Origin: Planctomycetota bacterium
Lineage (GTDB): Bacteria > Planctomycetota > PLA2
Assembly: GCA_027297745.1 (NCBI GenBank)
Contig: JAPUHK010000024.1
Location: forward strand, 994 to 64,993
Reading direction: 5' to 3'
DNA length: 64,000 bases
Part shown: positions 1 through 64,000 of the stretch, in pieces
How the letters are laid out: each line of letters begins with the position of its first letter
Position numbering within the stretch: position 1 is the stretch's first letter
Translations under genes and position numbers: made by a program
Notes under the pieces: generated by a model
The model's database searches: none
What the model saw: only the letters and a program-made list of their open reading frames with translations
Told to the model about the DNA's origin: nothing

Positions 1-1005
1 CGCCGCCAGCAGCAGGTCCGTCGACTCGACGCCGATGCGGGAGGCGACGGAGCCCAGCTCGACCCAGGTGACGACCAACGCCTCGCCCCGCCCGAGATCC
101 AAATGCCGGCGCTCCAGGGCGTCGGGCTCGCGCACGCGGATGCCGAGGCCGGCGATGCGCACCTCCTGTAGCTCGTCGCCGTACAGCGCGTCTCCGAAGG
201 AGAACGAGCTTCGATCTTCGTCTTGCGGCGCCGCAACCGCGACGATCTCATCGGTAGGCCAGGGCTCGCGCGCAACCCGGTCGCGTTCACGCAACACGGC
301 CGCCACGTCGATGTCGAGCGGACGGCCGCGCCGCACGACGCGCAGTACGACGTCGTCGTCCCGCAACTCGTCCTCGAGACCGTTCAGCCTGTCGATCGTG
401 TCCCTCAGCGGTCCGGCGGGCTGCAGCAGGAGGTCGCCGGGCTCGAGGCCGATCCTGCGCGCCAGTGTGGATCCCGCGTCCAATTCCGTGACGAGCAGCG
501 CGGTCTGCTTCAGCCGCAGTTGCTTGATCAGCACGGGACTCACCTCACGCGTGACGATCCCGAGCCCTTCGATCTCCCAGGACCCTGGGTGGCGCCTCTC
601 CTTTTGCGCCAGCTTGTTGCGCCTGTTCTCGGCCCAACGCAGGATGCCGAACCGCCGCCGCGCGTCCATGGACCGGTAGCGTTCCGGAGGCTCGGACACG
701 GCCTGTGCGCCGTCCGCCAGCAGCACGTGGCGTTGTGCGGCGGCCACGAGCCTGTACACGCGCCGGCGCACCTCGACGTCCTCGTGGCCGGCCGCGTGTT
801 TCAGGCGCGGCAGCGCGCTCTTGCCGAGGCGCTGGAGCGCCTGCTCGGCTGCGCTGCGTTGCGCGGGTTCCGCATGTCCCAGGCGCTCGATGAGGGCGTC
901 GATGCGCGCCCCTCCGGACTCCTGGGCGCTTGCGACGGTAGCCGCCGGCAGCAGCAGCAGCGCGGCCACGAGCGGCCGCAGGAAGGTCTGGCTGCAGGGG
1001 CGCAT
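1..1005 (-). CDS. Secreted HEAT-like + PDZ-domain protein, paralog 3. The 3' end runs off the window, so it is absent from the ORF track.
   Basis: My own minus-strand translation from ATG 1003-1005 gives MRPCSQTFLRPLVAALLLLPAATVASAQ (signal peptide). It continues with the HEAT-like stretch ERLGHAEPAQRSAAEQALQRLGKSALPRLKHAAGHEDVEVRRRV and PDZ-like GLEPGDLLL...VVLRVVRRGRPLDIDVAAVL. The frame stays open to base 1. The architecture matches 1048-2109 and 2162-3109. Confidence 0.75.
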   Translation of the reverse strand, partial: MRPCSQTFLRPLVAALLLLPAATVASAQESGGARIDALIERLGHAEPAQRSAAEQALQRLGKSALPRLKHAAGHEDVEVRRRVYRLVAAAQRHVLLADGAQAVSEPPERYRSMDARRRFGILRWAENRRNKLAQKERRHPGSWEIEGLGIVTREVSPVLIKQLRLKQTALLVTELDAGSTLARRIGLEPGDLLLQPAGPLRDTIDRLNGLEDELRDDDVVLRVVRRGRPLDIDVAAVLRERDRVAREPWPTDEIVAVAAPQDEDRSSFSFGDALYGDELQEVRIAGLGIRVREPDALERRHLDLGRGEALVVTWVELGSVASRIGVESTDLLLAA

Positions 1006-1047
1006 CCGTCGCTTTCACGCGGACGCGGATCGCGCCCGCAACGCCCC

Positions 1048-2109
1048 CTAGTTTCCCTGCTTTTGCCGGTCCCGCAAGACCGCACCCACATCGATGCGCA
1101 CGGGCGCCCCGTCGCGCTGCAGGACGAGCATCACGTCCTCCGTCTCGGCCAGCAGCAGCAGTTCGTCGAGGTCGGCCGCGTTTCGGAGGGGCTTGCCGTT
1201 CAAGCGGCGCAGCAGGTCCCCCTTGCGCAGGCCGATGCGCTCGCCGAACGACCCCGGCTCGAGCTTGTCGACGACCCACCCGTGTCCGCCGAGGATGCCG
1301 ACGGGCGTCGACGGGCTGCGCAGCCAGACGCCCACGGCGGGCGCCCGCACGGTGGCGGCCGGGTCGTTCGCACCGACGAGGACCCACTTGATCGCGGCCT
1401 TGCCGCCCGCTTGCCGCATCACGATGCGGAATTGCTGCGGTGCGGGTTGCGCCGGGAACTTCACATCCTTCAGGAACGGGTACTGCGTCTTGAGCTGCGC
1501 TTCGGTGCCTCGCGCCTTCAGGCGACGGTTCGCTTGCGGGCCGGCGCCGGCGGGCGTGCGCGTGCCTGTGAGCGCGAACTGACCCCCGCCCACGCTGCGC
1601 AGCGCGTACTTCGTACGGGCGCCGTTCTCGTCTTTGTGCACGCCGCGCACGTTCCCCGCCAGAACCCCAAGCGCAAGCGCAGCTGCACCCCGCACGCCTA
1701 CCTGCTGGACGATTTCCAGGCGGACGCGCGCCTGATTGATCTTGTTCGGCACGCCCTGCACGATCTGCGGCCGGATGACGAGGACCATGCCGTTCCCGCC
1801 CACCTGCAGGACGGTGTCGGGGTCCCGTTGCGGCTGCGGCCGGGGGTAAGGAGGCTCACCGTCGATGAGCGTGATCAGGCGTTGCACGCGGCGGCGCACT
1901 TCGGCGTCCCTGTGGTGCAGCGCTTTGCGCAGGGCGGGCAGCGCTTCCTCGCCGCGCGCCAGCAGCCGGTCCTCGGCCGCGCCGCGTTCGGCGGGATCGG
2001 GGTGGCCCAGGGCCGCGATCAGATCTTCGGGGGGGGCGTCCTTGCCTGCCGCGTCCGCGACGCCGGTTGCGAGCAGAAGCGCCGGCGCCAACGCGAACAG
2101 GAAACGCAT
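1048..2109 (-). CDS. Secreted HEAT-like + PDZ-domain protein, paralog 1
   Basis: Internal ATG of ORF 1048-2196 gives MRFLFALAPALLLATGVADA (signal peptide). It has HEAT-like LGHPDPAERGAAEDRLLARGEEALPALRKALHHRDAEVRRRV and a C-terminal PDZ-like GLRKGDLLRRLNGKPL. Confidence 0.8.
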   Translation of the reverse strand: MRFLFALAPALLLATGVADAAGKDAPPEDLIAALGHPDPAERGAAEDRLLARGEEALPALRKALHHRDAEVRRRVQRLITLIDGEPPYPRPQPQRDPDTVLQVGGNGMVLVIRPQIVQGVPNKINQARVRLEIVQQVGVRGAAALALGVLAGNVRGVHKDENGARTKYALRSVGGGQFALTGTRTPAGAGPQANRRLKARGTEAQLKTQYPFLKDVKFPAQPAPQQFRIVMRQAGGKAAIKWVLVGANDPAATVRAPAVGVWLRSPSTPVGILGGHGWVVDKLEPGSFGERIGLRKGDLLRRLNGKPLRNAADLDELLLLAETEDVMLVLQRDGAPVRIDVGAVLRDRQKQGN

Positions 2110-2161
2110 GCCATCTACCTCCCGGCCTGCCGAGAGGCCTGGGCCGAAGGCTCTAGTTTCC

Positions 2162-3109
2162 CTAGTCTTGCGACTTCCGCAAGGCTGCGGCCACATCGAT
2201 CTTGCGAGGCCTTGCGCGGCGTACGATTTCGAGCTCGAGGCCCTTGCGCATGATGCGCTCGTCGTTGAGGTCGAGCGCCCTGGAGTCGTCCAGCGTCTCG
2301 CCGTTGAGCCTGACGATCACGTCGTGGCGGCGCAGGCCCGCGCGCGCGGCCGGAGAGCCGCGCAGGACCTCCGTGACGATGTAGCCGGCGCCTTCCGGGA
2401 GCTCCAGGTGGTAGGCCAGCTCCCGGGAGGGCCGTTGCAGCCGCACGCCGAAGTGTCCCAGCGCGAGCCCCCTCGGCAGTCGGCCCGTGATGCGGATCAG
2501 CCCCTCGCCCTCGAAGCGCTTACCCCCATCCGCCACGCGGGCGGGCCGTTCCAGGCCGATGCCCAGAAAGCTGAAGCGCTTCAGGAACGGGTGCTTTTTC
2601 TGCAGCGCTGCCAGCGTGCCCGAGTCGGTGATGCGGCGCGTCTTACCGTCACGGCCGGCCACGCCGGCGTCGAGCTTGTAGACGCCGCCGCCGTCGCTGA
2701 TCAGGCGGTAGTCGATGCGCTCGCCGGACTCGGGGTCGCGGAAGCTGCCTTCCATGGTCTCCGCCGTGACGCCCGGCTTGTTCCCGATCACGATGCGCAC
2801 GCCACCGCTGAAGACGTGCGTGCCTACGGGGCGGAAGCCGCGCAGGATGCGTTCGATCTGGGTGCGCTCCTCCGGGCTCGCCTCGCGCAACGCCGCGCGC
2901 AGCGGTTTCAGCGCAGGGCGGCCGATGGCGGCCAGCCTGCGTTCGGCTTCCGTGCGCTTGAGCGCATCGCGGTGCCGAAGCTGCTCGATCAGCGTGCGGA
3001 TCTCCTCGGTCTTTGCAGCCGCGGGGTCCGGCGCGGGTTGCGGTTCGTCCTGGGCCAGCGCGGCGTGCGCGGTCCAGAGGATCAGGAGCAGAAGAATGGG
3101 ATAGCGCAT
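2162..3109 (-). CDS. Secreted HEAT-like + PDZ-domain protein, paralog 2
   Basis: MRYPILLLLILWTAHAALA signal peptide. HEAT-like LRHRDALKRTEAERRLAAIGRPALKPLRAAL and PDZ-like GSPAARAGLRRHDVIVRLNGETL are present. Confidence 0.8.
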   Translation of the reverse strand: MRYPILLLLILWTAHAALAQDEPQPAPDPAAAKTEEIRTLIEQLRHRDALKRTEAERRLAAIGRPALKPLRAALREASPEERTQIERILRGFRPVGTHVFSGGVRIVIGNKPGVTAETMEGSFRDPESGERIDYRLISDGGGVYKLDAGVAGRDGKTRRITDSGTLAALQKKHPFLKRFSFLGIGLERPARVADGGKRFEGEGLIRITGRLPRGLALGHFGVRLQRPSRELAYHLELPEGAGYIVTEVLRGSPAARAGLRRHDVIVRLNGETLDDSRALDLNDERIMRKGLELEIVRRARPRKIDVAAALRKSQD

Positions 3110-3110
3110 G

Positions 3111-3917
3111 TCAATCGTTCCTGATGAAGGTGATGCCCTCGTGCTTTTTCCGGAGCTCTTCCAACGTACCCTCGTCCTCCCGGATCACGGGAGGGCCTCC
3201 CTCCAGGTTGACGAGCACGAGCTTGAAGCGGCCGTTGCCGAGCCTGAACGTGCTGGCGTAAAAGCGGGTGCCCGCGGGAAGCGCGCGCGGGAAGCTGCCG
3301 TCCTCCAGGTTTCCGCGCGCGATCGAGGAAACCACCACGCTCAGAAAGCCCGGGTCGCGTACGTTCTCAAAGGCCAACTCGAGCTGCGCGATTGTGTCGC
3401 GCACCCGGTTCAGCTGCCGGCGCTCGGAGTCCGTCAGGCGAAGGTGCTGCAGGTCGTCGAGGCGCCGTGCGAGGTCGGTCCGGTGGATGCCCGAACGCAG
3501 ATCGATCAGCTGCCCGTTGAGCTTCTCATACGGTATGGCCGGCCCGAGCTCCGCCGCCCGGCGCAAGAGCGCCTCCGTCTCTGCGAGAGTGATGGCGACT
3601 TCCGTCGGCGGAGTGTCGCCGCGTCCGAACCAGAACGCGGCAGCGTGGGTCAGCAGCAGGATCGCCGCCGCAGCCGCCAGGCCACGTACCGACCAACCGC
3701 GCAGGTTCACCGGCGGGCGTGCGCGCACCTGATCCGCCGTAAACGCCGCCTGCGTCGTCGGGAGCGCTGCGCTGAGCCGCTGCAATGCTTGCAGCTGCTC
3801 CAGCCGCTGCTGCAGCGAGGGTTCCTTGCGCAGGCGTTCCTCGAGCCGCGCGCGATCGGCGCCGGCCAGGCGTCCGTCCAGATGCAGGGAGAGCAACAGA
3901 TGATCGTTCACAGCCAC
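3111..3917 (-). CDS. Membrane-spanning anti-sigma factor (putative)
   Basis: GTG start overlaps the sigma-gene stop. The sequence runs VAVNDHLLLSLHLDGRLAGADRARLEERL, then one TM helix (GLAAAAAILLLTHAAAFWF) and a periplasmic C-terminal domain. The position directly after an ECF sigma gene fits this role. The upstream 100 aa of the 369-aa ORF overlap the sigma gene in another frame. Confidence 0.65.
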   Translation of the reverse strand: MAVNDHLLLSLHLDGRLAGADRARLEERLRKEPSLQQRLEQLQALQRLSAALPTTQAAFTADQVRARPPVNLRGWSVRGLAAAAAILLLTHAAAFWFGRGDTPPTEVAITLAETEALLRRAAELGPAIPYEKLNGQLIDLRSGIHRTDLARRLDDLQHLRLTDSERRQLNRVRDTIAQLELAFENVRDPGFLSVVVSSIARGNLEDGSFPRALPAGTRFYASTFRLGNGRFKLVLVNLEGGPPVIREDEGTLEELRKKHEGITFIRND

Positions 3918-4513
3918 TTCCTCATGCGTTCGAGCACCTTGCGCCGCGCGCGGGCCAGCCGCGTGCTCACGGTCTTCGAGCCGCAGCCGCAAACCACCGA
4001 GGCCTGCTCGTAGCTCAGGCCCTGCACGGCGCACAGCACGTAGACCTCGCGGAACTTGCGCGGCAGCGCGGCCACGGTGGCGCGCAGCGCCTCCTGCGCT
4101 TCCGACAGCACGGCCTGCTCGGCCGGACTCGGCAGCGGCGCGGGGCCGAACTGGTGCTGTTGCGCAGCGCGCTTCTGGTACTTGTCGCGCGCCGCGCGGC
4201 GCCGATAGCCGTCGAGGCACAGGTTGCGCGTGACGGCCCGGATCCAGGCGCGGAAGGGCCGCGTGGGATCGTAGGCCTCAGGCTTACGCAGCAGGCGGAA
4301 GAAGACTTCCTGCCCGATGTCCTCGGCCTGGTCGCGGTCACCCGTCATGAGCCGGGCGAGATCTACGACGCGGTCCCGCCAGCGTTCCACGAGCTCGTCG
4401 AAGGCGGAGCCGTCCCCCTGTGCCACGCGGGCGGCCAGGAACTCGTCCGGGACCGCCGGGGTGGCGTCCGACTCGCGCGCAGCCTGCATCCAGGGACTTA
4501 CGCGCCCCGGCAC
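3908..4513 (-). CDS. ECF-type RNA polymerase sigma-70 family factor
   Basis: Region 2 (DRDQAEDIGQEVFFRLL...FRAWIRAVTRNLCLD) and region 4 (LPRKFREVYVLCAVQGLSYEQASVVCGCGSKTVSTRLARARRKV) are present. The GTG start is preceded by GGGAG. Confidence 0.9.
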   Translation of the reverse strand: MPGRVSPWMQAARESDATPAVPDEFLAARVAQGDGSAFDELVERWRDRVVDLARLMTGDRDQAEDIGQEVFFRLLRKPEAYDPTRPFRAWIRAVTRNLCLDGYRRRAARDKYQKRAAQQHQFGPAPLPSPAEQAVLSEAQEALRATVAALPRKFREVYVLCAVQGLSYEQASVVCGCGSKTVSTRLARARRKVLERMRKWL

Positions 4514-4526
4514 GGTACTGCTCCCG

Positions 4527-5369
4527 TTACTTTTGGGCCGCCTCGAGGCGCTCCAGGAGCTGCTCGAAGCGCTTCTCGAGCCGGTCCAGGCGCTTCGTCA
4601 ACTCGCGCTCGCGCTCGGTCACCACGGCCGCCGGCTCGAGGAGGACCACCTCCCACCTGCTTGGCTTCAGCTCCCGGAACTTCCAGTGCTGCGGGCGCGA
4701 CGGTTCGCGGTCGCCCGCCTTGCGCATCTCCTTCAGCAACTCCAGGCGGTGTTCGCTGCGCAGCACGGCGGGCTCGTCGCCGGCCTTGCGCGCCTCGACC
4801 AGCGCCGCTTCTTCGCGCGCGATCCAACGCTGCAAGGGCTGGCCCCCAAAGCCGCTGTGCAGCCTGAGGCGCATGCGCGTCACCTGCTCCTGGGCCTTCT
4901 CGAGCCGGCGGCCGATGTCGTCGTAGTCGCGCCGGGGGCGCACGGGTCGCGGCGGAGCGCCCGGCTCCACCTCGACCAGCTCCATATCGACGCGCTCCTC
5001 ACGCCGCCCGCCGAGCTTGATCTCGTCCGAGATCTCCCGGGAGCCGCGGATCAGCTTGTAGCGCACGACGTCGCCCTCGTGGAAGCGGCGCACCGCCTCC
5101 ACCAGCCCCTCCGGACCCTCGATGCGGGTGCCGCCGAACTCCACCAGCACGTCGCCGGTCTTGAAGCCGGCGGCGGCTGCGGCCGATCCCTCGACCACCT
5201 CCTGGATCACTGCGCCGGACTTGACCTTCTCAGGCAGTCCGTACAGTTGCCGCAGCTCGTCGCTGGCAGGCGCGACGCTCACGCCCAAGAAGCCGGTCCG
5301 CTGCTCCTTGGCCGCCGCGGGGGCGATGGCCAGGGCCAGGATGAATAGGGGCAGGGCTCTTCCGATCAT
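4527..5369 (-). CDS. Secreted PDZ-domain protein with C-terminal coiled-coil region
   Basis: Signal peptide MIGRALPLFILALAIAPAAA. PDZ region FLGVSVAPASDELRQLYGLPEKVKSGAVIQEVVEGSAAAAAGFKTGDVLVEFGG. Confidence 0.8.
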   Translation of the reverse strand: MIGRALPLFILALAIAPAAAKEQRTGFLGVSVAPASDELRQLYGLPEKVKSGAVIQEVVEGSAAAAAGFKTGDVLVEFGGTRIEGPEGLVEAVRRFHEGDVVRYKLIRGSREISDEIKLGGRREERVDMELVEVEPGAPPRPVRPRRDYDDIGRRLEKAQEQVTRMRLRLHSGFGGQPLQRWIAREEAALVEARKAGDEPAVLRSEHRLELLKEMRKAGDREPSRPQHWKFRELKPSRWEVVLLEPAAVVTERERELTKRLDRLEKRFEQLLERLEAAQK

Positions 5370-5523
5370 GACGCTCTCCTTCTGACCTCTCTACGACGGA
5401 AGGCCGGGGCGGAGCTAGTGATTCCCGGGGGGCAATCGCCCGCGCCCGGCGCCTCACAACGAGAGGGCCGGCCGCGGGTAAGCCATAGGGAGGTTGGAAG
5501 CGGGTTGTTAGACTCCTAGCCCC

Positions 5524-7149
5524 GTGAGCATGACGATCCACGTTCGCAGCCCCGATCAGGACGACCGGCGCCTCGAGTTCCACAAGGCGAAGATCACGGT
5601 CGGGAGCAGCCCCATGTGCGACATCACCATCGCCGGGGACGCCGTGGCCGACGAGCAGGCGGTCCTGGTTCAGCGCGGCGACCACTTCGAGATCTTCGAT
5701 ATCGGGCGCGACGGGGCGGTGCTGGTGGGGGGCCGCCCGTGCCGGCACGGCGACGTCCTGGCGGGGCAGGAGATCTGGATCGGCGACGCGGTCTTGATGC
5801 CGCAGGCGCCCACGAAGGGAGTAGCGTTCGTGGACCGGGGAGAGGGACGCGTGACGGCCACCGTCTCGTCGACCCTCTCGAGCGTCGGCGGGACGTCCGG
5901 CGCGCCCGCCGAGCCGCGCCTGCGCCCGCTGCTCAACGAGGTCGTACGCCTGATCCACTCCATCGGCCGCAGCGAGAACATCTTCGAATCGATCCTCGAC
6001 TCCGTGTTCAGCAGCGCGCCGGTGCTGCGCGCCTTCCTCGCGCTGCGCGATCCCGAAGGCGAGCTGGTGGTCAAGGCGCACCGCAACCGGGAGCACGACG
6101 CGGACGACCAGCCGATCCAGGTCAGCCAGACGCTGGTGGGCAAGGTGCTCGACAGTGGAGAGGCGCTGCTCACCTCGGACGCGGAGGGGGACCCCAACCT
6201 GAACCTGGCGCAGTCGATCCAGAGCCTGCGCATCAAGGCCGCCATCTGCGTACCGCTGGTGGTCGACGGCAAGGTGATCGGGCTTCTGTACGGCGACAAC
6301 CGCGAGCAGCCGGGGATCCTCAACCGCGAGAACCTCGCTTTCCTGAGCGCCCTGGCCGGAGTGGCGGCCGTCGCCGTCGAGAAGTTCCGCTTGCTCGAGG
6401 AATACGACCAAAAGCTGCAGATCGAGCAGGCGCTGGCCATCGCGCGCTCCATTCACCGCAACTTCCTGCCCGCGGGACCGCCGCAGATAGAGGGCTTCGA
6501 CGTCTACGGCGACAGCGAGTCGTGCGACGCGACGGGCGGCGACTATTACGACTTCTTCCCGCTGAGCGAGGACCGCCTGGGCGTCGTGATCGCGGACGTG
6601 GCCGGGCACGGGATCGGCCCCGCCCTGCTGATGGCCAGCGTGCGCGCCACGCTGCGGGCGCTGCTGGTGGACGGGGCGTCGCTGAACGACCTCATGTTCC
6701 GCCTGAACGAGCTGATCAGCGCCGACGTCCGGGACGGCCGCTTCATCACGCTGTTCTTCGGCCTCTTCGACCGCAAGGAGGGGCGGCTGCAGCACATCGG
6801 CGCGGGCCACACGCCCACGATCTGGGTTCGCGGCGGCGGCGGCGCGCCGCGGCAGATCCGCAGCGGGGGCCCCCCGCTGGGCGTTATGAGCGGCGTGCGC
6901 TACGAGGTGGGCGAGGAGATCGCCTTCGAGCCCGGCGACGTCTTCCTGTTCTCCACGGACGGCATCCACGAGGCCATCGATCCGGCCGGCAAGCATTTCG
7001 GCCTGGAGCGGCTGGAGCAGAACCTCAAGGATCACGCGTCAGAGAGCGCTCAGGAGATGGTGGCCGCGGTCCACACGGAGCTGAACGTCCACGTAGACGG
7101 CGAGCCCCTGCGCGACGACACGACATTGGTGGTCGTGAAGATCGTCTGA
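5524..7149 (+). CDS. FHA-GAF-PP2C (SpoIIE/RsbU-type) serine phosphatase
   Basis: N-terminal FHA (ITVGSSPMCDITIAGDAVADEQAVLVQRGDHFEIFDIG), a central GAF and a C-terminal PP2C (GGDYYDFF...VIADVAGHGIGPALLMA...FLFSTDGIHEA...DDTTLVVVKI). ATG 5530 is an alternative start. Confidence 0.9.
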   Translation: MSMTIHVRSPDQDDRRLEFHKAKITVGSSPMCDITIAGDAVADEQAVLVQRGDHFEIFDIGRDGAVLVGGRPCRHGDVLAGQEIWIGDAVLMPQAPTKGVAFVDRGEGRVTATVSSTLSSVGGTSGAPAEPRLRPLLNEVVRLIHSIGRSENIFESILDSVFSSAPVLRAFLALRDPEGELVVKAHRNREHDADDQPIQVSQTLVGKVLDSGEALLTSDAEGDPNLNLAQSIQSLRIKAAICVPLVVDGKVIGLLYGDNREQPGILNRENLAFLSALAGVAAVAVEKFRLLEEYDQKLQIEQALAIARSIHRNFLPAGPPQIEGFDVYGDSESCDATGGDYYDFFPLSEDRLGVVIADVAGHGIGPALLMASVRATLRALLVDGASLNDLMFRLNELISADVRDGRFITLFFGLFDRKEGRLQHIGAGHTPTIWVRGGGGAPRQIRSGGPPLGVMSGVRYEVGEEIAFEPGDVFLFSTDGIHEAIDPAGKHFGLERLEQNLKDHASESAQEMVAAVHTELNVHVDGEPLRDDTTLVVVKIV

Positions 7150-7329
7150 CCGCGTCGCAGGCTCGCGACGGGAGTGGGAGCGGGATCGGGAGAGGAAGCG
7201 AGCGATGGTTCGGGCAGACGTGCGGCCCTGCCGGCGCCCGACGAGGCGTGGAGACGAACGGGCCCGGCTGGGTCTACGCTCCCGTTCCCCCTCCTGCTCC
7301 CGGGCCAAGCCCTCTTCAGAGGCGCGGCC

Positions 7330-7560
7330 CTACTTCTTCGCCTTGGTCTTGGGAGCCTGCTTGGTGGGGGCCGGCTCCTGCTTTTCGGGGCACTCGCACC
7401 AGCCCACGAGGTACCCGCAGTCCAGGCAGAGATCGAAGAGCTCGTGGTCGCAGACGACGCAGCGATAGACGGAGCCCGGGTCCTCATACGCGGTGGCGCC
7501 GCAGTCCTCGCACCGCATCTTCGGGCGGGCAGTCAAACGACGGTAATTGATTTCGTCCAT
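7330..7560 (-). CDS. Small Cys-rich (zinc-ribbon-like) protein with Lys-rich tail
   Basis: 76 aa with CEDC...CVVC...CLDC...CEC and a KTKAKK tail. It lies downstream of, and co-directional with, the peptidase gene. Confidence 0.55.
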   Translation of the reverse strand: MDEINYRRLTARPKMRCEDCGATAYEDPGSVYRCVVCDHELFDLCLDCGYLVGWCECPEKQEPAPTKQAPKTKAKK

Positions 7561-7621
7561 AGGAGTTAGGGCGACGCGGCCCAGCCGCGGCGAAACATTC
7601 TATTCTACCGCCTGGGGGCGT

Positions 7622-8479
7622 TCAGTGCGAGGCCTTCCGGGTCGCCGCGGCGGCCCGGTCGACCAACCTCGCGTCCTTTTCCAGCCCCTGGCCGCGCAGG
7701 TAGCGGGCCCATGCCCCGTAGCGCTCGTGTGTGTCCAACTGCAGGGCCCACAAGAGCTTGGAGCGACAAACCGGGCACAGCAACAGGGGCCGCCGATGCT
7801 CCTCGTCACGGGTCGCCACCCCGTTCATGAGGCAGCGGTAGAAGGTGCAATGTTTCATCGCCAGAACGTGCCCGGCTTCATGGACCGCCATGGCCAAGAG
7901 CCGGCGGCGGGAGCCCGCGGGATCTGCGCTCTGCCAGACCCGGGCCGTGCTGACGATGGCCACCCCCAAGCGCTCCGACCCCCAGCCTTGGACGTAGTTC
8001 AGTCCCTTGGAGTAGAGGTCCCGGTCAGTCACGGCCACCGTGATCAGGGCGTCCTTGGGTCGGCGGGCGGCCACCGCGCGGGCCAGGCCGGTGATGTGCA
8101 CCTGGCGGCGCCGGCGGTTGTACGCGCGCAGCGGGATCGCCCGTGGCTCGAGCAGCTTGGCGGGCCGGCCGTAGAAGGCCGCCAGGCTCGCGCGCACTCG
8201 TTCAGGTAAGCCGGGATCTGTGGCCGGGCGGGTCAGCATGGGCACGACATAGAGCGTCGTGCGGGCGGCGGGCGGCCGGGCCGCGGACGCCTTGTATTCG
8301 GCAAAGGTCTGGCCCTCCTCGCGGTACTGGTCGAGCCACTCGCCGTCCTTCGGCTGGCCGAGGTGCTTCCAGACGCCCGGCGGCACAGGCACGTCCGCGC
8401 GCTTCCCGCCGTACGGGACGAGGAGCAGGAGGCACACTGCGACCGCCTTCATGAGCTGCCCGCGCGCGCGGGCGCTCAT
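7622..8479 (-). CDS. Archaemetzincin-like (peptidase M54-type) zinc metallopeptidase, secreted
   Basis: HEAGHVLAMKHCTFYRCLMNGVATRDEEHRRPLLLCPVCRS fits HExxHxx(G/A)xxxCx4CxM...CxxC. The N-terminal hydrophobic leader is MKAVAVCLLLLVPYGG. Only the last ~285 aa of the 956-aa ORF are credible. Confidence 0.8.
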   Translation of the reverse strand: MSARARGQLMKAVAVCLLLLVPYGGKRADVPVPPGVWKHLGQPKDGEWLDQYREEGQTFAEYKASAARPPAARTTLYVVPMLTRPATDPGLPERVRASLAAFYGRPAKLLEPRAIPLRAYNRRRRQVHITGLARAVAARRPKDALITVAVTDRDLYSKGLNYVQGWGSERLGVAIVSTARVWQSADPAGSRRRLLAMAVHEAGHVLAMKHCTFYRCLMNGVATRDEEHRRPLLLCPVCRSKLLWALQLDTHERYGAWARYLRGQGLEKDARLVDRAAAATRKASH

Positions 8480-8512
8480 GGTACCCGGCGTACCCGTCCG
8501 GGGGCCCTCCGT

Positions 8513-9658
8513 ATGATCGGTGGCTTGGCCAAGTTGCAAGCGTGTCCCCGCTGCCGCGCGCTGTTGGAGGCGGGCACCAAGAAGTGCCCGTACTGCAGCA
8601 CGCAGGTACAGAAGGCGGCCGTTCTCACGGCCCACGTCCCCGGCGACCTGGGCGACGCCGGCGCCGCGTATCCGCGCGCCGGCCGTGTGCTGATCGGCGT
8701 GTTCGTGGCGCTGTACCTGCTCATGCTCTACTTCGACCCCAACCGGGATGCGGGGATCCAGGGATGGACCACGCGGCCGTCGCATGCGGCCACATACGCC
8801 TTCGGAACGAGCAACCTGTTCGGCATCCGCGCATGCGGCCAGTCCTGGCGCCTCGTGTCGGCTCTGTTCATGCACCTGAGCTTGCTGCACCTGGCCATGA
8901 ACTCGGTCGCCGTGCTGATCCTGGCGCCGCTCGTGGTAGCGGTGCTCGGGCTCAAACGTGCGGGGGTGTTGTTCCTGTTGACCGGCCTGGCGGGCGCGGC
9001 GGCAAGCCATCTGGCGGGCTACGGCGGCGCGGGCGCATCCGGGGCGGTGTGCGGCGCCATAGGAGCGCTGTTGGCCTTCGGCAAACGGGAGGCGGGCCTG
9101 CGCGGCGCGGTCCTGATGCGCGCGATGAAGCAGTGGGTCATGATCCTGGTGCTGTGGACGGTGGTGGCGCTGGCCGCCAACATGAACATCGACCACATCG
9201 CCCACTGGGTCGGATTCGCCGCCGGGCTGGCGCTGGGTTGGTGGGGTGAAGGCGGCAGGGCCGGGCGGCTCAGCGGCGCGCCGCTCTGGAACGCGCTTTT
9301 CTACGCGGGCGCCGCGGCCGTCGTGGCCACGGCGTTCTTCGTGGGCGTGCAGGTGCAGCGCAGCTTTCACGCCCGGGACGTGGCGTTCTACAACCGGGGC
9401 TCCTTCCAGGCCTTGCAGAGGATCCAGCTCAGGCTTCACGGTGGGGGGGAACCTCTCGCGGCGAAGCTGGATCTGCCCGACCCGCCTCCGGGTTCGGAAG
9501 AGCTCGACCAGGCCTTGCGCGAGGCGTGGCAGGCCGTCCGCGAGAGTCCTTCGGCCGCCGCGGCGGTCTCCTCCTTCGACGCCGCCGAGCTGCTCTGGCA
9601 AGCTTGGAGAATCGAGAGCATGTGCCGGTACGGCCCGTGCGCCAACCCGGCGTCGTAA
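8513..9658 (+). CDS. Rhomboid-family intramembrane serine protease with N-terminal zinc ribbon
   Basis: Internal ATG gives MIGGLAKLQACPRCRALLEAGTKKCPYC. It has multiple TM helices, the catalytic-type GASGAVCGAIGA motif and a later IAHWVGFAAG His. Confidence 0.85.
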   Translation: MIGGLAKLQACPRCRALLEAGTKKCPYCSTQVQKAAVLTAHVPGDLGDAGAAYPRAGRVLIGVFVALYLLMLYFDPNRDAGIQGWTTRPSHAATYAFGTSNLFGIRACGQSWRLVSALFMHLSLLHLAMNSVAVLILAPLVVAVLGLKRAGVLFLLTGLAGAAASHLAGYGGAGASGAVCGAIGALLAFGKREAGLRGAVLMRAMKQWVMILVLWTVVALAANMNIDHIAHWVGFAAGLALGWWGEGGRAGRLSGAPLWNALFYAGAAAVVATAFFVGVQVQRSFHARDVAFYNRGSFQALQRIQLRLHGGGEPLAAKLDLPDPPPGSEELDQALREAWQAVRESPSAAAAVSSFDAAELLWQAWRIESMCRYGPCANPAS

Positions 9659-9680
9659 CGCCTCCGGCCGCTGAGGGGCG

Positions 9681-9709
9681 TTCATCCGCACCACACAGAG
9701 GCGTATACT
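9681..9709 (+). promoter_or_regulatory. Candidate sigma70-type promoter for the rhodanese gene
   Basis: TTCATC, 17 nt, TATACT. A GGGAGGG Shine-Dalgarno follows before ATG 9755. Confidence 0.3.
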
Positions 9710-9754
9710 GGCGCGCGGCGTCCGAGAGCCGCGTTGCCGGCAAGGGAGGGAAGC

Positions 9755-10612
9755 ATGAGTGAGTATGCACACCCCGGGATGATCGTCTCTACGCAGTGGT
9801 TGGCGGATCATCTCGACGACCCGGGCCTGCGCGTGATCGAGTCGGACGAGGACATCACGCTCTACCACTCCGGGCACATTCCCGGCGCGGTCATGGTCGA
9901 TTGGCAGAGCGAGCTGCAGGACCCCGTCGTGCGCGACTACGTCAACAAGGAGAACTTCGAGAAGTTGATGCGTGCGAAGGGGATCGGGCGCAACGACACG
10001 CTCGTGTTCTACGGCGACAACAGCAACTGGTGGGCCTGCTACGCGCTGTGGGCCTTCAAGATGTTCGGCCACGAGAACATGAAGATCCTCAACGGCGGGC
10101 GCCGGAAGTGGATCGACGAAGGGCGGCCGACATCGACGGACGAACCCGCCTATCCCGCCACGGACTACGAGGCGACGGGTCCGGACTACACGTGGCGCGC
10201 CTTCGCCGATGAGGTTCGCGAGTACGTCGAGGCGGACGGGCAGCTCGTGGACGTGCGCTCGCCCGGCGAATACACGGGCGAGCTGTTGCACATGCCCAAG
10301 TACCCGCAGGAGGGCGCGTTGCGCGCCGGACACATCCCCGGCGGCCGCAGCTGCCCGTGGTCGCGCGCCTGCAACGAGGACGGGACCTTCAAGTCCGCCG
10401 AGGAGCTGAAAGCTCTCTACGAGGGTGAGCTCGGGTTCGACGGCAAGCAAGAAGTGATCGCCTACTGCCGCATCGGCGAGCGCTCCAGCCACACGTGGTT
10501 CGTGCTGAGCTACCTGCTCGGCTACGGCAACGTGCGTAACTACGACGGTTCGTGGACCGAGTGGGGTAACCGCGTCGGCGCTCCCATCGTCAAAGGCGAT
10601 CAGATCCGCTAG
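9755..10612 (+). CDS. Thiosulfate/3-mercaptopyruvate sulfurtransferase (tandem rhodanese domains)
   Basis: Two rhodanese domains. The active-site loop is [12 protein letters not shown]. Confidence 0.9.
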
Positions 10613-10623
10613 GCCAGCGGGTC

Positions 10624-11028
10624 ATGGACCGCAAGGCGATCATCGAGCGCATCCTGGACCATGCGGAGAGGCCGCGCGGAAAGGCCAAGCTGGATGACCC
10701 GGACCTGGTGCAGGCGGGCGGCAACCCCGGCTGCGGCGACGTGATCATCTGGATGGCGCACCTTGACGCGGAGGGGCGTATCCGCGACGTGGGTTGGGTA
10801 GGCCAGGGTTGCAACCTGAGCCAGGCGGGCGCATCGATGCTCAGCTCCCGGCTCGAGGGGCTCAGCCTGGACGAGATCCTGGAGCTGCCCGCCGACCTGC
10901 TGATCGAGGAGATCGGACCGCAGATGGCGTTGACCCGTCCGGCCTGCAGCAGCCTCGCGCTGAACACGATCAAGACGGCCGTCTACCGCTACAAGCAGGA
11001 GCGGGAGAAGGCCGCGCGGGAGACGTAG
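10624..11028 (+). CDS. SufU/IscU-like Fe-S scaffold (NifU N-terminal family), second copy
   Basis: Three conserved Cys contexts: NPGCGDVI, GQGCNLSQA and RPACSSLAL. Confidence 0.8.
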   Translation: MDRKAIIERILDHAERPRGKAKLDDPDLVQAGGNPGCGDVIIWMAHLDAEGRIRDVGWVGQGCNLSQAGASMLSSRLEGLSLDEILELPADLLIEEIGPQMALTRPACSSLALNTIKTAVYRYKQEREKAARET

Positions 11029-11055
11029 GGGGGGCGTTGTCAGAACGAGAACCAA

Positions 11056-11143
11056 CCTACCCCTACCTCTACCCCTGCCTCCGACACTTGCCCCTCCCCT
11101 CGCCCAGGGGAGACGGGCTAGGGGGCAAAGGTAGGGTAGGGGC
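11056..11143. repeat. Long imperfect palindrome between convergent genes
   Basis: Nested arms: CCTACCCCTACC.../...GGTAGGGTAGGGG and TGCCCC/GGGGCA. The inner hairpin is TCCCCT-cgccc-AGGGGA at 11095-11111. Confidence 0.5.
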
Positions 11144-11150
11144 GGAACAC

Positions 11151-11465
11151 CTACATCAACCCGAGCTGCAGCTTCGCGCCCTCGGACATGCGAGTCATGT
11201 CCCAGGGCGGGTCCCACACCAGCTCGACGGTCGACTTGGTGACGCCTTCGACCCCTTTCACCTTCGTCTCGACCTCGGGCGGCAGCGTGCCGGCCACCGG
11301 GCAGGCGGGCGACGTGAGCGTCATCTTGATCGTGACCTCGTTGTCGTCGTTGATGGCGATGTCGTAGATCAACCCGAGCTGATAGATGTCGACGGGGATC
11401 TCGGGGTCGTAGCAGGTCTTCAGGGCGTCGACCACGCGGTCGTGGAGCGTCGTTTCTTCTGCCAT
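11151..11465 (-). CDS. sufT: SufT / DUF59 (MIP18-family) Fe-S assembly protein
   Basis: DPEIPVDIYQLGLIY...TLTSPACPV motif. It is the last gene of the suf operon. Confidence 0.85.
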   Translation of the reverse strand: MAEETTLHDRVVDALKTCYDPEIPVDIYQLGLIYDIAINDDNEVTIKMTLTSPACPVAGTLPPEVETKVKGVEGVTKSTVELVWDPPWDMTRMSEGAKLQLGLM

Positions 11466-11469
11466 CGTC

Positions 11470-11919
11470 TCACTCCGTGGTAACGGGAGTCTTCTTCTCG
11501 TTGAGCGCCGCCTGGAGGGTGTGCCAGGGCAAAGTAGCGCACTTCACACGCACCGGGAAGGCGCGCACGCCGAGCAGCACCACGAGCTTGCCGACCTTGT
11601 TGCGGGACTCCTCGTCGTCCTTCCGGCCCGTGACCAGGTCGTGGAAGGTCTGAAACAGCTCCGTCGCCTCCGTCACGGTCTTGCCCTTCAGCATCTGCGT
11701 CATGAGCGAGGCCGACGCGGTGGAGATGGCGCAGCCTTGGCCCTGGAAGCTGACATCCTCGACGACGTTCCCGTCCAGCTTCACGAACACGTGCACCTCA
11801 TCGCCGCACAGGGGGTTGTAGCCGTCGGCGCTGCGCGCGTCCGGGAGCGCGCGGTAGTTGCGCGGCTTGCGGCCGTGATCCAGGATCAGCTCCTGGTAGA
11901 GCTCGCGCAGGTCGCTCAT
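11470..11919 (-). CDS. sufU: SufU sulfur-acceptor/scaffold protein
   Basis: MSDLRELYQELILDHGRKPRN...NPLCGDEV...GQGCAISTASAS...RVKCATLPW. The ATG overlaps the sufS stop (ATGA). The rest of the 428-aa ORF is an alternate frame of sufS. Confidence 0.9.
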   Translation of the reverse strand: MSDLRELYQELILDHGRKPRNYRALPDARSADGYNPLCGDEVHVFVKLDGNVVEDVSFQGQGCAISTASASLMTQMLKGKTVTEATELFQTFHDLVTGRKDDEESRNKVGKLVVLLGVRAFPVRVKCATLPWHTLQAALNEKKTPVTTE

Positions 11920-13181
11920 GCGCCGAAGAACTCTCGGGAGGCTTCCAGCGCCCGCACGAACGTGTCGACCTCCTCGAGCGAGTTGTAGAAGGCGAAGGAG
12001 GCGCGCGTCGTGGCCGGCACGCCGAACCGCTTCATCAGGGGCTGCGTGCAGTGGTGCCCCGTGCGCACGGCGATGCCTTCCTGGTCGAGGAAGGTGCCGA
12101 GGTCGTGCGGGTGCGCCCAGTCGGTGACGAAGGAGAGCACCGCCGCCTTGCATGTGGACGTGCCGAACAGCCGCACGCCGCCGATCTGCTGCAGGCCGTG
12201 CGTCGCGCGCGCCAACAGGCTCGTCTCGTGGGCGATGATGCCGTCGAAGCCGCCGAATCCCTCCAGATACTCGAGCGCCGCCGCGAAGCCGACGGCGGCC
12301 GCGACCGACGGCGTGCCCGCCTCGAACTTGCCCGGCGGCTCCCGGAACGTGGACTTGTCGAGCTGCACCGAGAGGATCATCTCGCCGCCGCCCTGGTAGG
12401 GGGGCATGCTCTCCAGCCACTTGTGCTTGCCGTACAGCACCCCCGTTCCCATCGGGCCGAACGCCTTGTGGCTGCTGAGCGCGTAGAAGTCGCAGTCGAG
12501 CTCCTGCAGGTCGACCTTCATGTGCGGCACCGCCTGCGCGCCGTCGAGCAGCACCGGGATGTCGCGCTCGTGGGCCAGCGCGACCATGCCCTTGACCGGG
12601 TTGACGGTGCCGAGCGTGTTCGACACGTGTACGAGCGCCACCAGCTTGGTGCGCTCCGTCAGCAGGTTGCCGTACGCCTCCAGGTCGAGCTGGCCGGAAT
12701 CGGTCACCGGCACGACCGTCAAGTGCGCCCCCACTGACTCGCACAGGAGCTGCCACGGCACGATGTTGGAGTGGTGCTCCATGGTCGTGATCAGCACCTC
12801 GTCGCCCGCGCCCACGTGCTGGCGGCCGAAGCTGGACGCGACCAGGTTGATGGCTTCCGTAGCGCCGCGCACGAAGACGATCTCGCTCACGTCGCCGGCG
12901 TTCAGGAAGCGCCGCACGGTCTCGCGCGCGCCCTCGTAGGCCTCGGTCGCCGCCTGGCTGAGCGCGTGCACGCCGCGATGCACGTTCGAGTTGATCTCCG
13001 TGTAGAAGCGCTGCAGGCGCTCGAGCACCACGCGCGGCTTCTGCGCGCTGGCGGCGTTGTCGAGGTAGACCAGCGGCTTCCCGTGCACGCTGCGTTCGAG
13101 CAGCGGGAAGTCGGCGCGCACGCGCTCGACGTCGATCGGCGCCACGGGCGAGCTGGCCCGGACTTCCTCGAGCGTGCTCAT
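11916..13181 (-). CDS. sufS: SufS cysteine desulfurase (class II)
   Basis: YLDNAASAQKP...ALSSHKAFGPMGTGVLYG...RTGHHCTQPL, carrying the PLP Lys and the active-site Cys. Confidence 0.95.
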   Translation of the reverse strand: MSTLEEVRASSPVAPIDVERVRADFPLLERSVHGKPLVYLDNAASAQKPRVVLERLQRFYTEINSNVHRGVHALSQAATEAYEGARETVRRFLNAGDVSEIVFVRGATEAINLVASSFGRQHVGAGDEVLITTMEHHSNIVPWQLLCESVGAHLTVVPVTDSGQLDLEAYGNLLTERTKLVALVHVSNTLGTVNPVKGMVALAHERDIPVLLDGAQAVPHMKVDLQELDCDFYALSSHKAFGPMGTGVLYGKHKWLESMPPYQGGGEMILSVQLDKSTFREPPGKFEAGTPSVAAAVGFAAALEYLEGFGGFDGIIAHETSLLARATHGLQQIGGVRLFGTSTCKAAVLSFVTDWAHPHDLGTFLDQEGIAVRTGHHCTQPLMKRFGVPATTRASFAFYNSLEEVDTFVRALEASREFFGA

Positions 13182-13188
13182 CTCGCGC

Positions 13189-14429
13189 CTAGCCCTCCTC
13201 GTTCCCCGGCAGGCGGCTGTCTAACAGCCGGTCCGCCCGTTCGCGCACCGCAGCAACGTCGAGCCGCTTCGTGATCTCGCCCGCGAAGGCCCGGATCAGC
13301 AGGTTGCGCGCGCGGTCCTTCGTCAGCCCGCGGCTGCGCAGGTAGAACAGCGCCTGCTCGTCGAGCTGTCCGATCGTGGCGCCGTGCGAGCACTTCACGT
13401 CGTCGGCGTAGATCTCGAGCTGCGGCTGGGTGTCCATGACCGCGGTGTCGGTCAGGAGCAGGTTGGCGTTCGACTGGAACGCGTCCGTCTTCTGCGCATC
13501 CTCGTAGACGTGGATGCGCCCCGTGAAGACGCCGGACGACGCGTCGTCCAGAATGCCCTTGTACAGCTCGTGGCTTTCGCAGTGCGGCACCCGGTGCTCG
13601 ATGAGCGTGTGGTTGTCGACGTGCTGCGAGCCGCGCGTCATGAACAGGCCGTTGAGGGTGCCGAGGCTGCCCTCGCCACGTAGCGCGGCGGTGATGTCGT
13701 TGCGCGTGAGCCGGCCGCCGAGCGTCACGACGTTCGACGTGTAGCGGCTGTCGCGCGCCTGGCTCACCCAGACGTTCGACGTGTGGAAGGCGGACTCGTT
13801 CTCGAGCTGCAGGCGCGTGTGCTTCAGCGCGGCGTTTTCCGAGACCAGGACGACACCGACCGCGTTCGTCCAGTGCTCGCCGGTGCCCAGCGAGACGTAG
13901 GTCTCGACGATCTCGGCGCGCCCGTTGCGCTTGACGTGGTAGACGTTGCGCGGATGGCAGGCCTTGCCGTCCGTCCCGATGAACAGGACGTGCAGCGGCT
14001 CCGCAAGCTCGCCCTCCACCTCGACCACGGCCCCGTCCTCGAGGAACGCGGTGTTGAGCGCGACGAACGCCGGGGCGTCGTCCTTCAGCTCGAAGTCGAT
14101 CGTGTCCCGGATGCTGGCCAAGCTGACGCCGACCTGCGCGTCCGAGAGGTCGGCGCGGTAGTGGCCGTCCACGAAGACGAGACTGCCGCCGAAGCCGAGG
14201 CGGGCGACGTCGTCCGGAGTGACGCCGTTCGTGGACGGCCGCCCGAGCGTCAGGTCGCTCTTGGCGATCGGCGCCACGTTGGTGAAGCGCCAGTCCTCCA
14301 GATGCGTGTCGGGGAACCCGAGCTCCTTGAAGCGCGCGATGCCCTCGGTGCGCAGCGCGTGCAGCGCATCGGCCCCGCGCTCCTGCACGAGCGCCTCGTG
14401 GTCCCGAAGGATGCGTTCCATGGTGTCGG

Positions 14430-14433
<4 letters not shown>
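13189..14433 (-). CDS. sufD: SufD Fe-S assembly protein
   Basis: The C-terminal region HGATIGQLDEQALFYLRSRGLTKDRARNLLIRAF is typical of SufD. It sits between sufC and sufS. Confidence 0.9.
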
Positions 14434-15185
<752 letters not shown>

Positions 15186-15236
15186 GTCTTTCGTTCTTCC
15201 TCTTCGCGCTTTCGCGTTCGTTGTCTCAGGGTTTCT

Positions 15237-16700
<1,464 letters not shown>

Positions 16701-16702
16701 GC

Positions 16703-17140
16703 CTATTGCACCTTTTCGAGGGGGGGAAACGTGACCGTGGTGGCCATATCGCTGAGCGGGATGTTGCGCAGCGCGTCGCGCACGGCCTGGTTGATGCGCT
16801 GCCAGTTCGTGCGCACGGGGCAGCAGAACTCGATGCCGCACTCGTCGGTGGCGGTGTCGAGGCACTCGGTCAGCGCGATGGGGCCCTCGGTAGCTTCGAT
16901 GATCTCCGCCACCGTGATCTCCTCGGCGGGGCGCGGGAGGCTGTAGCCGCCCTTCACGCCGCGGTACGAGACCAGCAGCCCCGCGCGGCCGAGCGCCTTC
17001 AGCGTCTTGCTGACGGTGGGCAGCGGCAGGCCCGCGCACTTGGCCAGGTCGCGGGCGTTCTGGACCTTCTTCTCGGGCGCGCCCGCGAAGTGGGTCATCA
17101 GAACGATGGCGTAGTCGGCCTGTCGGGTGAGTCTCAGCAT
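16703..17140 (-). CDS. Rrf2-family transcriptional regulator (IscR/SufR-like) heading the suf operon
   Basis: [19 protein letters not shown]...[32 protein letters not shown] Cys cluster (C-x8-C-x4-CC: [15 protein letters not shown]) fits an Fe-S sensor. Confidence 0.85.
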
Positions 17141-17154
17141 GGGGCCCTCTCAAA

Positions 17155-17217
17155 ACAGGACTCTCGCGGTCCTGTATGAAGAAAGAGTACTCTACAGACC
17201 CTATTTAGCTCGGTCAA
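17155..17217 (-). promoter_or_regulatory. Candidate suf promoter with palindromic operator-like sites
   Basis: Read on the minus strand: TTGACC (17212-17217), 17 nt, TAGAGT (17189-17194). The perfect palindrome AGAGTACTCT (17184-17193) overlaps the -10. The inverted repeat ACAGGAC-n7-GTCCTGT (17155-17175) lies in the leader. The patch is locally AT-richer. Confidence 0.45.
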
Positions 17218-17370
17218 TCTTTCGCGCCCGCTCCCCGTCGGTTGCTCCGATCCCCTGCAAATCGTTGATCGGTAGGGCGTTGCGCGCCTCGGGGCGCGGC
17301 GCGTCTGCCACGCCTCCAGGGGTCTACATGGTTGCTCTGCCGCCGGTCGCGGACTGGGGGTGCCCCATCG

Positions 17371-18525
17371 CTACCGGCCGGTGCGGAGGGCCTGGACGGC
17401 CTCAACGACCCGGTCGGCGGCACGGTCGACCTCGGCCTCAGTCGTCGGGCGGCCGATGCCGAAGCGAAGGGCTGCCAGGGCCAGCTGCCGCGAGATCCCC
17501 ATGGCCTGCAGCACGTGGGAGGGGTCGACCTTGTCGGAGTGGCAGGCGGAGCCCGTGGAGAGCGCCAGGTCGGGCAGCGCCAGCAGCAGCGACTCGCCGT
17601 CCACGCCGTCGAAGCAGACGTTGAGGTTGCCGGGCAGCCTGGCCTCGCGGCAGCCGTTCACGTGCACGCCGTCGAGCCGCTCGAGCAGCGCGCCTTCGAG
17701 CCGGTCGCGCAACCGCGCCGTGCGTTCCGCCTCCTGCCCGGGCTCCTGCCGGCACAGCTCGCAGGCCATGCCGAGACCGACGATGCCGGGCACGTTCGAG
17801 GTGCCGGAGCGCATGCCGCGTTCGTGTCCTCCGCCGTGCATCTGGATCGTGATCTTCACCTCGGGGTCACGGCGCCGCACGTATAGCGCGCCGCAGCCCT
17901 TCGGCCCGTAGAACTTGTGCGCCGTCAACGAAGCCAGGTGTACGTGGTCCTTGCGCACGTCGAAAGGCACGCGGCCGACGGCCTGCGCCGCGTCCGTGTG
18001 GAACAGGATGCCGCGCGCCTCGGCCAGCTGGCCGATCTTGCGGACGCGATGTAGCGTGCCGACCTCGTTGTTGGCGGCCATCAGCGTGATCAGGACCGTC
18101 TGCTCCGTGAGCGCCGCCTCCACGTCCTCGATCCGCACGCGCCCGTCGGGCCCGACGGGGACCCATGTCACCTGCGCGCCGCGCGCCTCGACCTCGGCGA
18201 GCGAATCGAGCACCGCCGAGTGCTCCGTGCGGGCGGAGACGATGTGCGTGCCCGCGCCGCCGCATGCCTCGAAAACGCCCTTGATGGCCAGGTTGTCCGA
18301 TTCCGTGGCACCGGAAGTGAAGACGATCTCACGGGCCTCCGCCCCGATCAGCGCCGCAACGCGCTTGCGGGCCACCTGGACCGCCTCCTCGGCGCGCCAG
18401 CCGTAGGCGTGCCGGCTGGCGGCGTTCCCGAAATCGGCCTCGAAGAAGGGCAGCATCTCCTTCAGCACGCGGGGGTCCACCGGCGTGGTCGCGTGGTAGT
18501 CGAGGTAGATAGGGGGCTCAGCCAC
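17371..18525 (-). CDS. Class I cysteine desulfurase (NifS/IscS-like)
   Basis: IYLDYHATTP...SLTAHKFYGPKGCGALY...STGSACHS. Confidence 0.9.
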   Translation of the reverse strand: MAEPPIYLDYHATTPVDPRVLKEMLPFFEADFGNAASRHAYGWRAEEAVQVARKRVAALIGAEAREIVFTSGATESDNLAIKGVFEACGGAGTHIVSARTEHSAVLDSLAEVEARGAQVTWVPVGPDGRVRIEDVEAALTEQTVLITLMAANNEVGTLHRVRKIGQLAEARGILFHTDAAQAVGRVPFDVRKDHVHLASLTAHKFYGPKGCGALYVRRRDPEVKITIQMHGGGHERGMRSGTSNVPGIVGLGMACELCRQEPGQEAERTARLRDRLEGALLERLDGVHVNGCREARLPGNLNVCFDGVDGESLLLALPDLALSTGSACHSDKVDPSHVLQAMGISRQLALAALRFGIGRPTTEAEVDRAADRVVEAVQALRTGR

Positions 18526-18596
18526 GGGGCCTTATCCTAGCTTTCCAGCTCTGAGTACTGCTCGGACAGCAGATATGGGGGATATACTGACTAGCA

Positions 18597-18932
18597 ATGT
18601 CCAAGCTGGCCATGACCGACAAGGCGGCGGAGAAGATCCTCGAGTTCGTCGCCAAAGACTCCAAGAAACTCCAGGAACCCGGCCTGCGCGTGCGCCTGAC
18701 CGGCGGCGGCTGCTCCGGCTACATGTATCAGTACTCGCTGGACGACGGCCCCGCCGAGGGCGACGAGGTTATCGAGCACAACGGCGCCAGGCTGTTCGTG
18801 GACAAGAAGTCGCTCTTCTTCTTGGCGAACTCGGTCGTGGACTACGCAGAGTCGCTCATGAACTCCGGGTTCCGCGTTCAGAACCCGAACGCCAAGGGCG
18901 CCTGCGGCTGCGGCGAGAGCGTCTCTTTCTAG
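18597..18932 (+). CDS. iscA: A-type Fe-S carrier (IscA/ErpA/HesB family)
   Basis: GLRVRLTGGGCSGYMY...NPNAKGACGCGESVSF, carrying the C-x(n)-C-x-C signature. Confidence 0.9.
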   Translation: MSKLAMTDKAAEKILEFVAKDSKKLQEPGLRVRLTGGGCSGYMYQYSLDDGPAEGDEVIEHNGARLFVDKKSLFFLANSVVDYAESLMNSGFRVQNPNAKGACGCGESVSF

Positions 18933-18948
18933 CTCTCAGCTGAGAGCT
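18931..18948. repeat. Perfect 18-bp palindrome between convergent iscA and nuoB-2
   Basis: AGCTCTCAGCTGAGAGCT. No clear U-tract follows on either strand. Confidence 0.6.
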
Positions 18949-18955
18949 GACAGCT

Positions 18956-19489
18956 CTAGATGAGCGTGTCCTTGACCTGCGCGACGAGCTCCGCGGCGGG
19001 CTGCTCCTCGGAGATCTTGTCTTGCAGCTCCATGAGGCCCTTGAGCACGGCCTCAGGGCGCGGCGGACAGCCCGAGATGTACAGGTCGACGGGTATCACC
19101 TCGTCGATGCCCTGGACCACGGGGTAGGAGCGGAACATGCCGCCCGAGGAGGCGCAGGCCCCCATGGCGATGCACCACTTGGGCTCCGACATCTGGTCCC
19201 ATACCCGCTTGACGACGTCGGCCATCTTGTAGGTCAAGGTGCCGGCTACGACCATCACGTCCGCCTGGCGCGGGCTGAAACGGGCCACCTCGGCCCCGAA
19301 GCGGGCCAGGTCGTAGCGCGAGCAGGCAACGGCCATGAACTCGATGGCGCAGCAGCTCAAGCCCATCGGGAGGGGCCAGAGGGAGTTCTTCCGGCTCCAG
19401 TTGATGAGCGCGTCGAGCCGTGAGAGGAAGAAACCGCCTTCCTGCTCGTGCTCGGTGACCTGGAGGTCCAGCGTGGTCGGGTTGGTCAT
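18956..19489 (-). CDS. nuoB: NADH-quinone oxidoreductase subunit B paralog (orphan copy)
   Basis: MTNPTTLDL...[14 protein letters not shown]...GACASSGG...[10 protein letters not shown]. All four N2-cluster Cys contexts are retained. Only the last 177 aa of the 223-aa ORF are used. Confidence 0.85.
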
Positions 19490-19650
19490 GGCCACGGAAA
19501 GTGTACCCCGCGACTCGTGCGGGGGCACCCTCGGGGGGCCGGGGCCGTCCGCGAATCTGGAAAGCCCTTGGTGCCACTGGAATAATCCCCTCTTTCGCGC
19601 CCAGGTATACGCACCCGATCGTGACACTCCAACTGCTCTTGGCCTCGACG

Positions 19651-20124
19651 ATGTTCCACAACTTGGGGAACGTGCTGATCTTCGCCCTGTTCGGCGGGGT
19701 CTTCGTCTGGGTGAACCTGTTCGTGATCGGCAAGCTCCTGCTGCGCCGGCCGCACAAGCCCAAGTTCGGCGAAAAGGAAGAGACCTACGAGTGCGGCGAG
19801 CCCACGATCGGCGACGCCTGGATCCGCTTCGACATCCGCTTCTACACGCTGGCGCTCATCTTTCTGATCTTCGACATCGAAGTGGCGCTGCTCTTCCCGT
19901 GGGCCGTGGCGTACGACGAGTTCATCGCCGCCGGCTTCGGGGCCGGCGCCTTTTTCGAAGTGCTGATCTTCCTGGTCGTGCTGGGCGTGGGCCTGGCCTA
20001 CGTCTGGTTGCGCAAGGACCTGAATTGGACCAGCACGCTGCCCGGACCGGCGGTGCCCGAGGAGGCGCTCGCAGGGGACGCAGTGGAAGAGAGCAAGCCC
20101 GCACAGGAGGAGGTCTCGGCATGA
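19651..20124 (+). CDS. nuoA: NADH-quinone oxidoreductase subunit A
   Basis: [43 protein letters not shown] 19621 is an alternative start. Confidence 0.9.
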
Positions 20125-21065
20125 CGCAGCAAGCACCCTCACGCCCGGGCCGCCCGGCGCACATGGCGCCGCCGGAGCGCTTCGACCCCGAGCTCGAGCG
20201 CACGATCCTCGTGACCAAAGCGGAGTGGCTGATCGACTGGAGCCGCAAGTCCGCCCTCTGGCCGCTCGGCTTCGGTCTCGCCTGCTGCGCGATCGAGATG
20301 ATCTCGACCGCTATGACGCGCTTCGACATCTCGCGTTTCGGCGCCGAGGTGTTCCGCGCCACGCCGCGTCAGGCCGACGTGATGATCGTGGCCGGCACGG
20401 TCACCCACAAGATGGCGCCCCGCGTGCGCCGGCTCTACGACCAGATGTCGGAGCCCAAGTGGGTGATCGCGATGGGCGCCTGCACCGTGGGCGGCGGGCC
20501 CTACTTCGTCTACGGCTACCACGTCGTGAAGGGCGTGGACAAGATCGTCCCCGTCGACATCTACCTGCCCGGCTGCCCGCCGCGCCCGGAAGCCCTGCTC
20601 GAGGCCATCATGCGCCTGCAGGAGCTGGTGCTCTCGCGCAGCAAGCGCATCCAGGGCAAGGATCCGCAGTACACGCCCCCCGAGCCCGGCTCGCGGCAGG
20701 CGGTAGCGGACAACGTCTCGCCCGCCGAGCCGTGGGAGACCGAGAAGGCGCACAAGTTCGACGACCCGAAGCGCGAGCGCGAGGCCCAGGTGCAGGCCGC
20801 GAAGGCGGAAGTCGCCAAGAAGCGCGCCGAGGCTGCTAAGAAGAAGGCCGAGGCCGAGGCCGCCGAGACCGAAGGGGCGCCGAAGCCGGAGGCAAAGGCG
20901 GCCGAAGAGCCCGCAGCGCCCCCGGCGCAACCGGCACCCGCCGAAGAGGGGCCTGCCGCCGAAGCGCCTCCCGCGGCAGAGCCGCAAGGGGAGCGCGAAG
21001 GCGACGCTCCCGAGCAGCCTGATGTGGGGGCCGGCGGCGACGAAGGAAAGGGCGCAGGCGAATGA
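20121..21065 (+). CDS. nuoB: NADH-quinone oxidoreductase subunit B with ~140-aa low-complexity C-terminal extension
   Basis: The ATG overlaps the nuoA stop. Core motifs are [14 protein letters not shown]...[10 protein letters not shown]...[10 protein letters not shown]. An A/E/K/P-rich tail then runs to the stop, which overlaps the nuoC ATG. Confidence 0.9.
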
Positions 21066-21547
21066 CCGTGGCCGAGGCTCTGAAGCAAGCGCTGGGCGAG
21101 GCCGTCGAGGAAGTCGTCGACGAGGGGCCGAACCCCTTCGTGCGCGTCAAGGCTCAGAGCATCGTCGAAGCCTCGCGCGTGCTCAAGGACCAGTGCGGCG
21201 TCGAGATGCTGCACCTGATCAGCGGCGTCGACTACGCCGACCGCATGGAGGTCGTCTACCACTTCGCGACGCTGGGCGCCGCGGGCTCGTCGGATTCCGG
21301 CGTCCCCGCGTCGTTCCCCTGCGTGAAGGTGACGCTGCCGCGCGACAACCCGGTCGTGCCCACGCTGAGCGGCGAGTGGCGCTCCGCCAACTGGATGGAG
21401 CGCGAGACCTGGGACCTGCTCGGCATCCGCTTCGAAGGCCACCCGCATCACTACCGCATCCTTTGCCCCGAGGACTGGGTGGGGCACCCGCTGCGCAAGG
21501 ACTACGTGTTCCCCACCGAGTACCACGGGATCGACTGCACGGAATGA
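21062..21547 (+). CDS. nuoC: NADH-quinone oxidoreductase subunit C
   Basis: [29 protein letters not shown]...HPLRKDY. Confidence 0.9.
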
Positions 21548-22716
21548 CCCCTGACATCAAGATCGACCACGACGAGCGGGCGGCTCCGGCGATCCCGCGC
21601 GACGTCCAGACCGAGGAGATGATCTTCAACCTCGGTCCCCAGCACCCGGCTACGCACGGCGTGCTGCGCGTGGTCGTGCGTACCGACGGCGAGATCGTGC
21701 TCGGTTGCCAGCCGCTGATCGGCAACCTGCACCGCTGCGCCGAGAAGATCATCGAGTCGCTCAGCTACGTGCAGGGCCTGCCCTACGTGGACCGCATGGA
21801 CTACCTGGGCTCGCTCAACAACGAGCTGGGCATCGCGCTGGTGGTGGAGAAGGCGGCGGGCATCGAGGTGCCCAAGCGCGGCCAGTACCTGCGCGTGATC
21901 ACCTGCGAGATCAACCGCGTCATCAGCCACCTGTTCAGCGCCGGGCAGTTCGGCCTCGACATGGGCGCTTTCACGCCCTTCCTGTACATGTTTCGCGAGC
22001 GGGAGGAGGGCATCCTGCTGCTCAACGAGATCACGGGCGGCCGGCTCCTGTACCACTACATCCGCTACGGGGGCGTCACGCGCGACGCGCCGGAGGGCTG
22101 GCTCGGGCGGGTCGTGAAGTGGTGCGACGTGGTCGACGGGCACCTCGACGAATACAACAACCTGCTCACGTACAACCGCATTTTCCTGAACCGCACCTGC
22201 GGCGTGGCCCTGTTGCAGAAGGATGTTTGTCTGAAATACGCCGCCACGGGGCCGATCCTGCGCGGCGCGGGCATAAAGCGCGATCTGCGCAAGGACATGC
22301 CCTACTCGAGCTACGAGGACTTCGACTTCGAGATCCCCGTGGGGCCCTTCGAGCACGGCGTGGCCGGCGACAGCTGGAACCGGCACCGCCAGCGGCTGTA
22401 CGAGATCGAGGAGAGCCTGAAGATCATCCGCCAGGCGTGCGCGAACCTCCCCGACGGCGACGTCGGCAACCGCAAGGTGACGCGCGCCTGGAAGGCGCCC
22501 CCGGGTGAGGCCTACGTGGCCACGGAAGCGCCGCGCGGCGAGCTGTCGTTCTATTTCATCTCCGACGGCGGCCGGAAACCGTACCGCATGAAGGCGCGCG
22601 GGCCGTCCTTCAACAACATCGCCGTTCTGGAGACGGAGGCGCGCGGCCTGATGCTGGCCGACCTGATCGCGCTGATCGGATCGGTCGACATCACGCTGGG
22701 GGAGGTGGACCGGTGA
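21544..22716 (+). CDS. nuoD: NADH-quinone oxidoreductase subunit D
   Basis: [20 protein letters not shown]...[15 protein letters not shown]...[12 protein letters not shown]. Confidence 0.95.
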
Positions 22717-23813
22717 TCGCCGCGGCGCAGCCGGTCAGCACCGCCATCGCGGACTTCCTCGCGGAACTGGTCGGCATGCCGCCCAACTGGTTCTTCAGCG
22801 CGATCGCCATGCTGCTCGTGGCGACGGGGGTGCTGATGCTGGTGGTCACGCCCGTGGGGCTTGGCGGCGTGTACATCGAGCGCAAGTTCGCCGGGCGCAT
22901 GCAGAACCGCCGCGGCCCGAACCGTGTCGGTCCTTACGGGCTGCTGCAGACGCTGGCCGACGGCGTGAAGCTGCTGGCCAAAGAGGACATCATCGCGCCG
23001 AGCACGGATGCGCCGCTGTTCCGGCTGGCGCCCTACGTGGTGTTCATCGGCGCCTTCACCGGGTTCGTGGTGCTGCCGTACGCGCCGGGCATCGTGGCCG
23101 GGCCGCTGGACGTCGGCGTGCTCCTCTTCCTGGCGTTGATCGCCTTCGAGACGATCGGCATCGTCATGGCGGGCTGGTCCAGCAACAACAAGTGGAGCCT
23201 GCTCGGCGGCATGCGCGAGGTGGCGCAGGTCGTCAGTTACGAGTTGCCGCTCGGCATCGCCGCCATGTGCCCCGTGATCGCGGCCGGCACGATGTCCTTG
23301 AACGGCATCACGGATTACCAGGGCGGCGGCGGCATCTTCGGCTGGCTGATCCTGCGTAACGGGTACTGGGCTGTGGTGATGGTCCCGGCCTTCCTGATCT
23401 TCTATGTCTCCGGCCTGGCCGCCGCCAAGCGCGCGCCCTTCGACCTTCCGGAGGCGGAGTCGGAGCTGGTCGCCGGCTTCCACACCGAGTACTCGGGCAT
23501 GCGCTTCGGCATGTTCTTCCTGCCCGAGTACGCGCTGATGCTGTCCATATCGGGTGTGACCAGCGTGCTGTTCCTCGGCGGCTATCACGATCCCTTCGGG
23601 CTGAGCGGCCCCGGCGGCACGTTCCACGACGTGTGGTGGTGGGGCCTTCTGTGGTTCTTCCTGAAGACCACGTTCCTGTTCCTGAGTCAGATCTGCCTGC
23701 GTTGGACGCTGCCGCGCATGCGCATCGACCAGGTTATGTACCTCTGCTACAAGGTGCTGCTTCCCGCAAGCCTGGCGTGCCTGGTCGGGACCGCAGCGCT
23801 GAGGTTGCTGTAG
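22713..23813 (+). CDS. nuoH: NADH-quinone oxidoreductase subunit H
   Basis: ERKFAGRMQNRRGPNRVGPYGLLQTLADGVKLL...APFDLPEAESELVAGFHTEYSGMRF. It starts 4 nt inside the nuoD stop, which leaves no room for nuoEFG. Confidence 0.95.
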   Translation: MIAAAQPVSTAIADFLAELVGMPPNWFFSAIAMLLVATGVLMLVVTPVGLGGVYIERKFAGRMQNRRGPNRVGPYGLLQTLADGVKLLAKEDIIAPSTDAPLFRLAPYVVFIGAFTGFVVLPYAPGIVAGPLDVGVLLFLALIAFETIGIVMAGWSSNNKWSLLGGMREVAQVVSYELPLGIAAMCPVIAAGTMSLNGITDYQGGGGIFGWLILRNGYWAVVMVPAFLIFYVSGLAAAKRAPFDLPEAESELVAGFHTEYSGMRFGMFFLPEYALMLSISGVTSVLFLGGYHDPFGLSGPGGTFHDVWWWGLLWFFLKTTFLFLSQICLRWTLPRMRIDQVMYLCYKVLLPASLACLVGTAALRLL

Positions 23814-23815
23814 TC

Positions 23816-24283
23816 ATGAAAAACTGGTTCGCACGCATCTGGCACGGTCTCAAGACGACGCTGATCGGGCTGAGCATCACGGTGCCCTACCTGTTCCGCA
23901 AGCCCTACACGCTGCAGTACCCCGAAGAGGTGCCCGACATCCCGGAGACGGAGCGCGGGCTGCACAACTTCGAGATCGACAAGTGCATCGCGTGCTACCA
24001 GTGCGCCAAGATCTGCCCCGTCGACTGCATCGCGATCGAGGACGAGATCAAGGGCAAGAACGCGGTACTGCTCAAGTTCGAGATCGACTACACGAAGTGC
24101 CTGTTCTGCGCGCTGTGCTGCGAGCCCTGCCCGACGGAGTGCATCCTCATGGGGCCCACGTTCGACCTCGTCGGCTACACGCGGGACGAGGTGATCATCG
24201 ACTACGCGGATCGCGAGAATCCGCGCACCTGGAGCGCGGGGGAGCAGATCCCCTATCCGATCGCGTCGTTCGCGAGGAAGTGA
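23816..24283 (+). CDS. nuoI: NADH-quinone oxidoreductase subunit I (2x[4Fe-4S])
   Basis: CIACYQCAKICP and CLFCALCCEPCP. Confidence 0.95.
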   Translation: MKNWFARIWHGLKTTLIGLSITVPYLFRKPYTLQYPEEVPDIPETERGLHNFEIDKCIACYQCAKICPVDCIAIEDEIKGKNAVLLKFEIDYTKCLFCALCCEPCPTECILMGPTFDLVGYTRDEVIIDYADRENPRTWSAGEQIPYPIASFARK

Positions 24284-24287
24284 TCCG

Positions 24288-24785
24288 ATGAGCCCGGAGC
24301 CGCTTCTCTTCTGGATCTTCGCCTCCGTGTGCGTCGTCGGCGGCCTCATGGCCGTGCTGCTGCCGCGCATCGTGCACGCCGTCTTCAGCCTGTTCCTGTG
24401 CTTCTGTGGCGTGGCCGCGATCTACGCGGTGGCGGGCGCCGACTTCCTGGCCGTCGCGCAGCTCGTGATCTACGTCGGCGGCGTGATCATCCTGTTCAGC
24501 TTCGGCATCCTGCTCACGGGCCGCACGGCGACCTCGCTGGGCCCGAAGGAGGTGCGCAACCGCCCGTTCGGCGTGGCGCTGGGCGCGGCGCTGTTCCTCG
24601 GGCTCATGTCCGCCATCTCCGCCGGCGGCTTCAAGGTGGGCACAGCGGACGTCGGCGAGCCCACGACCGAGAGCATCGGCAAGCTGTTGCTCGGCGACTA
24701 CATCATCGCCTTCGAGTTCGCCTCGGTGTTGCTGCTCGTGGCGCTGGTGGGGGCCGCCTTCCTGGTGCGGAGGACGCAGACGTGA
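24288..24785 (+). CDS. nuoJ: NADH-quinone oxidoreductase subunit J
   Basis: FLAVAQLVIYVGGVIILFSFGILL and a C-terminal FEFASVLLLVALVGA. Confidence 0.9.
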   Translation: MSPEPLLFWIFASVCVVGGLMAVLLPRIVHAVFSLFLCFCGVAAIYAVAGADFLAVAQLVIYVGGVIILFSFGILLTGRTATSLGPKEVRNRPFGVALGAALFLGLMSAISAGGFKVGTADVGEPTTESIGKLLLGDYIIAFEFASVLLLVALVGAAFLVRRTQT

Positions 24786-25087
24786 GCATCAGTCTCTACC
24801 ACTACCTCGGCCTCGGCGCAGCGCTGTTCGCGATCGGCGTGATCGGCGTGGTCACGCGCCGCAACGCGATCGGCCTGCTGATCGGCGTCGAGCTGATCCT
24901 CAACGCCGCCAACATCAACCTGGTCGGCTTCAGCCGTTTCAGCGGAAAGCTGGAGCCCCAGGTCTTCGCCCTGTTCGTCATCGTCCTGGCCGCCGCGGAG
25001 GCGGCTGTGGCCCTGGCCATCGTTCTGCAGCTGTTCGACAAGCGCAAGGACGTGGACGTGGACCGCGCCAGCGCGCTCAAGGGGTGA
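24782..25087 (+). CDS. nuoK: NADH-quinone oxidoreductase subunit K
   Basis: GTG start overlaps the nuoJ stop. GLLIGVELILNAANINLV...VLAAAEAAVALAIVL. Confidence 0.9.
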   Translation: MSISLYHYLGLGAALFAIGVIGVVTRRNAIGLLIGVELILNAANINLVGFSRFSGKLEPQVFALFVIVLAAAEAAVALAIVLQLFDKRKDVDVDRASALKG

Positions 25088-25097
25088 CGCCGAAGTC

Positions 25098-27056
25098 ATG
25101 ATGCACGCCCTTCCCTCCTACGCCGTCTGGATCGTGCTGGCGCCCGCGCTGGCCGCGCTCTTGCAGAACTTTTGCGGCAAGCTGCTGCCGCGCAAGGGCG
25201 ACTGGCTCGTCGTGGGCGGCATGGGCGTCTCGCTCGCGCTGTCGCTGATGGTGCTGATGGAGTGGAGGGCCCTCGATCCGGGCCACTACTTCGAAGGCAG
25301 CGTCACCTGGTTCCAGTTGACGGGCGGCATCTCGTTCTCCGTCGGCATCGTGATCGACGGCCTGACCGCGGCCATGCTGATCGTGGTCACGCTGGTCTCG
25401 CTGCTCGTGTTCGTGTTCTCGATGGGCTACATGAAGGGCGACCGGCACTACGACCGCTTCTTCTTCTGGCTCTCGTTCTTCAGCACCTCGATGCTGATCC
25501 TGGTGGTGGCCGACAACCTGCTGCTGCTGTTCGTCGGCTGGGAGCTGGTGGGGCTTTGCAGCTACAAGCTGATCGGCTTCTGGGGCCAGGACCTGGCCAA
25601 CGCGGAGGCGGCCAAGAAGGCCTTCATCACCACCCGCGTGGGCGACGTCGGGATGCTGATCGGCATCCTCATGATGTACAAGGCCTGCGGCACGCTCTCG
25701 TTGCAGGGCGTGTTCGCGCAGGTGCAGGCCGGAGCGATCCAGGGCAGCGCGCTGACCTGGGCCGGCATCGCGCTGTTCCTCGGCGCGGTCGGCAAGTCGG
25801 CGCAGTTCCCGCTGCACGTCTGGCTGCCGGACGCCATGGCGGGCCCGACGCCTGTCAGCGCGCTGATCCACGCGGCCACGATGGTGGCGGCGGGGGTCTA
25901 CTTCGCGGCGCGCATGTTCCCGATCTTCACGCCGCAGGCGCTGTACTTCATCGCCTGGACGGGCGGTGTGACCGCGCTGCTGGCGGCGCTCATCGCGGTC
26001 ACGCAGACGGACATAAAGAAGGTGCTGGCCTACTCCACGATCAGCCAGCTCGGCTACATGATCCTCGGCGTCGGCGTGGGCGCTCCGTGGGCGGCCATGT
26101 TCCACCTGTGCACGCACGCCATGTTCAAGGCCTGCCTGTTCCTCGGCTCCGGCTCCGTGATCCACGCCATGCATCACACCCAGGAGCTCGAGGACATGGG
26201 CGGCCTGCGCAAGAAGATGCCGGTCACCTTCTGGACCTTCGTGGTCAGCACGCTCGCGCTGGCCGGCATCCCCTTGTTCAGCGGCTTCATGTCGAAGGAC
26301 GCAATCCTGTTCGAGGCGTTGCACAGCGGGCAGACGGCGCTGTTCGCGATCGGGCTCGGTGCCGCCTTCCTGACCGCTTTCTACATGACGCGCATGCTGT
26401 GGCTGTGCTTCATGGGCGAGCCGCGCAACCGGGAGAAGCACGACCACGCGCACGAGTCGCCCGTGAGCATGACGCTGCCGCTGGTCGTGCTGGCACTGCT
26501 CTCGATCGGGATCTTCTGGGGCGGGTTCGCGGACGACTATTTCACGACGCCCGCCTACCACGCGGACTACCCGCAGACGGCGGAGGTGGCGGCGGCTTAT
26601 GCGCCAGCGGGAGAGGTGCGCGCTCATCCACACCACCCGGTGTGGTTCCTGCTGCTGGCGAGCGCGATGGGTCTCGGCGGCATCGCGCTGGGCATCGCGC
26701 TGTTCCGCTCCGGCAAGCGGGACCAGGACACGGTGCTCTTGCCCGAAGGGCTGCACCGCACGGCGAAGAACAAGTACTACCTCGACGACCTCTACCTGGG
26801 CTGGGGCTTCGTCGGGCTCGGTGACACGCTCAGCCGTTGGAGCCGCGTGGCCGACGACCGCGCGGTCGACGGCGCGGTCAACGGTGTCGGCAGCGCGGGC
26901 GTGACCGTCGCCGAGATCAGCGGGGACGCGGACCAGGTCATCGTGGACGGCGCTGTCAACCTGGTCGCGGACGCCACGGACGCGGTAGGCGGCGTGGCCA
27001 GTAGCGCGCAGACGGGGCGCATTCGGAACTACCTGGGAGCAGCACGACGGTCGTGA
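25098..27056 (+). CDS. nuoL: NADH-quinone oxidoreductase subunit L
   Basis: FVGWELVGLCSY...GKSAQFPLHVWLPDAMAGPTPVSALIHAATMVAAG. Confidence 0.95.
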   Translation: MMHALPSYAVWIVLAPALAALLQNFCGKLLPRKGDWLVVGGMGVSLALSLMVLMEWRALDPGHYFEGSVTWFQLTGGISFSVGIVIDGLTAAMLIVVTLVSLLVFVFSMGYMKGDRHYDRFFFWLSFFSTSMLILVVADNLLLLFVGWELVGLCSYKLIGFWGQDLANAEAAKKAFITTRVGDVGMLIGILMMYKACGTLSLQGVFAQVQAGAIQGSALTWAGIALFLGAVGKSAQFPLHVWLPDAMAGPTPVSALIHAATMVAAGVYFAARMFPIFTPQALYFIAWTGGVTALLAALIAVTQTDIKKVLAYSTISQLGYMILGVGVGAPWAAMFHLCTHAMFKACLFLGSGSVIHAMHHTQELEDMGGLRKKMPVTFWTFVVSTLALAGIPLFSGFMSKDAILFEALHSGQTALFAIGLGAAFLTAFYMTRMLWLCFMGEPRNREKHDHAHESPVSMTLPLVVLALLSIGIFWGGFADDYFTTPAYHADYPQTAEVAAAYAPAGEVRAHPHHPVWFLLLASAMGLGGIALGIALFRSGKRDQDTVLLPEGLHRTAKNKYYLDDLYLGWGFVGLGDTLSRWSRVADDRAVDGAVNGVGSAGVTVAEISGDADQVIVDGAVNLVADATDAVGGVASSAQTGRIRNYLGAARRS

Positions 27057-27073
27057 TTCTGCTTTAGGAAACG

Positions 27074-28624
27074 ATGAACGAACTCACGTATGCGATCTTC
27101 CTCCCGCTGGTCGGGATGCTGGCGGTGCTCTTGACCAACAAGGAGAAGCCGCAGCAGGCGCGCGTGGTCGGCTTCCTGTTCACGCTCGTCACCTTCGGGC
27201 TGTGCACCCTGGTGGCGCTGCAGTGCTTCAACGCGGGCGACGTGGACGGCTACCACTACCGCGTCCAGGCAGTGTGGATCGACCTCGGCGGCAGCTTCCA
27301 GGTGCACTACTCGATCGGCGTGGACGGCCTCAGCGGCATGCTGATCTTCCTGACGGGGCTGCTGGGCGTGTGCGCCGCGCTGGCGTCGTGGAACATCAAG
27401 CAGGGCACGCGCGGCTACTGGGCCATGTTCCTGCTCTTGCACACGGGCGTGATCGGCACCTTCGCCTCGCTGGACCTGTTCCTGTTCTACGTCTTCTGGG
27501 AGATCGTGCTCCTGCCGATGTACTTCCTGATCGGCGTGTGGGGCGGCCCGCGGCGCAGGTACGCGGCGATCAAGTTCTTCCTGTACACGCTGTTCGGCTC
27601 GGTCTTCCTGCTGGCCGGCATCCTGGTCACCTACTTCGCGCTGACGGCCACGGGGTCCGGCTTCGCCGGCAACCCATTCAGCATTCCAGAGATCACGGCC
27701 TACGCGAGGGTGACGGACAACATCATGGCGCCCTTCGGCGAGAGCGCGCACACGATCGCGACGCTCGTGTTCTGGGGCCTGTTCGTCGCCTTCGCGATCA
27801 AGGTGCCAGTCTTCCCGTTCCACACGTGGTTGCCGGACGCCCACGTCGAGGCGCCGACGCCCATCTCCGTGATCCTGGCGGGCATCCTGCTGAAGCTCGG
27901 CGCGTACGGCATGCTGCGCATCGGGTTCCCGTTCTTCCCAAAGATCTTGCACGAGATGGCCTTCTATCTCGGCGTGCTGGGAATGATCAACATCATCTAC
28001 GGCGCGCTGGTGGCCATGGCGCAGACCGACTTCAAGCGGCTCGTGGCCTACTCGTCGGTCTCGCACATGGGCTTCGTCATCCTCGGCTTCGCCGCGATGA
28101 CGCCGGAATCGCTGAACGGCGCGATCCTGATGATGTTCAACCACGGCACGATCAGCGGCCTGTTGTTCCTGGTGGTGGGCGTCGTGTACGACCGCGCGCA
28201 TCACCGCGACCTGGGACGTTTCGGCGGGCTGATGTGGAACATGCCGATCTACGCCGCAATCAGCGGCGTGGCAATCTTCGCCTCGCTCGGCCTGCCCGGC
28301 TTGAGCGGTTTCATCGGCGAGATACTGACCCTCCTCGGGTCCTTCAAGACGACCTTCTACGAGCACGCCGGCCTGATCACGGTCGTGTGCACGATCGGCC
28401 TGGTGTTGACCGCGGCCTACTACCTGCGGGCGCTGCAGCGCGTCTTTTTGGGCGAGACCAACCCTGAGTGCGAGTCGTTCCCCGACGTCGACACGCGCGA
28501 GATCGGCTCGATGGTGCCGCTCCTGGTGCCGACGATCGTCTTCGGCATCTATCCCGCGCCGCTGATCGACCTGATCCAGGGTCCCGTGAGTAGCCTCGTG
28601 CTGATGGTGAAGAGTCTGGGCTGA
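27074..28624 (+). CDS. nuoM: NADH-quinone oxidoreductase subunit M
   Basis: FVFWEIVLLPMYFLIGVWGG...FPFHTWLPDAHVEAPTPISVILAGILLKLG. Confidence 0.95.
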   Translation: MNELTYAIFLPLVGMLAVLLTNKEKPQQARVVGFLFTLVTFGLCTLVALQCFNAGDVDGYHYRVQAVWIDLGGSFQVHYSIGVDGLSGMLIFLTGLLGVCAALASWNIKQGTRGYWAMFLLLHTGVIGTFASLDLFLFYVFWEIVLLPMYFLIGVWGGPRRRYAAIKFFLYTLFGSVFLLAGILVTYFALTATGSGFAGNPFSIPEITAYARVTDNIMAPFGESAHTIATLVFWGLFVAFAIKVPVFPFHTWLPDAHVEAPTPISVILAGILLKLGAYGMLRIGFPFFPKILHEMAFYLGVLGMINIIYGALVAMAQTDFKRLVAYSSVSHMGFVILGFAAMTPESLNGAILMMFNHGTISGLLFLVVGVVYDRAHHRDLGRFGGLMWNMPIYAAISGVAIFASLGLPGLSGFIGEILTLLGSFKTTFYEHAGLITVVCTIGLVLTAAYYLRALQRVFLGETNPECESFPDVDTREIGSMVPLLVPTIVFGIYPAPLIDLIQGPVSSLVLMVKSLG

Positions 28625-30183
28625 TGCTGCTGGGTGCGGAAGCCTTTATCCCCGACGTCTCGGCGTTGTTCAGCCACTTCGGCGCGGAAGTCGTGCTGGC
28701 GTTGGGGATCCCCTTGCTCCTCGTGGCGGACCTGTTCACCCGCCGCAACAAGGAGTCGGTCACCGGCGCTCTCTCGCTGGTGCTGTTGACCGTCGCCCTC
28801 GTGCTCGGGCTCTGGCAGGACTCCTCCAGCAGCGTCGGTCTGACGAGCCTCTTGCGCGCGGACGGGCTGGCCAAGGGCTTCCGCGTGATCGCGCTGGCCA
28901 GCGGCGTGATCACCGCGGTGGCAGCACTGCGCGGCGGTGACGCGGTGCGCCACCGGACGGAGTTCTTCGTGCTCCTGATGGGGGCCGTACTCGGCGCCTG
29001 CCTCACGGCGGCCGCGAACGAGATGGCCATGCTGTACCTCGCGATCGAGACGCTGTCGATCGCCGGGTACCTGCTGGCCGGCTTCAAGCGGCGCGATCCG
29101 CAGGGCTCGGAGGCCGCGCTGAAGTACATCATCTTCGGCGCCATCTCCTCCGGCATGATGCTGTACGGCCTGACCTTGCTGTACGGCTTCGGCGGGACGA
29201 GCCTCTTGACCACGCCGCCGGGCGCCCCTGAAGGCACCGTTTCGCTGCAGTCCTATCTGCAAGAGAACGCCTCGGCGCTCGCCATGAAGCCCGCCTTCAT
29301 CGCCGCCGTGGTGCTGGTGTTCGCGGGCCTGGCCTACAAGATCGCCGCGGCGCCGTTCCATTTCTGGTGCCCCGACGTCTACCAGGGCGCGCCCACCTCG
29401 GTGGCGGGTTTCCTGGCCGTTGCCGGAAAGGGCGCCGGGCTGGCCGCCTTCATCCGCATCGTGCAGGCCGTCACCGGCGGCGCCGGCGACCACATCACGG
29501 ACCTCTTGGCCAGGCACAACGACGTGATCCGCACGGTGCTGATCGGCATGTCGATCGCGACCATGACGATCGGGAACGTAGCCGCGCTGCGCCAGCGCAA
29601 CGCCAAGCGGATTCTGGCCTACAGCGCCATCGCGCACGCGGGCTACATCCTGATGGGTCTCACGGTCACCAGCCGCGCGGGCGCGACGGCCATGCTCTTC
29701 TACATGGGCGTCTACGTGTTCATGACGTTCGGCGCCTTCTTCATGGTGGCGCTCGTGGAGCGCGAAAAGGGTAGCTGCGACCTGTCGGCCTTCGAGGGGC
29801 TCGGGTTCCGTGCGCCCTTCTTCGCCGTGTCCTTCGCGATCGTGCTGATCAGCCTGACGGGCCTGCCGCCGACCGGCGGCTTTTGGGCCAAGGTGTTCCT
29901 GTTCGAGGGCGTGTTCAGCTACGGCGGCGCGCACTCCTCGAGCCTGTACCTGTGGTTCGGCGTGATCGGCCTGCTCAACGGGGTCATCTCGCTGGTCTAC
30001 TACGCCCGCTTCCTGAAGGCCATGTACCTGGCCGACCCGGAGCACAACACCGGCTCCGGGCTGGAGCTCGGCCTGGCGGACAAGAGCATGGTGTTCGCCA
30101 TGACGCTGCCGCAGCTGGTGCTCGGCGTGATGTTCGCTGGGCTCTACGAGACGGCGCAGCTTCTGGTCGTGGATCTCTTCTGA
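28624..30183 (+). CDS. nuoN: NADH-quinone oxidoreductase subunit N
   Basis: YLAIETLSIAGYLL...AAAPFHFWCPDVYQGAPTSVAGFLAV. Confidence 0.95.
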   Translation: MLLGAEAFIPDVSALFSHFGAEVVLALGIPLLLVADLFTRRNKESVTGALSLVLLTVALVLGLWQDSSSSVGLTSLLRADGLAKGFRVIALASGVITAVAALRGGDAVRHRTEFFVLLMGAVLGACLTAAANEMAMLYLAIETLSIAGYLLAGFKRRDPQGSEAALKYIIFGAISSGMMLYGLTLLYGFGGTSLLTTPPGAPEGTVSLQSYLQENASALAMKPAFIAAVVLVFAGLAYKIAAAPFHFWCPDVYQGAPTSVAGFLAVAGKGAGLAAFIRIVQAVTGGAGDHITDLLARHNDVIRTVLIGMSIATMTIGNVAALRQRNAKRILAYSAIAHAGYILMGLTVTSRAGATAMLFYMGVYVFMTFGAFFMVALVEREKGSCDLSAFEGLGFRAPFFAVSFAIVLISLTGLPPTGGFWAKVFLFEGVFSYGGAHSSSLYLWFGVIGLLNGVISLVYYARFLKAMYLADPEHNTGSGLELGLADKSMVFAMTLPQLVLGVMFAGLYETAQLLVVDLF

Positions 30184-30674
30184 TGAATCGCGAGGCACGC
30201 ATCACCTACTTGAACCGCGTACTGGCGGCGACGTCGAACTCGCTCTTGCAGTACATCTCTGTGGCCACGCCGTACGTGCCGCCCGAGTGCGAGGACCAGA
30301 TGGAAGAGGTCACGCGCCTGATCGACGAGGAAGCGCAGCAGGTCGCGCGCATCGTGGATCTGATCGAGGAGCGCGACGGCGTGCCGTCGGCGGGCATCTT
30401 CCCGTTCTGGAACGTCGACCTGAACTACCTCGACTTCCGCTTCCTGGCGCGCTTCGCCGCACAGAAGCAGGGCGAGATCGTGGACGGGCTCGAGCGCGAC
30501 CTCGACAACCTGCGCGGCGACCCCGACGCCTTCACCGCGGTGGGGGAGATCCTGAAAGAGAAGCGCGCGCACCTCGACGTGCTGCGCTCGTTCGCCGGCA
30601 TGGATCAGCCGGAACCCGAAGCCGCCGCGGAAGAAGCTCCCGCCGAAGCGCCCGCCGAACCCGCAGGCGAGTAG
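30183..30674 (+). CDS. Uncharacterised 163-aa helical protein translationally coupled to nuoN
   Basis: The ATG shares one base with the nuoN TGA (TGATG). MNREARITYLNRVLAATSNSLLQYISVATPYV... is followed by an acidic A/E/P tail. No TM helix or signal peptide is visible. Confidence 0.7.
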   Translation: MNREARITYLNRVLAATSNSLLQYISVATPYVPPECEDQMEEVTRLIDEEAQQVARIVDLIEERDGVPSAGIFPFWNVDLNYLDFRFLARFAAQKQGEIVDGLERDLDNLRGDPDAFTAVGEILKEKRAHLDVLRSFAGMDQPEPEAAAEEAPAEAPAEPAGE

Positions 30675-30682
30675 CCGAGCTC

Positions 30683-32320
30683 CTAGCCTGACCCTGGCGG
30701 CTTGATGCCGGCCCACCGCTCCAGGTAGGGCAGCACGACCTCACTCACCTCTTCCCGCGGGCGGCTGCCGAGGTAGCGTGCCGCCTCGCGCGAGCCCGCC
30801 TCGGGGTCGATCTGCACGAGCGCGCCGATGGCGAAGAACTGATCCCCGGCCCTCGGATGGGCGAGGAAGTCGAGCAGGATCCGTTCCGCCCTTGGGCCGC
30901 CCATCTTGCCCAGCGCGCCCAGAAGATACGGCCGCACGCCGTCCCACCCGGGGCGCAGCAGCTTGTCCTCGAAGTGAGGCGCGCCCGCGGGCTCCCGCAG
31001 TTCCCCAAGCGCGCCGGCGGCGCTATAGAAGAGACCGGCGTCCTCCGACTCCGCGACGAGGTCGAGCAGGTAGCGGCGCGTCTCCGGCGTGTCCGCAGCG
31101 CCCATGGCGCGCAGGATCGTGTAGCGCGCGGAGCGGGGGAATGCCGGATCACCGGCCGCCGTGATGAGGTGCGCCTCGTACCCGGGCGACCAGGCCTCGC
31201 GCAGGAGGCGCTCGAACCACGCGCCTTGCCTGCCTCCGCGCAGCAAGGCCAGCAGCGCGAGCAAGCCCTGCTCGCCGTGGCCGTTCAGCTTCTCGATGGC
31301 TTCGAGCGCCTCCTCGTCCAGCTTGTCTTGCTGATGCTGGTTGCGCACGGCCTCCTCTGCCTCGAGCGCTGCCTGGAGCGCCGGCGCGGGGACCTTCAAG
31401 GCCGCCGCGGCGCGCTGAAGCTTCGAGTCCCGCGTGCGCGGGCGGCCGCGCTGCTTGGCCGCTTGCTGTTTTGCAACCGGCCTCTCAGCCGAGGCGGCAC
31501 GCGCGGCGGCGAGCTGCTCGACTAGAACACGTTCGCGCTCCCGCGCCGCCTCCAGTTCCCGGTGCAGGTCAGGGCCGTGCGGCGCGCGCGCGACCCGCTG
31601 CGCCGGCTCCGCGTCCGACCTTCCGGGCAACGCGGCGCCAATGCCCACGCCGACGATTCCCGTGGCGGCGACGGCGGCGGTAACGATGGCGGCGGTCTTG
31701 TACTTCATGACTTCTCCAAGGATGAGCTGGGACGACGCGTGCGCGCAGTCGGCCAGGAACCAGGGCACCGCGAGCAGGGGAAGGGCGAGCCAGGGTGCGA
31801 GCGAGCCGAGCAGGAGCGTGCGCGCACGCTGGAGCCGCTTCTTGACGGCGGACTGCGTAATGCCGAGCAGCCCGGCTACCTCGTTTGTCGTGAGCCCTTC
31901 GAAGTAGTGCAGCACGACCGGGTCGCGGTAGCCTGCCGCAAGCCGGTCCACGCCGTCGCGCAGGCGACGGAACTCCTCGGCGCGCATGGCCGCCGCCGCG
32001 GGCGTCGGCGCCTGCGGCAAGTGTGCGAGCCGCCGGGAAAGCTCGTGTTGCCGCCGGTGTTGCGCCTTGTGCCGGTACGCGATGCGCACGACCGCCGTGA
32101 CGAGCCAGGGCATGACCGGGGCGTCGAGCGGCCCCCCGCGTTTGTGCAGTAGCGAGAGGTAGGCGGTGTGGACCGCGTCCTCAGCCTCGTCCGGCGAGCC
32201 GATGCGGCGCGCCACCGCGAGCAGCTTCGGCCGCGTCCGGCGCACGACCTCCTCGGCCGCCTCCTCGTCCGCGTCCCGCAGGTAGCGGTCGACGAGATCT
32301 TCCAGCGTCTCCCTGGCCAT
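30683..32320 (-). CDS. ECF sigma factor fused in-frame to hydrophobic segments, a coiled-coil and a HEAT-like repeat region
   Basis: Sigma region 2 (DEAEDAVHTAYLSLLHKR...WLVTAVVRIAYRH) and region 4 (YFEGLTTNEVAGLLGITQSAVKKRLQRARTLL) are present. Next come APWLALPLLAVPWFLA and TAAIVTAAVAATGIVGVGIGAAL, then ~300 aa with HEAT-like repeats. No stop codon occurs anywhere in between. Confidence 0.75.
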   Translation of the reverse strand: MARETLEDLVDRYLRDADEEAAEEVVRRTRPKLLAVARRIGSPDEAEDAVHTAYLSLLHKRGGPLDAPVMPWLVTAVVRIAYRHKAQHRRQHELSRRLAHLPQAPTPAAAAMRAEEFRRLRDGVDRLAAGYRDPVVLHYFEGLTTNEVAGLLGITQSAVKKRLQRARTLLLGSLAPWLALPLLAVPWFLADCAHASSQLILGEVMKYKTAAIVTAAVAATGIVGVGIGAALPGRSDAEPAQRVARAPHGPDLHRELEAARERERVLVEQLAAARAASAERPVAKQQAAKQRGRPRTRDSKLQRAAAALKVPAPALQAALEAEEAVRNQHQQDKLDEEALEAIEKLNGHGEQGLLALLALLRGGRQGAWFERLLREAWSPGYEAHLITAAGDPAFPRSARYTILRAMGAADTPETRRYLLDLVAESEDAGLFYSAAGALGELREPAGAPHFEDKLLRPGWDGVRPYLLGALGKMGGPRAERILLDFLAHPRAGDQFFAIGALVQIDPEAGSREAARYLGSRPREEVSEVVLPYLERWAGIKPPGSG

Positions 32321-32418
32321 GGCACCCCCATAGTGCCTGCCGCGGGCGCGCGGTGACACACGTTAAGGGTCGCCTCCCCGGGCCGGACGCCGCGAGGCGA
32401 AGTCCAAGGGGCTAGGAG

Positions 32419-33474
32419 CTACGCGTCCCAGGTCAGGTTGACGGTGCCGGCGGATGCGGAGGCGAGCTCGTCGAGGCGCGCCATCATCTTGTCCGCGCAG
32501 GCGGCGAAGGCCTTGGCTGGGGCGCCGTCGGGCTGCGAGAACACGATCGGCGTGCCCTCGTCGCCGCTGGGCGTGATCGACGTGTCGATCGGAAAGCTGC
32601 CGAGCAGCGGCAAGTTGAACTTCTTGGCTGCCTTCTCCCCCGCGCCCTGCAGGAAGATGTGCGTCTCGTGGCCGCACTCGGGGCAGACGAAGCCGGCCAT
32701 GTTCTCGATCACGCCCGTCACCGGCACGCGCACCGACTGGAACATCTCGACCGCCTTCTCGACGTCGAGCAGCGCCACGTCCTGCGGCGTCGTGACCACC
32801 AACGCGCCCGACAGCGGCACGGTCTGCGCCAGGCTCAAGACCGCGTCACCGGTGCCCGGCGGCAGGTCGACCACAAGCAGGTCGAGCTCGCCCCACGCGA
32901 CGTTGGTCAACAGTTGCGTGACCATGCGCCCGACCAGTGGGCCGCGCCAGACGACGGCTTGCTGGCCCGGAGGCGTCAGGAAGGCGATCGAGATCACCTT
33001 CAGGCCGTGCGCGTTGGCGGGGATCACGCGCCGCTGCTCGTCGGCGGCCGCGCGGTGGTTGCGCGTGCCCGTCATGATGGCCGCGCTCGGCCCGTGGATG
33101 TCCGCGTCCAAGAGGCCGATCTTGAGCCCCTTGCGCACGAGCGCCGCGGCCAGGTTGACGGCGACGGTGGACTTGCCCACGCCGCCCTTGCCGCTGCCCA
33201 CGGCCAGAATGCGCTTCACGCCCTCGAGCGGCGCCGGTCCCTGCGGAGCGTCGGCCTGCGCCGGCGCCTGGAACGCTACGAACACTTCTTTCACACCGTC
33301 CAGCGTGCCGACGCGCCGCTTCACCTCTTCGGCGAAGCCCGGCTTCTGTCCCATGGGGACGTCGGTCACGACGCTGACCGTGATCCGGCCCTCCGATTCC
33401 TTGATCTCGGGGACCTGCTCGGGCTTGAGGATGTCCGCCAGCGTGGAGCGGACCTGCTCGATGCGCGTCTTCAT
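32419..33474 (-). CDS. apbC: Mrp/ApbC/NBP35-family ATP-binding Fe-S cluster carrier
   Basis: Internal ATG gives MKTRIEQV. It has an N-terminal DUF59-like part, the deviant Walker A GSGKGGVGKST and CPECGHE. Confidence 0.9.
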   Translation of the reverse strand: MKTRIEQVRSTLADILKPEQVPEIKESEGRITVSVVTDVPMGQKPGFAEEVKRRVGTLDGVKEVFVAFQAPAQADAPQGPAPLEGVKRILAVGSGKGGVGKSTVAVNLAAALVRKGLKIGLLDADIHGPSAAIMTGTRNHRAAADEQRRVIPANAHGLKVISIAFLTPPGQQAVVWRGPLVGRMVTQLLTNVAWGELDLLVVDLPPGTGDAVLSLAQTVPLSGALVVTTPQDVALLDVEKAVEMFQSVRVPVTGVIENMAGFVCPECGHETHIFLQGAGEKAAKKFNLPLLGSFPIDTSITPSGDEGTPIVFSQPDGAPAKAFAACADKMMARLDELASASAGTVNLTWDA

Positions 33475-34298
33475 CAGATGGTGACCTCCTCGCCCTTGCC
33501 GAACCCGCCCTCCTCGACGACGCGGCAGGCCGTGCAATTCACGTCGTGCTCGAAGAAGAGCGTCCAGCCCTCACGCGCGGCCTGCGACAGGATGCGCTGC
33601 TTCTCCTCCAGCGTCGACAGAGGGTTGTTGTCGTAGGCCATCACATACGGCAGCCGCAGGTGCGTCGTCGTCGGCACCAGGTCGGCCGTGTAGAGCAGCG
33701 TCTGTTCCCCGTCGCTCAGCTTCGGCAGCTGCATGCCGGGCGTGTGCCCGTCGACGACCACGACTTCGAGCCCGTCGTCCAACTTCCCGGGGCCGTCCAT
33801 CAGCCGAAAGCGGCCTTCGCGGTACAGCGGCAGGAAGTCGTCGGGGCGGAAGCTCCCGCGGTCCTTGGCCGTGGGGTCGCGCGCCCATTCCAGCTGCGAG
33901 CGCTGCACGTGGTAGCGCGCGCGCGGGAAGGTGGGGGAGCCGTCGGTGCGCGTGGCGCCGCCGGCGTGGTCGAAGTGCAGGTGCGTCAGCAGCACGTCCG
34001 TGATGCCGTCCGGATCGACGTCGGCCGCGCGCAGCGCCTCGTCGGGCATCATCCCGTCGTAGGCGTAGATGGCGTTCTTCTTGGCGTCGAACTTGTCACC
34101 GAGGCCCGTATCCACGAGCCACGTGCGCTCCGGTCCGCGCAAGACCAGCAGGCGCGCGCACATGGCGATGCGGTTGTGGTCGTCGGGCGGGTTGGTGCCC
34201 GCCCACAGCACCCGCGGCACGACTCCGAACATGGCGCCCCCGTCCAGGCCGAACGTCCCGGCTTGCACTGCGATCACTTCGTACGCGCCGATTCTCAT
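33474..34298 (-). CDS. MBL-fold metallo-hydrolase
   Basis: THLHFDHAGG and later VDGHTPG. The stop shares a base with the mrp ATG. Confidence 0.85.
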   Translation of the reverse strand: MRIGAYEVIAVQAGTFGLDGGAMFGVVPRVLWAGTNPPDDHNRIAMCARLLVLRGPERTWLVDTGLGDKFDAKKNAIYAYDGMMPDEALRAADVDPDGITDVLLTHLHFDHAGGATRTDGSPTFPRARYHVQRSQLEWARDPTAKDRGSFRPDDFLPLYREGRFRLMDGPGKLDDGLEVVVVDGHTPGMQLPKLSDGEQTLLYTADLVPTTTHLRLPYVMAYDNNPLSTLEEKQRILSQAAREGWTLFFEHDVNCTACRVVEEGGFGKGEEVTI

Positions 34299-34398
34299 GG
34301 GGGACACATTCTCTCAGCATGCTCAAACTCTCCCCCGTGCGCGTCGGGCTCGGGCACGTGTGGCGGACTCGGACTCGGGCTCGGGTTGGGCGGGGAGG

Positions 34399-35853
34399 TC
34401 AGTCCACCAGGATCCGCACCACCCGGCGGGAGTGCGGACCGCCCGCCTCGCCGACGCCGCCCATGAGCAGGATCGAGCCGTCCAGCGGCTTCTCGGAGAC
34501 GTGCCCCGCGAACGGCACGGGCAGGCGCGGGCTGAAGATGTAGTGCACGCGCGCGTCGGGAATGGGACCCGGCAGATACTCGACGATCTCGCACGAATCC
34601 AGCGCGGGGTCGCCCGGCAACGCGACATTGAAGCCGCCCACGGCCAGGAACAGGTTCGGGCCGATGGACGAGAACGTGTGCTCCCCGCGGCGCTCGAAGA
34701 ACAGCTCCGTCGCGAAGTAGGTGAAGCCCACCCGCGAGTCGACGATGGAGACCGTGCGCTGGTCGCCCGACGCCACGAGCAGCCGGTCGCTGCTGAGCTG
34801 GACGGCCGCGGCGCGCCAGCGGAAGGCGCCCTCGTTGTGGGACGCGAGATGCACTCCATCGTAGAAGGCCCCGATGCCTTGCAGGTTGCCCACGCCGATG
34901 TAGGTGATGTCGAAGTTCATCTGCACCTGTACGTGCTGCGCGGTGGGCACGGTGAGCTGGCCCACGGGAATCCACGTCGCGCCGATGAGCCGCTCCACGC
35001 TCGCAATGGGCGCGCCTCCCGCGCCGAAGCCGCCCGAGACCAACACGTGCTCGGCGCCGAACAGCGGGCTGGCGGCGTGCCAGCGCCGGGCTTCGAGCAT
35101 GGGGGGCGCGGGCGTGAAGGTCTCCGTCGCGGGATCGTAGTACTCGGTGGTTGCCAGCGGCGGCCCGCCCACCGTGCTGATTCCGCCGGCGATCAGCACG
35201 CGGCCGTCGCGCAGCACCGTGACCGTGTGTTCGGCGCGCGGCTCCAGCATGGTCGAGTTGGCGAAGCGGAACGTGCTCGTCGCCTCGTCGTAGATCTCGA
35301 CCGTGTCGGTCGCCGTCTGCGCGTCGCTGTAGCCGCCGAAGACCATGATCACGCCGTTGATCGACAGCGAGCGCGCCCGGAAGCGGCCCACAAGCAGCCT
35401 CTCGCCCAGGTCGACGATCTGATCCGGCCGCAGCGTCGGGGTGGGGTTGTCGGTGATGAAGGTGAAGACGTAGTCCGCGCCGAGCGCTTCGCCGCTCGCG
35501 CTCTGCACGCTCCCGCTCAAGACCACGCGGTAGACCGTGTTCTGGATGAGAGGAACGCTGGGCACGAAGCGCACCAGGACGTTGTTGCCGGCGCTCTTCT
35601 GCACGACGCCCGGCACGGGCACGCCCGCGGCCGTCTCCACGCGGAACGTATTGCCGTTCACGGACGCGAGGTTGGCGGGGATGTTGAAGATGATCGAGAT
35701 CGGCGCGCCGACGGCGACGTCTATGCCGCCCGGCGCAGGCAGGCTGCCGGTAACCGCGAAGCCGGTCCCGACGGCCGCACCGCCGTCCCCGCCTCCGCCG
35801 CCGCAAGCCGCGAGGCAGGCAACCACCACCAACCACAACACACGCACGCCCAT
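34399..35853 (-). CDS. Lipoprotein with N-terminal Ig-like domain and Kelch-type beta-propeller
   Basis: MGVRVLWLVVVACLAACGGGGG carries a lipobox. Repeats end in GG motifs (VMVFGGY, RVLIAGG, HVLVSGGFG, LFLAVGGF, SILLMGGVG). Confidence 0.75.
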   Translation of the reverse strand: MGVRVLWLVVVACLAACGGGGGDGGAAVGTGFAVTGSLPAPGGIDVAVGAPISIIFNIPANLASVNGNTFRVETAAGVPVPGVVQKSAGNNVLVRFVPSVPLIQNTVYRVVLSGSVQSASGEALGADYVFTFITDNPTPTLRPDQIVDLGERLLVGRFRARSLSINGVIMVFGGYSDAQTATDTVEIYDEATSTFRFANSTMLEPRAEHTVTVLRDGRVLIAGGISTVGGPPLATTEYYDPATETFTPAPPMLEARRWHAASPLFGAEHVLVSGGFGAGGAPIASVERLIGATWIPVGQLTVPTAQHVQVQMNFDITYIGVGNLQGIGAFYDGVHLASHNEGAFRWRAAAVQLSSDRLLVASGDQRTVSIVDSRVGFTYFATELFFERRGEHTFSSIGPNLFLAVGGFNVALPGDPALDSCEIVEYLPGPIPDARVHYIFSPRLPVPFAGHVSEKPLDGSILLMGGVGEAGGPHSRRVVRILVD

Positions 35854-35920
35854 ACGTGCTCCAGTCTTCAGGCCCAACCGGCAGCCATCCTACCCCGAGG
35901 CGAAGAGGGCGGGGGCGCAG

Positions 35921-36202
35921 CTATTCGTCGGCCTGCGCGGCCTCGTCTTCGGGGCGCAAGCCGGTCTCGTGGAACTCCTTGCGGGCGGCGGCGTAGGCGT
36001 CCGGGTCCAGCTCCTCCAGCACGAAGGCGTCGGGGTCCCTGGCGATGCGCTCCAGGTAGGGGATGCACCAGCCGCAGCCGGTGCCCGCGTCCAGGCAGTT
36101 GCTCATTTGCGACACCCGCTGCGGCCTCTCACGGCGCGCGAAGTTCACCAGCTTACGCAGCGAGACCTTGAAGCAGTAACAGACCTTGTCGTCGAGTTGC
36201 AC
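35921..36202 (-). CDS. BFD-like [2Fe-2S]-binding domain protein
   Basis: A GTG start gives VQLDDKVCYCFKVSLRKL...GTGCGWCIP (C-x-C...C-x2-C). The remainder of the 324-aa ORF has non-coding-like composition. Confidence 0.7.
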   Translation of the reverse strand: MQLDDKVCYCFKVSLRKLVNFARRERPQRVSQMSNCLDAGTGCGWCIPYLERIARDPDAFVLEELDPDAYAAARKEFHETGLRPEDEAAQADE

Positions 36203-36338
36203 GGGCCGGGCGGCGAGTCTACCACCGTACGACCGTGCGGGAGCAGGCGCAGGACTCCAGGGCGCCTCGCGGGGCGCCGATAGTGGAATAGAATTACGGC
36301 GTCCGTTTTCGGACGGGACGGCGTTAAGCAAGGCAAGC

Positions 36339-37379
36339 ATGCGGTTCTGGCTCCCTCTTCTGTGCCTGCTCTTGGCAACGCACCCCGCCCAGGCCGGCAA
36401 GGCCGATCGCCTCGCGGGTGAAGCGCGCAAGCTGGCCGAGTCCGTCGACGAGATCTGGCAGGCATTGCTGGATGACCACGAGGAGGTCTCGGACGAGGAT
36501 CTGCAGAAGCTGATCGATGTGTCCGGCAAGGCCGCCGACTTGTACGGCGAGGTGCTGGAGCTCGAGGACCGCGCCGGCATCGACGAGCGCATCGTGCGCC
36601 TGAGCAGGCGCATCCAGGCCGCCCTGCAGCTGCGTGCGCAGCGCGCGGCCGCCGCGGGGGGCGAGGTCGACCCGACGGCGCCGCCGGAGCAGGCCGGCCC
36701 CACGGCTGCAGGGACGGCCCCGAAGCCGCCCGGCTCCGGGGTCAGCGAGCGGGACCGCCAGCGGCAGGAACGCGGCACGCGCACGCAGAAGCTGCCGCCG
36801 ACGACGGCGGAGGCCTTCGCCAAGGTGCCGGTGCCGGAGGAGACCAGGCGGCAACAGCTGCGCCACGAGTCCGACCTGCGCAAGTTCATTCTCAACTACG
36901 CCGCCGCCCGCAGGTTAGGCACGCTCGTCACGCGTTGCACCAACTGCAACGGCTCGGGCCGCATTGGGCTCGGCAAGCGCGGCAGGGACGGCAAGGCCAT
37001 CTACCTGGCCTGCCGGCAGTGTTACGGCGAGGGCGCGCACCTGAACTCCCACGCCGCCCGCAAGGCCTTCTGGCTCTCGAAATCGCCCTACTACCGCGCC
37101 AAGGAGATCAATCGCGCCCGGTTCGAGGAGAAGCTCAAGAAGTGGGGGCGCAAGCCCACGAGCATCCGCGAGTTCCTGCGCAAGGTGAAGCTGGAGTCGG
37201 TCGAGTACCACGGCCTGTGGGCCATGGCGAGCTACACCGAGTACGTGCGCAAGGTCCATCCGCGCAAGAAGAAGCTCACGCGCGAGGTGAACGCGTACTT
37301 CATCCGCATCGGCCGGCGCTGGTTCTTCTTCGACGCGCGCGCGGATCGCGAGTTCCTGGAAGCGCACACGCCGCACTAG
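36339..37379 (+). CDS. Secreted protein with DnaJ-type CxxCxGxG zinc-finger pair
   Basis: MRFWLPLLCLLLATHPAQA signal peptide and a coiled-coil/low-complexity middle. It then has CTNCNGSGRIG...CRQCYGEG. Confidence 0.7.
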   Translation: MRFWLPLLCLLLATHPAQAGKADRLAGEARKLAESVDEIWQALLDDHEEVSDEDLQKLIDVSGKAADLYGEVLELEDRAGIDERIVRLSRRIQAALQLRAQRAAAAGGEVDPTAPPEQAGPTAAGTAPKPPGSGVSERDRQRQERGTRTQKLPPTTAEAFAKVPVPEETRRQQLRHESDLRKFILNYAAARRLGTLVTRCTNCNGSGRIGLGKRGRDGKAIYLACRQCYGEGAHLNSHAARKAFWLSKSPYYRAKEINRARFEEKLKKWGRKPTSIREFLRKVKLESVEYHGLWAMASYTEYVRKVHPRKKKLTREVNAYFIRIGRRWFFFDARADREFLEAHTPH

Positions 37380-37417
37380 GCGCTCGGGCCTCGGCGGCCC
37401 TGGTTATCGGACGCTGC

Positions 37418-37447
37418 TTGCGCGGGCTCCTGCGATCCTTGTAGAAT
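37418..37447 (+). promoter_or_regulatory. Candidate sigma70-type promoter in the convergent spacer
   Basis: TTGCGC (37418-37423), 18 nt, TAGAAT (37442-37447). Confidence 0.25.
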
Positions 37448-37532
37448 CCGCGCGGCCGGACGATTCACCCCTTCTGGTGAGGGCGAACGGACTGAGAATA
37501 GGGGTGATGGTGTCAAGGGCCTGAGAACGGAA

Positions 37533-37578
37533 GGGGGAGCGCGTTCCGGCGAGGAGGCTTGCGCCGGGCTCCCCCTTT
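37533..37578 (+). terminator. Candidate plus-strand hairpin terminator
   Basis: GGGGGAGC...CCGGCG-loop-CGCCGG...GCTCCCCC, followed by TTT. Confidence 0.4.
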
Positions 37579-37580
37579 CC

Positions 37581-37614
37581 CACAAAAGAAAACGCGCCGG
37601 AAGTCCGGCGCGTT
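37581..37614 (-). terminator. Rho-independent terminator of the EEP-family gene
   Basis: Minus-strand stem AACGCGCCGG-ACTT-CCGGCGCGTT, followed by TTTTCTTTTG. It begins 23 nt after the stop at 37637. Confidence 0.75.
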
Positions 37615-37636
37615 CCTCTTTCGGTCGCGGTGAACG

Positions 37637-38665
37637 CTAGTCGTTGTCGGTCTCGGGCACGCGCAGCGTGATCCATACCGGGCGATGGTCGCTGACCGCG
37701 CGGGCCGCCGCCGCATCGTTGCCGCCGTAGATCGTCTCGTCGAACTTGCGCGTTCCGGACGTTCCGGTCCACTCCGTCGTGTGCTTCGGATGGATGAAGA
37801 TCTGATCGAAGTTGGTGCGTCCCCGCACGCCGGTGAACGTCAGGTCGTCGACGGTCGGCCTCAGGCCGGAGTTTTGGAGCAGCGCCTCGAAGGCCGGGTC
37901 GCCGCTGTCCAACTTGAAGTCGCCCATCAGGATCACGTCGCGGTCACCGGGCGTCGCCGCCTGGATACGGTCCCAGGCCGCGGCCAGCGCGCTCACCTCG
38001 GCCTTGCAGTGCGCCAGCGTGTGGCCGGGGTAGATGTGCACGGCCGCCAGCGTGAAGTCGAAGCCGCCGCCGGTCGTGAAGCCGGCGAAGACTACGTCGC
38101 GCGTCAGCTCGTTGTCCGGGTCGGCATCGACCTTCAGCCCGCCGGCCATGCGGATCGCGGAGGAATCCCACAGGAGCCCGATGCGCTGCCGGTGGCCACT
38201 GGCCTCTCCCAGCTCCGGGCTGGCCGCATGTTTCCAGGAGGAGCCGAACTCGCTCGCCAGGCGCTCCAGCGACTGCTCGCTGCGGACACCCGCCAGAACC
38301 ACGATCTGCATGCCCTCGACGGTCCGGGCGATGGCGCTGCGCGCTTCCGCGCTGCTCATGCGCTGCACGTTCCACCACATGACGCTCACGGTCGGGCCCG
38401 GAGTGGGCTGCGAGGGCAAGACCACCTTGGGGGTGGGCTGCACTTTGGCCACCGGCTCCACCCCGGCCACGGGCTCTTCCCGAGGGGGCGGGGTCATGAC
38501 CGTGGCCGGCGTCGGCTCTTCCGTGGGGACGTCCCTGATCATGGGGACAGCGCCGGGCTCGCCCGCCACGGCGGTGCCGAGGGTCGGCTCACGGTAGTCG
38601 GGGCCGGTCCCCTGGCAGGCCGCCAAAGCAGCGGCCAAGGCGGCGGCGACGAAGACTCTGGGCAT
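37637..38665 (-). CDS. Endonuclease/exonuclease/phosphatase (EEP) family lipoprotein
   Basis: MPRVFVAAALAAALAACQG carries a lipobox. Also VMWWNVQRM...ILMGDFKLD...SDHRPVWITL. Confidence 0.8.
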   Translation of the reverse strand: MPRVFVAAALAAALAACQGTGPDYREPTLGTAVAGEPGAVPMIRDVPTEEPTPATVMTPPPREEPVAGVEPVAKVQPTPKVVLPSQPTPGPTVSVMWWNVQRMSSAEARSAIARTVEGMQIVVLAGVRSEQSLERLASEFGSSWKHAASPELGEASGHRQRIGLLWDSSAIRMAGGLKVDADPDNELTRDVVFAGFTTGGGFDFTLAAVHIYPGHTLAHCKAEVSALAAAWDRIQAATPGDRDVILMGDFKLDSGDPAFEALLQNSGLRPTVDDLTFTGVRGRTNFDQIFIHPKHTTEWTGTSGTRKFDETIYGGNDAAAARAVSDHRPVWITLRVPETDND

Positions 38666-39142
38666 GTTCTCCTCCTAGCTTGGGCTAGTGTCGCCACGGC
38701 CGCTGGTGGCGTCCAGACCTTATTCGGCCCCTCGAGGGCGATTCGGGCCGCTTGTCCCAGAGCGACGCAACCGCCTGACAGATGGGGCCCCCTTTGTCGA
38801 TTTCGGTCGACGACGGGACCCGTCCCTGGCCTGAAAGCCGGCCTTCCAGAAGTTCGCTCTGTGGGTGTGCGGCGCCCCGCTGCGGCGGGTCCGGGCACGC
38901 CCGTTGCGGTCGGGACGCGGCAGTAATCGACGATTCCCGAGCCGGCGCTCCGCACACACCCGCAGTAGCCGCGGCTAGTGCATTCGGACGCCGGCCGGGG
39001 CGGGGCTTCGACACCTGGACGGCGGTGCGAGGGGCGCGGGCCGGGGCCCGACTTGGGGCCTTCATGCCCTAAATGCGCCAAGCGCTCGCTGACACCGCGG
39101 CCGAGATGCCTGAGAATGCATGACCAGAGAGAGGAGATCTTC

Positions 39143-39889
39143 ATGACGAGAGTTGGTTTGGGTGTGTTCGTGGTTGCGTTGGTGACTCTGGGGTTGGTCG
39201 GCGTCGGCTGCAAGGGCACGACCAGCGGCGACTCGGGGTGCGGCGCCTGTGGAGACGGGTGCGCTGCATGCGGTGCGTGCGGCGCCTGCGGCGCTTGCGG
39301 CGACGGTTGCGGTGCAGGTTGCGGTGCGTGCGGCGGCTGTGCAGGCTGCGGCGACGGTTGCGGCGGCTGTGGCGGTAAGAGCGGCTGTGGCACTTGCGGC
39401 GACGGTTGTGGCGGATGTGGCGGCAAGAGTGGTTGTGCCTCCGCGTGTGGTTGCGGTGGCTGTGGCTGTGGCGGTTGCGGTTGCGGCGGCGGGGCGAGCA
39501 CGTCCAGCTCCGACCAAAAGCACGCCAAGGAGTTGTTCGCCTCCTACAAGAGTTGGCGCAAGATGACCGACGCGCCCTTCAAGAGCAAGGGCCACGGCAA
39601 CATGATGGTGCACGACTGGGTCAACTCGCGTGCGCTGGCCACCTTCCGGGCCAAAAAGGGCAGCTACGTGCCCGGCGCGGCCCTGGCCAAGACGGGCTGG
39701 AAGGGCGATACGCTCAAGAAGGTGTGGCTCATGGAGAAGCGCGGCAGCGGCTACGACAAGGAGAACGGGGACTGGTGGTACGCACAGCTCAACGCCGCCG
39801 GCAAGGTGGAGAAGGCGGGCAAGGCCTCGGGCTGCATCGACTGCCACGGGGGCGCCGACAACGACTACGTCTTCGGCCTGAAGAAGTAG
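39143..39889 (+). CDS. Lipoprotein with a Cys/Gly-rich repeat region fused to a cytochrome P460-like heme domain
   Basis: GAGGAG Shine-Dalgarno. [23 protein letters not shown] has a lipobox-like end. An ~85-aa stretch contains about 25 Cys ([20 protein letters not shown]...). The C-terminal domain has [22 protein letters not shown]...[16 protein letters not shown] (CXXCH). Confidence 0.8.
39239..39493 (+). repeat. In-frame TGC/GGC-rich coding repeat (Cys-Gly array), including a 48-nt tandem duplication
   Basis: Units 39347-39394 and 39395-39442 encode [16 protein letters not shown] and [16 protein letters not shown]. Confidence 0.85.
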
Positions 39890-39920
39890 ACCGTGTTGCC
39901 CCAGCGGGGGCCCGCCCCTG

Positions 39921-40823
39921 CTAGAGCTTCCTTACGGCCCGCACCAGAGCCGCGGCGGTCGCCGCTGGGAGCGGTCGCGTGCGCCAGTCGGGTTCTCCCG
40001 CCCACGAGCCCAAGATCTTGTAGGCGCAGCCGTAGGGCTGTGTGGGGCCGAGGCCGCATGCCAGGTCGAACCAGAGCACGCCGCGGCGCTCGCCGCCGCC
40101 CATGTCCCTGAAGTGTTGGCCCGCGTCTTCGTCGTGCAGGCGCACAAGCCCGGGGCGCTCCCGCAAGAACTCCCCGATGTGCCAGCGCAAGGGACCGTAG
40201 GACACGTCGTGCTGCATCTCGAGGCTCGCCTCTACGAGACGCAGGATGCCGCCCTGCGTCTGGTAGGTCTTGCGCCACTCGAACAGATGTGCGGGCGAGT
40301 CGGCCAGGCGCCGGGCGTCCTTGCCGTCGATAAGCGGATCGCCGGCATCGTAGAAGCTGGCCTCGATGGTAAAGCAGCGTCCGGGCAACGCCGGACGCGG
40401 GTAGTGCTTGACCAGAACGCGCAGCGGCCGCGTCTCCGCGGCACCGCGGGCGGCAGCCTGCACGGTCCGCCAGCCGTCAACGATGCGACCGGTCGTGTCC
40501 TTGACGAACAGGTCGTCCGTTTGCGCCGGCAACCCGAGCGCACCCAGCGCCTCCACGAAGGCCGCCGCCTGGCCGGCCCCCGGACGCACGACCAGCTCCG
40601 GCGGGCAGCTTGCAGGCACGCGTTCGTGCTCGCGCGTGGACAGTAGGAGCGGCGTCATGCGCCGTACGGGCACGACACCCCTGCGGTAGGTGCCCAGGTA
40701 GTAGGAGTCCGGGTCCACCGGGGGCGGCTCGGGCCCCGTGGCCGGGCCGAGCGGCTGGCCTACGACGGCGCCGCTGATCCCACCGAAGAGAGCCGCGAAG
40801 GCCAGTACCGCCGCTGTGCGCAC
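39921..40823 (-). CDS. Secreted hypothetical protein
   Basis: GTG start. MRTAAVLAFAALFGGISGAVVG is a plausible signal peptide. Coding-like GC3 runs throughout. I recognise no motif. Confidence 0.6.
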   Translation of the reverse strand: MRTAAVLAFAALFGGISGAVVGQPLGPATGPEPPPVDPDSYYLGTYRRGVVPVRRMTPLLLSTREHERVPASCPPELVVRPGAGQAAAFVEALGALGLPAQTDDLFVKDTTGRIVDGWRTVQAAARGAAETRPLRVLVKHYPRPALPGRCFTIEASFYDAGDPLIDGKDARRLADSPAHLFEWRKTYQTQGGILRLVEASLEMQHDVSYGPLRWHIGEFLRERPGLVRLHDEDAGQHFRDMGGGERRGVLWFDLACGLGPTQPYGCAYKILGSWAGEPDWRTRPLPAATAAALVRAVRKL

Positions 40824-40858
40824 GCCTGGAAGACGTACGAGACGCGCCGGGAGTTCCG

Positions 40859-41434
40859 CTAGGCGCTAACCGACTCTTCGGGGGCCTCGACCACTTCGGG
40901 CTCGTCCGACGTCTTGGCAGGCTCGTCGCGCAGCAGGCGCTGCACCAGCTCGCGCGCCGCGGACACGTCCGGCTCCTGCAGGCAGCGGTCGAGATCTTGG
41001 AGCAGTTCCTGCCGGTCGCGCATGCTCTGCGCGAGGGTGTTTACTTCGGTCGCCATCGTCTTCAGGTAGTCGCGCTTGCGCAGCGAGAGCCGCTGGTCGA
41101 GGTTGCCGGTGTTGATGCCCTTGAGCGCGCGCTCGATGACGAAAGCCGGGCCCGCCACGCGGTGGCTGACCAGGATGATCACGGTGAACAGGATGCAGGC
41201 CGCCAGCACGAAGTAGATCAGGTTGGCGCGCAGCATCACCTCGCGCGTCTCCTGCGCGTTGAGCTGCTCGATGGTGCCCTGGCCCGGCAGCAGGAACAGT
41301 GCTGCGAGATACAGCCCCGCCACGCCGAGCAGCACGGCCAACATGTAGAAGGCCATCGTCAACTGCATGCGGTTGTTGACGAGGTATGAGAGCCGGCGGA
41401 AAGACCGGCGTTCCTTCGGCTTGGATTCCGACAC
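40859..41434 (-). CDS. Membrane protein with two TM helices and a HAMP domain, no output domain
   Basis: MAFYMLAVLLGVAGLYLAALFLL and LIYFVLAACILFTVIILV are followed by the HAMP-like HRVAGPAFVIERALKGINTGNLDQRLSLRKRDYL. Confidence 0.7.
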   Translation of the reverse strand: MSESKPKERRSFRRLSYLVNNRMQLTMAFYMLAVLLGVAGLYLAALFLLPGQGTIEQLNAQETREVMLRANLIYFVLAACILFTVIILVSHRVAGPAFVIERALKGINTGNLDQRLSLRKRDYLKTMATEVNTLAQSMRDRQELLQDLDRCLQEPDVSAARELVQRLLRDEPAKTSDEPEVVEAPEESVSA

Positions 41435-41629
41435 GTACGCACCTCCTGGCCCGAGCGGGGCTACCCATGGCCCATCGACCAGATGGGGCGCCCAGCCTTA
41501 GCCCGCTGCAACGCCCCGAATCTCGGGCCTGGGGCCGCTCCGGAGCGTCCCCGGCGCGCGCCGTAAACCGCTCGACGTGCCCTGCTCGTGCGGGATTTGA
41601 GGTAGATACGGAGCACCAGGAGGGTGCCC

Positions 41630-42979
41630 ATGAGCTACGACGTGATCGTTTTCGGGGCCGGCAACGCAAACGACGTGGTGCGCATGGCCGGGAAGGCGGG
41701 CCTGCGGGTGGCTGTGGTGGAGAAGGGGCCGCTCGGCGGCACCTGCGCCAACCGCGGCTGCATCCCCTCGAAGCTGATGATCGCGTACGCGGATCGCGCC
41801 GGCCAGGTGCGCTCTGCGGGCCGCTTCCACATAGAGGCGGAGCTGCGTTCGATCGACGGCGGCAAGATCATCGAGGAGACCTTCGGCTACACGCGCCGCT
41901 TCGACAAGCTGGTGGAGGACGGCTATCCGGAAGGCGTCGAAGTGCACCGCGGACACGGGACCTTCGTCGACAACCACACGGTCGCCGTCAACGGCACGGA
42001 GCTGCGCGGCGACAAGATCGTGCTGGCGACGGGCTCGCGCCCGCGCCGGCCCGACATCCCCGGGCTGCAGGGCACGCCGTACTGGACCAGCGACGAGGTG
42101 TTCGAGATGGAGCGCCTGCCGGCCTCGCTCACGATCGTCGGCGGCGGCTACATCGGCTGTGAGCTGAGCCACTTCTTCAACGGTGTGGGCGTCGAGACGA
42201 CCCTCCTGGTGCGCACCGAGCACCTCCTGGGCCGCGAGGACGAGGAGGCCTGCGCCGTCATGCAGAAGGGCTTCACAGAGCGCGTCCCGACACGCTTCAA
42301 CGTGTTCGTGGAGGCCGTGGCCCACGAAGACGGGAGCTTCCTGCTGACGCTCAGCGACGGGAGCGAGCACACCTCCGAGGCGCTGTTGTTCGCCATCGGC
42401 CGCATCCCCAACAGCGACCAGATCGCCATCGAGAACACGGACTTGAAGCCGAACGCGCATGGCTACGTCGAGTCCGACGACCACCTGCGCACATCGGTGC
42501 CGCACATCTATTCGCTGGGCGACGTGGCAGGGCGCTACTTCTTCACGCACACGTCCAGTTTCGAGGCGGCCTACCTCGGCCGGCAGATCGTCGAGGGGCT
42601 CGACGAGCCGATCGACTACGGGCCTGTAGGGCATGCAATCTTCACGTCGCCGGAGATCGCCGGCGTGGGGGCGACCGAGCAAGAGCTGAAGGAGCGCGGG
42701 GAGGACTACGTGGCGGCATCCGTGCCCTACTCGTCCTACACGAAGGGGCGCGCGCTCAAGGAAGAGCATGGGCTGTTCAAGCTCATCCTCGACCGCGAGG
42801 GCAAGATCCTCGGCTGCCACGTCGTCGGGCACGAGGCGTCGGTGCTTCTGCACGAGGTCTTGCCCGTGATGAAATGGCGCAACCACGTCAGCTCGATCAC
42901 GGACGTGATCCACGTGCACCCGTCGCTGCCGGAGATCGTGCGCGGCGCCGCGGGCAAGGCCGCGGCGCTGCTGAAGTAA
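41630..42979 (+). CDS. Class I pyridine nucleotide-disulfide oxidoreductase (dihydrolipoyl dehydrogenase / glutathione-mycothione reductase-like)
   Basis: VIVFGAGNA...GGTCANRGCIPSK (redox CxxxxC), IVGGGYIGCE and C-terminal HVHPSLPE. Confidence 0.9.
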   Translation: MSYDVIVFGAGNANDVVRMAGKAGLRVAVVEKGPLGGTCANRGCIPSKLMIAYADRAGQVRSAGRFHIEAELRSIDGGKIIEETFGYTRRFDKLVEDGYPEGVEVHRGHGTFVDNHTVAVNGTELRGDKIVLATGSRPRRPDIPGLQGTPYWTSDEVFEMERLPASLTIVGGGYIGCELSHFFNGVGVETTLLVRTEHLLGREDEEACAVMQKGFTERVPTRFNVFVEAVAHEDGSFLLTLSDGSEHTSEALLFAIGRIPNSDQIAIENTDLKPNAHGYVESDDHLRTSVPHIYSLGDVAGRYFFTHTSSFEAAYLGRQIVEGLDEPIDYGPVGHAIFTSPEIAGVGATEQELKERGEDYVAASVPYSSYTKGRALKEEHGLFKLILDREGKILGCHVVGHEASVLLHEVLPVMKWRNHVSSITDVIHVHPSLPEIVRGAAGKAAALLK

Positions 42980-43164
42980 CTGTTACCCGATGTAACGGCC
43001 GCAACACGTTTAGCAGAACGGACTTGGGGATCGAGGCTTGCGGCATGCGTGCCGCATCGCTGACAACGCTACGAACAAGGATCTGCGGCAGCCGTGCCGC
43101 ATGCTGGTAGTCGTAATCTCTACGTGTGAAGGACATTGCGACTGTTAGAAGCGGTAACTGTTAC
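42976..43164. promoter_or_regulatory. Palindrome-rich, AT-richer spacer (operator or structured-RNA candidates)
   Basis: GTAACTGTTAC at 42976-42986 and 43154-43164. TGCGGCA-n4-TGCCGCA at 43039-43056 and 43084-43101. Confidence 0.5.
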
Positions 43165-43167
43165 TTC

Positions 43168-43473
43168 ATGGACGGTGACTTCATGGACGGTGCTCAGGCC
43201 AGGCTCGCCGCGTTGCGCGTGATGCAGGACGTGCTGGACGGGAGCGTACGGCGGGTGGGGGAGCTGCGCCGGGCGTGGCCGCCGGCCGAAGCTGATTTCC
43301 TGCTGAAGCGGGCGCGCCAGGAGGCGGAGCACTACCTGGTCACGGGCGGGGAGCTCGAGCGCCGTTTCGTGGCCATGCTGCGCTCGTTTCTGGAACGCGG
43401 CGGCACGGCCGGGGAGCTCGAGCAGGCCTACGATGAGGTGATCCGAGTCCACAACGAGGAGACGGGTGACTAG
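43168..43473 (+). CDS. Small helical hypothetical protein
   Basis: MDGDFMDGAQARLAALRVMQDVL.... GTG 43126 is an alternative start. The stop overlaps the GTG start of the DUF488 gene. Confidence 0.55.
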   Translation: MDGDFMDGAQARLAALRVMQDVLDGSVRRVGELRRAWPPAEADFLLKRARQEAEHYLVTGGELERRFVAMLRSFLERGGTAGELEQAYDEVIRVHNEETGD

Positions 43474-44011
43474 CCCGAAGCTCTTCACCGTCGGCCACAG
43501 CAACCGCACGGCGCCGGATCTCGTGCGGCTGCTGCTTGCGCACGGCATCCGCACCGTGTGCGACGTGCGCGCCTTTCCGAAGTCGAGCCGCTGGCCGCAT
43601 TTCGACCGCGAGGCGCTGGAGCCTGTGTTGCAGGACGCCGGGATCGAGTACGTCTGGCTCGGCGAGCCGCTCGGCGGCTACCGCAAGGGCAAACGCACGG
43701 ACTCGGTGCACACGGCGCTGGACAGCTTCCGCAGCTACGCGGATCACATGGAGAGCGACGAGTTCCGTGCAGGGATCGCGCGCTTGCTAGCGCTCGCGTG
43801 CGAGACGCCGACGGCCTACCTGTGCGCCGAGAAGGACTGGCGCCGCTGCCACCGGCGCCTGATCTCAGACCACCTCGTGGAGCTCGAGGGCGCCGCAGTG
43901 GTCCACCTGCTGGCAGCGGACGCCTGTGAGGCCCACGCGCTGGACCCGCGTGCCCGCGTCGTGGCGGGGCGCCTGGTGTACGACCGGGGCGCGCAGGCCG
44001 AGCTCTTCTGA
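43466..44011 (+). CDS. DUF488-family protein
   Basis: LFTVGHSNRT...VCDVRAFPKSSRWPHF...LCAEKDWRRCHRRLISDHL. Confidence 0.85.
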   Translation: MTSPKLFTVGHSNRTAPDLVRLLLAHGIRTVCDVRAFPKSSRWPHFDREALEPVLQDAGIEYVWLGEPLGGYRKGKRTDSVHTALDSFRSYADHMESDEFRAGIARLLALACETPTAYLCAEKDWRRCHRRLISDHLVELEGAAVVHLLAADACEAHALDPRARVVAGRLVYDRGAQAELF

Positions 44012-44051
44012 CGCCGCGCTGTCCCGGGCTTCTGTTAGGCTTTTGTTAGGT

Positions 44052-45077
44052 ATGCTGACAAGGGTCGAGAACCCGCCGAACCCGTGGCACTCCCAGCACC
44101 AGGAGTGGGTTGGACCGCCGCCGCCTGCACGCCTGCAGGTCTACGAAGAGAGGGCCAGGTCGATCGTGGTTGAGAACCGGAGCCCAGACGTGGGCTTCGG
44201 TTTCTCCATCAACCCCTACAGGGGGTGTTTTCACGGGTGCTCCTACTGCTACGCGAGGCCCACGCACCAGTACCTCGACTTCGGCGCGGGCACGGACTTC
44301 GAGCGCAAGATCGTCGTGAAGGTCAACGCGCCGGAGCTTCTGCGCGAGCGCTTTCTCAAGCCTTCGTGGCGGGGCGATCTGATCGCACTTTCGGGCAACA
44401 CCGATTGCTATCAGCCGCTCGAAGCCACCTACGGGATCACCCGCCGCATCCTCGAGGTCTGCGCGGAGTTCCGCAATCCAGTGGCCGTGATCACGAAGGC
44501 GGCGCTGATCCGGCGCGACGTCGACGTGCTTTGCGAGCTGGCGCGCCGGGCGCAGCTGTCGGTCTCTTTCAGCATCCCGTTCGTCGACGAATGGATGGCG
44601 CGGCAGATCGAGCCTTACGCGCCGTCCCCGGACATGCGCTTTGGGGCCATGCGCGTGCTGGCCGAGGCCGGGATTCCGGTCGGCGTGGCCGTGGCTCCGC
44701 TGATCCCCGGACTGAACGACAGCCAGGTGACCGCGATCCTGGAGCGGGCGCGCGATTGCGGCGCGCGCAGCGCGTTCAAGATCCTGCTGCGCCTCCCCGC
44801 GGAGGTGAAGGACGTGTTCATCCCCCGCCTGCGGCGCTCCTACCCGGGGCGTTCGAAGCGTGTGCTGAACGCGCTCAAGGAGATGCGCGGCGGCGCCCTG
44901 TACACCGCGCAGTTCGGCAGCCGCATGCGCGGCCGCGGACACCGCTGGAAGGCGCTCGAGGACCTGTTCGAGGTCACCTGCCGACGGCTCGGGCTCAACG
45001 CGCGCCGCACGGAGGAAGAGCCGACGACCTTCCGCCGGCCGTGCACGCAGCTCTCGTTGCTCGACCCTACGCCGTGA
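44052..45077 (+). CDS. Radical SAM protein (SplB/PA0069-like, COG1533-type)
   Basis: INPYRGCFHGCSYCYARP contains the CxxxCxxC motif. Internal ATG of ORF 43926-45077. Confidence 0.85.
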   Translation: MLTRVENPPNPWHSQHQEWVGPPPPARLQVYEERARSIVVENRSPDVGFGFSINPYRGCFHGCSYCYARPTHQYLDFGAGTDFERKIVVKVNAPELLRERFLKPSWRGDLIALSGNTDCYQPLEATYGITRRILEVCAEFRNPVAVITKAALIRRDVDVLCELARRAQLSVSFSIPFVDEWMARQIEPYAPSPDMRFGAMRVLAEAGIPVGVAVAPLIPGLNDSQVTAILERARDCGARSAFKILLRLPAEVKDVFIPRLRRSYPGRSKRVLNALKEMRGGALYTAQFGSRMRGRGHRWKALEDLFEVTCRRLGLNARRTEEEPTTFRRPCTQLSLLDPTP

Positions 45078-45635
45078 AGATGCCCGGCGGGGCGTCCAGG
45101 TGTCCGCCGCTCGCGCCCGTGGCGACCACCTCCGCCGACAACTGGCCGCAGCCCATACCCTCCCGCTTGCCGGCGCTGTAGCGGGTCTTGACGGGGCAGC
45201 GCAACGCGCGCAGCCGTGTCGTGAACCGCTTCACCTCGTCCCACGACGGGGGCCGGAAGGCGCTGTCCGTGTCGTTGTAGGGGATCACGTTGAGGATGTA
45301 GCGCGAAGGCGCAGCCGAACGCGCAGCCCGCCTGCGACGACAGGCAGAGCGTGACCGCCCGCGCGTTCCGGATCAGGACGGTCTCGACGATCTCGCCGGG
45401 AGCGGTGCGGAAGAGCAGCTTGCGCGTGCCGTCCTCGGCCCGGCGTACGGCAACGGTCTCGAGCAGCGGTCCGAAACGCGCGCGGTCCCGCAGCCGCAGC
45501 CCGCGGTCGAGCCCGTCCCAATCTAGCGCCCCTCTTGTGCACGGCGAGCGCGATGCGGCGTGCGACTTCGTCGGCCACGCCGAGCGTCTCCGCGAGTGCG
45601 GGGATGGGGACGTCACGCAGGTGCGGCCTGTGCAC
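45067..45635 (-). pseudogene. rlmN: Decayed rlmN-like (23S rRNA/tRNA m2A radical SAM methyltransferase) remnant
   Basis: The pieces sit in three different frames. They read ...IPALAETLGVADEVARRIALAVHKRGA / LDWDGL...EDGTRKLLFRTAPGEIVETVLIRNARAVTLCLSSQAGCAFGCAF / YILNVIPYNDTDSAFRPPSWDEVKRFTTRLRALRCPVKTRYSAGKREGMGCGQLSAEV. The whole radical-SAM core between them is missing. Confidence 0.7.
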
Positions 45636-45673
45636 GGGGGCACGAGCCTACCAGTCTCATCCCGCCTTGGACG

Positions 45674-46318
45674 CTACGCGCGCACGGTGCGCACCGCGCG
45701 CTTCGCTCCCCACGGCTGCGGCACCCAGCCCGAAGCCGTGATCCAGCAGAACGTGAGCGCAGCGGAGATGCCTACCGTGTAGACGGCCGCCGTGGCCAGG
45801 AGGCGGCTCTGCAGCGCCGCAGCCAACAGGCCGACGGTGCTGAGCAGCGTCACCGCGTACATGGCGAGCATGACCAGCGACGCGAAGATGCCGCCGAGCA
45901 CCGCCGTCACGCAGCGCCTCTGCTGAGGGGAGAAGTCGAGCGGGCCCGTGAGCGTGATGGTCACGACGCAGGCAAGCGCCAGGCCCATCAGCAGAGCCGC
46001 GTAGCCGATCAGGTGCGGCACGGCGAAGCCGGCCAGCAGCGTCACGCCCGCCATGCGCCAGGCCACCCAGCCGACGCGGGCACAGCTCTCCGCCAGTTGG
46101 GGCCGGGGACAGACGCCTGAGCTCAGGGGCCTGAGCGGCATGTGCTGCGCGATGCCGTTGATCAGCTCGCGGAAGCAGGCCGCCTCGATGCGGATGCGGG
46201 AAAGGCCCTGCTCCCGCAAGGCGCGCCGTGTCTCCAGCAGGTCCTCCCGGAACTGGGGCCGGATATCGCCCGGCACCGCGCACGAGAGGAGCTTCACCCA
46301 TACCTGTGCGTGCGACAT
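45674..46318 (-). CDS. Membrane protein: cytoplasmic helical N-domain plus about 4 TM helices
   Basis: The ATG gives MSHAQVWVKLLSCAVPGDIRPQFREDLLETRRALREQG.... Hydrophobic helices follow. Confidence 0.6.
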   Translation of the reverse strand: MSHAQVWVKLLSCAVPGDIRPQFREDLLETRRALREQGLSRIRIEAACFRELINGIAQHMPLRPLSSGVCPRPQLAESCARVGWVAWRMAGVTLLAGFAVPHLIGYAALLMGLALACVVTITLTGPLDFSPQQRRCVTAVLGGIFASLVMLAMYAVTLLSTVGLLAAALQSRLLATAAVYTVGISAALTFCWITASGWVPQPWGAKRAVRTVRA

Positions 46319-46528
46319 TGGTGGTTGAACCTCCGTGTTGCACCTTGGCACGAAACCGTGCAGGGGCAAACCGGTTTACAGGGATGAAGCCTCTCTGTGG
46401 CCCGGATGTCCTCCAACGACACAGCTCCGGCCCGATTCGATACAGAAGGGACCTGGACCGATACACCGGAGCGGGACCCGGGCCTGGTCTACAATCACAG
46501 CGCCCGAAAACCCCGATCGGAGCCCGCC

Positions 46529-48169
46529 ATGTACCAAAACCGCATCCGCCCCCGGCACGGCGTAGGCCTCACGCTGCTGTGCCTCGCGCTCCTCGCCGCG
46601 CCCGTCTGGGCAACCTGTGGCGGCGGCGGCGGCGGCGGCCGCGGCGGCGCCGGGCAGGCCTACAAGACGAACTGGATGACCAGCTGGAAAAAGACGCTGT
46701 CGGACGCGGAGCTCAAGGAACAGGGCGTCCTGTTGTACTTCCAGCCCCGCAGCTCGTCGGAGCACCGCTTCTTCAAGACGAAGTGGCCCAACGACGTCTC
46801 CAAGGAGCGTTTCTTCTACAAGGTCCGCGGCACGAGCGAAGAGGCCGAGAAGATGCGCGCACAATACCGCGTGGAAGGGAAGAAGCACCACGTCTTCATC
46901 TGCGACTGGCACGGCAACGTGTTCAAGTCCTTCGCGACCACCGACCGCGCCAAGTTCCGGAGCGGCGCCCTGAAGGGTCCCCTGTACGGCATACAGCGCT
47001 CGGTCAAGCGCTTGCGCAAGAAGATCGCGCAGAACACCGCGAAGGCTGAAAAGGCCCTCGAAAGGAAATCGTACCCCACGGCCATCAAGGCGCTGAAGTC
47101 CGCGCAGGAGTACACGGGCTATCCCGAGGTCGAGCAGTCCAAGAAGCTGTGGCAGCAGTTGGAGAAGGAGGGCCTGAGCCAGTTGGAAGCCGCCCTGCAA
47201 CTCGAGAATCCCGAGCGCCGCAAGAAGCTCAACGCGCTCAAGCGGACCTTCAAGCGGACGGGCGTCGAGAAGGCGGCGGCCAAGGCGCTGGCCAAGGAGA
47301 ACGGCAAGCGCGAAGCCTCCGTGCCGGCGGAGCGCGCGCATGACGACGCCACGATGAAGGCGCCGTCGCTGGCGGAGCGCATCTGCGCCGAGCTGTTTGT
47401 GGACGACGGCTCCACCACGATCGCGGAGCTCGTCGACGCGGCCGTCCAGGAGGGCCTGCGGCACGAGAACGCGGCTCGCTACGAGGACGCGCTGCGCGCC
47501 TACGAGCGTGCCGTGCGGCTCGATCCCAAGGACCCCGTCCCGCTCGTCTACCTCGGTGAGCTGCACCGGCATCACATGGGGCGCTGGGATGACGCCGAGC
47601 GGGCCTTCCGCCGCGTGCTGGAGCTCGACGGTCAGGACCACGCGGTCGCCGTCGCGCTGCACGGCATCGGCAAGATGACCATCTGGCGCGGCGACAACGA
47701 AGCCGGCCTGAAGCTGCTAGCGGGCTCCATCGAGCGTTCGCCGACGGCGTTGTGCTACCGCAACCTGGCCGTCTACTGGAACACCGAGGGCGACGCCGGG
47801 AAGGCCTTCGCCTACGCCACCAAGGCCTACGAGCTCGAGCCGCGTGACTCCTACAACCAGGTCTTCTACTCCGTGTACCTGCTCCTGAACGGGCGTGGGG
47901 AGCAGGCGCAGCGCCTCATGGCCGCCGCCGAGTTCGATCCGTCCATGTCGTACAACTACGCCTGCTATCACGCTGTGCGCGGGGATCGCGACCAGGTGTT
48001 GGCGTACCTGAAGCGCCACTTCTACGAGTACGAGAAGTACGCCGCGGTACGTTCCTTCGAGATGGCGGAGGCGCGCATGGACAGCTTCTTCGCGCGCTGG
48101 TTGGAGGATCCGGAGTTCAAGCAGGTCACGAAGCTTGCCGGCAAGACGCCCTGGCTGCGCGAGGGCTAG
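46529..48169 (+). CDS. Secreted (possibly lipo-) protein with TPR repeats
   Basis: MYQNRIRPRHGVGLTLLCLALLAAPVWATCGGGGGGG. The C-terminal half is TPR-like (YEDALRAYERAVRLDPKDPVPLVYLGELH...). Confidence 0.8.
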   Translation: MYQNRIRPRHGVGLTLLCLALLAAPVWATCGGGGGGGRGGAGQAYKTNWMTSWKKTLSDAELKEQGVLLYFQPRSSSEHRFFKTKWPNDVSKERFFYKVRGTSEEAEKMRAQYRVEGKKHHVFICDWHGNVFKSFATTDRAKFRSGALKGPLYGIQRSVKRLRKKIAQNTAKAEKALERKSYPTAIKALKSAQEYTGYPEVEQSKKLWQQLEKEGLSQLEAALQLENPERRKKLNALKRTFKRTGVEKAAAKALAKENGKREASVPAERAHDDATMKAPSLAERICAELFVDDGSTTIAELVDAAVQEGLRHENAARYEDALRAYERAVRLDPKDPVPLVYLGELHRHHMGRWDDAERAFRRVLELDGQDHAVAVALHGIGKMTIWRGDNEAGLKLLAGSIERSPTALCYRNLAVYWNTEGDAGKAFAYATKAYELEPRDSYNQVFYSVYLLLNGRGEQAQRLMAAAEFDPSMSYNYACYHAVRGDRDQVLAYLKRHFYEYEKYAAVRSFEMAEARMDSFFARWLEDPEFKQVTKLAGKTPWLREG

Positions 48170-48185
48170 CGTTTTCAGATAGACC

Positions 48186-48725
48186 CTAAGCGCCCGGCCG
48201 TGCGCGCATCGACGCGTTGAACGCCTTGCTGCCGCCGGGCGGGATGCTGAGGAAGCGCCAAGCGGGTCCCGCGAACGTGCGCGCGATGAGCAGGATCTGT
48301 CCCGTGTGGTAGCCGTAGTGGCCGACCTGGCGCACGAGCGCGCGCGAGACGGTCACCGGCTGCGTGCGGATCGTCACCGTGGCCTCCAGGTCGGCCTCGC
48401 GCAGGCCGCGCAGCGTCTCGAACAGCGTCTCCCAGGCCTCCTCCCAACGCCCCATGAGCTCGTCGCGGCCGGCGAGGTCGTTGATGAACTCCTGCTCCCG
48501 GTTGCGCCAGGGCTTCTCGCCGTCGCTGGTGAGGAAGTCGGTCCAGCGCGAGCGCAGATTACCGGCCATGTGCTTCATGATCACGGCGATGGAGTTCAGG
48601 CCGCCTGCGGGCGCCTCCTGCATGTGCTGCCAGCTGATCTGGCCGATCGCGTCTTCGGCGATCTTCTTGTAGTAGCGGAACTCGGCTTCCACGGCGTCGA
48701 GGAGCTTGTCTTTCAACGGGTTCAC
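48186..48725 (-). CDS. DinB/DUF1572-family protein
   Basis: GTG start. The His-containing helices IMKHMAGNL and GHYGYHTGQILLIAR fit the four-helix-bundle family pattern. Confidence 0.75.
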   Translation of the reverse strand: MNPLKDKLLDAVEAEFRYYKKIAEDAIGQISWQHMQEAPAGGLNSIAVIMKHMAGNLRSRWTDFLTSDGEKPWRNREQEFINDLAGRDELMGRWEEAWETLFETLRGLREADLEATVTIRTQPVTVSRALVRQVGHYGYHTGQILLIARTFAGPAWRFLSIPPGGSKAFNASMRARPGA

Positions 48726-49066
48726 GGACCCACCTTATCCTCCGCGGCGGCGGCGTGGCTCAACACAGGGTCTTGGTCTTGGGTACCTTGGCCCGCACGA
48801 GGTCGTCGAGCCGCGCGCGCTGCTCGCCGACGCCCGCACCGGTACTGTTGCGGCGTAAGGAACAGCAGTACGCCCTCAGGCGCGATGACTGCCTTGCAGA
48901 ATGCGTTCCAGCCCATCTCCGAGCTGGCCATGCCGACCGTCGCGGCCTTCAGGCCGTCTTCGCGCATGACCATTTCGACTTCGTGCCGCGCGTCGCCCTT
49001 GTGGGCGCGGACGAACTCCTCCGTGGTCCACTGGTAGCGGATGTGGATGGGCGCCTCGTCGTTCAT
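48722..49066 (-). CDS. Hypothetical protein, 3' end probably frameshifted
   Basis: The N-terminal 75 aa look coding (MNDEAPIHIRYQWTTEEFVRAH...). The last ~38 aa are Arg/Ala-rich with poor GC3, while another frame reads GEQRARLDDLVRAKVPKTKTLC* with high GC3. Confidence 0.5.
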   Translation of the reverse strand: MNDEAPIHIRYQWTTEEFVRAHKGDARHEVEMVMREDGLKAATVGMASSEMGWNAFCKAVIAPEGVLLFLTPQQYRCGRRRAARAARRPRAGQGTQDQDPVLSHAAAAEDKVGP

Positions 49067-49078
49067 GGCGCGGGCACC

Positions 49079-49450
49079 TTACCCGCCCGGGCTGCGCTCT
49101 TCGAGCGCGACGCGCCGCCCGTCCGGGTCCTGCAGCTCGGCCACGCGGATCCCCGGACCCGGTTCGTGCGGGGTGCCGACGCACACGCCGTTGCGCTCCA
49201 GCGCCGCAACGGCGGCGGCCAGGTCGTCGACGCGGAACAGGAGCTCGTCGGGTGAGCGGCCGAAGTCCTCCGGCGCGTACTCCATGCCCTCCCAAGGCCC
49301 ACGCAGGCAGAGCAGCGCTTCGCCCGTGTCGAAGACCGCCCAGCCGGGGTGCACGGCCTGCGCCGTCAAACCCAACGTGTCGCGATAAAACTCTACGGCG
49401 CGCTCAAAGTCGCGCACCAGCAGCACGATGCGGCCGACGTGCATTCCCAT
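49079..49450 (-). CDS. VOC-family (glyoxalase/bleomycin-resistance fold) protein
   Basis: MGMHVGRIVLLVRDFERAVEFYRDTLGL...AELQDPDGRRVAL. Confidence 0.8.
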   Translation of the reverse strand: MGMHVGRIVLLVRDFERAVEFYRDTLGLTAQAVHPGWAVFDTGEALLCLRGPWEGMEYAPEDFGRSPDELLFRVDDLAAAVAALERNGVCVGTPHEPGPGIRVAELQDPDGRRVALEERSPGG

Positions 49451-49455
49451 GCGGC

Positions 49456-50649
49456 CTAGTCTCCCGCGAGGATCTCCTCGAGCTGTTCCACGCTGCGGAA
49501 GGCCGTCGTCCTGACGTCGCGCAGGGTCTCGGTCAGAAGCCCCCGGTGGACCTGCGCGGGGCCGCACAGCACGGCCACCCGCGGCCCGGCGCGGGCGCTC
49601 TTCGTGCTGCCGAGCAGCTTGCGGAAGCGCACGGCGGACGCCTCGTCGTCCCACACCGTCCACACGACGACCAAGAACCGCTCGCCGTCCTGGTAGACCT
49701 GCGCCTGGTCGCCGCCCCAGCGCAGGTCGTCGGGCAGGCCGCCGCCGATCTGCTCCACAGACAACGGCTTCGGCGCGGTGTCCGGACGTAGCGCCCAGAC
49801 CCAGTCCGCGATCGTCCACTCCCCGAGCACCGTGCGCGCGGCGAGCTTCCAGCCCGCGCCGAGGCGGTCGGACAAATCCGGCACGATCACGGCCAGCGGC
49901 GGATCGTTGCGCTCCGGATGCAGGACCTGCTCGGTGCTGACGGGAGGGTTGAGGTACAGCGCGTCGCAGGCGTCGCGCAAGCCGCCCTTCGCGTGCGCGA
50001 GCAGGTAGCGCGCTCCCGCGACGTAGGGATGGTAGGTCCAGCGCACGGCGTACGGCTCGCAGCCCTCGATGTCCAGCCGCTCCGGCAGCGCCTCGATCTT
50101 GTCCCGCATGCCGTCGAGCGATCCCGTGGGCCAGGACAGCTCATGCAACACGGCCTCGCCCTCCTTGGCCGCGGCGCGCGCCCAATTCACGTCGTCGAAG
50201 TAGCCGTCTATGGCGGGCGGTGCGTTGAAGAGGCGGCTGTGGCGCGCTTGCACGGCGTGCATCAGCGCGTGCGCCAGCTGCGGCTCGCGCAGCTCCGCCG
50301 GCGTGTCCGTGAAGTAGACCAGCCGGTCATCGCTCAGGTGGTAGTAGCCGCGGTAGCGCCTGCGAACCTCGTCGTACGCTTCGTCCGCATCTTGTCCGGC
50401 CGGAACAATGCCGAGCGTGCGCCACAGCACCGCGTAGGGCTCGTTCGTCTTCGTGGGTTGTGCGGCGACGCGCTTGTGCCACTCGGTGCGGGGGATCACT
50501 TCGAGTTGCAGGCGGTCGTCGAGCTTCAGGCCGCGCAACTCCTGCAGCCGCGTCGCTACCTTGCGAAAGCCCTCTTGCGGCGTCCACGAGTCCGCGCGGG
50601 CGCTGAAGGCGAGTGCACAGAGCAGTGCCGTGGGTAGGCGGACGCTCAT
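49456..50649 (-). CDS. Secreted hypothetical protein
   Basis: MSVRLPTALLCALAFSARA signal peptide and 397 aa with coding-like composition. There is an HALMH motif but no Glu, so I make no peptidase call. Confidence 0.65.
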   Translation of the reverse strand: MSVRLPTALLCALAFSARADSWTPQEGFRKVATRLQELRGLKLDDRLQLEVIPRTEWHKRVAAQPTKTNEPYAVLWRTLGIVPAGQDADEAYDEVRRRYRGYYHLSDDRLVYFTDTPAELREPQLAHALMHAVQARHSRLFNAPPAIDGYFDDVNWARAAAKEGEAVLHELSWPTGSLDGMRDKIEALPERLDIEGCEPYAVRWTYHPYVAGARYLLAHAKGGLRDACDALYLNPPVSTEQVLHPERNDPPLAVIVPDLSDRLGAGWKLAARTVLGEWTIADWVWALRPDTAPKPLSVEQIGGGLPDDLRWGGDQAQVYQDGERFLVVVWTVWDDEASAVRFRKLLGSTKSARAGPRVAVLCGPAQVHRGLLTETLRDVRTTAFRSVEQLEEILAGD

Positions 50650-50801
50650 CGGCGTCCAGCCTACCCGGCGCGTTACCGCAGCGCATGGGCCCGCAGGCGA
50701 CCCTCGCGTACGACGAACGCACGCCCGCGCCCCGCCGCCCGGTTGGCGGCCCGGTCGTACGGAACGGCAGAGCATCGGGCGCCGTGATACCGCGGCGCGG
50801 C

Positions 50802-51329
50802 CTACGGGTCGTAGAAGACCTGGGTCCACCAGGGGCCGCCCGAGGCGTTGTGCACACCCACGCCGAGCCGCGTGAAGGACGCGCTGAGGATGTTGGCGCG
50901 GTGGCCGGCGGAGTTCATCCAGGCGATCATGACCGACACCGGGTCCGGCTGGCCGCGCGCGATGTTCTCGCCCGCCGCGCTCCAGGTGATGCCGGCCAGC
51001 GAGAGCCGGTCCCACGGCATCTGGCCGTCCGGGTTCTGGTGATCGAAGAAGGCGCGCAGGTCCATGTCGACGCTGTGGTCGTAGGCCACCTGGGACGTGG
51101 GGTCGTGCCAGGTCAGGGGCGCGACTCCCGCATTGACCCGCTCGACGTTCGTGAGGTCGAAGACCTGCATCGCCCAAGCGAGTTCCTGAACGGACATCTG
51201 CCCGCCGCCGCCGCCGCCGGTGCCGATCGAGGTGGTCCCGGAATCGCTGCTGCCGGTGCAGGCGGGAACCAGCAGCAACAGCGCGGTCAGTGCGGCGGTG
51301 AGGAAGGGAGTCCGTTTCAGCATGGACAT
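50802..51329 (-). CDS. CAP/SCP (YkwD-like) domain lipoprotein
   Basis: LLLLVPACTGSS lipobox. Also NVERVNAGVAPLTW...HSVDM...GENIARG...WMNSAGHRANIL. Confidence 0.8.
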   Translation of the reverse strand: MSMLKRTPFLTAALTALLLLVPACTGSSDSGTTSIGTGGGGGGQMSVQELAWAMQVFDLTNVERVNAGVAPLTWHDPTSQVAYDHSVDMDLRAFFDHQNPDGQMPWDRLSLAGITWSAAGENIARGQPDPVSVMIAWMNSAGHRANILSASFTRLGVGVHNASGGPWWTQVFYDP

Positions 51330-51401
51330 TACGCTGCCTAATCTTCGTCGCCCCCGGCCGGGGCTTGAGGCGGCGCCCAAAGGCCCCATTCTGGAGGGCT
51401 T

Positions 51402-52745
51402 TCAGGGCTGCCGCGGAGCGCGCATCGCGCGCCCGTGCTGGTGCAGCGTCAGGGCCACGACCCTGCCGTCCTGCTTGTGGAAGGTGATGCGCGCGTCGAC
51501 CACTTTGTAGAAGAAGCTCGTCTCCGACTCGGGAAAGACCTGCAGCTTGGCCTGGCCTGTGGCCTGCACCATGAGCTTGTCGCCCTCGCGGGTGACCGTC
51601 AGCACAAACTGCGGCGTGAGCGCGTACGCGCCCGCGTAGGCGTCGTAGATCTTCGGGTCGACCTGCGCCTCCCGGGGCGGCTGCTCTCCACGCAGCAGCT
51701 TCATGATCCGCCGGCCGACGCTGTCGATCACGCCGTCGGCCGTGTTGCTGAGAATGACGAGAGCGTGCCCGCGCTGCGTGTCCACCGCTGCGAAGGAGTG
51801 GTAGCCGCCGGTCTGGCCGTTGTGCCTACGGTAGCCGAGCGGGTCGATGTGCCAGCCGAGCCCGAGCTTTTGCGCCTGGGGCGCGCCGGGCTTGTGGTGT
51901 ACCTTGCGCGCCAGCGCCAGGGCCGCGTGCATGCCGCCGTCCTTCTCTGCCAGATTCGCCTGCAGGAACGCCAGCATGTCGCGCACGGAGGAGCGAATGC
52001 CGCCCGCTCCGGCCAGCGTGGGGATGTCCCAGGTGGAGGACGGCACCCCGTTGGCCCGGTAGGGGGGTGCGAGCCGCTTGCGCATGTCCTGCGTGTACAC
52101 GATGCGCGTGCTCGGCATACCGAGCGGCTCCGTGATGCGCTCGACGAGCAGCGCCTCGTAGCTCTTGCCCGCCTTGCGCGCCAGCGCATGCCCTAGCAGG
52201 CCTGCGCCGAGGTTGCTATACGCGCTCTTCAGCCCTGGAGCGCGCTTCAAGGTGCAGCCGGACAAGAAGGCGTACATCAGCGCCGGCGTGTAGTCCGCGT
52301 AGGGATTGTTGGGATCCTTCGGGGCGAAGTTGCTCGGCATGCGCGGCAAGGCCGAGGTGTGCGTGGAGAGATCGACCAACGTGATCTTGCGCCCCCCGTG
52401 CGCCGGCACCTGCACCGTGTCGGGCAAGAGCTGCTCGAGCGGCTGGTCGAGGCGGACGCTGCCGTCCTGCACGAGCGCCGCCAACAGCACGCCCGTAAAG
52501 ACCTTGCTGATCGATCCGATCTCGTAGACGGTGTCCTGATCGGGCACGTCTTTCTCGCCCACTGTGACCTTGCCGTACCCGCGCACCCACGGCTGCTTGT
52601 CGCGCGCCTCGATCACGCCGATCGTCATCCCCACGACGCTGCCGCTCCCGATTACCGGCTGCGCGAGGGCGTCGACCTCCCGCGCGAGGTCTTTGGCGGC
52701 CGCGCACGGCAGGGCCACGAGCAAGATGAGCAGAACGCCTCTCAT
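51402..52745 (-). CDS. Serine hydrolase of the class C beta-lactamase / PBP4* family
   Basis: Signal peptide MRGVLLILLVALPCAAA. Motifs SISK (SxxK) and YSN are present, with a C-terminal extra domain. Confidence 0.85.
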   Translation of the reverse strand: MRGVLLILLVALPCAAAKDLAREVDALAQPVIGSGSVVGMTIGVIEARDKQPWVRGYGKVTVGEKDVPDQDTVYEIGSISKVFTGVLLAALVQDGSVRLDQPLEQLLPDTVQVPAHGGRKITLVDLSTHTSALPRMPSNFAPKDPNNPYADYTPALMYAFLSGCTLKRAPGLKSAYSNLGAGLLGHALARKAGKSYEALLVERITEPLGMPSTRIVYTQDMRKRLAPPYRANGVPSSTWDIPTLAGAGGIRSSVRDMLAFLQANLAEKDGGMHAALALARKVHHKPGAPQAQKLGLGWHIDPLGYRRHNGQTGGYHSFAAVDTQRGHALVILSNTADGVIDSVGRRIMKLLRGEQPPREAQVDPKIYDAYAGAYALTPQFVLTVTREGDKLMVQATGQAKLQVFPESETSFFYKVVDARITFHKQDGRVVALTLHQHGRAMRAPRQP

Positions 52746-52990
52746 GACCACCCTCCAAGGGTAATCGACGGCGCGCCCACGCACGACGCTGCCGTCTGCG
52801 CACGCGCGCAAGCGCGTAGGCGCACGGTGGCGATTGGACGAATGCGTGCAGTCGTTCCAACCACGCCGCCCGTGCGCCGGATCCCCGTTGGAGCGCTCGA
52901 ACCTTATCGTGCACCGCGAGCGGCACCCGTGTTGCGTATGCGGAGGCGGGCTAAGGGACGAGCGGAGCCTCAACCGAGAGAGGAGAGCTC

Positions 52991-53557
52991 ATGCGTAAGG
53001 GAACGATCGCCCTGTGTCTACTCGTCTGTGCTGCAGGCACCTACGCGGCAGTCGAGTGGACCGTCGGCAACGGAGACGCAGGCGGGGCCAATCTGCATCA
53101 GATGGGCAAGTCCGGCATCAAGGCTCGCATCCGTATCGTGGATCACGGTGACCCGGCCGCGGGTCTCGAGGTGACGGGCACGGCCACGGGCCTCGACCCG
53201 GGCCAAGCCTATTTCTCGCTGTTTTACGACAGCAGGGCCAAGCCCTCCGGTCCTTCGGCCTGCGCGCCCAACGTGCCGGGCGCCCTGACCCCGCCTCAGA
53301 TGTTCATCTCCTTCTGGCAGGTGGACGGCAACGGCAACGGCACGCTGCACGTGACCAAGACCGGCCCCTCCTACGCCGCTCTGGGCGCCCTGGGGGGGCC
53401 ATGTCGATCCGTCTGGGCGCCACCGGCGCGCTGCAGGCCTGCGGTAAGGTCACTCCCGCCGACGAGTCCGCGCGCACCTGCCGCCTCCAGCGTTGACCCA
53501 CGATCCCAACGAAAAGCGGGGCGCCCGTTTCAGGGCGCCCCGCGCTGTTGGCTGTGA
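52991..53557 (+). CDS. Secreted hypothetical protein, frameshifted at a G7 tract (probable true stop at 53494-53496)
   Basis: MRKGTIALCLLVCAAGTYA signal peptide. After GGGGGGG (53392-53398) the annotated frame turns Arg/Pro-rich and reads through a terminator hairpin. The other frame gives AMSIRLGATGALQACGKVTPADESARTCRLQR* with high GC3. Confidence 0.65.
   Translation: MRKGTIALCLLVCAAGTYAAVEWTVGNGDAGGANLHQMGKSGIKARIRIVDHGDPAAGLEVTGTATGLDPGQAYFSLFYDSRAKPSGPSACAPNVPGALTPPQMFISFWQVDGNGNGTLHVTKTGPSYAALGALGGPCRSVWAPPARCRPAVRSLPPTSPRAPAASSVDPRSQRKAGRPFQGAPRCWL
53516..53543 (-). terminator. Rho-independent terminator after the 11-heme cytochrome gene
   Basis: GCGGGGCGCCC-n6-GGGCGCCCCGC. On the minus strand it is followed by TTTTCGTTGGG. 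Confidence 0.65.
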
Positions 53558-53566
53558 GTCCGTGGA

Positions 53567-56395
53567 CTAGGGTCCGCTGACGTAGTTGCCGGCGTTGCCC
53601 CCGATGTTGCCGTTGGCGTCCAGCCAGGAGTCCAGGTGGATTCCGATGGCCGGGTCGGGGTTGGTCAGCCTGTCGATCAGCGTGCCCGTCAGCGGTCCCG
53701 CCATGGTCGGGTTGGGCGTGCCCGTGCGCAAGCTCGGGCCCGTCCCCGGCATGAGCGGGTGGTTGCTGGAGCTCGTCGGAGTTCCGTCCGCGAGCACGAT
53801 GCTGTCCAGGTTGTAAGCGATGCGGGTCATGAACGTGGCCGGGTCGAAGGCCGTCGCCGGCGCGACCGTCACGTTCTGGATGCCCGGATCGGCGAAGATG
53901 CCGTACCGGTTCGGGTTCTGGTCCAGCGGGTTGATAGCGCCGCCGTTCCCGTCGAACAGGAACAGCCCCGTACCCAGGCCGGCCACCATGTGCACCCAGA
54001 AGGGTGAGTTCATCTGGTTGCCGGAGTTCTGGCCGAAGTGCTGCCTCAGCTCCGTGAAGTCCAGTTGATCGTAGCTTCCGCTCGCCATGGCGGAACGGAA
54101 GGCCACGTACTCGGTCCCGTACTGCTGCATACCCGCCTCGGTGATGTGGCACGCGACGCAGTAGCGCGGGCCCTCCATGGTGGAGGTGACGCGGCCGCGG
54201 ATCGAGTGGGCCATCATCGCGTTGTGACCGAGCGAGGGCGTTTGGTTGGGGTCGCTCCCCTGCGCCTTGCGGTCGGAGAACGTGAAGATGCTGGACAGCT
54301 GGTTGTTGCGGTCCTCCCACTGGAAGAACATCTTCGTGTTCGAGCTGACCTGCGTGATCTCGTTGTGCGGGCTGATGCCCAGCGCCATGAACACGGGCGA
54401 CTGGTACACGAACTCGGCCTCGTCCTCCTCGAAGACGATGCGCTCGCCCGTGATGTTGCTGAAGTCATTCGAGTACTCGCCCTTCAGGTGACAGCCCATG
54501 CACGTGTTCGTCCACGAAGCGTGGCAGGACGCGCAGTCCAGGTCGTCCGTGTGGCTGAAGTTGCTCGGGACCGCGTTGTTCGCCTGGATCGGACCTATGC
54601 CGGTCGTGCCCAGGCCGTCGTCACGGCCCATCGCATAGGAGGCCTTGTCGCTGTACAGGGGCGCCCCGCTGAACGGGTGCGTCCGGCCCGTGTTCACGGT
54701 GACGTCCAGCGTCTGCGGGACGAAGTGACGCGCGCCCGTGAGACGGCTGTACAGGTAGAAGTGGCCGTCGCTCTCCAGCACGACGTGCGCCAGGGTGTTC
54801 CCCTCGCCGTCCACCGCCAGCTCCTGGGTGGTGTTGTCGTAGGCCGTGCCTTGAGCCGTCTGGGCATAGGCCGCGACGCCGCCGTGGCAGCTCTCGCAAC
54901 GGATCCCCACGGCGTGCTCCATGCGGCTCACGATCTTGCCGCCGCTCGGGGAGGTCACGTCGCCGCCGTGCAGGTCGAAGCTGCCGTGGCAGTCGATGCA
55001 GCCCATGCCGGCCTCGTAGTGCACGTCGGGCGGGGTGTCGTCGCGGCCGTCGTCGTCGTAGTCCTCCTCGAGGAGGTACTGGTTGCGGTTGCGCCCGTTG
55101 AACTCGCGGTTCCCCAACCGGATCAGGACGCCGTTCTGGTCGTAGATCGGCAGGTTGGGGTCGAACAGGCGCGTGTCGCCGGAGGTCGTCCGGTAACTTC
55201 CCGGCTGCGACGGGTACTGGAAGCCGCGCCGCACGTCCTGGTTCTGGTCGAGGCGGATGCCCCAGTACTGCATGACCGTGCGGTTCGAGCCCTGGTGGCA
55301 GCCGGCGCAGGCGTAGTCGTCGATGCCCTGGACGAACTCGCCGCTGGACAACGTCTTGGCCACGGTGCGGATCAGGTGGCGGGCGACGTGCGGCAGCTCG
55401 GGCTCGTCGATGTCGTCCGGATCGTACGGCTCCATGCGGTTGAGGTTCGGATCGTTGCTGGTGGAGCGCCCGCTCAGGCTGTGGCGCATGTGGCACGCCG
55501 AGCAACCCGAGCCGCGGTAGTCGCCGTAGCGGTTGTTCGCGCCGGCGCTGCCGAGGTGGCAGTCTCCGCAGGTGTAGGCGATCTGCTCGTGATAGAGCTT
55601 CGCCAGCGGGGAGTCCGTGATCGCCTGGCCCGTCAGCGGATCGATGTCGTCATCGAGCTCGGCGGCGTCGAAATCCGGGTTGTTGCGGATGTCGTTCGGG
55701 CCGTTGTTGAAGCGCCGGCTGTAGACCGGGAACTCCATCAGGTTTTGCACCGAACCGAAGGTCGTCGGGTCGAAGCTCTGGTCCGTGACGGCGCGAATGC
55801 CCAGGTCGGCGGCCGTGTCCTCGTAGCCCGTGTACCCCATCTGGTTGTCCACGCCGGCCGCGAACATCGCGCCGGAGAAGATGCCCATCTCGGTGGCGAT
55901 CGGGCTCTGGGACACGATCTGCGCGTGGTTCGCGTGGCACTGGCCGCAGCTGCGGTTCTGCGTGACCACGCGGATGTCGGCCGGGCTGACGAACTGCAGC
56001 CAGTCCAGCGCGCTGTAGGTCTGCCCGTTCGCGGCCGTGTAGTCCGGGAACTTGTCCGGACCGGCCAGGGTCAGCCGGTTGAAGTAGGCGTGGTCGTTGT
56101 TGATCCAGTTCTGCCGGTCGCCGATCTCGGGCGGCGCCGGGACGTGGCTCGAGGCCCTGTCCGTCCCGTTCGGGTTTCCGCCGTGGCAGGTGGTGCACAG
56201 CAGGTTGCTGGCGCCCGTGAAGGGGTGTGGGTTCTCGAGGCCCGGGCCCCCGTAGTTGTTGTCCACGGAGCCGTTGTGGCAGGTCATGCACGACTGGGCC
56301 GACGCTGTGATCGCGCGGCCGCTGGAGTCGACGCAGCCCGTCACGACGAACGCCAGTAGGAAGATGACTGAGAGGAGACCTCTGTGATGAGTCAT
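53567..56395 (-). CDS. Large multiheme c-type cytochrome lipoprotein (11 CXXCH)
   Basis: MTHHRGLLSVIFLLAFVVTGC carries a lipobox. The motifs are CMTCH, CTTCH, CGQCH, CGDCH, CSACH, CAGCH, CIDCH, CESCH, CASCH, CMGCH and CVACH. Confidence 0.9.
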   Translation of the reverse strand: MTHHRGLLSVIFLLAFVVTGCVDSSGRAITASAQSCMTCHNGSVDNNYGGPGLENPHPFTGASNLLCTTCHGGNPNGTDRASSHVPAPPEIGDRQNWINNDHAYFNRLTLAGPDKFPDYTAANGQTYSALDWLQFVSPADIRVVTQNRSCGQCHANHAQIVSQSPIATEMGIFSGAMFAAGVDNQMGYTGYEDTAADLGIRAVTDQSFDPTTFGSVQNLMEFPVYSRRFNNGPNDIRNNPDFDAAELDDDIDPLTGQAITDSPLAKLYHEQIAYTCGDCHLGSAGANNRYGDYRGSGCSACHMRHSLSGRSTSNDPNLNRMEPYDPDDIDEPELPHVARHLIRTVAKTLSSGEFVQGIDDYACAGCHQGSNRTVMQYWGIRLDQNQDVRRGFQYPSQPGSYRTTSGDTRLFDPNLPIYDQNGVLIRLGNREFNGRNRNQYLLEEDYDDDGRDDTPPDVHYEAGMGCIDCHGSFDLHGGDVTSPSGGKIVSRMEHAVGIRCESCHGGVAAYAQTAQGTAYDNTTQELAVDGEGNTLAHVVLESDGHFYLYSRLTGARHFVPQTLDVTVNTGRTHPFSGAPLYSDKASYAMGRDDGLGTTGIGPIQANNAVPSNFSHTDDLDCASCHASWTNTCMGCHLKGEYSNDFSNITGERIVFEEDEAEFVYQSPVFMALGISPHNEITQVSSNTKMFFQWEDRNNQLSSIFTFSDRKAQGSDPNQTPSLGHNAMMAHSIRGRVTSTMEGPRYCVACHITEAGMQQYGTEYVAFRSAMASGSYDQLDFTELRQHFGQNSGNQMNSPFWVHMVAGLGTGLFLFDGNGGAINPLDQNPNRYGIFADPGIQNVTVAPATAFDPATFMTRIAYNLDSIVLADGTPTSSSNHPLMPGTGPSLRTGTPNPTMAGPLTGTLIDRLTNPDPAIGIHLDSWLDANGNIGGNAGNYVSGP

Positions 56396-56419
56396 TTCTG
56401 ATCTCACTTTGCCCGACCC

Positions 56420-56440
56420 CTCCGGCGGCGACCGCCGGAG
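56420..56440 (-). promoter_or_regulatory. GC hairpin in the leader of the 11-heme cytochrome gene
   Basis: CTCCGGCGG-cga-CCGCCGGAG, a perfect 9-bp stem, lies about 25 nt upstream of ATG 56395. Confidence 0.4.
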
Positions 56441-56630
56441 TCCGAGCGAGAGGGCGTGAGAGCCGGCCCCACGAGGGAGAGACCAACACGCGGTAGTCCG
56501 ATGCTAGGAACGGGTATCACTTGGAGGGGGGCCTGAGAGACGCAACTTGAGACTTCAGCCGGAGCGTCTCGTTGTGAGGCGGCTCGATCGGAAACGCCGG
56601 CGGTCTGCCCCACAAACCGTGCGGGGCCGC

Positions 56631-57278
56631 TCAATTGACGGCCGGCACCCATGCCGTGGGCACGTGGCACTCGTGGCAGTTGTCGACGAAGCCCAGCGGG
56701 ATGTGGGGGGGATTGGTGGTGTTGTTCCGGTCGTCCACGTGGCACGTGACGCACTCGGTGTCCACGGGGATGAAGTTGCCGACCCGCGCGCCCGGGTGGC
56801 AGCGGTAGCAGGCCACCAACGTGTGGGCGCCGAGCAGCGGGAAGCGCGTCCGGTCGTGGAGCGCGATCTGGCCCACGGGGCGCCAGGTCTGCTCGGTGTG
56901 GCAGCGGGTGCAGTCCTTGTCCAGGTCGCCGTAGTGGTAGTCCTCGTGGCAGCCCGTGCAGCCCTGCGAGTGGAAGATCGCCACAGGCCCGCGGTCGTTG
57001 TGGCAACGCAGACATTGCGCCTGCTCATGAGCCCCGTTGAGAGCGAAGCCGGTGTTGGCCAGGTGGTTGAACTTGAAGTCGCTCTTGAGCTTGTTCCAGT
57101 CACCGCCCACGTGGCACAGCTGACAGTCGGCCGGGAACGAGTCGTGCGGCAGGACCGGTCCGAAACCCGCCCACCAACGGTGCTGCTTGCCGGTCAGCGG
57201 GCGCGCGGCGGCGCAGGCCAACAGGATCGCGCTCAGGAGCGCGATCGCGATCGGGCGTCTACGGAATCGGAATCGCAT
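56631..57278 (-). CDS. Periplasmic multiheme c-type cytochrome (7 CXXCH)
   Basis: MRFRFRRRPIAIALLSAILLACAAA is a signal peptide and LLAC could be a lipobox. The motifs are CQLCH, CLRCH, CTGCH, CTRCH, CYRCH, CVTCH and CHECH. Confidence 0.9.
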   Translation of the reverse strand: MRFRFRRRPIAIALLSAILLACAAARPLTGKQHRWWAGFGPVLPHDSFPADCQLCHVGGDWNKLKSDFKFNHLANTGFALNGAHEQAQCLRCHNDRGPVAIFHSQGCTGCHEDYHYGDLDKDCTRCHTEQTWRPVGQIALHDRTRFPLLGAHTLVACYRCHPGARVGNFIPVDTECVTCHVDDRNNTTNPPHIPLGFVDNCHECHVPTAWVPAVN

Positions 57279-57290
57279 GGGTATCAACTC

Positions 57291-59081
57291 TCAAAAGCCC
57301 TTCTGCCAGGTGAACCCAGCGGACCACGAGATCTCCTTGTCGTAGGCGACGACCTCCCCGAACACGTAGACGTCCCAGTTTCCGACGCGATAGACGCTCA
57401 AGCTGCCGCGCAGACGTTGCTGCACCAGGTCGTCCCGGTTCGCGTTCAGGCCGTGGATGTGGTGGAAGGCAAGCTCGTACATCAGGTCCCACCTGCCCTT
57501 GGCCGTCGTGCGGCCGTAGAGGAGACGCACGCCCGCCACGCTCTCGTACTGGCCGATGTTGCCGTAGCCGACGAGGTCCAGGTGCGCCTGGCGCCGCAGC
57601 GTCTGTTCGACGCCGATGTCGAACGCGCCGCCGCTGCCGTCCTCGTCGACCCAGCCGCTGACGTGCCCGTGCAGGCGCCTGTCGGCGCCCAGCATCTTCC
57701 AGAGGTTCAGCGCCAGCCGGTCGAACTCGTTGTTCGCCAGGTCGGCGGCGAAGACGATGGGACGGTATTCGCCCTCCCGCAAGAGCTCTGCGAACGCCCA
57801 GTGCTGATAGAGGAACTGGATGCCGCCCCGGGCGAAGGTGCGGTTCAGGGAGGCGATGGCCTGCGTGATCTCTATGCCTGAGCCCTTGATCGGGTCGCTG
57901 GCGGAGTAGAAGTCGACCCAGATCGTGGCGTGGAAGGCCCAGCCGTCCACCGGCAGAACGTGCATGCGGGCCACCAGGAGGTCGCGGTCCGGGTTGCCGT
58001 TGTTCCAGGTCTTCTGGAAGCCGCCGGCGATCAGGAAACGCTCGTTCGGGTCCTGCACCCACTCGTACCAGCCCGCCAGCTGGAAGTCCTCGAAGGTGTC
58101 GAAGTCGTCGTTCAGCTCCGGCATGTAGCCCATGCTCACGCCGTAGCGGTGCCCGTTGTCGCCCCTATGCGCCCACTGCAGGCCGTCCAGCACGCCGAAC
58201 TCGGGCATGCCGTGCTGCAGGAAGCGGCCGACCTCCCAGCGGTTGCTGTTGAAGCGATTTCCGCCGCGGAAATAGGAGAGGCGGCGCAGCAGGAAGTCCC
58301 CCGTGAGGTCGCTGTTGTACTTGTAGTTCGCCAGGTAGGCCGCCTCCGCGTTGAGGCGGAAGCCGCCGCCCTTGCCGAAGGGATTCGAGTAGGTCAGGTC
58401 CGTGCCGACTCGCAAGTAGGAGCTGGTGAAGTCGCTGTCGGGGTTGTCCGTCACCGCGGCGCTCACATAGGTGAAGCCGGCGAGCCCCTTCCGGCGGTTC
58501 TTGGGGCGCACGGCTCCGGTCTCGGCCAGCAGCGACTTGCTCGTGGACCACTCCTCGTCCTTGTTCTTCCAGGGCGGGTGTTCCGGAGTCTCGCCCTCGG
58601 TGCCCGCGGCAGCAGCGCCTCCGGCTGCCGCTGCACCTGCGGCGACTCCGGCGCCGTCTTTGTCCTTGTCTTCCGGCTCGCCTTCGCCTTCCGGCTTGGT
58701 GCCTTCCCCTTCAGGCTGTCCGCCTTCGGGTTCCGGTTGCAGTTCGGGCTCCGGCTCAGGATCGGGTTGCGTGAAGCGCGAAGCCGGGATCAGCACTTCG
58801 CCGCGCGTGCCCGCTTCGGGAACGAACTTGGCGTCGCGCATCTCGACCACCGCGCTGCGCGCGCGGACCGAGAGCACGGTTCCGGAATAGGTGCCGCCCT
58901 GGCGCGGGAAGAAGGACACGACGTCGCCGATGGCGAGGCCGTCCCGCTTGCCGCGGTCGATGGTGACCGAGGCTCCGGGTCCCGCGGAGCTCACGCGCAG
59001 GGACACACGTTCCAGCTCTTCCTGCGCCCATGCGGACACGCAGGTCCACAGGACCATGGAGAGCAGAATTACAAGCCTCAC
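57291..59081 (-). CDS. Putative outer-membrane beta-barrel protein with periplasmic N-domain and acidic linker
   Basis: The GTG start overlaps the upstream stop (GTGA). The signal peptide is (M)RLVILLSMVLWTCVSAWA. A PE-rich linker (PDPEPEPELQPEPEGGQPEGEG) follows. About 400 aa show alternating amphipathic strands, ending ...SWSAGFTWQKGF with a terminal Phe. Confidence 0.6.
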   Translation of the reverse strand: MRLVILLSMVLWTCVSAWAQEELERVSLRVSSAGPGASVTIDRGKRDGLAIGDVVSFFPRQGGTYSGTVLSVRARSAVVEMRDAKFVPEAGTRGEVLIPASRFTQPDPEPEPELQPEPEGGQPEGEGTKPEGEGEPEDKDKDGAGVAAGAAAAGGAAAAGTEGETPEHPPWKNKDEEWSTSKSLLAETGAVRPKNRRKGLAGFTYVSAAVTDNPDSDFTSSYLRVGTDLTYSNPFGKGGGFRLNAEAAYLANYKYNSDLTGDFLLRRLSYFRGGNRFNSNRWEVGRFLQHGMPEFGVLDGLQWAHRGDNGHRYGVSMGYMPELNDDFDTFEDFQLAGWYEWVQDPNERFLIAGGFQKTWNNGNPDRDLLVARMHVLPVDGWAFHATIWVDFYSASDPIKGSGIEITQAIASLNRTFARGGIQFLYQHWAFAELLREGEYRPIVFAADLANNEFDRLALNLWKMLGADRRLHGHVSGWVDEDGSGGAFDIGVEQTLRRQAHLDLVGYGNIGQYESVAGVRLLYGRTTAKGRWDLMYELAFHHIHGLNANRDDLVQQRLRGSLSVYRVGNWDVYVFGEVVAYDKEISWSAGFTWQKGF

Positions 59082-61156
59082 CGCTTTTCTTCCTTCGCGC
59101 CCCGGCGGAACGGGTTCTCGTCCTCGCCGTGGCAATCGGCGCACCTGCCCCCCATCGGGCGATAGCGGATGAAGTCTTTACCGTTCTCGCGAACTGGTAA
59201 ATGGCAGGCGGAGCAGGCCAGGGGGGTGTGGGCCTCCCCGAGCTGGAAGCTCGAGTCCAGGTCGTGGCGGAAGCTCAGGTCCGTGAAGGCCGCAGCGGCA
59301 GGCCTGTGGCAGCTCCGGCAGTCGGTCAGCCCCTTCACCTCGAACTGCCCGGCATGGGAATCCTGGTGGCAATCCGAGCAGTGGCCGCCCTTGGCGCGGG
59401 CCCAGGTGCGCCCGGCCTCGTCCGGCTCCCGCAGGGGGGTGTGGCAGTCGGCGCAGTCGACTTTCTTGTGCTGGCCGACCAGGGCGAAGCCGGTCCAGCG
59501 CTTGTGGTCGAAGCCGTTCGGGAAGGTCCGGAACGAGCTCTCGCCGTGGCAGCGCTCGCAGCCGGTCTTGCCCTTGAAGGTGCGCGGCATGCCGGGCTTG
59601 TCGAAGTCGTTCTTGTGCGGATCGATGTGGCACGTGTCGCACCCCTCGTACACGCCGAAGCGATCCGAGACGCGGCCGAACGTGCGGCCGAAGCGGTCGG
59701 GTTCCGGGGTGCGCGGGTGGCAGGCCTCGCACTCCTCCTGCGCGTGGGCCGCGACTAGCGGGAACCCCGTCCACGGGCCGTGGTCGAAGGCCTCGGGCGG
59801 GATGTCCCGGAAGTCCGTGGCCAGGTGGCAGTCGGCGCAGCGGCCGTACGTGCTCGCCGATGTCTCCGGCGCGAACTGCTCGAAGAACCCCTCGTGCGGG
59901 TCCGGATGGCATCCGGCGCACTTGACGGGAGTCCCGTGGAACACGCGCGGGCTGCCCTCGATGGGCGCCGCCTCGTGGCACGCGTTGCAGTCGGTCTCGA
60001 TATGGCTGCCGATCAAAGGCAGGGACGTCTCCGCGTGCATCTCGACGCTGAAGATGTGCGGCTCGAAGTAGAGCGTCCCGTGGCAGGCGACGCACGCGCC
60101 GCTCTTGAACGAACCCTCGCCGAACTGGCCGCCGTGGGGATCCTCGTGGCACGCGGCGCAGTCGTCGGCCGCGCGGGCCGGGTAGCGGGCCTTGAAGTCC
60201 TCGTGGTTGAGATCGTGGCAGTCCGCGCAGCCCACTTCGTGATGCGGATCGGTGAGCGAGAACCCGGAGCTTTCGTGCTGCTCCACGGTCATCTCCCCGA
60301 GCTGCCTGTCGTTCCAGGTCGTGTGCTCCGCGCGATGGCACACGTCACAGGCGGCGCCGGTGGGGCGGGAGACCTGCAACGCGACGCCGTCGACGAAACC
60401 CTCGGCGTGCGAGTTCGCGTGGCAGTCCACGCACATGCGCGCGGCCGGGGCGCGATTCTCGCCTAGCGCCTCGAGCGTGTAGGGCTCGTTCGCGTGGCAG
60501 GAGCGGCACTCCATGTTGCTGTGGCCGCCGATCAGCTGCAGGTAGTCCTCGTGGCCGCGCGACTCCAGCTCCGCCCAGGCGCGTTGCCCGTGGCACTGGA
60601 CGCAGCTCAGCGCCGCGTAGCGGCCCTCGTGCACATCCCCGTGGCACGTCGTGCACTCCTGGTCGAGCCCGATGTAGCGCGTCGCGCCCTCCGGCAGGAT
60701 CTCGATGTTCACCTGCAGGTGGCACTCGTTGCAGGCCAGCTCGATGTGCCGGCCGTCCATGGGGAAGCGGATCATGTTGTGGTCGAACTCCGCCGGGTCG
60801 GGCACGCCCGCGGCCGCGAAGCTCTGCCGGTTGACGATGGCGAAGCCCGCGCCGTGGTGCTCGCTGTGGCACAACGCGCACAGCATGGCCTTGTTCCCAA
60901 TCACGCCGTGGAGTCCGTTTCCGGCGGCGATCTGCGCGTCGATCGTCTTGTGGCACTCGAGACACGCATCCGACATGCTCAGGAACAATCCGCCGTGGCA
61001 CGCGGAGCAGCTCTCGCCGCGGTTCAGGTCGCCCACGCGCGCGTGGACGGCCGTGACCTCTCCCGGTGACTTGCGCCCGAGGTGGCCGATCACGACGTAG
61101 AGCACCGCCGCAGCCGAGGCCAGGCCGATCCAGAGGCCGGGACGTCCCAGCTTCAA
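59078..61156 (-). CDS. Membrane-anchored multiheme c-type cytochrome (23 CXXCH)
   Basis: N-terminal anchor GLWIGLASAAAVLYVVIGHL. I counted 23 CXXCH motifs in 692 aa. A recurring module is F-x-H...F-x-L-x-G-x-H-x4-5-CXXCH. The putative TTG start overlaps the upstream stop (TTGA). Confidence 0.85.
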   Translation of the reverse strand: MKLGRPGLWIGLASAAAVLYVVIGHLGRKSPGEVTAVHARVGDLNRGESCSACHGGLFLSMSDACLECHKTIDAQIAAGNGLHGVIGNKAMLCALCHSEHHGAGFAIVNRQSFAAAGVPDPAEFDHNMIRFPMDGRHIELACNECHLQVNIEILPEGATRYIGLDQECTTCHGDVHEGRYAALSCVQCHGQRAWAELESRGHEDYLQLIGGHSNMECRSCHANEPYTLEALGENRAPAARMCVDCHANSHAEGFVDGVALQVSRPTGAACDVCHRAEHTTWNDRQLGEMTVEQHESSGFSLTDPHHEVGCADCHDLNHEDFKARYPARAADDCAACHEDPHGGQFGEGSFKSGACVACHGTLYFEPHIFSVEMHAETSLPLIGSHIETDCNACHEAAPIEGSPRVFHGTPVKCAGCHPDPHEGFFEQFAPETSASTYGRCADCHLATDFRDIPPEAFDHGPWTGFPLVAAHAQEECEACHPRTPEPDRFGRTFGRVSDRFGVYEGCDTCHIDPHKNDFDKPGMPRTFKGKTGCERCHGESSFRTFPNGFDHKRWTGFALVGQHKKVDCADCHTPLREPDEAGRTWARAKGGHCSDCHQDSHAGQFEVKGLTDCRSCHRPAAAAFTDLSFRHDLDSSFQLGEAHTPLACSACHLPVRENGKDFIRYRPMGGRCADCHGEDENPFRRGAKEEKR

Positions 61157-63378
61157 CTTTTGCCCCCGAAGAAGAAGGGGTAGTACGCGAGCGCGTAGAC
61201 GATGTGGATTACCACCAGCAGCACCATCAGCGCCGCCATCCAGCGGTGCAACCAGCGCCAGGTGCCGAGCACCGCGCGCAGGTCCTCATAGTGCGCCGCC
61301 ATGAGCGCCGTGCGGTGTGCCTTGCGCGCGAGCTGCATCGTTTCCTTGATCTGCTCCTCGTCGATGCCCTCTTCACGCCCTTCGTCCTCCAGGCGTGTGA
61401 GCAAGCGCTTCAAGCCGCCCCGGCCGGTCAGCATGGACAGCACGCGCCCAAGGAACCCCGAGCCCCATTGCTTCTTCTCGATCAGCTCATCCACCGCGCT
61501 GCGCGCCCGTTCGCGGTACTCCCGTTGGCCCTGGTCCCACTCCTCGGACATGCGGCCGAGGCGGGCCTTGACCTCCTGCAGCTCCAGCTCGCGTCCGTTC
61601 GCGGCGCGCGGCACGCAGGCGTAGAAGTAGCGTCCGATGGCGCCGGTGACCAACAGCACCGCCAGCGCCCAAAAGGCGTGCCCCGCGACGGTGTTGCCGG
61701 GCGCCATGGCGCCGTGCAGCGTCGCCAGCAAGAGCGCCAGGATGCCCGTGGCGACGTGGCTCGTCATCCAGATCTGCAGGGAGCCGACGTTGAGCCGGAA
61801 GCGCGGCGAACGCCGCACCAGATAAAGGAGGTTCACGAGGATCAGCGCGGTCGCGCCGATGCCCAGCCACAGGCCGAGGCCGAGGCCCGGGCGCAGCAGC
61901 GCATGCTTCGGGTGCGCGGCGCGCGCGGAGGCCGGCAGGCCGTAGTAGTCCGCGTGCACCATGACCCAGACCAACGCGGCCAGCGAGAGTGTGAAGCCGA
62001 TGCCGAGCGCGTGGACCAGGCCCGTGCCCTGCTCGCCGAGCTGGGGCGCCGCCTTGCGCAGCGACGGGTCGAAGGACACGCCCGAGCGTTCGAGCAGCTC
62101 CAGCGGCGCGCTGCCGCCCGCCATCACGAACACCTCGTCGTTCGGCAACGTGCGCGTCGCCGTGCCGTAGCCGCTCTGCACCGTGAGCTCGACCGAGTCC
62201 GGACGGATCGCCCGCACTTCGCTGTTGAACAGGACCTCGAGCTTGCCCTCGCGCAGGCATTCGTCCAGGCGCTCCTGGTTCTTGGGTCGAATGCGGAAGA
62301 AGCTCTCCTTGCGGTACGAGAGCGTCACCTGGTTCCCCGGTTGCTCCGCGAGACCCATGGCCGCCTCGACCGCGCTGTCGCCGCCGCCGACGACCAACGT
62401 GCGCCGGTGCTGGTACGAGTGGGCGTCCAGCAGGCTGTAGGCCACCTTGGACAGGTCTTCGCCTTCCACGCCGAGCTTGCGCGGCGAGCCGCGGCGGCCC
62501 ACCGCCAGACAGACGTTGCGCGCCGTGTAACTGCCGGTCTTGGTGCGCACGACGTAATTGCCGTCGTCGTCCCGGCTAAGACCCACGAACGTCTCCTGGG
62601 AGCGGATCGGCAGCTGCTGCTCCTCCGCGATGTGCGCCCACAGCTCGACCAGCTCTTCCTTCGTGTAACTGGACTTCAGGCGGCCGTAGAGCGGCAGGTC
62701 GACCGGCTGGCTCATGATCAGCTTGCGCCGCGGGTACTTCGCGACCGTGCCGCCGGGCCCGCTCTCCTGGTCCAGCGTCACGAACTTCAGGCCGTGGCGC
62801 TTGGCCTCGAGCGAACACGCCAGGCCGGCGGGGCCGGCGCCGACCACGCACAGGTCCAGCGTGCCGTTGGGGTTGGGCTCGTGCTCCAGGCGCCGCGCGA
62901 CTTCGCCCGCTACGGCCGTTCCGTGGTCGACGGCGGTCTTGATCAGCGAGTGCGCGGTCACCTCACCCGCGAGGAACAGCCCGGGCGAGCCCACGGCCTC
63001 GAGCTGTTCGGTCAGGACCGGGATGTCCCGGCGCTCGGCGATGTCGCTCAGCGTGACCTTGATCGCGCCGACGGGGCACTCGCGCTCACACAGGGCATGG
63101 CCGACGCAGCGCGCGCCGTGCACGACCATGGCCTGGCCGTGCACGAGCTTCAGCACCTGGTCCTCGGGACAGACGTCGACGCACGTGCCGCAGCCCAGGC
63201 AGCGGGACAGATCGACGACGGGTTGGGCGAGCTGGGCCTTGTCACTCCCCTGACGGACCGCCTGCTCACGGTCGCCCAGCGCGCGGCGCATGCGCCGGAG
63301 CTCCAGGCGCCGCGCGATCGCCACCATGAGGGATAGGCCTAGGGCGACTACGACTCCAATAAGGAGGGGCCAACTCAT
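61153..63378 (-). CDS. Inner-membrane fusion protein: TM anchor + ferredoxin-type FeS domain + FAD/NAD(P)-binding oxidoreductase + C-terminal 5-TM domain with two H-x13-H pairs
   Basis: GGAG Shine-Dalgarno. FeS motifs C60LGCGTCVDVCP and C91VGHALCERECP. Dinucleotide folds VVGAGPAGLA and VVGGGDSAVEAA. His541-x13-His555 and His711-x13-His725 lie in hydrophobic helices. Confidence 0.85.
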   Translation of the reverse strand: MSWPLLIGVVVALGLSLMVAIARRLELRRMRRALGDREQAVRQGSDKAQLAQPVVDLSRCLGCGTCVDVCPEDQVLKLVHGQAMVVHGARCVGHALCERECPVGAIKVTLSDIAERRDIPVLTEQLEAVGSPGLFLAGEVTAHSLIKTAVDHGTAVAGEVARRLEHEPNPNGTLDLCVVGAGPAGLACSLEAKRHGLKFVTLDQESGPGGTVAKYPRRKLIMSQPVDLPLYGRLKSSYTKEELVELWAHIAEEQQLPIRSQETFVGLSRDDDGNYVVRTKTGSYTARNVCLAVGRRGSPRKLGVEGEDLSKVAYSLLDAHSYQHRRTLVVGGGDSAVEAAMGLAEQPGNQVTLSYRKESFFRIRPKNQERLDECLREGKLEVLFNSEVRAIRPDSVELTVQSGYGTATRTLPNDEVFVMAGGSAPLELLERSGVSFDPSLRKAAPQLGEQGTGLVHALGIGFTLSLAALVWVMVHADYYGLPASARAAHPKHALLRPGLGLGLWLGIGATALILVNLLYLVRRSPRFRLNVGSLQIWMTSHVATGILALLLATLHGAMAPGNTVAGHAFWALAVLLVTGAIGRYFYACVPRAANGRELELQEVKARLGRMSEEWDQGQREYRERARSAVDELIEKKQWGSGFLGRVLSMLTGRGGLKRLLTRLEDEGREEGIDEEQIKETMQLARKAHRTALMAAHYEDLRAVLGTWRWLHRWMAALMVLLVVIHIVYALAYYPFFFGGKS

Positions 63379-63435
63379 GCCTTCACTCCGGCCTCAGTGC
63401 TATGCCCTCCTGCCCGACCTCCCAGACCCGCCCGT

Positions 63436-64000
63436 CTACTTGCCGCCGGCGCTTCGCGCCCTGAGCTCCCGGTCCCGGGAGCTGCCGCTGACGTTCATGG
63501 ACGTGGCCTTGCGTCGCGTCTCGCCCTGGCTGAAGGCCGGGGCAGGCGGGCCCTCGACGGGCTGGGCGGCGCTCACGGGCAGGGCGGCCGACTCGACATA
63601 CGCGCGAGCAGCCTTCAGGCAGGCGTCGAACTCGCCGTCGAGATCAGAGACCCGCTTGGCCAGCGCGCGCGCTTCGCCCTGGATCTCGGACACGGCCACG
63701 GGGTTGAGGTCGTTGCCCAGGAAGAGCGCGTGGTCGCGCAGGCTGTTGTTGACCGCATCATAGGACGCCAGGGCGGGCTCCGCGGCCGCGACGATGGCGT
63801 GGTAACGCTCGCGAGTCTCCACCAAGCGGTTGCGGCTGCGCTGGCGCAGCTCCACGCTGCTGATGTCCTTGAGGTCATCGGCCCACTGATCGAAGACCGG
63901 ATCGCTCGAGTCCTTCATGTTCTCGATGCTGTCCCGAAGCTTTTCGGCCTGCTCCTCGGAGTTCTCGATGGCCGTCATGAACTCCCCGTAGGCCGTAACC
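63436..64000 (-). CDS. DUF2959-like protein (5' end probably beyond the window)
   Basis: WADDLKDISSVELRQRSRNRLVETRERYHAIV...NNSLRDHALFLGNDLNPVAVSEIQGE. The frame stays open upstream of the listed Met to the window edge. Confidence 0.6.
   Translation of the reverse strand, partial: VTAYGEFMTAIENSEEQAEKLRDSIENMKDSSDPVFDQWADDLKDISSVELRQRSRNRLVETRERYHAIVAAAEPALASYDAVNNSLRDHALFLGNDLNPVAVSEIQGEARALAKRVSDLDGEFDACLKAARAYVESAALPVSAAQPVEGPPAPAFSQGETRRKATSMNVSGSSRDRELRARSAGGK

Follow-up and report, generated by a model that had tools for sequence, protein, structure and literature searches.

An ECF sigma factor fused in frame to a predicted membrane helix and a HEAT-like domain in uncultured Planctomycetota, with a probable internal translation start

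In this work, we found that a 64,000-nucleotide stretch of a Planctomycetota contig (JAPUHK010000024.1; hereafter the window) carries a gene in which an ECF sigma factor continues, in one reading frame, into a hydrophobic junction helix, a predicted transmembrane (TM) helix, a helical stalk, and a HEAT-like alpha-solenoid (Table 1). Comparison with homologous sequences confirmed that this fusion is genuine, conserved, and under selection, and is not the product of a missed stop codon or frameshift. Judging from conserved features of the nucleotide sequence, a second, sigma-less isoform that consists of the TM helix, stalk, and HEAT-like domain is probably co-produced from the same open reading frame (ORF).

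Table 1. Features of the fused ECF sigma factor gene and its upstream region (positions in the window; residues counted from the ATG at 32320).
Feature	Position	Strand	Basis or remark
-35-like hexamer TGTCAC	32353..32358	minus	family-specific promoter-like element
-10-like hexamer CACTAT	32330..32335	minus	17 nt after TGTCAC, 9 nt before the ATG at 32320
Full-length ORF, 545 aa + stop	30683..32320	minus	ECF sigma, junction helix, TM, stalk, HEAT-like solenoid; frame kept in homologs
Sigma region 2, residues 26-90	32051..32245	minus	Pfam Sigma70_r2, TIGR02937, fold matches to sigmaE/AlgU/SigW
Sigma region 4, residues 119-169	31814..31966	minus	Pfam Sigma70_r4_2, E 6.8e-13
Pro/Trp-rich hydrophobic junction helix, residues 169-191, LLLGSLAPWLALPLLAVPWFLAD	31748..31816	minus	conservation and hydrophobicity
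Internal Shine-Dalgarno-like GGAG (codons CTT GGA GAA)	31714..31717	minus	5 nt ahead of the M205 codon
Conserved in-frame internal start codon M205 (MKYK)	31706..31708	minus	start-codon conservation, unstructured mRNA
Predicted sigma-less isoform, 341 aa (MKYK, TM, stalk, HEAT-like), nested in frame	30683..31708	minus	predicted from sequence
TM helix, residues 209-231	31628..31696	minus	above TM threshold in 31/31 members
Long helical stalk, residues 251-278	31487..31570	minus	AlphaFold helix H251-278, pLDDT about 62-79
HEAT-like alpha-solenoid, residues 296-540, ~15 helices	30701..31435	minus	AlphaFold, Foldseek, HEAT_2

The same single frame and architecture were present in homologs at 94, 89, 69, 53, 50, 37, and 36% identity, which came from independent metagenome assemblies in ENA, Logan, JGI, and NCBI. 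An earlier note on this DNA had described an uninterrupted frame from the sigma part to the C-terminus and had named a stop or frameshift in orthologs as the result that would speak against it; we looked for such an interruption and found none. About 30 further representatives of 500-610 aa match beginning near residue 180-330, with the sigma domain verified only in P0004, P0016, and P0017. As far as sampled here, the gene family was seen only in uncultured Planctomycetota, and one MAG contains three paralogs. The sigma-junction-TM module is common to paralogs with unrelated C-termini, namely, HEAT-like domains, TPR-like domains, CarboxypepD_reg/Big_1/PEGA arrays, or domains of unknown type. 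A query of region 4, junction, and TM against an index of 5.8 billion proteins returned one family fragment and otherwise generic region 4 sequences from Lachnospiraceae ECFs, and was uninformative on family size. A pattern scan of metagenome contigs yielded just two or three more family loci, because generic ECF motifs prevailed in the back-translated patterns.

The gene is located on the minus strand as a single ORF (30683..32359) that encodes 558 aa when counted from its first GTG, or 545 aa with the N-terminus MARETLEDL when counted from the ATG at 32320. The GTG at 32359 is unlikely to be the true start because it overlaps the -35-like hexamer and because orthologs begin with MARET or VARET. 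The coordinates 30683-32320 given in the earlier note were correct, and the strand, which it had left out, is added here. The GC3 is 0.78-0.94 in each 50-codon block, such that the entire frame looks coding.

The N-terminal part belongs to the ECF (group 4) class of the sigma-70 family, with regions 2 and 4 present and regions 1.1 and 3 absent. The general ECF model TIGR02937 (sigma70-ECF) matched residues 20-170 with 68.6 bits, compared with its cutoff of 42.9, and Pfam matches in this part included r4_2, r4, Sigma70_ECF, and r2, with no Pfam match to r3 or r1 in the window protein. The assignment of regions 2 and 4 made in the earlier note is thus on solid ground. Foldseek matched the sigma part to sigmaE, AlgU, SigW, and CnrH, including the structures of sigmaE/RseA, AlgU/MucA, and SigW/RsiW. 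The NCBIfam models of ECF subfamilies, including the Planctomycetaceae-specific TIGR02984, were all far under their cutoffs for the window protein. Beyond region 4, the protein extends in frame for 375 aa, and this extension is kept in relatives at 94-36% identity. With a regulatory C-terminal extension defined as more than 50 aa in frame past region 4 and conserved in relatives, these comparisons place the window protein among the ECF sigma factors that carry one.

The largest part of the extension is the C-terminal solenoid, which AlphaFold modeled as an all-alpha repeat of paired antiparallel helices over residues 296-540 (pLDDT 93-97). Its best PDB matches in Foldseek were alphaRep, importin-alpha, and CpcE/F, with E values of 7e-4 and upward and TM-scores up to 0.6-0.77 (target); alphaRep is a design based on HEAT-like repeats. 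The Pfam model HEAT_2 scored 25.7 bits in the window protein, just below the gathering cutoff of 27.7, and precomputed PF13646 matches are present in several orthologs. The HEAT-like fold proposed in the earlier note is consistent with these results, while the size is about 245 aa rather than the ~300 aa proposed. The predicted long helix ahead of the solenoid (residues 251-278), which the earlier note called a coiled-coil, may plausibly form one.

The evidence for a second product lies between the sigma part and the TM helix. The earlier note had seen the ATG of M205 (MKYK; nt 31708..31706) and the lack of a stop in the frame upstream of it, and both are present, but its decision to set this codon aside calls for correction, given the conserved Shine-Dalgarno (SD), start-codon, and open-mRNA signatures found there. 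Position 205 is ATG in 14 and GTG in five of 21 loci, and any other codon coincides with loss of the entire motif. Wherever Val replaces Met, in five loci, the codon is GTG (P = 0.006), and Leu or Ile never occur. An SD core (GGAG or GGAGG) is present in 14/17 loci and the full GGAGG in 12/17 (Poisson-binomial P = 2.9e-10 against the background of each ORF), whereas the background of SD at internal ATG/GTG codons in the window is 11%. The first Gly codon of the motif is the rare GGA in 14/17 loci, compared with 12% among the 792 Gly-Gly dipeptides that these loci encode (P = 8e-11); the latter proportion rules out a codon-pair artefact for GGA GGN. The spacing from GGAGG to the start codon is fixed at 4 or 7 nt among loci. 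Two further loci fit the pattern, and in two others the start codon and SD were lost together (Fisher P = 0.048). No other 43-nt stretch of the window ORF is as weakly structured as the mRNA around M205 (MFE -4.4, compared with a mean of -15.4), and openness at the internal start extends to 18 loci (mean z 1.24, P = 1.2e-6). This and the other P values for the internal start overstate independence, since the loci are phylogenetically related, even though most pairs share only 30-60% protein identity. The combination of conserved SD, ATG/GTG codon, and unstructured mRNA suggests that the sigma-less isoform is probably made.

An alternative is that only the full-length protein is made, and that the internal GGAGG/ATG acts as an SD-like elongation pause or is a preserved relic of a ribosome-binding site (RBS). 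Intragenic SD-like motifs have been suggested to act as pause sites, and motifs that lie in frame can be retained. A pause before the TM segment could aid folding of region 4 or membrane targeting. A relic would be the RBS of a once-separate downstream gene, and downstream-gene capture, which would leave such a relic, has been proposed for planctomycete ECF extensions (Pinto & da Fonseca; PMC7671368). The use of SD at bona fide starts in the window is also not clearly high: the tightly coupled nuoM and nuoN starts have no SD core, and the candidate gene starts in the window are a poor gauge, with several per frame and chance matches likely. The SD at the internal start of the window gene is itself the weaker 4-nt GGAG. 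However, synonymous decay of a relic would be expected at 30-60% protein identity, yet the rare GGA is kept in the loci compared. For a pause, no start codon would be required, whereas position 205 shows the strict ATG/GTG preference described above, including among Val codons. The fixed spacing, the local lack of structure as in initiation regions, and the joint loss of SD and start codon also argue against a full-length product only, which we regard as doubtful.

The position of the sensor relative to the membrane depends on which hydrophobic segments span it. Both segments described in the earlier note exist, but only the second behaves as a TM helix across the family: TM-level hydrophobicity was reached by segment 1 (residues 169-191) in 3/31 members and by segment 2 (residues 209-231) in 31/31. 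Segment 1 contains Arg, His, or Gln in many members and is ~7 residues shorter in locus L083. In the 20-sequence alignment, its residues P186, W187, and D191 are each at least 90% conserved. We consider the junction helix to be probably interfacial or docking rather than membrane-spanning; the AlphaFold confidence at the junction is low (pLDDT 34-53). Segment 2 has a pattern of small residues, with G221 at least 90% conserved and G224 invariant. With segment 2 as the sole consistent TM helix, the HEAT-like domain is probably an extracytoplasmic sensor and the TM helix oriented N-in/C-out. The loop ahead of the TM helix is net positive in nearly all members. Two other observations point to C-out, namely, the typically extracytoplasmic beta-sandwich domains that follow the same TM helix in paralogs, and the genuine stand-alone homologs that consist of a short N-terminus, a TM helix, and the same domain.

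If both segments instead spanned the membrane as a hairpin, the stalk and HEAT-like domain would be cytoplasmic and could serve as an intramolecular anti-sigma that binds regions 2 and 4, with regulation by conformation or partner binding as in extensions of the ECF41/ECF42 type. HEAT and TPR repeats usually reside in the cytoplasm, which counts against an extracytoplasmic placement. Segment 1 of the window protein itself is just hydrophobic enough to span the membrane (KD 1.71), and for this protein and several HEAT-type members the charges on the two sides of the TM helix are tied. A cytoplasmic TPR extension also has a precedent in ECF42 (PMC7826278; PMC8999054). Against the hairpin, segment 1 falls under TM hydrophobicity in 28/31 members, with the polar residues and the shortening noted above, and the conserved P-W...D pattern sets it apart from a generic TM helix. 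The CarboxypepD_reg/Big_1/PEGA arrays behind the same junction in paralogs, and the stand-alone homologs with only a few residues ahead of the TM helix, also disfavor it. We consider the hairpin unlikely.

Upstream of the gene, TGTCAC-N17-CACTAT appears to be a promoter-like motif of ECF type that is specific to this family. The strict bipartite motif has nine matches in 288 kb x 2 strands, compared with 0.3 expected, and 9/9 are directly 5' of family genes. If CACTAT is truly the -10 element, the mRNA would be nearly leaderless. Given the purine-rich GGAGG-like runs between motif and start in several loci, the motif could alternatively be a 5'-UTR or RBS element that has been conserved. A scan of 30400..32700 for sigma-70-type promoters gave no match, and a terminator scan of the same region gave two terminator-like hairpins, at chance level and both within the ORF.

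The window neighbors of the gene encode an Mrp/NUBPL ATPase, an MBL-fold protein, a Kelch/Big_5 protein, a ferritin-like ORF, and NuoN. There is no flanking gene of anti-sigma type in the window and there are no anti-sigma Pfam families in the related loci, although a novel, unrecognized type would escape such a search. The earlier note had proposed a built-in regulatory domain rather than a separate anti-sigma partner. This may be half true: no anti-sigma gene is adjacent, but a sigma-less partner is probably produced from the same frame.

Taken as a whole, the model that we favor, with somewhat better than even confidence, is a one-component, membrane-tethered ECF sigma factor that has an extracytoplasmic HEAT-like sensor, is released by proteolysis, and is accompanied by the internal-start isoform. 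Both the regulatory role of the extension and the proteolytic mode of activation are proposed by analogy only. The tether would keep the sigma factor inactive until a signal leads to proteolysis at or in the membrane, and a sigma domain of roughly 20 kDa would be freed, as in IutY. The freed sigma factor may then drive its own ECF-type promoter, TGTCAC-N17-CACTAT. The sigma-less isoform may pair with the full-length protein through the TM helix and stalk, or compete with it, and so set a threshold for sigma release. A more specific version, which we offer only tentatively, is a two-in-one gene. The near-leaderless start would give the tethered fusion and the SD-led internal start the sigma-less sensor, such that the two products would rely on different initiation mechanisms, and their ratio would set the amount of releasable sigma factor, for instance through TM/stalk heterodimers or competition for the site-1 protease. 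The cassette of sigma, junction, SD, start, and TM would then be the unit that planctomycetes recombined with many sensor domains. If true, sigma/anti-sigma stoichiometry would be built into a single ORF in a way previously undescribed.

Compared with this release model, it is rather improbable that the sigma factor is active while tethered and recruits RNA polymerase to the membrane like regulators of the ToxR/CadC type, with the sensor modulating it without proteolytic release. Only about 38 residues separate region 4 from the TM helix, with no match to a zinc finger or other anti-sigma domain (ASD). Without a recognizable ASD before the TM helix, tethering alone may not block core binding. 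However, judging from the substrate preferences of S2P proteases, the conserved small residues in the TM helix and the abundance of helix-breaking Pro in the junction favor intramembrane cleavage. Also, IutY, the only characterized fusion of sigma, TM, and periplasmic domain, requires cleavage by Prc and RseP to be active (PMC5411451).

Two annotated proteins, P0005 and P0030, start exactly at the internal Met and appear to consist of the C-terminal part only. These are a deletion and a contig truncation, respectively: the P0005 contig (L001) has lost ~140 sigma codons and keeps sigma residues 1-39 before it jumps to the junction, and P0030 (L167) is a truncated fusion with the frame open up to the contig edge. 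Genuine stand-alone relatives of the C-terminal module also exist; they have unrelated N-termini and non-sigma neighbors, and the TM-stalk-HEAT homologs P0043 (which follows a SIR2 gene) and P0066 had no linkage to sigma genes. Although such proteins might suggest that assembly or sequencing errors joined a sigma gene to a membrane HEAT gene, these explanations of them, the identical architecture across independent assemblies at 94 to 36% identity, and the coding GC3 that is continuous over the junction make an artefact highly implausible.

Fused, membrane-tethered ECFs are already known, namely, IutY, ECF52, and planctomycete ECFs with extensions, and the architecture reported here is not new in kind. 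By analogy, IutY of Pseudomonas putida (ECF243, FecI-like) is the best functional model. It is a sigma/anti-sigma hybrid in which sequential cleavage by Prc and RseP frees the sigma factor (PMC5411451; PMC8999054), and, as is probable for the window protein, it combines a cytosolic ECF sigma, a single TM helix, and a periplasmic regulatory domain in one polypeptide without a separate anti-sigma. However, IutY has in the periplasm an anti-sigma domain of FecR type that is coupled with a TonB-dependent receptor, whereas the window protein has a HEAT-like solenoid and no FecR or FecI family match in Pfam or NCBIfam. Also, no internal initiation site has been reported for IutY, in contrast to the conserved internal site and Pro/Trp junction helix of the window family. 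In the actinobacterial ECF48, ECF52, and ECF53 (e.g., SCO4117), the sigma domain is followed by one or two TM helices and then by a domain outside the cytoplasm, and their activation by proteolysis of the extension has been predicted (PMC8999054). Between region 4 and the TM helix, they have an anti-sigma domain of the zinc-finger (ZAS-like) type, whereas HxxxCxxC and zf-HC2 are absent from the short linker of the window protein, in which the sole Cys (C192) is not conserved. The phylum and outer domains also differ.

Closer in phylogeny, planctomycete ECFs of the ECF57 and ECF01-Gob types have a sigma2-sigma4 core and unrelated, often large repeat-domain extensions (Pinto & da Fonseca, 2020; PMC7671368; PMC7826278). 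They share with the window family the phylum, the multiple paralogs per genome, and the modularity. ECF57 has WD40-like extensions and two conserved cysteines that link sigma2 and sigma4 (PMC8999054); by this published description only, the window family differs in its HEAT-like, TPR-like, or beta-sandwich extensions. We found no conserved Cys column in the 20-sequence family alignment and no WD40 match in Pfam for the window protein and paralogs. In the published planctomycete model, only sigma2-sigma4 duplicates (PMC7671368), whereas in the window family the conserved module reaches through the junction helix, internal SD and start, and TM helix.

Canonical pairs of the sigmaE-RseA type, with a separate single-pass anti-sigma factor, resemble the model favored here in that the membrane retains an ECF sigma under the control of a domain on its outer side, and, if the internal start is used, in that the gene also gives a separate single-pass membrane partner. 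However, the tether of the window protein is covalent and lacks a class I anti-sigma domain. The isoform, if made, would have a cytoplasmic part of four residues and no sigma-binding domain, unlike RseA-type proteins. In-frame internal initiation that yields N-terminally truncated bacterial proteoforms is well recognized and has reportedly been mapped genome-wide by retapamulin ribosome profiling. The window gene resembles such genes in having an SD and start codon inside an ORF and a second predicted product that lacks the N-terminal domain; by sequence, its SD at functional spacing, start codon, and accessible mRNA match what is expected of in-frame internal initiation. A literature search for internal initiation in ECF sigma fusions or sigma/anti-sigma genes found no report and only irrelevant mentions.

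To our knowledge, the C-terminal extensions of dozens of planctomycete ECF sigma factors are unexplained, and none of these factors has been characterized. The family described here is now precisely defined by a conserved junction helix, a single TM helix with conserved glycines, and interchangeable outer domains, and its family-specific promoter-like motif is usable for regulon prediction. The prediction of two proteins from one frame is concrete and cheaply testable. If the internal start is unused, the gene would simply add one more ordinary case to the class of fused ECFs. If it is real, gene callers that assign one product per gene would mis-describe the whole class, and one-component tethered sigma factors with swappable sensors would be attractive parts for synthetic signaling. 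In that case, the "gene sequestration" model for the origin of these extensions would also have to include a mobile cassette of sigma, junction, RBS, and TM.

The earlier note had placed an ECF sigma factor, hydrophobic segments, and a HEAT-like domain in one reading frame, and this is borne out by a single unbroken ORF, profile matches, and structural comparisons (see table). Because third-position GC is 0.78-0.94 in all 50-codon blocks, the ORF is coding throughout, and its ATG start agrees with ortholog N-termini. The sigma part also matches Pfam Sigma70_r4_2 (E = 6.8e-13), Sigma70_r2, and Sigma70_ECF, and Foldseek aligned the N-terminus with sigmaE/RseA, AlgU/MucA, and SigW/RsiW structures. 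For the repeat domain, Foldseek returned alphaRep (a design based on HEAT-like repeats), importin-alpha, and the CpcE/F lyase, while Pfam HEAT_2 scored 25.7 bits, slightly under its threshold of 27.7. The domain order proposed earlier stands; the sizes, including that of the repeat domain, need small corrections.

Coordinates of the window gene, its neighbors, and the strict copies of the upstream element (L numbers, DNA loci of relatives)
Feature	Position	Strand	Remark
ORF from first GTG	30683..32359	-	558 aa
Gene from ATG (MARETLEDL...)	30683..32320	-	545 aa
ECF sigma factor	residues 20-170	-	TIGR02937, 68.6 bits (cutoff 42.9)
First hydrophobic stretch (junction)	residues 169-191	-
Second hydrophobic stretch (TM)	residues 209-231	-
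Long helix	residues 251-278	-	predicted
All-alpha repeat domain	residues 296-540	-	AlphaFold pLDDT 93-97
Internal start, M205	31708..31706	-	in frame
Predicted second product	31708..30683	-	341 aa
Upstream element, window	TGTCAC 32358..32353; CACTAT 32335..32330	-	strict copy, 32330-32358; ATG at 32320
Strict copies, other loci	L001 374-402; L003 1002-1030; L006 7929-7957; L007 4843-4871; L008 7042-7070; L009 1570-1598; L083 3963-3992; L164 4965-4993
Mrp/NUBPL P-loop ATPase	32422..33474	-	upstream
MBL-fold protein; Kelch/Big_5 protein		-	upstream
Convergent ORF, weakly ferritin-like	30189-30685 region, end ~30674		Pfam E 9e-4, under cutoff
nuoL, nuoM, nuoN-like genes	24897-30183	+	downstream

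Full-length homologs from independent ENA, Logan, and JGI assemblies share this architecture at 94, 89, 69, 53, 50, 37, and 36% identity, so no stop codon or frameshift splits the sigma factor from the C-terminal part. Two homologs that start at the internal Met were considered as counter-evidence and rejected. P0030 begins exactly there, but its contig is only 1.3 kb and the frame is open to the edge (...LAPWIAYPLLAVPWFLAD...GGTMQLK). On the P0005 contig (L001 1-1621; GCA_044240405.1, JAZHCC011229054.1), sigma residues 1-39 are encoded in a different frame, and the sequence passes from there straight to the junction. The loss amounts to ~140 codons and changes the frame; the junction is kept, as is a C-terminal ORF that is still intact, at 70% identity. 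The copy may be misassembled, or it may have arisen by natural deletion, in which case only the product of the internal start could still be expressed. Upstream of it, on the opposite strand, there appears to be a tRNA-like sequence. Against the homologs listed, an artefactual fusion is hardly credible, and the window gene is genuine and conserved. An exhaustive HMMER search with the C-terminal 341 residues as sole query yielded 239 representatives, of which ~30 are 500-610 aa with the match beginning near residue 180-330, the layout expected of fusions; among these, the sigma domain was confirmed in P0004, P0016, and P0017 only. About ten representatives have a third architecture; they are ~700-aa proteins in which the solenoid spans residues ~430-720.

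The close genomic relatives are all uncultured Planctomycetota MAGs, one of which has three paralogs. In an alignment of 20 sequences, the sigma core is conserved and is followed by the junction pattern R-x-LL-x-G-x-L-x-PW...PLL..PW-x-L-x-D ... GG-x-M-K-x-K and then the TM; P186, W187, D191, M205, and G221 are conserved in at least 90% and G224 is invariant. The sequences after the TM fall into unrelated classes, namely, the HEAT-like domain, a TPR-like domain (P0007-P0013), a ~380-aa domain without Pfam match (P0018-P0026), and CarboxypepD_reg, Big_1, and PEGA arrays (L003, L010, and L011). Since these classes are unrelated, the conserved unit that is reused runs from the sigma factor through the junction helix and the TM to a short stalk, and the outer domain is swappable. 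Other solenoid genes occur nearby in two loci: a 733-aa protein with Sigma70_r2/r4 and HEAT_2 matches lies close to a family member (L166 11218-11485), and two HEAT_2 proteins (464 and 276 aa) adjoin the P0016 gene (L002 6921-9148).

Gene neighborhoods are not conserved among relatives, and no known anti-sigma family was found beside the window gene or in the relatives' loci examined. The convergent ferritin-like ORF ends ~10 nt from the sigma-gene stop codon (30683-30685) with no terminator-like hairpin between them, and their transcripts would be expected to have overlapping 3' ends. At L165 (315-7740), the HEAT-type P0017 gene neighbors a CarboxypepD_reg protein, and after it come a Ser/Thr kinase-TPR protein of 991 aa and a Peptidase_Mx gene, a hint that a kinase or protease might be involved at this locus only.

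The earlier note had set the internal ATG aside, yet the M205 position carries three independent hallmarks of translation initiation at the DNA level. First, across 17 loci, GGA GGN coding of the Gly-Gly ahead of this position (Gly-Glu in the window) places GGAGG in 12 and a GGAG/GAGG core in 14, spaced 4 or 7 nt from the start codon; in the window, GGAG is 5 nt away. This Shine-Dalgarno (SD) enrichment is significant against each ORF's own background (Poisson-binomial P = 2.9e-10), for in the window background just 11% of in-frame ATG/GTG codons at internal positions are preceded by such a core, and GGA is the first Gly codon in 14/17 cases vs. 12% of the 792 Gly-Gly dipeptides in the same loci (P = 8e-11). 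Second, of 21 loci, 19 have ATG or GTG at this position; Val is always GTG (5/5, P = 0.006), and Leu or Ile was found in none of the 21. Start codon and SD are both absent in L163 and L164 (association across loci, Fisher P = 0.048). Third, the 43 nt around M205 have less structure than any other stretch of the window ORF (MFE -4.4 vs. a mean of -15.4 kcal/mol; GC 0.51 vs. 0.72), and the low structure holds across 18 loci (mean z 1.24, P = 1.2e-6). The loci behind these statistics are related, yet mostly 30-60% identical. No GGAG/GAGG core precedes the starts of nuoM and nuoN, which are tightly coupled, so SD use is not universal in this genome. Alongside these hallmarks, it seems rather unlikely that the signals mark a pause site or a relic with a single product being made. 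We predict from the sequence a second product consisting of MKYK, TM, stalk, and HEAT-like domain; this predicted protein is signal-anchored and resembles the stand-alone relatives. In the P0024 and P0026 subfamily that lost the start and SD (L163 5001-8097 and L164 5001-8035), a conserved ~400-aa gene without Pfam match lies directly downstream; its start overlaps the stop of the family gene in L164, and in L163 the two genes are 44 nt apart. It may be a separate partner that replaces the nested isoform.

A family-specific bipartite DNA element, TG(T/A)(C/A)AC(C/G)-N16-17-CAC(T/C)AT or, more broadly, TG(T/A)(C/A)AC-N16-18-CAC(T/C)A(T/C), is conserved 6-9 nt ahead of the primary start. The strict pattern occurs nine times in 288 kb on both strands (shuffles predict 0.3), each time directly 5' of a family gene on the same strand, and there is no second copy in the 64-kb window. 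Relaxed forms (GGAACC, or TGAAAC with a variant -10) were seen in most other loci, and the 'HYGG' N-termini in several homolog gene calls are spurious in-frame translations of the element. Its geometry and 'AAC'-type -35 resemble ECF promoters such as that of sigmaW (TGAAAC-N16-CGTA). The element is probably an ECF-type autoregulatory promoter that would leave the mRNA almost leaderless (0-3 nt), and this reading disfavors the GTG at 32359 as a start. Alternatively, it may be a conserved 5'-UTR or RBS element, a reading kept alive by purine-rich GGAGG-like runs between motif and start in several loci.

Both hydrophobic segments described earlier exist, but the status of the first had to be corrected: it reaches the Kyte-Doolittle TM threshold in 3 of 31 members, compared with 31/31 for the second. 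It often contains Arg, His, or Gln, is ~7 residues shorter in L083, and would be an interfacial or docking helix. In nearly all members, the pre-TM loop is net positive, with hardly any acidic residues. By a hand count over 30 members (L011 left out), the N-terminal TM flank is more positive in 19, tied in 6 (including the window protein), and reversed in 5. The beta-sandwich domains of paralogs are typical extracytoplasmic modules, and stand-alone homologs (P0036, P0039, P0043, P0047, P0060, P0066, P0098, and P0134) have few residues ahead of the TM, with no adjoining sigma gene in those with DNA sequence. Based on segment hydrophobicity, flank charges, paralog domains, and stand-alone homologs, we favor with fair confidence a tether that crosses the membrane once, N-in/C-out, and holds the HEAT-like domain outside the cytoplasm, although AlphaFold models the junction at low confidence (pLDDT 34-53). 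A hairpin, with the solenoid cytoplasmic and autoinhibitory, would have both segments cross the membrane and is unlikely. On the P0047 contig (JGI 3300042731), the stand-alone TM-stalk-HEAT gene begins 1 nt past the end of a partial gene (252 aa) of the same orientation; should the latter encode a sigma factor, the pair would represent the fusion in naturally split form.

ECF sigma factors with a fused transmembrane regulatory extension are already a known general kind, given the published examples of IutY, ECF48/52/53, and planctomycete extension ECFs. Among modes of ECF regulation, C-terminal extensions rank second in frequency and occur in 19 groups (PMC7826278). In Pseudomonas putida, IutY joins a cytosolic sigma domain through a single TM to a FecR-like domain in the periplasm, and the sigma domain is freed by Prc and RseP (PMC5411451), while actinobacterial ECF48/52/53 combine a zinc-finger anti-sigma domain with TM helices (PMC8999054). 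Pinto and da Fonseca described a Planctomycetes ECF clade with a conserved sigma2-sigma4 core on unrelated extensions and proposed that the core was duplicated and then captured neighboring sequence (PMC7671368). ECF57 averages 5.3 copies per planctomycete genome (PMC7826278) and is described as having WD40-like repeats and two conserved cysteines (PMC8999054); the window family differs in lacking WD40 matches and conserved cysteines.

By analogy with IutY, the sigma factor would be inactive while tethered to an extracytoplasmic sensor domain, and regulated proteolysis would free it; the Pro-rich junction and Gly-rich TM are compatible with intramembrane cleavage. That the sigma factor works while still tethered appears improbable. 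Once freed, it may autoregulate its own gene, and the sigma-less isoform may pair or compete with the full-length protein, thereby tuning release. Our literature search found no report of a conserved cassette reaching through the junction helix and TM, or of a conserved internal initiation site embedded in such a cassette. For this planctomycete family, well defined in the present analysis and experimentally untouched, our work adds evidence for a nested second product and a probable promoter motif.

Follow-up and report, generated by a model that had tools for sequence, protein, structure and literature searches.

The question raised by this locus is whether a single gene in the 64,000-nucleotide stretch of planctomycete DNA analysed here (the window) truly joins a dense array of cysteines to a haem domain and, if so, what such a combination might do. 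The initial annotation, made from the letters of the DNA, described a metallothionein-like Cys/Gly array fused to a cytochrome P460-like haem domain on a lipoprotein. The strings that it quoted are all present in the protein: the leader with Cys23, a 19-residue string at residues 195-213, CIDCH at 231-235 and DNDYVF at 239-244. We conclude that this is a real gene, encoding a membrane-anchored haem protein of the P460 family with 25 Cys residues in its tether. As predicted from its sequence, the product is a Sec-exported, lipid-anchored, single-haem c-type cytochrome of the P460/c'-beta fold, with a disordered Cys/Gly segment of about 90 residues between Cys23 and the domain.

The gene occupies positions 39143-39889 of the forward strand, on which all features described below also lie, and is a complete coding sequence of 248 amino acids plus stop (ATG at 39143, TAG at 39887-39889). 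Its start matches the N-termini of 29 orthologues; the upstream GTG at 38978 is not used by homologues, all of which begin at the position of ATG 39143. A Shine-Dalgarno-like AGAGGAG (39130-39136) can be read from the sequence 6 nt before the ATG. A sigma-70-like promoter candidate, CTGACA-17-GAGAAT (39089-39117), was found as a consensus match only, with 1 site against 0.0 expected in shuffles. The 477-nt upstream spacer was searched for an RNA element or riboswitch, and nothing credible was found.

It is conceivable that the array is only a GC-rich simple repeat, non-coding or read in the wrong frame, or that it results from misassembly. Indeed, the DNA of the array is a tandem repeat, one related contig ends inside the array, and exact-sequence look-ups with three alternative starts showed the query protein to be absent from a collection of 15 billion proteins. 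Such an artefact is however already contradicted, since the open frame runs from a conserved leader into a conserved domain in about 30 orthologues. We take the array to be translated in this frame because it links these two parts in 28 of the 29 orthologues, because the homologues share the start at ATG 39143 rather than GTG 38978, and because an independent metagenome contig (L015), 99.3% identical to the window over 1.9 kb, differs from it within the gene by two indels only, of 3 nt each. The chance of an artefact thus seems practically negligible, and the array, whose absence or frameshift in orthologues the initial annotation had named as grounds for giving up its proposal, is in frame both in the orthologues and in the independent assembly.

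The N-terminal 23 residues (39143-39211) are predicted to be a Sec-type lipoprotein signal peptide, which fits the lipobox-like leader described initially. This leader consists of MTR, a 19-residue hydrophobic core and the lipobox G-V-G-C23, with a single Arg and with Lys at +2, and the lipobox Cys23 is invariant in an alignment of 30 sequences. Most orthologues have a lipobox of the form [LA][AGS][GA]C; Gly at -3 in the query is off the strict L-[AS]-[GA]-C consensus, and the leader agrees with the PROSITE pattern PS51257. The n-region, the core and the lipobox Cys of a bacterial lipoprotein (a substrate of SPase II) are all in place, and lipidation is thus predicted. The leader contains no twin-arginine motif.

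The haem domain (residues 121-248; 39503-39886) is predicted to adopt the P460/c'-beta fold. The Pfam profile PF16694 matched residues 134-244 (profile positions 3-124 of 125) with 33.6 bits (cut-off 27, E 5.9e-8), and a family profile matched every solved P460/c'-beta protein (11 distinct PDB sequences), the best being McP460 (E 3.8e-9). The fold agrees with these solved proteins as well, including the five-stranded antiparallel beta-sheet which is unique to the superfamily. The P460-like domain is therefore confirmed, and the missing P460 profile match that was to speak against it did not occur. The CIDCH haem c attachment motif (residues 231-235; 39833-39847) is the sole CXXCH in the protein, located C-terminally, and its C, C and H are invariant in the family, so haem attachment is predicted, with the His as the putative proximal ligand. 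Nothing else appeared in the full-length Pfam scan except a chance match to DUF5014.

To place the key residues we used sequence and profile alignment only, relating the protein to Table 2 of PMC11928373, from which the residue identities were taken. Lys183 (39689-39691) aligns with McP460 Lys78, TtCP-beta Phe61 and NeCP-beta Met79, and it is thus assigned to the position of the cross-link to the haem gamma-meso carbon which defines cytochromes P460, the adduct itself, whose mark is a ferrous Soret band at about 460 nm, being putative; of 238 related domains, 207 likewise have Lys here. Where the NH2OH-oxidising P460s have their precisely placed catalytic carboxylate on the distal side (Glu96 or Asp102), the window protein has Trp195 (39725-39727), aligned with McP460 Asp102 and TtCP-beta Gly82. 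Over the 238 related domains the eight commonest residues in this column are F, T, W, A, V, G, L and I; neither Asp nor Glu is listed. Because the carboxylate position is occupied by Trp195, hydroxylamine oxidation of the N. europaea type is not expected. His151 (39593-39595), part of a loop that directly precedes the distal capping position in the alignment, is nearly invariant in the clade (193 of 208 ungapped domains). Judging from these alignments, the related domains (4,823 representatives of 50%-identity clusters at E <= 0.001) make up a large uncharacterised branch of the family which keeps the cross-link Lys, has no catalytic carboxylate and possesses its own nearly invariant His.

To our knowledge, all characterised P460 and c'-beta proteins are small and soluble and come mostly from Proteobacteria, with TtCP-beta originating from Thermus. 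The 'halfway-house' P460 of Nitrosomonas sp. AL212 (NsP460, PDB 6amg) has the cross-link but Ala at the carboxylate site, and it is inactive (PMC11928373). Unlike the window protein, it is a soluble periplasmic protein without a lipid anchor or a Cys array; it has Ala where Trp195 stands here, lacks the His151 motif of the clade and is only about 16% identical. McP460 of M. capsulatus Bath (PDB 6hiu/9hrk), which oxidises NH2OH, has Asp102 and Arg50 where Trp195 and Val156 are aligned in the window protein, and it has neither anchor nor array; the NH2OH-oxidising P460s (NeP460, McP460) form homodimers whose haems are exposed to solvent. Cytochromes c'-beta (T. thermophilus 7ead/8brk, M. capsulatus 6hih, N. 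europaea 7s5o) carry Phe or Met at the Lys183 position and for this reason have no cross-link; they have no Cys array either. One could still argue for a canonical P460, oxidising NH2OH and producing N2O or NO like NeP460 or McP460, in which the array would be irrelevant, as the Pfam threshold is passed, the fold is right and Lys stands at the cross-link position. However, the replacement of the required carboxylate by Trp, the inactivity of NsP460 in spite of its cross-link and the absence of ammonia- or methane-monooxygenase and hao genes from the window make this highly improbable. The domain would rather hold a low-potential haem serving in ligand binding or electron transfer, as in a 'halfway-house' P460 and not an N. 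europaea-type NH2OH oxidase, and it would be kept on the periplasmic face of the membrane.

The array itself (residues 24-116; 39212-39490) contains its 25 Cys at residues 33-114. The 93 residues include 41 G, 25 C, 11 A, 5 D, 5 S, 3 K and 3 T, that is about 27% Cys and 44% Gly, with no H, F, Y or W, and the gaps between the Cys are 1-5 residues long, mainly 2-3. Disorder is predicted over residues 24-113 (AF2 pLDDT of about 40). Tandem Repeats Finder detected the DNA repeats from which the array derives (39239-39496), with periods of 48-51 nt (39239-39437; 2.5-3.2 copies at 74-81% match) and of 6 nt (39449-39496; 8.2 copies), and GC3 is 0.66 in the array versus 0.95 in the haem domain. The Cys/Gly array is far above background. 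In a six-frame scan of about 600 kb of DNA, arrays of the C/G/A type were found only in the P460-family genes themselves, while the remaining dense-Cys matches came from GC-rich stretches translated out of frame and from one structured myxobacterial Cys-repeat protein.

The likeness to metallothioneins (bacterial SmtA/BmtA and eukaryotic MTs) is true of composition: with 25 Cys in 93 residues, CxC, CxxC and CxxxC spacings and no aromatics or His, the array comes close to the roughly 30% Cys of these proteins. It goes no further than that, as neither sequence nor profile comparison relates the array to any metallothionein family or solved structure. Metallothioneins are small proteins, and the bacterial ones known to us are cytosolic, whereas the array forms part of an exported lipoprotein, is far richer in Gly and varies in length by tandem-repeat slippage. 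Searched alone, the array matched nothing in Pfam (E up to 10) or in the PDB. NCBIfam assigned no family to the full protein or its relatives and gave only a sub-threshold CefA-like match on one NPC array of a relative. An array-only homology search yielded 4,693 word-sharing candidates, none of which scored, as the low-complexity correction strips the signal.

The initial annotation proposed a search for homologues with or without the array, and both kinds exist. Arrays are present in 28 of the 29 Planctomycetota orthologues, with 9-31 Cys within 32-134 residues; pooled, they contain 38% G, 26% C and 13% A and almost no His, Met or aromatics, and about 85% of their Cys-Cys gaps are 1-3 residues. 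Between pairs whose domains are 87-94% identical, array lengths differ by up to 23 residues, and in-frame indels alter the array within one population. The length and sequence of the array thus drift fast among close relatives, while the Cys/Gly composition and the 1-3-residue Cys spacing are kept: the array is under selection for composition. The exceptional orthologue, P0029, has an Ala/Glu/Pro linker instead, and relatives from Sericytochromatia have short Ser/Thr/Pro linkers; therefore, the domain functions without an array. In species-representative genomes only 6 relatives were found, all of them distant and array-less (Sericytochromatia, Blackallbacteria, Myxococcales), and they thus point to no cultured host.

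More distant P460-domain proteins, from Alphaproteobacteria and elsewhere, carry non-homologous Cys repeats (NPCAA, CNPC, CGPC and CGACGAKK), which sit N-terminally, C-terminally or in a hairpin between the Lys strand and the MEK strand. The different repeats and insertion sites suggest that arrays have been recruited repeatedly. They were never present in proteins with 2-4 tandem P460-like domains. In one relative, P0117, NPC repeats are accompanied by a Met-rich tail (MMMKEMMMKKDMDMM). Such a composition is typical of periplasmic Cu(I) sites, and the combination may hint at soft-metal binding. The NPCAA-type arrays of the distant relatives also resemble CefA, a RiPP precursor with Cys at every fifth position (NCBIfam NF038108), but the match is weak (16.8 bits, cut-off 30) and reflects composition alone, no radical-SAM maturase gene lies alongside, and the CG array of the window does not match NF038108.

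The surrounding genes are not conserved: different neighbours are found in the window, in loci L001/L014, in L002 and in L003/L004, which rules out a conserved operon. No metal-resistance, sulfur or nitrogen-oxide genes occur in the gene context of the loci examined, and none of these loci has sox, nor, nir or thiol-reductant (DsbD/CcdA) genes in its vicinity. Several candidate associations were rejected. Rieske and cytochrome b genes adjoin the gene in L001 and L014, but these loci belong to two MAGs that are related and syntenic, and the cytochrome b concerned already has a haem c domain of its own. An FGE-sulfatase-family neighbour of the alphaproteobacterial genes is found in two syntenic contigs only; these neighbours contain the motif C-x-[VI]-P-R-L, which does not match the FGE motif CxPxR. 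RiPP-type modification by a radical-SAM enzyme was dismissed too, as the PA0069-family rSAM gene lies 4 kb away behind four genes and is absent near homologues. In the literature search we found no paper which joins P460 with Cys-rich arrays or names the repeat strings, and Cys-rich arrays are not mentioned in the 2025 superfamily review. The initial statement that no described protein pairs such modules thus stands as far as the papers searched are concerned, but some 30 proteins of Planctomycetota, deposited merely as 'cytochrome P460 family protein', have the fusion too, besides the relatives with other repeats, so that it is not unique.

How can the two halves of the protein be understood together? 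Tentatively, we favour the view that this is an anchored 'halfway-house' P460 in which the array acts as a soft-metal and/or thiol/disulfide buffer by the haem. The array would have been selected for thiol density rather than fold, and its most likely role, as we infer, is that of a high-capacity binder of soft metals (Cu(I), Zn(II), Cd(II)) and/or a reversible dithiol/disulfide buffer adjoining the haem. Against a buffer role one may set the gene context devoid of metal-resistance, sulfur and nitrogen-oxide genes, the absence of metallothionein homology and the existence of P0029. Periplasmic Cu sites, moreover, are usually built of Met and His rather than Cys, and free thiols tend to oxidise in the periplasm, which counts against a metal role. 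The main rival, which we judge somewhat unlikely, is a passive or disulfide-stiffened tether. In this case the array would be a spacer with neither a haem dialogue nor a metal role, and its Cys would form disulfides stiffening or cross-linking the stalk, possibly to envelope proteins. The array stands exactly at the lipoprotein-tether position, it is predicted to be disordered, and its length and sequence are not conserved; ordinary linkers serve in P0029 and the Sericytochromatia relatives, the multi-domain proteins always do without arrays, and planctomycete envelopes have been reported to be cystine-rich. There is also a parallel in the Laz azurin and cytochrome c5 of Neisseria, which likewise combine a lipid anchor, a repetitive disordered linker (the low-complexity AAEAP/H.8 repeats) and a small periplasmic redox domain. 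The P0029 linker is exactly of this kind, but the Neisseria linkers, unlike the array, have no Cys. On the other hand, 26% Cys is needless in a spacer, yet it is kept across 28 orthologues while the rest of the array drifts. Furthermore, the Cys repeats of relatives occur also in a domain loop and in C-terminal tails, where tethering is impossible, and chemically different ones were recruited in several clades.

The cysteines might also be reactive arms, serving as intramolecular nucleophiles, carriers or electron sinks for haem chemistry. By analogy, thiolates could attack ferric haem-NO to give S-nitrosothiols and then N2O and disulfide, Gly-flanked Cys could serve as sulfane-sulfur carriers like the GGCGG arm of SoxY, or disulfides could take electrons from the low-potential haem. 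Such a role would explain why Cys arrays are specifically and repeatedly tied to this haem domain, with one insertion placed in a hairpin flanked by two pocket-lining positions, and the array does contain GGCGG-like strings, which resemble the SoxY arm. It would also suit the properties of P460 haems, which have potentials of -300 to -424 mV and an electrophilic {FeNO}6 attacked by nucleophiles (PMC11928373). However, no sox, nor, nir or DsbD/CcdA genes accompany any locus, the module is without experimental precedent, the chemistry is by analogy throughout, and the array can be lost, as in P0029; such arms thus seem quite unlikely. Even slimmer is the chance of the Fe-S-like centre considered initially, in which CxxCxxCxxxC strings would assemble clusters wired to the haem. 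The spacing C46-x2-C49-x2-C52-x3-C56 does resemble ferredoxin motifs, but cofactor-containing Fe-S proteins, as far as is known, reach the periplasm via Tat, and such a centre is unlikely because we are dealing with a Sec-exported lipoprotein whose leader has a single Arg and no twin-arginine motif, and whose c-type haem is attached after unfolded export. Besides, the array is predicted to be disordered, and motif positions are not conserved between orthologues.

A bolder proposal, and a rather doubtful one at present, is that polycysteine arrays are functional partners of an unrecognised P460-fold clade (with Lys, a distal-side His and no carboxylate), recruited several times independently and serving as a reservoir of thiols, thiolates or metal-thiolates. 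The repeat chemistries it would cover are CG, CGACGAKK, NPC and CGPC, at different insertion points. In such a partnership, haem-bound NO might be trapped as S-nitrosothiol or N2O, the array might act as an electron sink or source, or the binding of Cu(I) or sulfane sulfur might be coupled to haem redox.

P460 and c'-beta proteins have been studied as sources and sinks of NO and N2O and for the way in which the haem cross-link tunes reactivity. Here, the domain is joined to dense Cys arrays in several lineages of a large uncharacterised branch: the anchored Cys-array design is conserved in Planctomycetota and recurs with other Cys repeats elsewhere, and no description of it turned up in the papers searched. 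Should the arrays bind metal, or should electrons or ligands pass between them and the haem, we would be dealing with a new bioinorganic haem-polythiol module, which could also represent a new periplasmic route by which Planctomycetota deal with NO, metal or sulfur. As mere tethers, the arrays would still reveal an unusual selection for extreme Cys content in exported disordered segments.

The gene at 39143-39889 (+) is a complete open reading frame of 248 codons plus stop, preceded by a Shine-Dalgarno-like AGAGGAG that ends 6 nt before the ATG at 39143 (+) and by a putative promoter, a sigma-70-like match (CTGACA-17-GAGAAT) at 39089-39117 (+). A longer frame starting from GTG 38978 is also open; we preferred ATG 39143 because the N-termini of all 29 close homologues coincide with it. 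The lipoprotein leader, Cys/Gly array and haem domain described in the initial annotation are all present within 39143-39889, in the order 23-residue leader, KGTTSGDSG, array, and haem domain with CIDCH near its end. The leader consists of one Arg, a 19-residue hydrophobic stretch and G-V-G-C23-K. Its lipobox Cys23 is invariant (30/30 aligned sequences), and most orthologues carry [LA][AGS][GA]C, which is more canonical than the G-V-G-C of the window. Inspection of the leader sequence revealed no twin-arginine motif. Together, these features indicate a protein predicted to be exported by the Sec route and lipidated at Cys23. c-type cytochromes in general receive their haem in the periplasm, and here too haem would be attached there, after Sec export.

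The initial annotation had recognized a P460 pattern in the C-terminal part, and the Pfam model Cytochrome_P460 (PF16694) bears this out, matching residues 134-244 with 33.6 bits (gathering score 27). A PDB search with the single window sequence gave no match; a profile of the C-terminal domains matched all solved members of the P460/c'-beta superfamily, the best being cytochrome P460 of Methylococcus capsulatus Bath (McP460; E 3.8e-9). AlphaFold2 run with the family alignment modelled residues 121-248 with a pLDDT above 90; for residues 24-113 the value was about 40. Profile, fold, CXXCH and Lys thus establish the window protein as a member of the superfamily.

We transferred the diagnostic positions of a 2025 review of the superfamily (PMC11928373) via profile alignments. 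Lys183 shares a column with McP460 Lys78, the cross-link lysine (PMC11928373); in c'-beta proteins this column holds Phe61 or Met79. Trp195 occupies the catalytic-carboxylate column (McP460 Asp102; Gly82 in TtCP-beta, the Thermus thermophilus cytochrome c'-beta), and Val156 is aligned to the capping residue McP460 Arg50, a loop position at which the assignment is less certain. An exhaustive haem-domain profile search returned 4,823 cluster representatives at E <= 0.001 (1,784 at E <= 1e-10), and column statistics were taken from 238 domains of the 183 closest proteins, i.e. the best 150 of these representatives, earlier hits and the query. The cross-link column is Lys in 207 of the 238 domains, the residues listed for the carboxylate column (F, T, W, A, V, G, L, I) include neither Asp nor Glu, and His151 is conserved in 193/208 ungapped rows. 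Judged by its Lys, the window domain appears to be a P460 rather than a c'-beta. The distal carboxylate is indispensable for NH2OH oxidation, and the P460 of Nitrosomonas sp. AL212, which has the cross-link and Ala at the carboxylate site, is inactive (PMC11928373). As Lys is present and the carboxylate is missing, the window protein would belong with the 'halfway-house' proteins of that review, with a clade-specific His in addition, while membership of the NH2OH-oxidising subgroup fails at the carboxylate position.

Residues 24-116 comprise 41 Gly, 25 Cys, 11 Ala, 5 Asp, 5 Ser, 3 Lys and 3 Thr, and no other residue type; the 25 Cys span residues 33-114 with 1-5 residues between them. Since the underlying DNA is a degenerate tandem repeat (periods of 48-51 nt plus a 6-nt run), it was necessary to rule out that the array is artefactual or a simple repeat read in the wrong frame. 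A database search yielded 29 close homologues (E 1e-65 to 1e-30, 183-288 aa), the named ones annotated as 'cytochrome P460 family protein [Planctomycetota bacterium]', and 28 of them keep the three-part layout, with arrays of 32-134 residues and 9-31 Cys. An independently assembled metagenome contig from the same population (JGI Ga0114947_10085286, L015:1-1888) is 99.3% identical to window 39382-41269, and within the gene it differs by one synonymous GGT/GGC change and two in-frame 3-nt indels only, one adding an array Gly codon and the other dropping a C-terminal Lys codon. When the window and 94 loci, about 600 kb in all, were scanned in six frames for Cys arrays, those of the C/G/A type were confined to P460-family genes. 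The array is therefore neither absent nor frameshifted in orthologues, and an artefact is ruled out by these three observations, its probability being negligible. The L015 contig begins inside the array; the repeat probably broke its assembly. Separately, CRDQA pentapeptide-coding repeats lie at the very start of a stretch (L021:2-361) taken from where a 3.4-Mb metagenome contig ends; as both strands give repetitive translations, this run is probably a DNA tandem repeat.

Pooled arrays of the Planctomycetota clade contain 38% Gly, 26% Cys, 13% Ala and 10% Asp plus Glu, with His, Met and aromatic residues nearly missing, and about 85% of their adjacent Cys are spaced 1-3 residues apart. Array length varies by one codon inside a single population (window and L015), and arrays are 31, 40, 49 and 54 residues long in proteins whose haem domains share 87-94% identity. 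Consistent alignment of Cys is limited to the last few before the domain, and this may in part be an alignment effect. The orthologue P0029 is a single case with an Ala/Glu/Pro linker containing 2 Cys, and with Ala at the Lys183 position. Selection seems to act on thiol density and spacing rather than on sequence or fold. GC3 is 0.66 in the array (39212-39490) against 0.95 in the haem domain (39491-39886); the array codons (TGT for 10/25 Cys, GGT for 13/41 Gly) are atypical for the genome, possibly because perfect GC-rich repeats or hairpins are selected against.

In the 183-protein set, 55 of 142 single-domain proteins have a dense Cys window; the other 41, with 2-4 P460-like domains in tandem, all lack one. 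Tandem-domain proteins (P0038, P0041, P0050, P0053 and others) in some cases also bear TIG domains or extra CXXCH. CG-type repeats are found in one Planctomycetota clade. CGACGAKK repeats mark an alphaproteobacterial subclade (P0030-P0037, 310-363 aa; loci L011:3638-4696 and L013:755-1783), where two arrays flank a conserved C-x-[VI]-P-R-L motif; the L011 and L013 contigs are syntenic, both with a divergent FGE-sulfatase-family gene upstream. NPC-type repeats (NPCAA, CNPC, CGPC, NPCGE) turn up here and there among relatives that lack arrays and have Ser/Thr/Pro or other linkers; in a rough neighbour-joining ordering, these repeats fall into two or more further regions. In P0150 (259 aa) and P0117 (257 aa), an NPC array lies inside the haem-domain hairpin, between the cross-link Lys strand and the M-E-K strand, and P0117 also ends in a Met-rich tail with NPC repeats. 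That the units differ, and are inserted at different places, suggests that Cys repeats were recruited to the P460 domain several times independently; the tree is crude and we leave the number of gains unstated.

The window gene is solitary, between a divergent upstream neighbour (37637-38665, -) and a convergent downstream one (39921-40823, -); neither these nor 36180-37379 (+) received a Pfam or NCBIfam assignment. The upstream neighbour starts with a lipoprotein-like leader, MPRVFVAAALAAALAAC. Farther off lie genes for a HAMP-like protein, a dihydrolipoyl-dehydrogenase-like flavoprotein, an ECF sigma factor and a DUF488 protein (43442-44011, +), the end of which is overlapped by a PA0069-family radical SAM gene (stop-to-stop ORF 43863-45077, +; NCBIfam 391.9 bits) that probably starts downstream of 43863. 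Domain matches identify suf Fe-S assembly genes (two class-V aminotransferase/SufS-like and one SufBD) and a nuo (complex I) operon in the regions 11916-18531 (-) and 19459-30183 (+). Four adjacent large ORFs with many haem motifs (about 630-980 aa; 53567-63393, -), three of which match Cytochrome_C7/c3 and MtrC/MtrF-like domains, look like a multihaem cytochrome cluster of the extracellular-electron-transfer type. Neighbours differ between homologue loci. In two syntenic Planctomycetota MAG contigs (L001:8001-11032, L014:4873-7333), the gene is flanked on one side by a purM-like gene and, directly downstream, by a Rieske gene paired with one for cytochrome b. For that lineage alone, this is a weak hint of a role in respiratory electron transfer; the cytochrome b there already has its own C-terminal CXXCH (haem c) domain.

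These results show a lipid-anchored, single-haem cytochrome of P460 fold with a disordered tether that is hypervariable and retains its polycysteine composition. The array would work through its thiols, and we tentatively hypothesize that it binds soft metals and/or serves as a dithiol-disulfide buffer next to the haem, given the metallothionein-like composition and spacing, the apparent selection on composition, and the Met-rich, NPC-bearing tail of P0117. It is possible, if rather doubtful, that the array is a passive or disulfide-stiffened tether; such a role would fit its position, its predicted disorder and the fact that P0029 and other relatives do without it.

Thiol arms taking part in haem chemistry, as nucleophiles towards haem-NO, sulfane-sulfur carriers or an electron sink, seem unlikely, even if chemical analogy and the in-loop array insertions speak for them. 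That the protein is a canonical NH2OH oxidase whose linker is irrelevant is improbable, as the carboxylate is missing, and an Fe-S centre in the array would be most improbable in a disordered segment exported via Sec. The likeness of the array to metallothioneins is one of composition only; with low-complexity tethers of other lipid-anchored redox proteins it shares position only.

Dozens of such proteins are deposited in public databases, generically named 'cytochrome P460 family protein'. Our literature search found no paper on a Cys-rich extension of a P460-family protein, and the dedicated 2025 review (PMC11928373) does not mention one. Thus, the domain is already known, and the polycysteine architecture and the carboxylate-free clade with Lys plus His are undescribed. 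The finding settles no long-standing question; for specialists in P460 or bioinorganic chemistry it would be surprising and directly testable.

Follow-up and report, generated by a model that had tools for sequence, protein, structure and literature searches.

The minus strand of the window (the whole stretch of DNA analyzed here, 64,000 nucleotides from an uncultured planctomycete) carries RlmN-family sequence between 45635 and 45067 that is spread over three successive reading frames. The locus raises two questions: whether this is a dead gene, a gene that still works in some unusual way or an error of assembly, and, if the gene is dead, what kind of enzyme the organism has lost. We conclude that the locus is very probably a pseudogene of an RlmN-like RNA methyltransferase, its core lost in a single 491-nt deletion and the rest decaying neutrally since.

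The three pieces that a preliminary description had reported were reproduced by tblastn alignment to intact relatives (Table 1). Piece 1 begins at a native GTG start at 45635 (the same start is called in the same-species contig L001) and encodes the N-terminal ~37 residues, VHRPHLRDVPIPALAETLGVADEVARRIALAVHKRGA. Piece 2, corresponding to residues ~38-112, reads LDWDGLDRG...TLCLSSQAGCAFGCAF and ends at 45305, its aligned segment (45532-45305) terminating in SSQAGCAFGCAF; the N-terminal pieces match intact relatives at E 4e-16. After a stray base at 45304, piece 3 reads RYILNVIPYNDTDSAFRPPSWDEVKRFTTRLRALRCPVKTRYSAGKREGMGCGQLSAEVVATGASGGHLDAPPGIFTA; the stretch RYILNVIPYND...CPVKTRYSAGKREGMGCGQLSAEVVATGASGGHLDAPPGIFTA carries the Cys355 equivalent within GCGQL, and the aligned segment (45300-45073, against residues 234-309 of the relative P0002) is 75% identical at E 1e-34. 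When the pieces are rejoined into one 190-aa sequence, the NCBIfam RlmN models match it in two blocks (profile positions 10-113/338 and 273-334/348; E 3e-21, for NF011040, to 5e-18), so both halves of the remnant are significantly similar to members of the RlmN/Cfr family, while Pfam finds no domain in it, Radical_SAM (PF04055) included. The GC3 of pieces 1, 2 and 3 in their assigned frames (0.89, 0.91 and 0.96) agrees with that of the real genes in the window (0.81-0.93).

Table 1. Features of the remnant, its surroundings and the same-species contigs (positions are those of the window).
Feature	Position or source	Strand	Details
Piece 1	45528..45635	-	frame -3; tblastn vs P0010 aa 1-41
Piece 2	45305..45532	-	frame -1; tblastn vs P0010 aa 41-121 and P0002 aa 2-69
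Piece 3	45067..45303	-	frame -2; native C-terminus and TAG stop
Frameshift 1	45526..45529	-	(GC)3 run to (GC)2, 2-bp loss; separates the frames of pieces 1 and 2
Deletion junction GCC TTC / G / CGC TAC	45298..45310	-	491 nt absent; frame changes again
Overlap of 3' ends, remnant and PA0069-family gene	45067..45077		11 nt; stop codons read directly
Convergent PA0069-family radical-SAM gene	44052-45077	+	intact; 392 bits on NF033668 (cut-off 360)
Predicted membrane protein, 231 aa	45674-46369	-	directly upstream of the remnant, co-directional, 38-nt gap
Spurious ORF, 267 aa	44840-45643	-	
Spurious ORF, 116 aa	45285-45635	-	
Spurious ORF, 73 aa	45067-45288	-	
L001	Logan ERR10503120		same deletion junction; 2-bp loss absent; own 7-bp deletion
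L103	Logan SRR18078966		same deletion junction; 2-bp loss present
L104	NCBI MAG GCA_041931445.1		same deletion junction; contig stops short of the 2-bp site

The first change of frame, expected near 45524-45535, was located to a 2-bp loss in a short GC run, where GGGGCGCGCTAG in L001 corresponds to GGGGCGCTAG in the window; putting the GC back gives ...GALDWD..., which matches the intact relatives. The second, a jump to the C-terminal YILNVIPYN...GMGCGQL segment in a third frame, could be read directly at 45307-45298. In intact relatives exactly 163 residues (16/16) lie between the Phe that is retained here (GC..F) and the Arg-Tyr of RYILNV, and the deletion, in register with all 16, therefore measures 163 codons plus 2 nt, or 491 nt; the earlier figure of about 200 missing catalytic-barrel residues was an overestimate. 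The general anatomy, in which a dead remnant combines a single small frameshift with the loss of its radical-SAM core, was nevertheless described correctly, and it is the three frames and the absence of 163 core codons that mark the sequence as a pseudogene.

The lost segment encodes the entire radical-SAM barrel together with the third cysteine of the cluster. Piece 2 retains the Cys118 equivalent and the first two cysteines of CxxxCxxC (C-AFG-C-AF is left), and the codon of the third falls at the deletion junction. Both mechanistic cysteines are still encoded, the resolving one (Cys118 in E. coli numbering) in TLCLSS of piece 2 and the methyl carrier of the CGQL motif (E. coli Cys355) in GMGCGQL of piece 3, but the frames differ, so they never occur in one polypeptide. 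The complete CxxxCxxC motif and the PF04055 barrel, which define an RlmN/Cfr methylsynthase, are present in the intact relatives and absent from the remnant. As predicted from this sequence, no product of the locus is able to bind a [4Fe-4S] cluster or SAM, and the locus would therefore have no enzymatic function.

The position of the breakpoints suggests how the deletion came about. The left breakpoint corresponds in the relatives to TT[CTGCGC], spanning the Phe-Cys-Ala codons (17/17), and the right one to G[CTGCGC]TAC (10/13); the deletion probably arose between these two copies of the CTGCGC hexamer. The fit is imperfect and the mechanism is not fully explained by it: a simple microhomology model predicts the product TTCTGCGCTAC, which is one T longer than the observed junction TTCGCGCTAC.

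The stops of the remnant (TAG, 45069-45067) and of the convergent radical-SAM gene (TGA, 45075-45077) agree with the overlap noted previously between the two, and the remnant shares the terminal ...APPG[IV]FTG motif of its intact relatives, which indicates that the native stop has been retained.

Three further contigs of the same species (L001, L103 and L104), 98.8-99.8% identical to the window, extend over the locus; the same-species contigs identified by exact-protein matches are 1-10 kb long. The deletion junction is identical in all four separate metagenome assemblies, which differ from one another by SNPs. An assembly or sequencing artefact, in which a collapse or indel errors mimic the truncation of an intact gene, might be considered in a window as GC-rich as this one (68% G+C), the more so as the 2-bp lesion lies within a GC dinucleotide run, a typical context of such errors. 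Yet the 491-nt junction was recovered from different read sets by different assemblers, a 6-bp repeat is unable to collapse a k-mer assembly, and the 2-bp lesion recurs in L103, a contig that aligns to the window across 5.6 kb free of indels. Nor is there any near-identical intact protein: in a search of 5.8 billion proteins, no intact one exceeds 82% identity to the remnant. Because the junction is the same in four separate assemblies, the collapse envisaged as a test of the preliminary description can in practice be dismissed, and we regard an artefact of any kind as scarcely credible.

With the lesions taken as real, their distribution among the assemblies gives an order of events: the junction is common to all and the small indels vary (a 7-bp deletion at 45131-45137 occurs in L001 only), which makes the large deletion the older event and the small indels later ones. 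Judged on contigs from four metagenome assemblies, the deletion is fixed in the species as sampled, though a rare intact allele might persist in the populations. Substitutions have also accumulated in the remnant, with 7 segregating SNP sites in its 569 bp vs 4 in 3883 bp of intact neighboring genes, a density ~12-fold higher (odds ratio 12, Fisher p = 1e-4), although the counts are small and the assemblies related; between L001 and the window, all differences (8/8) fall inside the remnant (p = 0.003). This SNP density and the two strain-specific frameshifting indels are the signs of relaxed constraint expected of a pseudogene.

The same SNP density is seen at one other place in the window, a stretch of ~370 bp at 43102-43473, upstream of a DUF488 gene, which holds a cluster of five out of the eleven SNP sites that do not belong to the remnant. 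An ORF here (43117-43473, plus strand, 118 aa; called as 96 and 115 aa in L103 and L104) has no Pfam match, and the stretch may be non-coding or weakly constrained.

The history that best accommodates these observations is as follows. An ancestor of this species carried an RlmN/Cfr-family radical-SAM methyltransferase of ~368 aa, from a small and divergent clade confined to part of the Planctomycetota, and one 491-nt deletion took the third cluster cysteine and the SAM-binding barrel and left the C-terminus out of frame, a step that the sequence shows directly. The deletion then became fixed, the dead sequence drifting without constraint as strains gained separate lesions: slippage by 2 bp in the GC repeat in the lineage of the window, the 7-bp deletion in another lineage and, throughout, a raised density of substitutions.

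Could what is left still serve some purpose, as a stand-alone protein with an N-terminal RNA-binding domain or through programmed frameshifting and read-through? L001 keeps a single frame through the first 112 residues, where a 187-aa ORF is called, but the tail of that ORF is out-of-frame sequence, and in the window and L103 the 2-bp loss breaks it after ~37 residues. The SNP density is like that of unconstrained DNA, the missing catalytic core cannot be restored by any change of frame, and Rfam, promoter, terminator and repeat scans of 43000-47500 suggest no other feature, showing neither a promoter-like site nor a terminator or Rfam element for such a product. We consider a functional remnant highly improbable, and the short ORFs called at the locus (73, 116, 187 and 267 aa) are spurious products of a decaying pseudogene. 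The 267-aa ORF extends antisense into the PA0069-family gene, and the gene calls of L103 and L104, both public assemblies, include the 73-aa ORF. Annotation should record a pseudogene here rather than 'hypothetical proteins' of these lengths.

The identity of the lost enzyme has to be read from its intact relatives. The intact proteins nearest to the remnant group in a tight clade, whose members are 57-70% identical to a 368-aa reference (L002:9827-10930); piece 3, the C-terminus, reaches 82% identity with its nearest relative. A scan of 185,579 species representatives found the clade in 15 Planctomycetota MAG species, and it was also found in 18 metagenome contigs; ~35 intact single-frame members exist in other genomes and metagenomes. 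The metagenome scan yielded no intact relative closer than 78% identical over the C-terminus and no further copy of the deletion, the clade matches all being intact; the closest fragments (P0003, P0004 and P0006) derive from unrelated metagenomes. Clade members keep the hallmarks TLCxSSQAGCxxxCxFC and GCGQL, i.e., the equivalents of Cys118, CxxxCxxC and Cys355, and have a C-terminal tail of their own, SAExVA..GH..APPGxFTG. NCBI names one member no more specifically than 'radical SAM protein.' The sole split member, L022:3-916 (on a contig of JGI 3300041087, also at NCBI), changes between two frames near residues 185-192, where gene callers place two overlapping genes; the split reflects a sequencing error or else another frameshift that arose independently in the clade.

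Ten full-length intact members scored 209-243 bits on TIGR00048 (cut-off 290), 142-174 bits on NF008396 (cut-off 633) and 225-278 bits on PRK14470 (NF011040; cut-off 441), and on the Cfr models NF000424, TIGR04432 and NF011024 the intact relatives reached 143-177 bits (cut-offs 468-550). Canonical RlmNs from the same search scored 342-364 bits on TIGR00048. The rejoined remnant itself scored 65 bits in the RlmN equivalog comparison (TIGR00048 / NF008396) and 40-41 bits on the Cfr models, below all of their cut-offs. As intact members fall under all RlmN and Cfr cut-offs, the clade is placed by its sequence within the RlmN/Cfr family yet outside every curated RlmN or Cfr equivalog. The preliminary description had taken the parent to be the housekeeping rlmN, an identification that these scores do not bear out, and the choice it posed, that either a second copy exists or the m2A2503 modification has been lost, does not follow from the locus.

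The genomic context of the intact genes differs from that of the remnant. At six planctomycete loci (L002, which is the same locus as L005 and was examined over L002:1-20933, and L006, L007, L008, L010 and L015) an AAA/TPR protein is encoded downstream of the intact clade gene, followed in 5 of the six by a THUMP-domain methyltransferase, and 4 of the six have genes for a ferredoxin and for Dus, a tRNA dihydrouridine synthase, upstream, which suggests an RNA-modification neighborhood. None of these neighbors (AAA/TPR, THUMP, ferredoxin or Dus) is present in the window, and the flanks of the remnant, the 231-aa membrane protein and the PA0069-family gene, lie beside none of the ~35 intact clade genes. 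No mobile-element genes occur within ~10 kb of the remnant.

Several other features of the window were recorded. The membrane protein matches nothing in Pfam or NCBIfam, and its gene is free of SNPs across the assemblies. A DUF1572/DinB-family protein (48186-48734, minus strand) is encoded near the remnant, and a ~978-aa multihaem cytochrome with c3/c7/MtrC-like domains is encoded at 53567-56503 (minus strand). At the 3' end of a nuoL-like ORF (25098-27056) the window is short of 19 nt against the MAG contig L003 at 27041-27050, where several adjacent bases also differ; the NuoL-like product is 652 aa in the window and 662 aa in L003, and the adjacent NuoM is identical.

What the cell lost depends on whether the dead gene was a housekeeping or an accessory one. 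We think it fairly likely that an accessory paralogue was lost and that the genome has its housekeeping rlmN at another place; the accessory reading is drawn from the sub-threshold scores and narrow distribution of the clade. The other possibility is that the clade is a fast-evolving planctomycete orthologue of rlmN, and that the dead gene was the only RlmN-family enzyme of this genome. Several results agree with it: TIGR00048 and PRK14470 beat the Cfr models by 40-120 bits for the clade, the best solved relative of the clade is RlmN (6fz6, E 6.5e-52, vs 3e-32 for Cfr), the intact members retain all of the cysteine equivalents, and tblastn detects no other RlmN homologue within the 64-kb window. 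No co-occurrence of a clade gene with a canonical RlmN was seen, the examined clade loci including none with two family members; matches in the protein search with the canonical-RlmN profile were dominated by Binatia and Deltaproteobacteria. Against it, intact clade members miss every RlmN equivalog cut-off, the clade occurs in 15 species representatives only, and 64 kb is a small part of a planctomycete genome. Planctomycete sequences have been assigned to the Cfr branch, which means that family members other than RlmN do exist in the phylum, and RlmN proper is present in most bacterial taxa (Kaminska et al., 2010; PMC2836569). Taken together, we find it unlikely that the sole RlmN-family enzyme was lost here.

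Were that nevertheless the case, this would be a free-living species with a fixed natural knockout, with ribosomes lacking m2A2503 in 23S rRNA and tRNAs lacking m2A37, a modification that almost all other bacteria retain. A cell could tolerate the loss of its only family member, since E. coli rlmN deletion mutants are viable. Most likely, however, the loss removed an accessory RNA-modification enzyme, a status assigned here from the parent clade. The remnant itself is no evidence either way on the presence or absence of rlmN in the organism. The clade represents an uncharacterized candidate RNA-modification enzyme, whose dispensability is demonstrated by this species.

The decay of the gene resembles that of ordinary bacterial pseudogenes, in which a large inactivating deletion is followed by slippage indels, a higher density of substitutions and spurious short ORFs; nothing sets this remnant apart from them, and it has no mobile element, repeat or RNA feature in association. 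RlmN is a dual-specificity C2-methyltransferase of 23S rRNA A2503 and tRNA A37, and the remnant aligns both to its N-terminal region and to its C-terminal CGQL segment (TIGR00048; PDB 3rf9, 5hr6 and 6fz6); the intact clade relatives likewise have the TLCxSSQxGCxxxCxFC and GCGQL motifs. Unlike RlmN, the clade members P0002 and P0010 have no match to PF21016, the RlmN N-terminal domain, and the intact clade stays below the TIGR00048 cut-off, with a tail of its own and a different gene context; the gene in the window is, in addition, dead, its core deleted. Cfr, the C8-methyltransferase of 23S rRNA A2503 that confers antibiotic resistance, has the same fold and chemistry as the RlmN-like family, but the clade always scores lower on Cfr than on RlmN-type models, and the Cfr structure (PDB 9p0p) matches it more weakly than RlmN 6fz6. 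The nearest likeness is to NF011040 (PRK14470, 'ribosomal RNA large subunit methyltransferase N'), a lineage-specific RlmN-like model, which is the top model for the N-terminal part of the remnant (76 bits, profile 10-113/338) and the best-scoring one for most intact clade members; the clade falls far under its 441-bit cut-off, so that it is a relative of this group rather than a member of it.

Follow-up and report, generated by a model that had tools for sequence, protein, structure and literature searches.

Porin-cytochrome clusters have newly been catalogued in iron oxidisers (PCC3) as well as in peat Acidobacteriota and Verrucomicrobiota; how electrons enter them was not addressed in the literature that we searched. 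PCC3 is known from Sideroxydans, Leptothrix and other Proteobacteria, and its function is untested (He et al. 2017, PMC5566968; Hoover et al. 2023, PMC9900912). Its parts are a periplasmic cytochrome with 21-27 hemes, a porin, an outer cytochrome with 10-35 hemes and an inner-membrane protein of ~300 aa with five transmembrane (TM) helices, which carries WX3HX13H motifs on TM3 and TM5 and SGXXG on TM4, and which was assumed to be quinone-reactive (He et al. 2017, PMC5566968). The Mtr system is fed by the quinol dehydrogenase CymA, and Geobacter uses separate quinol dehydrogenases (ImcH, CbcL, CbcBA) together with small periplasmic triheme carriers; to our knowledge, no experimentally established extracellular electron route of diderm bacteria (Mtr, Geobacter Pcc) starts without a quinol dehydrogenase. 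The Hmc and Tmc complexes of sulfate reducers link periplasmic multihemes to a cytoplasmic FeS protein via a membrane cytochrome b and have no obligatory quinone step.

We analysed a 64,000-nucleotide stretch of DNA from a Planctomycetota bacterium (contig JAPUHK010000024.1; hereafter the window), in which an initial annotation made without database searches had proposed an electron conduit with a non-quinol entry module. Five co-directional genes on the minus strand, here called A to E, make up the cluster. Gene A (61153-63378, 741 aa) codes for a fusion of FeS, flavin and membrane domains and is the proposed inner-membrane point of electron entry; B (59078-61156, 692 aa) codes for a 23-heme c-type cytochrome, the proposed periplasm-spanning wire; C (57291-59081, 596 aa) for a predicted outer-membrane β-barrel; D (56631-57278, 215 aa) for a 7-heme lipoprotein cytochrome; and E (53567-56395, 942 aa) for an 11-heme lipoprotein cytochrome, the proposed terminal reductase. 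A and B overlap at TTGA and B and C at GTGA, while 12 nt separate C from D and 235 nt separate D from E. Directly after E lies a hairpin resembling an intrinsic terminator (53516-53543, minus strand), whose 11-bp stem consists only of GC pairs and precedes TTTT. The start/stop codon overlaps and this terminal hairpin make an operon organisation likely. CXXCH motifs number 23 in B, 7 in D and 11 in E, for a sum of 41, and every cysteine of these three proteins lies within such a motif save one lipobox cysteine each in D (C22) and E (C21). All five ORFs were found where the initial annotation had placed them, and its account of the genes, their order, motif counts, overlaps and terminator held in full.

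The gene directly upstream of A (63436-63978, minus strand) matches Pfam DUF2959 (E = 6.3e-22); its ORF was possibly cut short by the ORF call near the end of the window. By tblastn, a homolog of this gene lies directly upstream of A in most of 81 related loci, and it also precedes A in the public gene calls of loci L001 and L002. Possibly it belongs to the cluster as a sixth, accessory gene.

Hydropathy revealed a TM anchor at the N-terminus of A (residues 1-25, positions 63304-63378, minus strand as for all domains of A), preceded by no twin-arginine as read from the sequence and followed by an Arg-rich stretch. Under the positive-inside rule, this stretch places the FeS and flavoprotein domains in the cytoplasm, a likely topology that is nonetheless inferred from sequence alone. 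The ferredoxin-type FeS domain (residues 53-110, 63049-63222), which gave several Fer4-family Pfam matches, contains seven invariant cysteines (C60, C63, C66 and C70; C91, C97 and C101) and an invariant His80 across 121 sequences. Residues 175-440 (62059-62856) form a two-Rossmann FAD/NAD(P)H domain matching Pyr_redox_3 (E = 3.4e-45; 155 bits compared to a cut-off of 30), with the motifs GAGPAG (180-185) and GGGDSA (331-336) and the invariant residues R356 and R362. Its nearest solved relatives are YpdA/Bdr (7a7b, E = 1.9e-33), TrxR and TrxR-type ferredoxin-NADP reductases. The CxxC redox disulfide is absent from residues 175-440, where C188 and C290 are the only invariant cysteines. Assignment of A as a true YpdA or TrxR was rejected on this absence and on scores of 150 bits compared to 339.9 for TIGR04018 (YpdA) and 71.5 compared to 343 for TIGR01292 (TrxR); A shares only the fold class (Pyr_redox_3) with these enzymes.

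The remainder of A (residues 450-741, 61156-62031) is a domain of five further TM helices with two WX3HX13H motifs, W537x3H541x13H555 on TM3 and W707x3H711x13H725 on TM5 of the domain; the fourth helix, between them, carries TGAIGRY. None of the four motif histidines varies among 121 homologs or among 39 distant standalone homologs, and the sole invariant columns of the latter are W/H/H, GxxGR and W/H/H, plus Y35, G58 and R78. A thus likely holds two bis-His ligated b hemes stacked across the membrane, although this, heme occupancy included, is again an inference from sequence. Pfam matches of the domain to Ferric_reduct and DUF4405 were weak and below curated cut-offs (19.8 bits compared to 28 for Ferric_reduct, PF01794). 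Among the 39 standalone homologs, sub-threshold matches were obtained to DUF4405 (30 proteins), Ferric_reduct (15, E≤0.01) and cytochrome b561 (13). Binding of heme b by DUF4405 proteins has been shown experimentally (PMC11334425). The AlphaFold model of A was poor (pLDDT 63.8), and the heme geometry and the contact between FeS domain and heme are thus without model support.

B has 30 aa per heme, carries a conserved TM anchor at its N-terminus and matches Cytochrome_C7 over eight stretches (E = 1.3e-30); the modal heme count of its orthologs is 23. We infer that B is likely long enough to cross the periplasm. C comprises a signal peptide, a small β domain (residues 23-100), an acidic disordered linker (104-180) and a barrel (199-596) with a C-terminal Phe. 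No Pfam or NCBIfam model matched C, which is very likely a 22-strand outer-membrane β-barrel as predicted by a confident model. The lipobox of D (LLAC, C22) is kept in 55 of 63 orthologs, indicating that D is a lipoprotein and not the free periplasmic cytochrome initially described. E, with 86 aa per heme, has a lipobox (VTGC, C21) kept in 45 of 49 orthologs; it may be a surface-exposed terminal reductase, its exposure being inferred.

At least 120 full-length homologs of A were found at 60-95% identity, all organism-named ones in Planctomycetota, and relatives of A occur in at least 178 species genomes. We scored each gene in those of the 81 related loci that extend far enough to include it, counting E as present when within 10 kb. 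B followed A in 71/71 loci, C in 66/67, D in 61/61 and E in 37/48, a synteny that excludes a chance arrangement. In some of the 11 loci without E, the gene is displaced by inserted genes or falls at the locus edge; that 11 of 48 genomes lack it at the locus itself weighs against a five-gene conduit. Within 10 kb of A, the 81 loci contain no further gene with at least two CXXCH motifs, and hence no multiheme quinol dehydrogenase of the CymA/NapC, ImcH or CbcL type is encoded near A; one elsewhere in the genome remains possible. The cluster occurs in Planctomycetota from numerous habitats, oxic and rich in organic matter. Only one carrier is cultured, Saltatorellus ferox Poly30 (L041), which has a complete genome. 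Since S. ferox is an aerobe, anaerobic metal respiration is no obvious role for the cluster.

Relatives of A occur in other arrangements. Separate adjacent genes encode the flavoprotein and the membrane protein in other lineages (named: Planctomycetota and Myxococcales); they are split but clustered in nine inspected loci. The split flavoproteins matched the N-terminal half of A with hmmsearch E-values of 1e-105 to 1e-154 (seven loci scored), and three of the four examined keep an N-terminal TM anchor like that of A. In these split systems, B orthologs with 20-26 hemes come after the membrane protein, and D orthologs have 13-16 hemes (best-domain E = 1e-64 to 1e-69). The partner in a third subfamily, with one named member (Thermoanaerobaculia), is an unrelated FAD_binding_6 + NAD_binding_1 + Fer2 protein; such an FNR-like, 2Fe-2S partner was present in 39/39 metagenome loci with upstream room, compared to 0/39 for a TrxR-like partner. 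A cytochrome with 20-65 hemes comes after the membrane protein in the other subfamilies, and in the relative P0246 the membrane domain is fused to six CXXCH motifs. Organism-named search matches were limited to Planctomycetota, Myxococcales and Thermoanaerobaculia. Because two unrelated NAD(P)H-FAD-FeS modules occupy the same position, NAD(P)H is the likely cytoplasmic partner. The idea of non-quinol entry is strengthened by the three arrangements of flavoprotein and membrane protein, namely a fusion, separate neighbouring genes, and a membrane protein whose NAD(P)H-flavo-FeS partner is not homologous. Gene content, cofactor motifs and their invariance, barrel fold and this pattern of synteny, fusion, splitting and replacement are what our analysis shows.

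Based on its parts list and motifs, and without a sequence comparison with reference PCC3 proteins, the closest described system is likely PCC3 and not Geobacter Pcc. Residues 450-741 of A have the five TM helices, both WX3HX13H motifs and TGAIG for SGXXG (Thr for Ser); the 23-heme B adjoins the inner-membrane protein gene and lies within the PCC3 range of 21-27; an outer-membrane β-barrel is present as C; and E, with 11 hemes and a conserved lipobox, compares with the outer cytochrome of 10-35 hemes, if it is surface-exposed as inferred. The locus differs from PCC3 in that the membrane protein forms the C-terminal part of a 741-aa fusion that also contains ferredoxin and NAD(P)H flavoprotein domains, in the extra 7-heme lipoprotein D and in its Planctomycetota hosts. 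A flavoprotein partner is not described for PCC3 in the PCC3 literature that we searched.

The initial annotation had drawn a parallel with Geobacter OmbB-OmaB-OmcB, which held only in part: the order of barrel, small multiheme and large lipoprotein multiheme is shared, as is the presumed electron transfer across the outer membrane, but PCC3 is closer. Its further claim that described systems start with a quinol dehydrogenase partly failed, as it overlooks the PCC3 inner-membrane protein. Membership in Geobacter Pcc was rejected, as the soluble octaheme and the dodecaheme lipoprotein are not matched by D (7 hemes and a lipobox) and E (11 hemes); the present cluster moreover brings an inner-membrane module of its own and a 23-heme cytochrome proposed to span the periplasm, and no Geobacter-specific NCBIfam model reached its cut-off for the cluster proteins. 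MtrCAB (6R2Q) was likewise rejected, with no MtrB_PioB Pfam match in C, 22 predicted strands compared to 26 for MtrB, and 60.9 bits for B with the DmsE/MtrA decaheme model TIGR03508 (cut-off 192.2). The Uet undecaheme complex of Ca. Tenderia, defined here by undecaheme and NHL-repeat proteins, a peptidyl-prolyl isomerase and tri- and tetraheme cytochromes, was rejected because genes for NHL-repeat or PPIase proteins are missing from the cluster in the window; E also shows no similarity to the 11-heme protein of L104, a Uet-like locus. Hmc and Tmc are built from other subunit families (HdrD-like FeS, NrfD-like), lack a flavoprotein and an outer-membrane module, and carry electrons inward towards sulfite reduction.

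The predicted layout of A, in which a cytoplasmic NAD(P)H-flavin module feeds two stacked bis-His b hemes and then the far side of the membrane, resembles that of NOX/FRE, SpNOX, MsrQ and DUF4405 proteins, and the His pairs 13 residues apart on two helices resemble those of NOX/FRE, with Ferric_reduct scores below the cut-off. However, NOX has a C-terminal FNR-like domain, whereas the dehydrogenase of A is an N-terminal TrxR/YpdA-like two-Rossmann domain accompanied by an intervening FeS domain; A lacks a C-terminal FAD_binding_8/NAD_binding_6 domain and has N-terminal Fer4 and Pyr_redox_3 instead. An FNR-like partner does occur in the third subfamily, where it is encoded separately from the membrane protein and also carries a 2Fe-2S domain. 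The proposed acceptor also differs, being a 23-heme cytochrome c and not O2, Fe(III) or MsrP.

We lean, by a modest margin, towards the cluster of five genes being an outward, quinone-independent conduit from NAD(P)H to the cell surface with a NOX-like flavocytochrome at its entry; its direction, acceptor and quinone independence are inferred. Cytoplasmic NAD(P)H, probably NADPH, would reduce FAD in the TrxR-like domain of A, from which electrons would pass by the FeS domain to the cytoplasm-side heme b (H541/H711) and the periplasm-side heme b (H555/H725). They would then cross the periplasm along the membrane-anchored B, traverse the barrel C with the lipoprotein D, and reach an extracellular acceptor by way of E, which could be Fe(III), Mn(IV), humic substances or possibly O2; the DUF2959 gene is perhaps part of the conduit. 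Cofactor occupancy, topology, subunit contacts and function are equally inferred, there are no experimental data for any cluster member, and no such route out of the cell was found described in the literature that we searched. Since exporting electrons this way consumes membrane potential, the entry step would conserve no energy, so that getting rid of surplus reducing equivalents, or acquiring iron reductively, is a likelier role than proton-pumping respiration.

Four outcomes set beforehand would have refuted a non-quinol entry conduit, namely that C is not a barrel, that homologous clusters always include or depend on a separate quinol dehydrogenase, that A is not co-conserved with the cytochromes, or that the family is already characterised with another function. 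None of them occurred, and the claim is supported: the barrel held on the confident 22-strand model, the absence of a quinol dehydrogenase held at the scale of the locus (within 10 kb of A in 81 loci), B, C and D accompanied A in practically all loci of sufficient length, and no characterised family with another function was found in the literature searched. Bypass of the quinone pool and the direction of flow remain inferences.

A quinone-dependent conduit is possible, with the di-heme b domain of A as a quinone/quinol site. A would then be an NAD(P)H:quinone reductase, or a quinol:cytochrome c oxidoreductase with the flavoprotein as a second, alternative or regulatory input. He et al. 2017 assumed a quinone-active cytochrome b for the PCC3/PCC4 protein with the same motif set, and the b561/Ni_hydr_CYTB family weakly matched by 13 of the 39 standalone homologs reacts with quinones. 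The organism encodes complex I, so a quinone pool exists, and di-heme b proteins often react with quinones, reportedly including MsrQ, a relative in the ferric-reductase-domain family for which a paper title reports a ubiquinone cofactor (PMC12525009); quinone involvement is therefore not excluded. Against this reading, an NAD(P)H-flavo-FeS partner is always there, whether fused, adjacent or non-homologous, and a plain quinol oxidase needs none. A multiheme cytochrome c is always directly next, with one relative fused to c-type hemes, and A agrees with ferric-reductase-domain proteins (NOX, FRE) in how its His residues are spaced and on which helices they sit. NOX and FRE use NAD(P)H, not quinol.

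Inward flow, whereby an extracellular donor (Fe(II), a cathode or a partner cell) would let A reduce NAD(P)+ for biosynthesis, had already been raised as an option by the initial annotation. PCC3 was discovered in Fe(II) oxidisers and proposed for electron uptake, and TrxR-type ferredoxin-NADP reductases are reversible. We nevertheless consider it very unlikely, as transfer into a negative cytoplasm and up to -320 mV would, by thermodynamic inference, be doubly uphill for Fe(II)-like donors, no coupling device is encoded, and no autotrophy genes were seen in the window; moreover, enzymes of NOX/FRE architecture run outward, and the habitats of the carriers are many and oxic or organic-rich. 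A further reading, which differs from our preferred one only in the acceptor and is thus a variant of it, has the outward conduit act as a diderm equivalent of an NADPH oxidase or ferric reductase, producing extracellular superoxide at the hemes of E, reducing Fe(III) chelates for uptake or powering periplasmic or outer-membrane enzymes. In its favor, the entry logic is that of NOX, FRE and MsrQ, the inferred entry step conserves no energy, the cluster is present in the aerobic cultured strain, and the 60-72% identity of A across many habitats suggests a housekeeping role. Yet 41 hemes and a dedicated barrel would be a big investment for iron uptake, and no siderophore, iron-transport or superoxide dismutase gene adjoins the cluster in the window, leaving this variant unlikely.

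The cluster, together with its split and replaced relatives, suggests a NOX-like flavocytochrome fed directly by NAD(P)H as an answer to how electrons enter such conduits. A bolder version of our preferred outward reading, which as a whole could as easily prove wrong as right, is that the FeS-flavoprotein and di-heme b protein represent a class of NAD(P)H:multiheme-cytochrome c oxidoreductases that is NOX-like, widespread and so far unrecognised. In Planctomycetota, Myxococcota and Acidobacteriota at least, this class would admit electrons at the inner membrane to conduits of the PCC3 type and their relatives, exporting them free of the quinone pool and pairing in modular fashion with the C/D/E type, with giant cytochromes and small barrels, or with a Uet-like set. 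If so, the unexplained PCC3 inner-membrane protein of iron oxidisers would need reinterpretation. Thousands of proteins labelled "thioredoxin reductase", "NAD(P)-binding domain-containing protein" or "hypothetical" mark the corresponding annotation gap. If NAD(P)H indeed feeds the conduit, its energetics would change, with an entry step that conserves no energy and a membrane potential that assists export, and the physiology of the carriers would shift towards redox balancing, iron acquisition or ROS production.

The window segment 53567-63378 contains five co-directional minus-strand ORFs, referred to here as genes A to E in order of transcription. Gene A (61153-63378) codes for a fusion of FeS, flavoprotein and membrane domains, B (59078-61156) for a 23-heme cytochrome, C (57291-59081) for a barrel protein, D (56631-57278) for a 7-heme cytochrome and E (53567-56395) for an 11-heme lipoprotein cytochrome. 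ORF analysis and motif counting upheld the coordinates, strand and number of CXXCH motifs in B, D and E (23, 7 and 11, respectively) of the initial annotation. Reading of the sequence likewise upheld its overlaps of the stop codon of A with the TTG start of B (TTGA) and of the stop codon of B with the GTG start of C (GTGA), the 12-nt gap between C and D, and the terminator directly past E, an all-GC hairpin of 11 bp with TTTT after it. The gap between D and E is 235 nt. No CX3CH, CX4CH or CXXCK variant is present in B, D or E. All 46 cysteines of B lie within CXXCH motifs, and the single extra cysteine of D (position 22) and of E (position 21) each fall inside a lipobox. Heme density is about one per 30 residues in B and D and one per 86 in E. 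We found no sigma-70-like promoter in the cluster region, and no Rfam family matched window 52000-64000 at E ≤ 1e-1.

The remainder of the window is ordinary chromosome of 66-71% G+C. Positions 11916-18525 (minus strand) and 22713-30183 (plus strand) hold housekeeping genes, namely a suf operon for FeS assembly (two class-V aminotransferases, two SufB/D-type genes and SufC) and genes for complex I membrane subunits (NuoH and three antiporter-like subunits), the latter indicating a quinone-linked chain in the organism. Converging on the end of E is an ORF of 188 aa (52991-53557, plus strand) whose N-terminus resembles a signal peptide. It lacks a Pfam match, reaches with its 3′ end into the terminator hairpin region and is possibly not a genuine gene. 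Directly upstream of A lies a DUF2959 gene (63436-63978, minus strand), which also precedes A in most of 81 related loci and may belong to the cluster as a sixth component or regulate it.

Relatives of A are numerous, 7859 of 8000 scored candidates passing E ≤ 1e-10. The top 120 cover the full length or nearly all of it and are 60-95% identical, and every one with a named organism belongs to the Planctomycetota. When one genome per species was scanned with A, 178 relatives were returned, from which 80 loci were kept, all from Planctomycetota or unclassified-bacterium MAGs except for the cultured Saltatorellus ferox Poly30. Gene order was surveyed in 81 loci by tblastn with the window proteins, counting for each gene only the loci long enough to show it. 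The order read in the window was kept: B follows A in 71/71 loci, C in 66/67 and D in 61/61, while E lies within 10 kb after A in 37 of 48, having been pushed away by inserted genes in some genomes. The modal heme counts of the orthologs are 23 for B, 7 for D and 11 for E. In a variant sub-lineage (locus L066, 16387-17835), the D position is occupied by an 18-heme protein of 482 aa, with no E-like gene within 5 kb past it. The deposited gene calls of a 6.5-Mb contig (locus L001, 12250-14316) lack B and show two reverse-strand genes instead; tblastn revealed an intact B ortholog there (48% identity over residues 1-683), so that the missing B is an annotation error hiding a 23-heme cytochrome. 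No further ORF with two or more CXXCH motifs occurs within 10 kb of A in the 81 loci, and a multiheme quinol dehydrogenase is therefore not part of the cluster. The initial view that the conduit lacks a separate quinol dehydrogenase thus held at the locus. A tblastn search of a plasmid collection with the membrane domain of A found nothing.

Gene A codes for a 741-aa protein that begins with a transmembrane helix and an Arg-rich stretch, followed by a ferredoxin-type domain (residues 53-110, window 63049-63222), a two-Rossmann Pyr_redox_3 domain (residues 175-440, 155 bits against a cut-off of 30) and five further transmembrane helices (residues 450-741). By sequence, the flavoprotein domain is nearest to YpdA/Bdr (7a7b, E = 1.9e-33), other near relatives being thioredoxin reductases (TrxR) and TrxR-type ferredoxin-NADP reductases. 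Identity as a TrxR/YpdA disulfide reductase was rejected, since the domain has no CxxC and scores far below the equivalog cut-offs. The membrane domain gave only weak matches, to Ferric_reduct and DUF4405. Its third helix carries W537x3H541x13H555, its fourth TGAIGRY and its fifth W707x3H711x13H725. Across 121 family members, the four His, seven FeS Cys, GAGPAG, GGGDSA, R356 and R362 show no or almost no variation. By analogy with established TrxR biochemistry, the invariant Arg residues that follow GGGDSA are reminiscent of the TrxR NADPH-binding motif. By the positive-inside rule, each of the two His-bearing helices is predicted to start in the cytoplasm and end in the periplasm, an arrangement from which H541 is inferred to pair with H711 at an inner heme and H555 with H725 at an outer heme. 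Full-length A was modeled with AlphaFold2 from an alignment of 30 sequences (pLDDT 63.8, pTM 0.40), too poorly for the model to be used for fold search or heme geometry. The second ferredoxin motif has three Cys (C91-x5-C97-x3-C101-P), giving seven invariant Cys rather than eight, and His80 is also invariant; one FeS cluster may be of the 3Fe-4S type or have a His ligand.

B carries a conserved anchor at its N-terminus and eight stretches resembling Cytochrome_C7, and a PDB sequence search with B and E gave no match at E ≤ 0.01. The description of C as barrel-like held. No Pfam or NCBIfam model matched C, and its model from a 50-sequence alignment (pLDDT 82.8) shows a signal peptide, a small β domain (residues 23-100), a disordered acidic linker (104-180) and a 22-strand barrel (199-596) ending in Phe. 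The region N-terminal of the barrel (residues 23-180, window 58542-59015) comprises the conserved β domain, which bears a VDRGxRDGLxxGD motif, and the linker of about 75 residues rich in Pro, Glu and Gly; one homolog has a Pfam MreC match. The role of this region is unknown, periplasmic docking being one possibility. A lipobox is present in 55/63 D orthologs and 45/49 E orthologs, from which we infer that both are lipoproteins, correcting the initial description of D as a periplasmic cytochrome.

Searching 1.84 billion representative proteins with a profile of the A membrane domain returned 2215 relatives (E ≤ 0.001). Almost all of the best 150 have two WX3HX13H motifs; standalone proteins of 250-340 aa account for 64 of them, 27 have 341-480 aa, and 22 exceed 700 aa, most of the latter also bearing FeS and GxGxxG motifs. 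When ten standalone or variant membrane genes were viewed in their contigs, a cytoplasmic flavo-FeS gene was found in the same cluster in 10/10. The partner was of the Fer4+Pyr_redox_3 type in nine, and in seven scored split loci it was homologous to the N-terminal half of A (E = 1e-105 to 1e-154); the tenth cluster, from a Thermoanaerobaculia MAG, has a FAD_binding_6 + NAD_binding_1 + Fer2 partner instead. In the clusters that were re-analyzed, the membrane protein is directly followed by a cytochrome of 20-26 hemes (50 in the Thermoanaerobaculia locus); a second cytochrome is present in most of them and a C-like barrel in five. Multiheme proteins were compared by best-domain E-values, as summed E-values are inflated by repeats, and a reversed-sequence control gave 0 matches. 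One of these clusters adjoins ccm cytochrome-maturation genes. MAG OFTM341 (JAJFFH01; loci L045 and L089) carries a fused A-B-C-D system together with a paralogous split system made of a 420-aa flavoprotein, a 282-aa membrane protein, 26-heme and 16-heme cytochromes and a barrel-sized protein.

Metagenome scans with an alignment of the Thermoanaerobaculia type, a third subfamily, gave more than 532 relatives, and a Myxococcales-type alignment gave no confirmed relative. Among 80 loci kept for the third subfamily, an FNR-like gene lies upstream in 39/39 with room for it and a TrxR-like gene in 0/39. A cytochrome of 10-65 hemes follows the membrane protein, and in two long loci a barrel-sized, Phe-ending protein follows the giant cytochrome. 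That the parts are fused, conserved as neighbors or replaced by a non-orthologous protein argues each time for a single functional unit, inferred from this comparative evidence to be NAD(P)H-flavin-FeS to di-heme b to long multiheme cytochrome c. A soil metagenome contig (locus L104, 2013-13763) combines the unit of FNR-like protein, di-heme membrane protein and 23-heme cytochrome with two NHL-repeat proteins, a tetraheme protein, an 11-heme cytochrome, a PPIase of SurA type and a barrel-sized protein of 599 aa, which is the reported composition of the Uet complex and suggests that outer-membrane modules are exchanged in a modular way. In an 838-aa relative (P0246), a single polypeptide holds the di-heme membrane domain (residues 138-403) as well as 6 CXXCH, so that b-type and c-type parts are fused directly by a logic comparable to that of CbcL.

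The initial annotation had compared the cluster with Geobacter conduits. We found the closest known system to be PCC3 (He et al. 2017, PMC5566968), whose parts list (inner-membrane protein, 21-27-heme periplasmic cytochrome, porin and 10-35-heme outer cytochrome) is nearer to this cluster than Geobacter Pcc and whose inner-membrane protein has the same motif set as the A membrane domain. The claim that described conduits are entered only through quinol dehydrogenases also required correction, as an FRD-like inner-membrane protein was already noted in PCC3/PCC4. With these two corrections and that of D, the initial interpretation is supported overall. Geobacter Pcc, MtrCAB and Uet as the family of the cluster, and NOX proper as the identity of A, were rejected because tested defining features were not met. 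PCC3 itself is still functionally untested. No flavoprotein is described in the PCC3 literature examined, and the supplements of He et al. have no text on Planctomycetes or flavoprotein domains. A protein search with 39 standalone membrane proteins gave 65 matches without a proteobacterial name, so that a direct connection to the PCC3 reference proteins is not established; membership in PCC3 is supported by architecture and motifs alone. A survey of porin-cytochrome clusters in peat bacteria has nothing on inner-membrane entry. DUF4405 proteins were shown to bind heme b (PMC11334425), and NAD(P)H-fed extracytosolic electron transfer was proposed for Nqr/Rnf-like two-subunit systems, but neither has multiheme cytochromes or an A-type fusion. 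No description of an NAD(P)H-flavin-FeS/di-heme b/multiheme module was found in the literature searched. What we regard as new is the NOX-like, NAD(P)H-linked entry module, the porin-cytochrome conduit type being already known.

The five genes very likely make up a single system for electron transfer across the envelope. Best supported is its reading as an outward chain, in which electrons would pass from NAD(P)H to FAD, FeS, a cytoplasmic-side heme b and a periplasmic-side heme b, and from there to B, to D within or at barrel C, to E and to an external acceptor of unknown identity. The ten hemes of MtrA span roughly 8 nm; a 23-heme chain could thus span about 18-20 nm, approximately the width of a periplasm. 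We hold the full outward, quinone-independent mechanism less firmly than the existence of the system, and regard it as somewhat more likely than not. Its main rival is that the di-heme b of A reacts with quinone, as He et al. assumed for the same motif set; we consider this unlikely. A conduit that leads outward to a non-mineral acceptor is likewise doubtful, and inward electron uptake through the conduit appears very improbable.

Under the outward reading, export of electrons from the negative cytoplasm would use up membrane potential, as in NOX, and the entry step would therefore conserve no energy. We therefore prefer a role of the system in balancing redox state, in acquiring iron reductively or in producing ROS to one in energy-conserving respiration.
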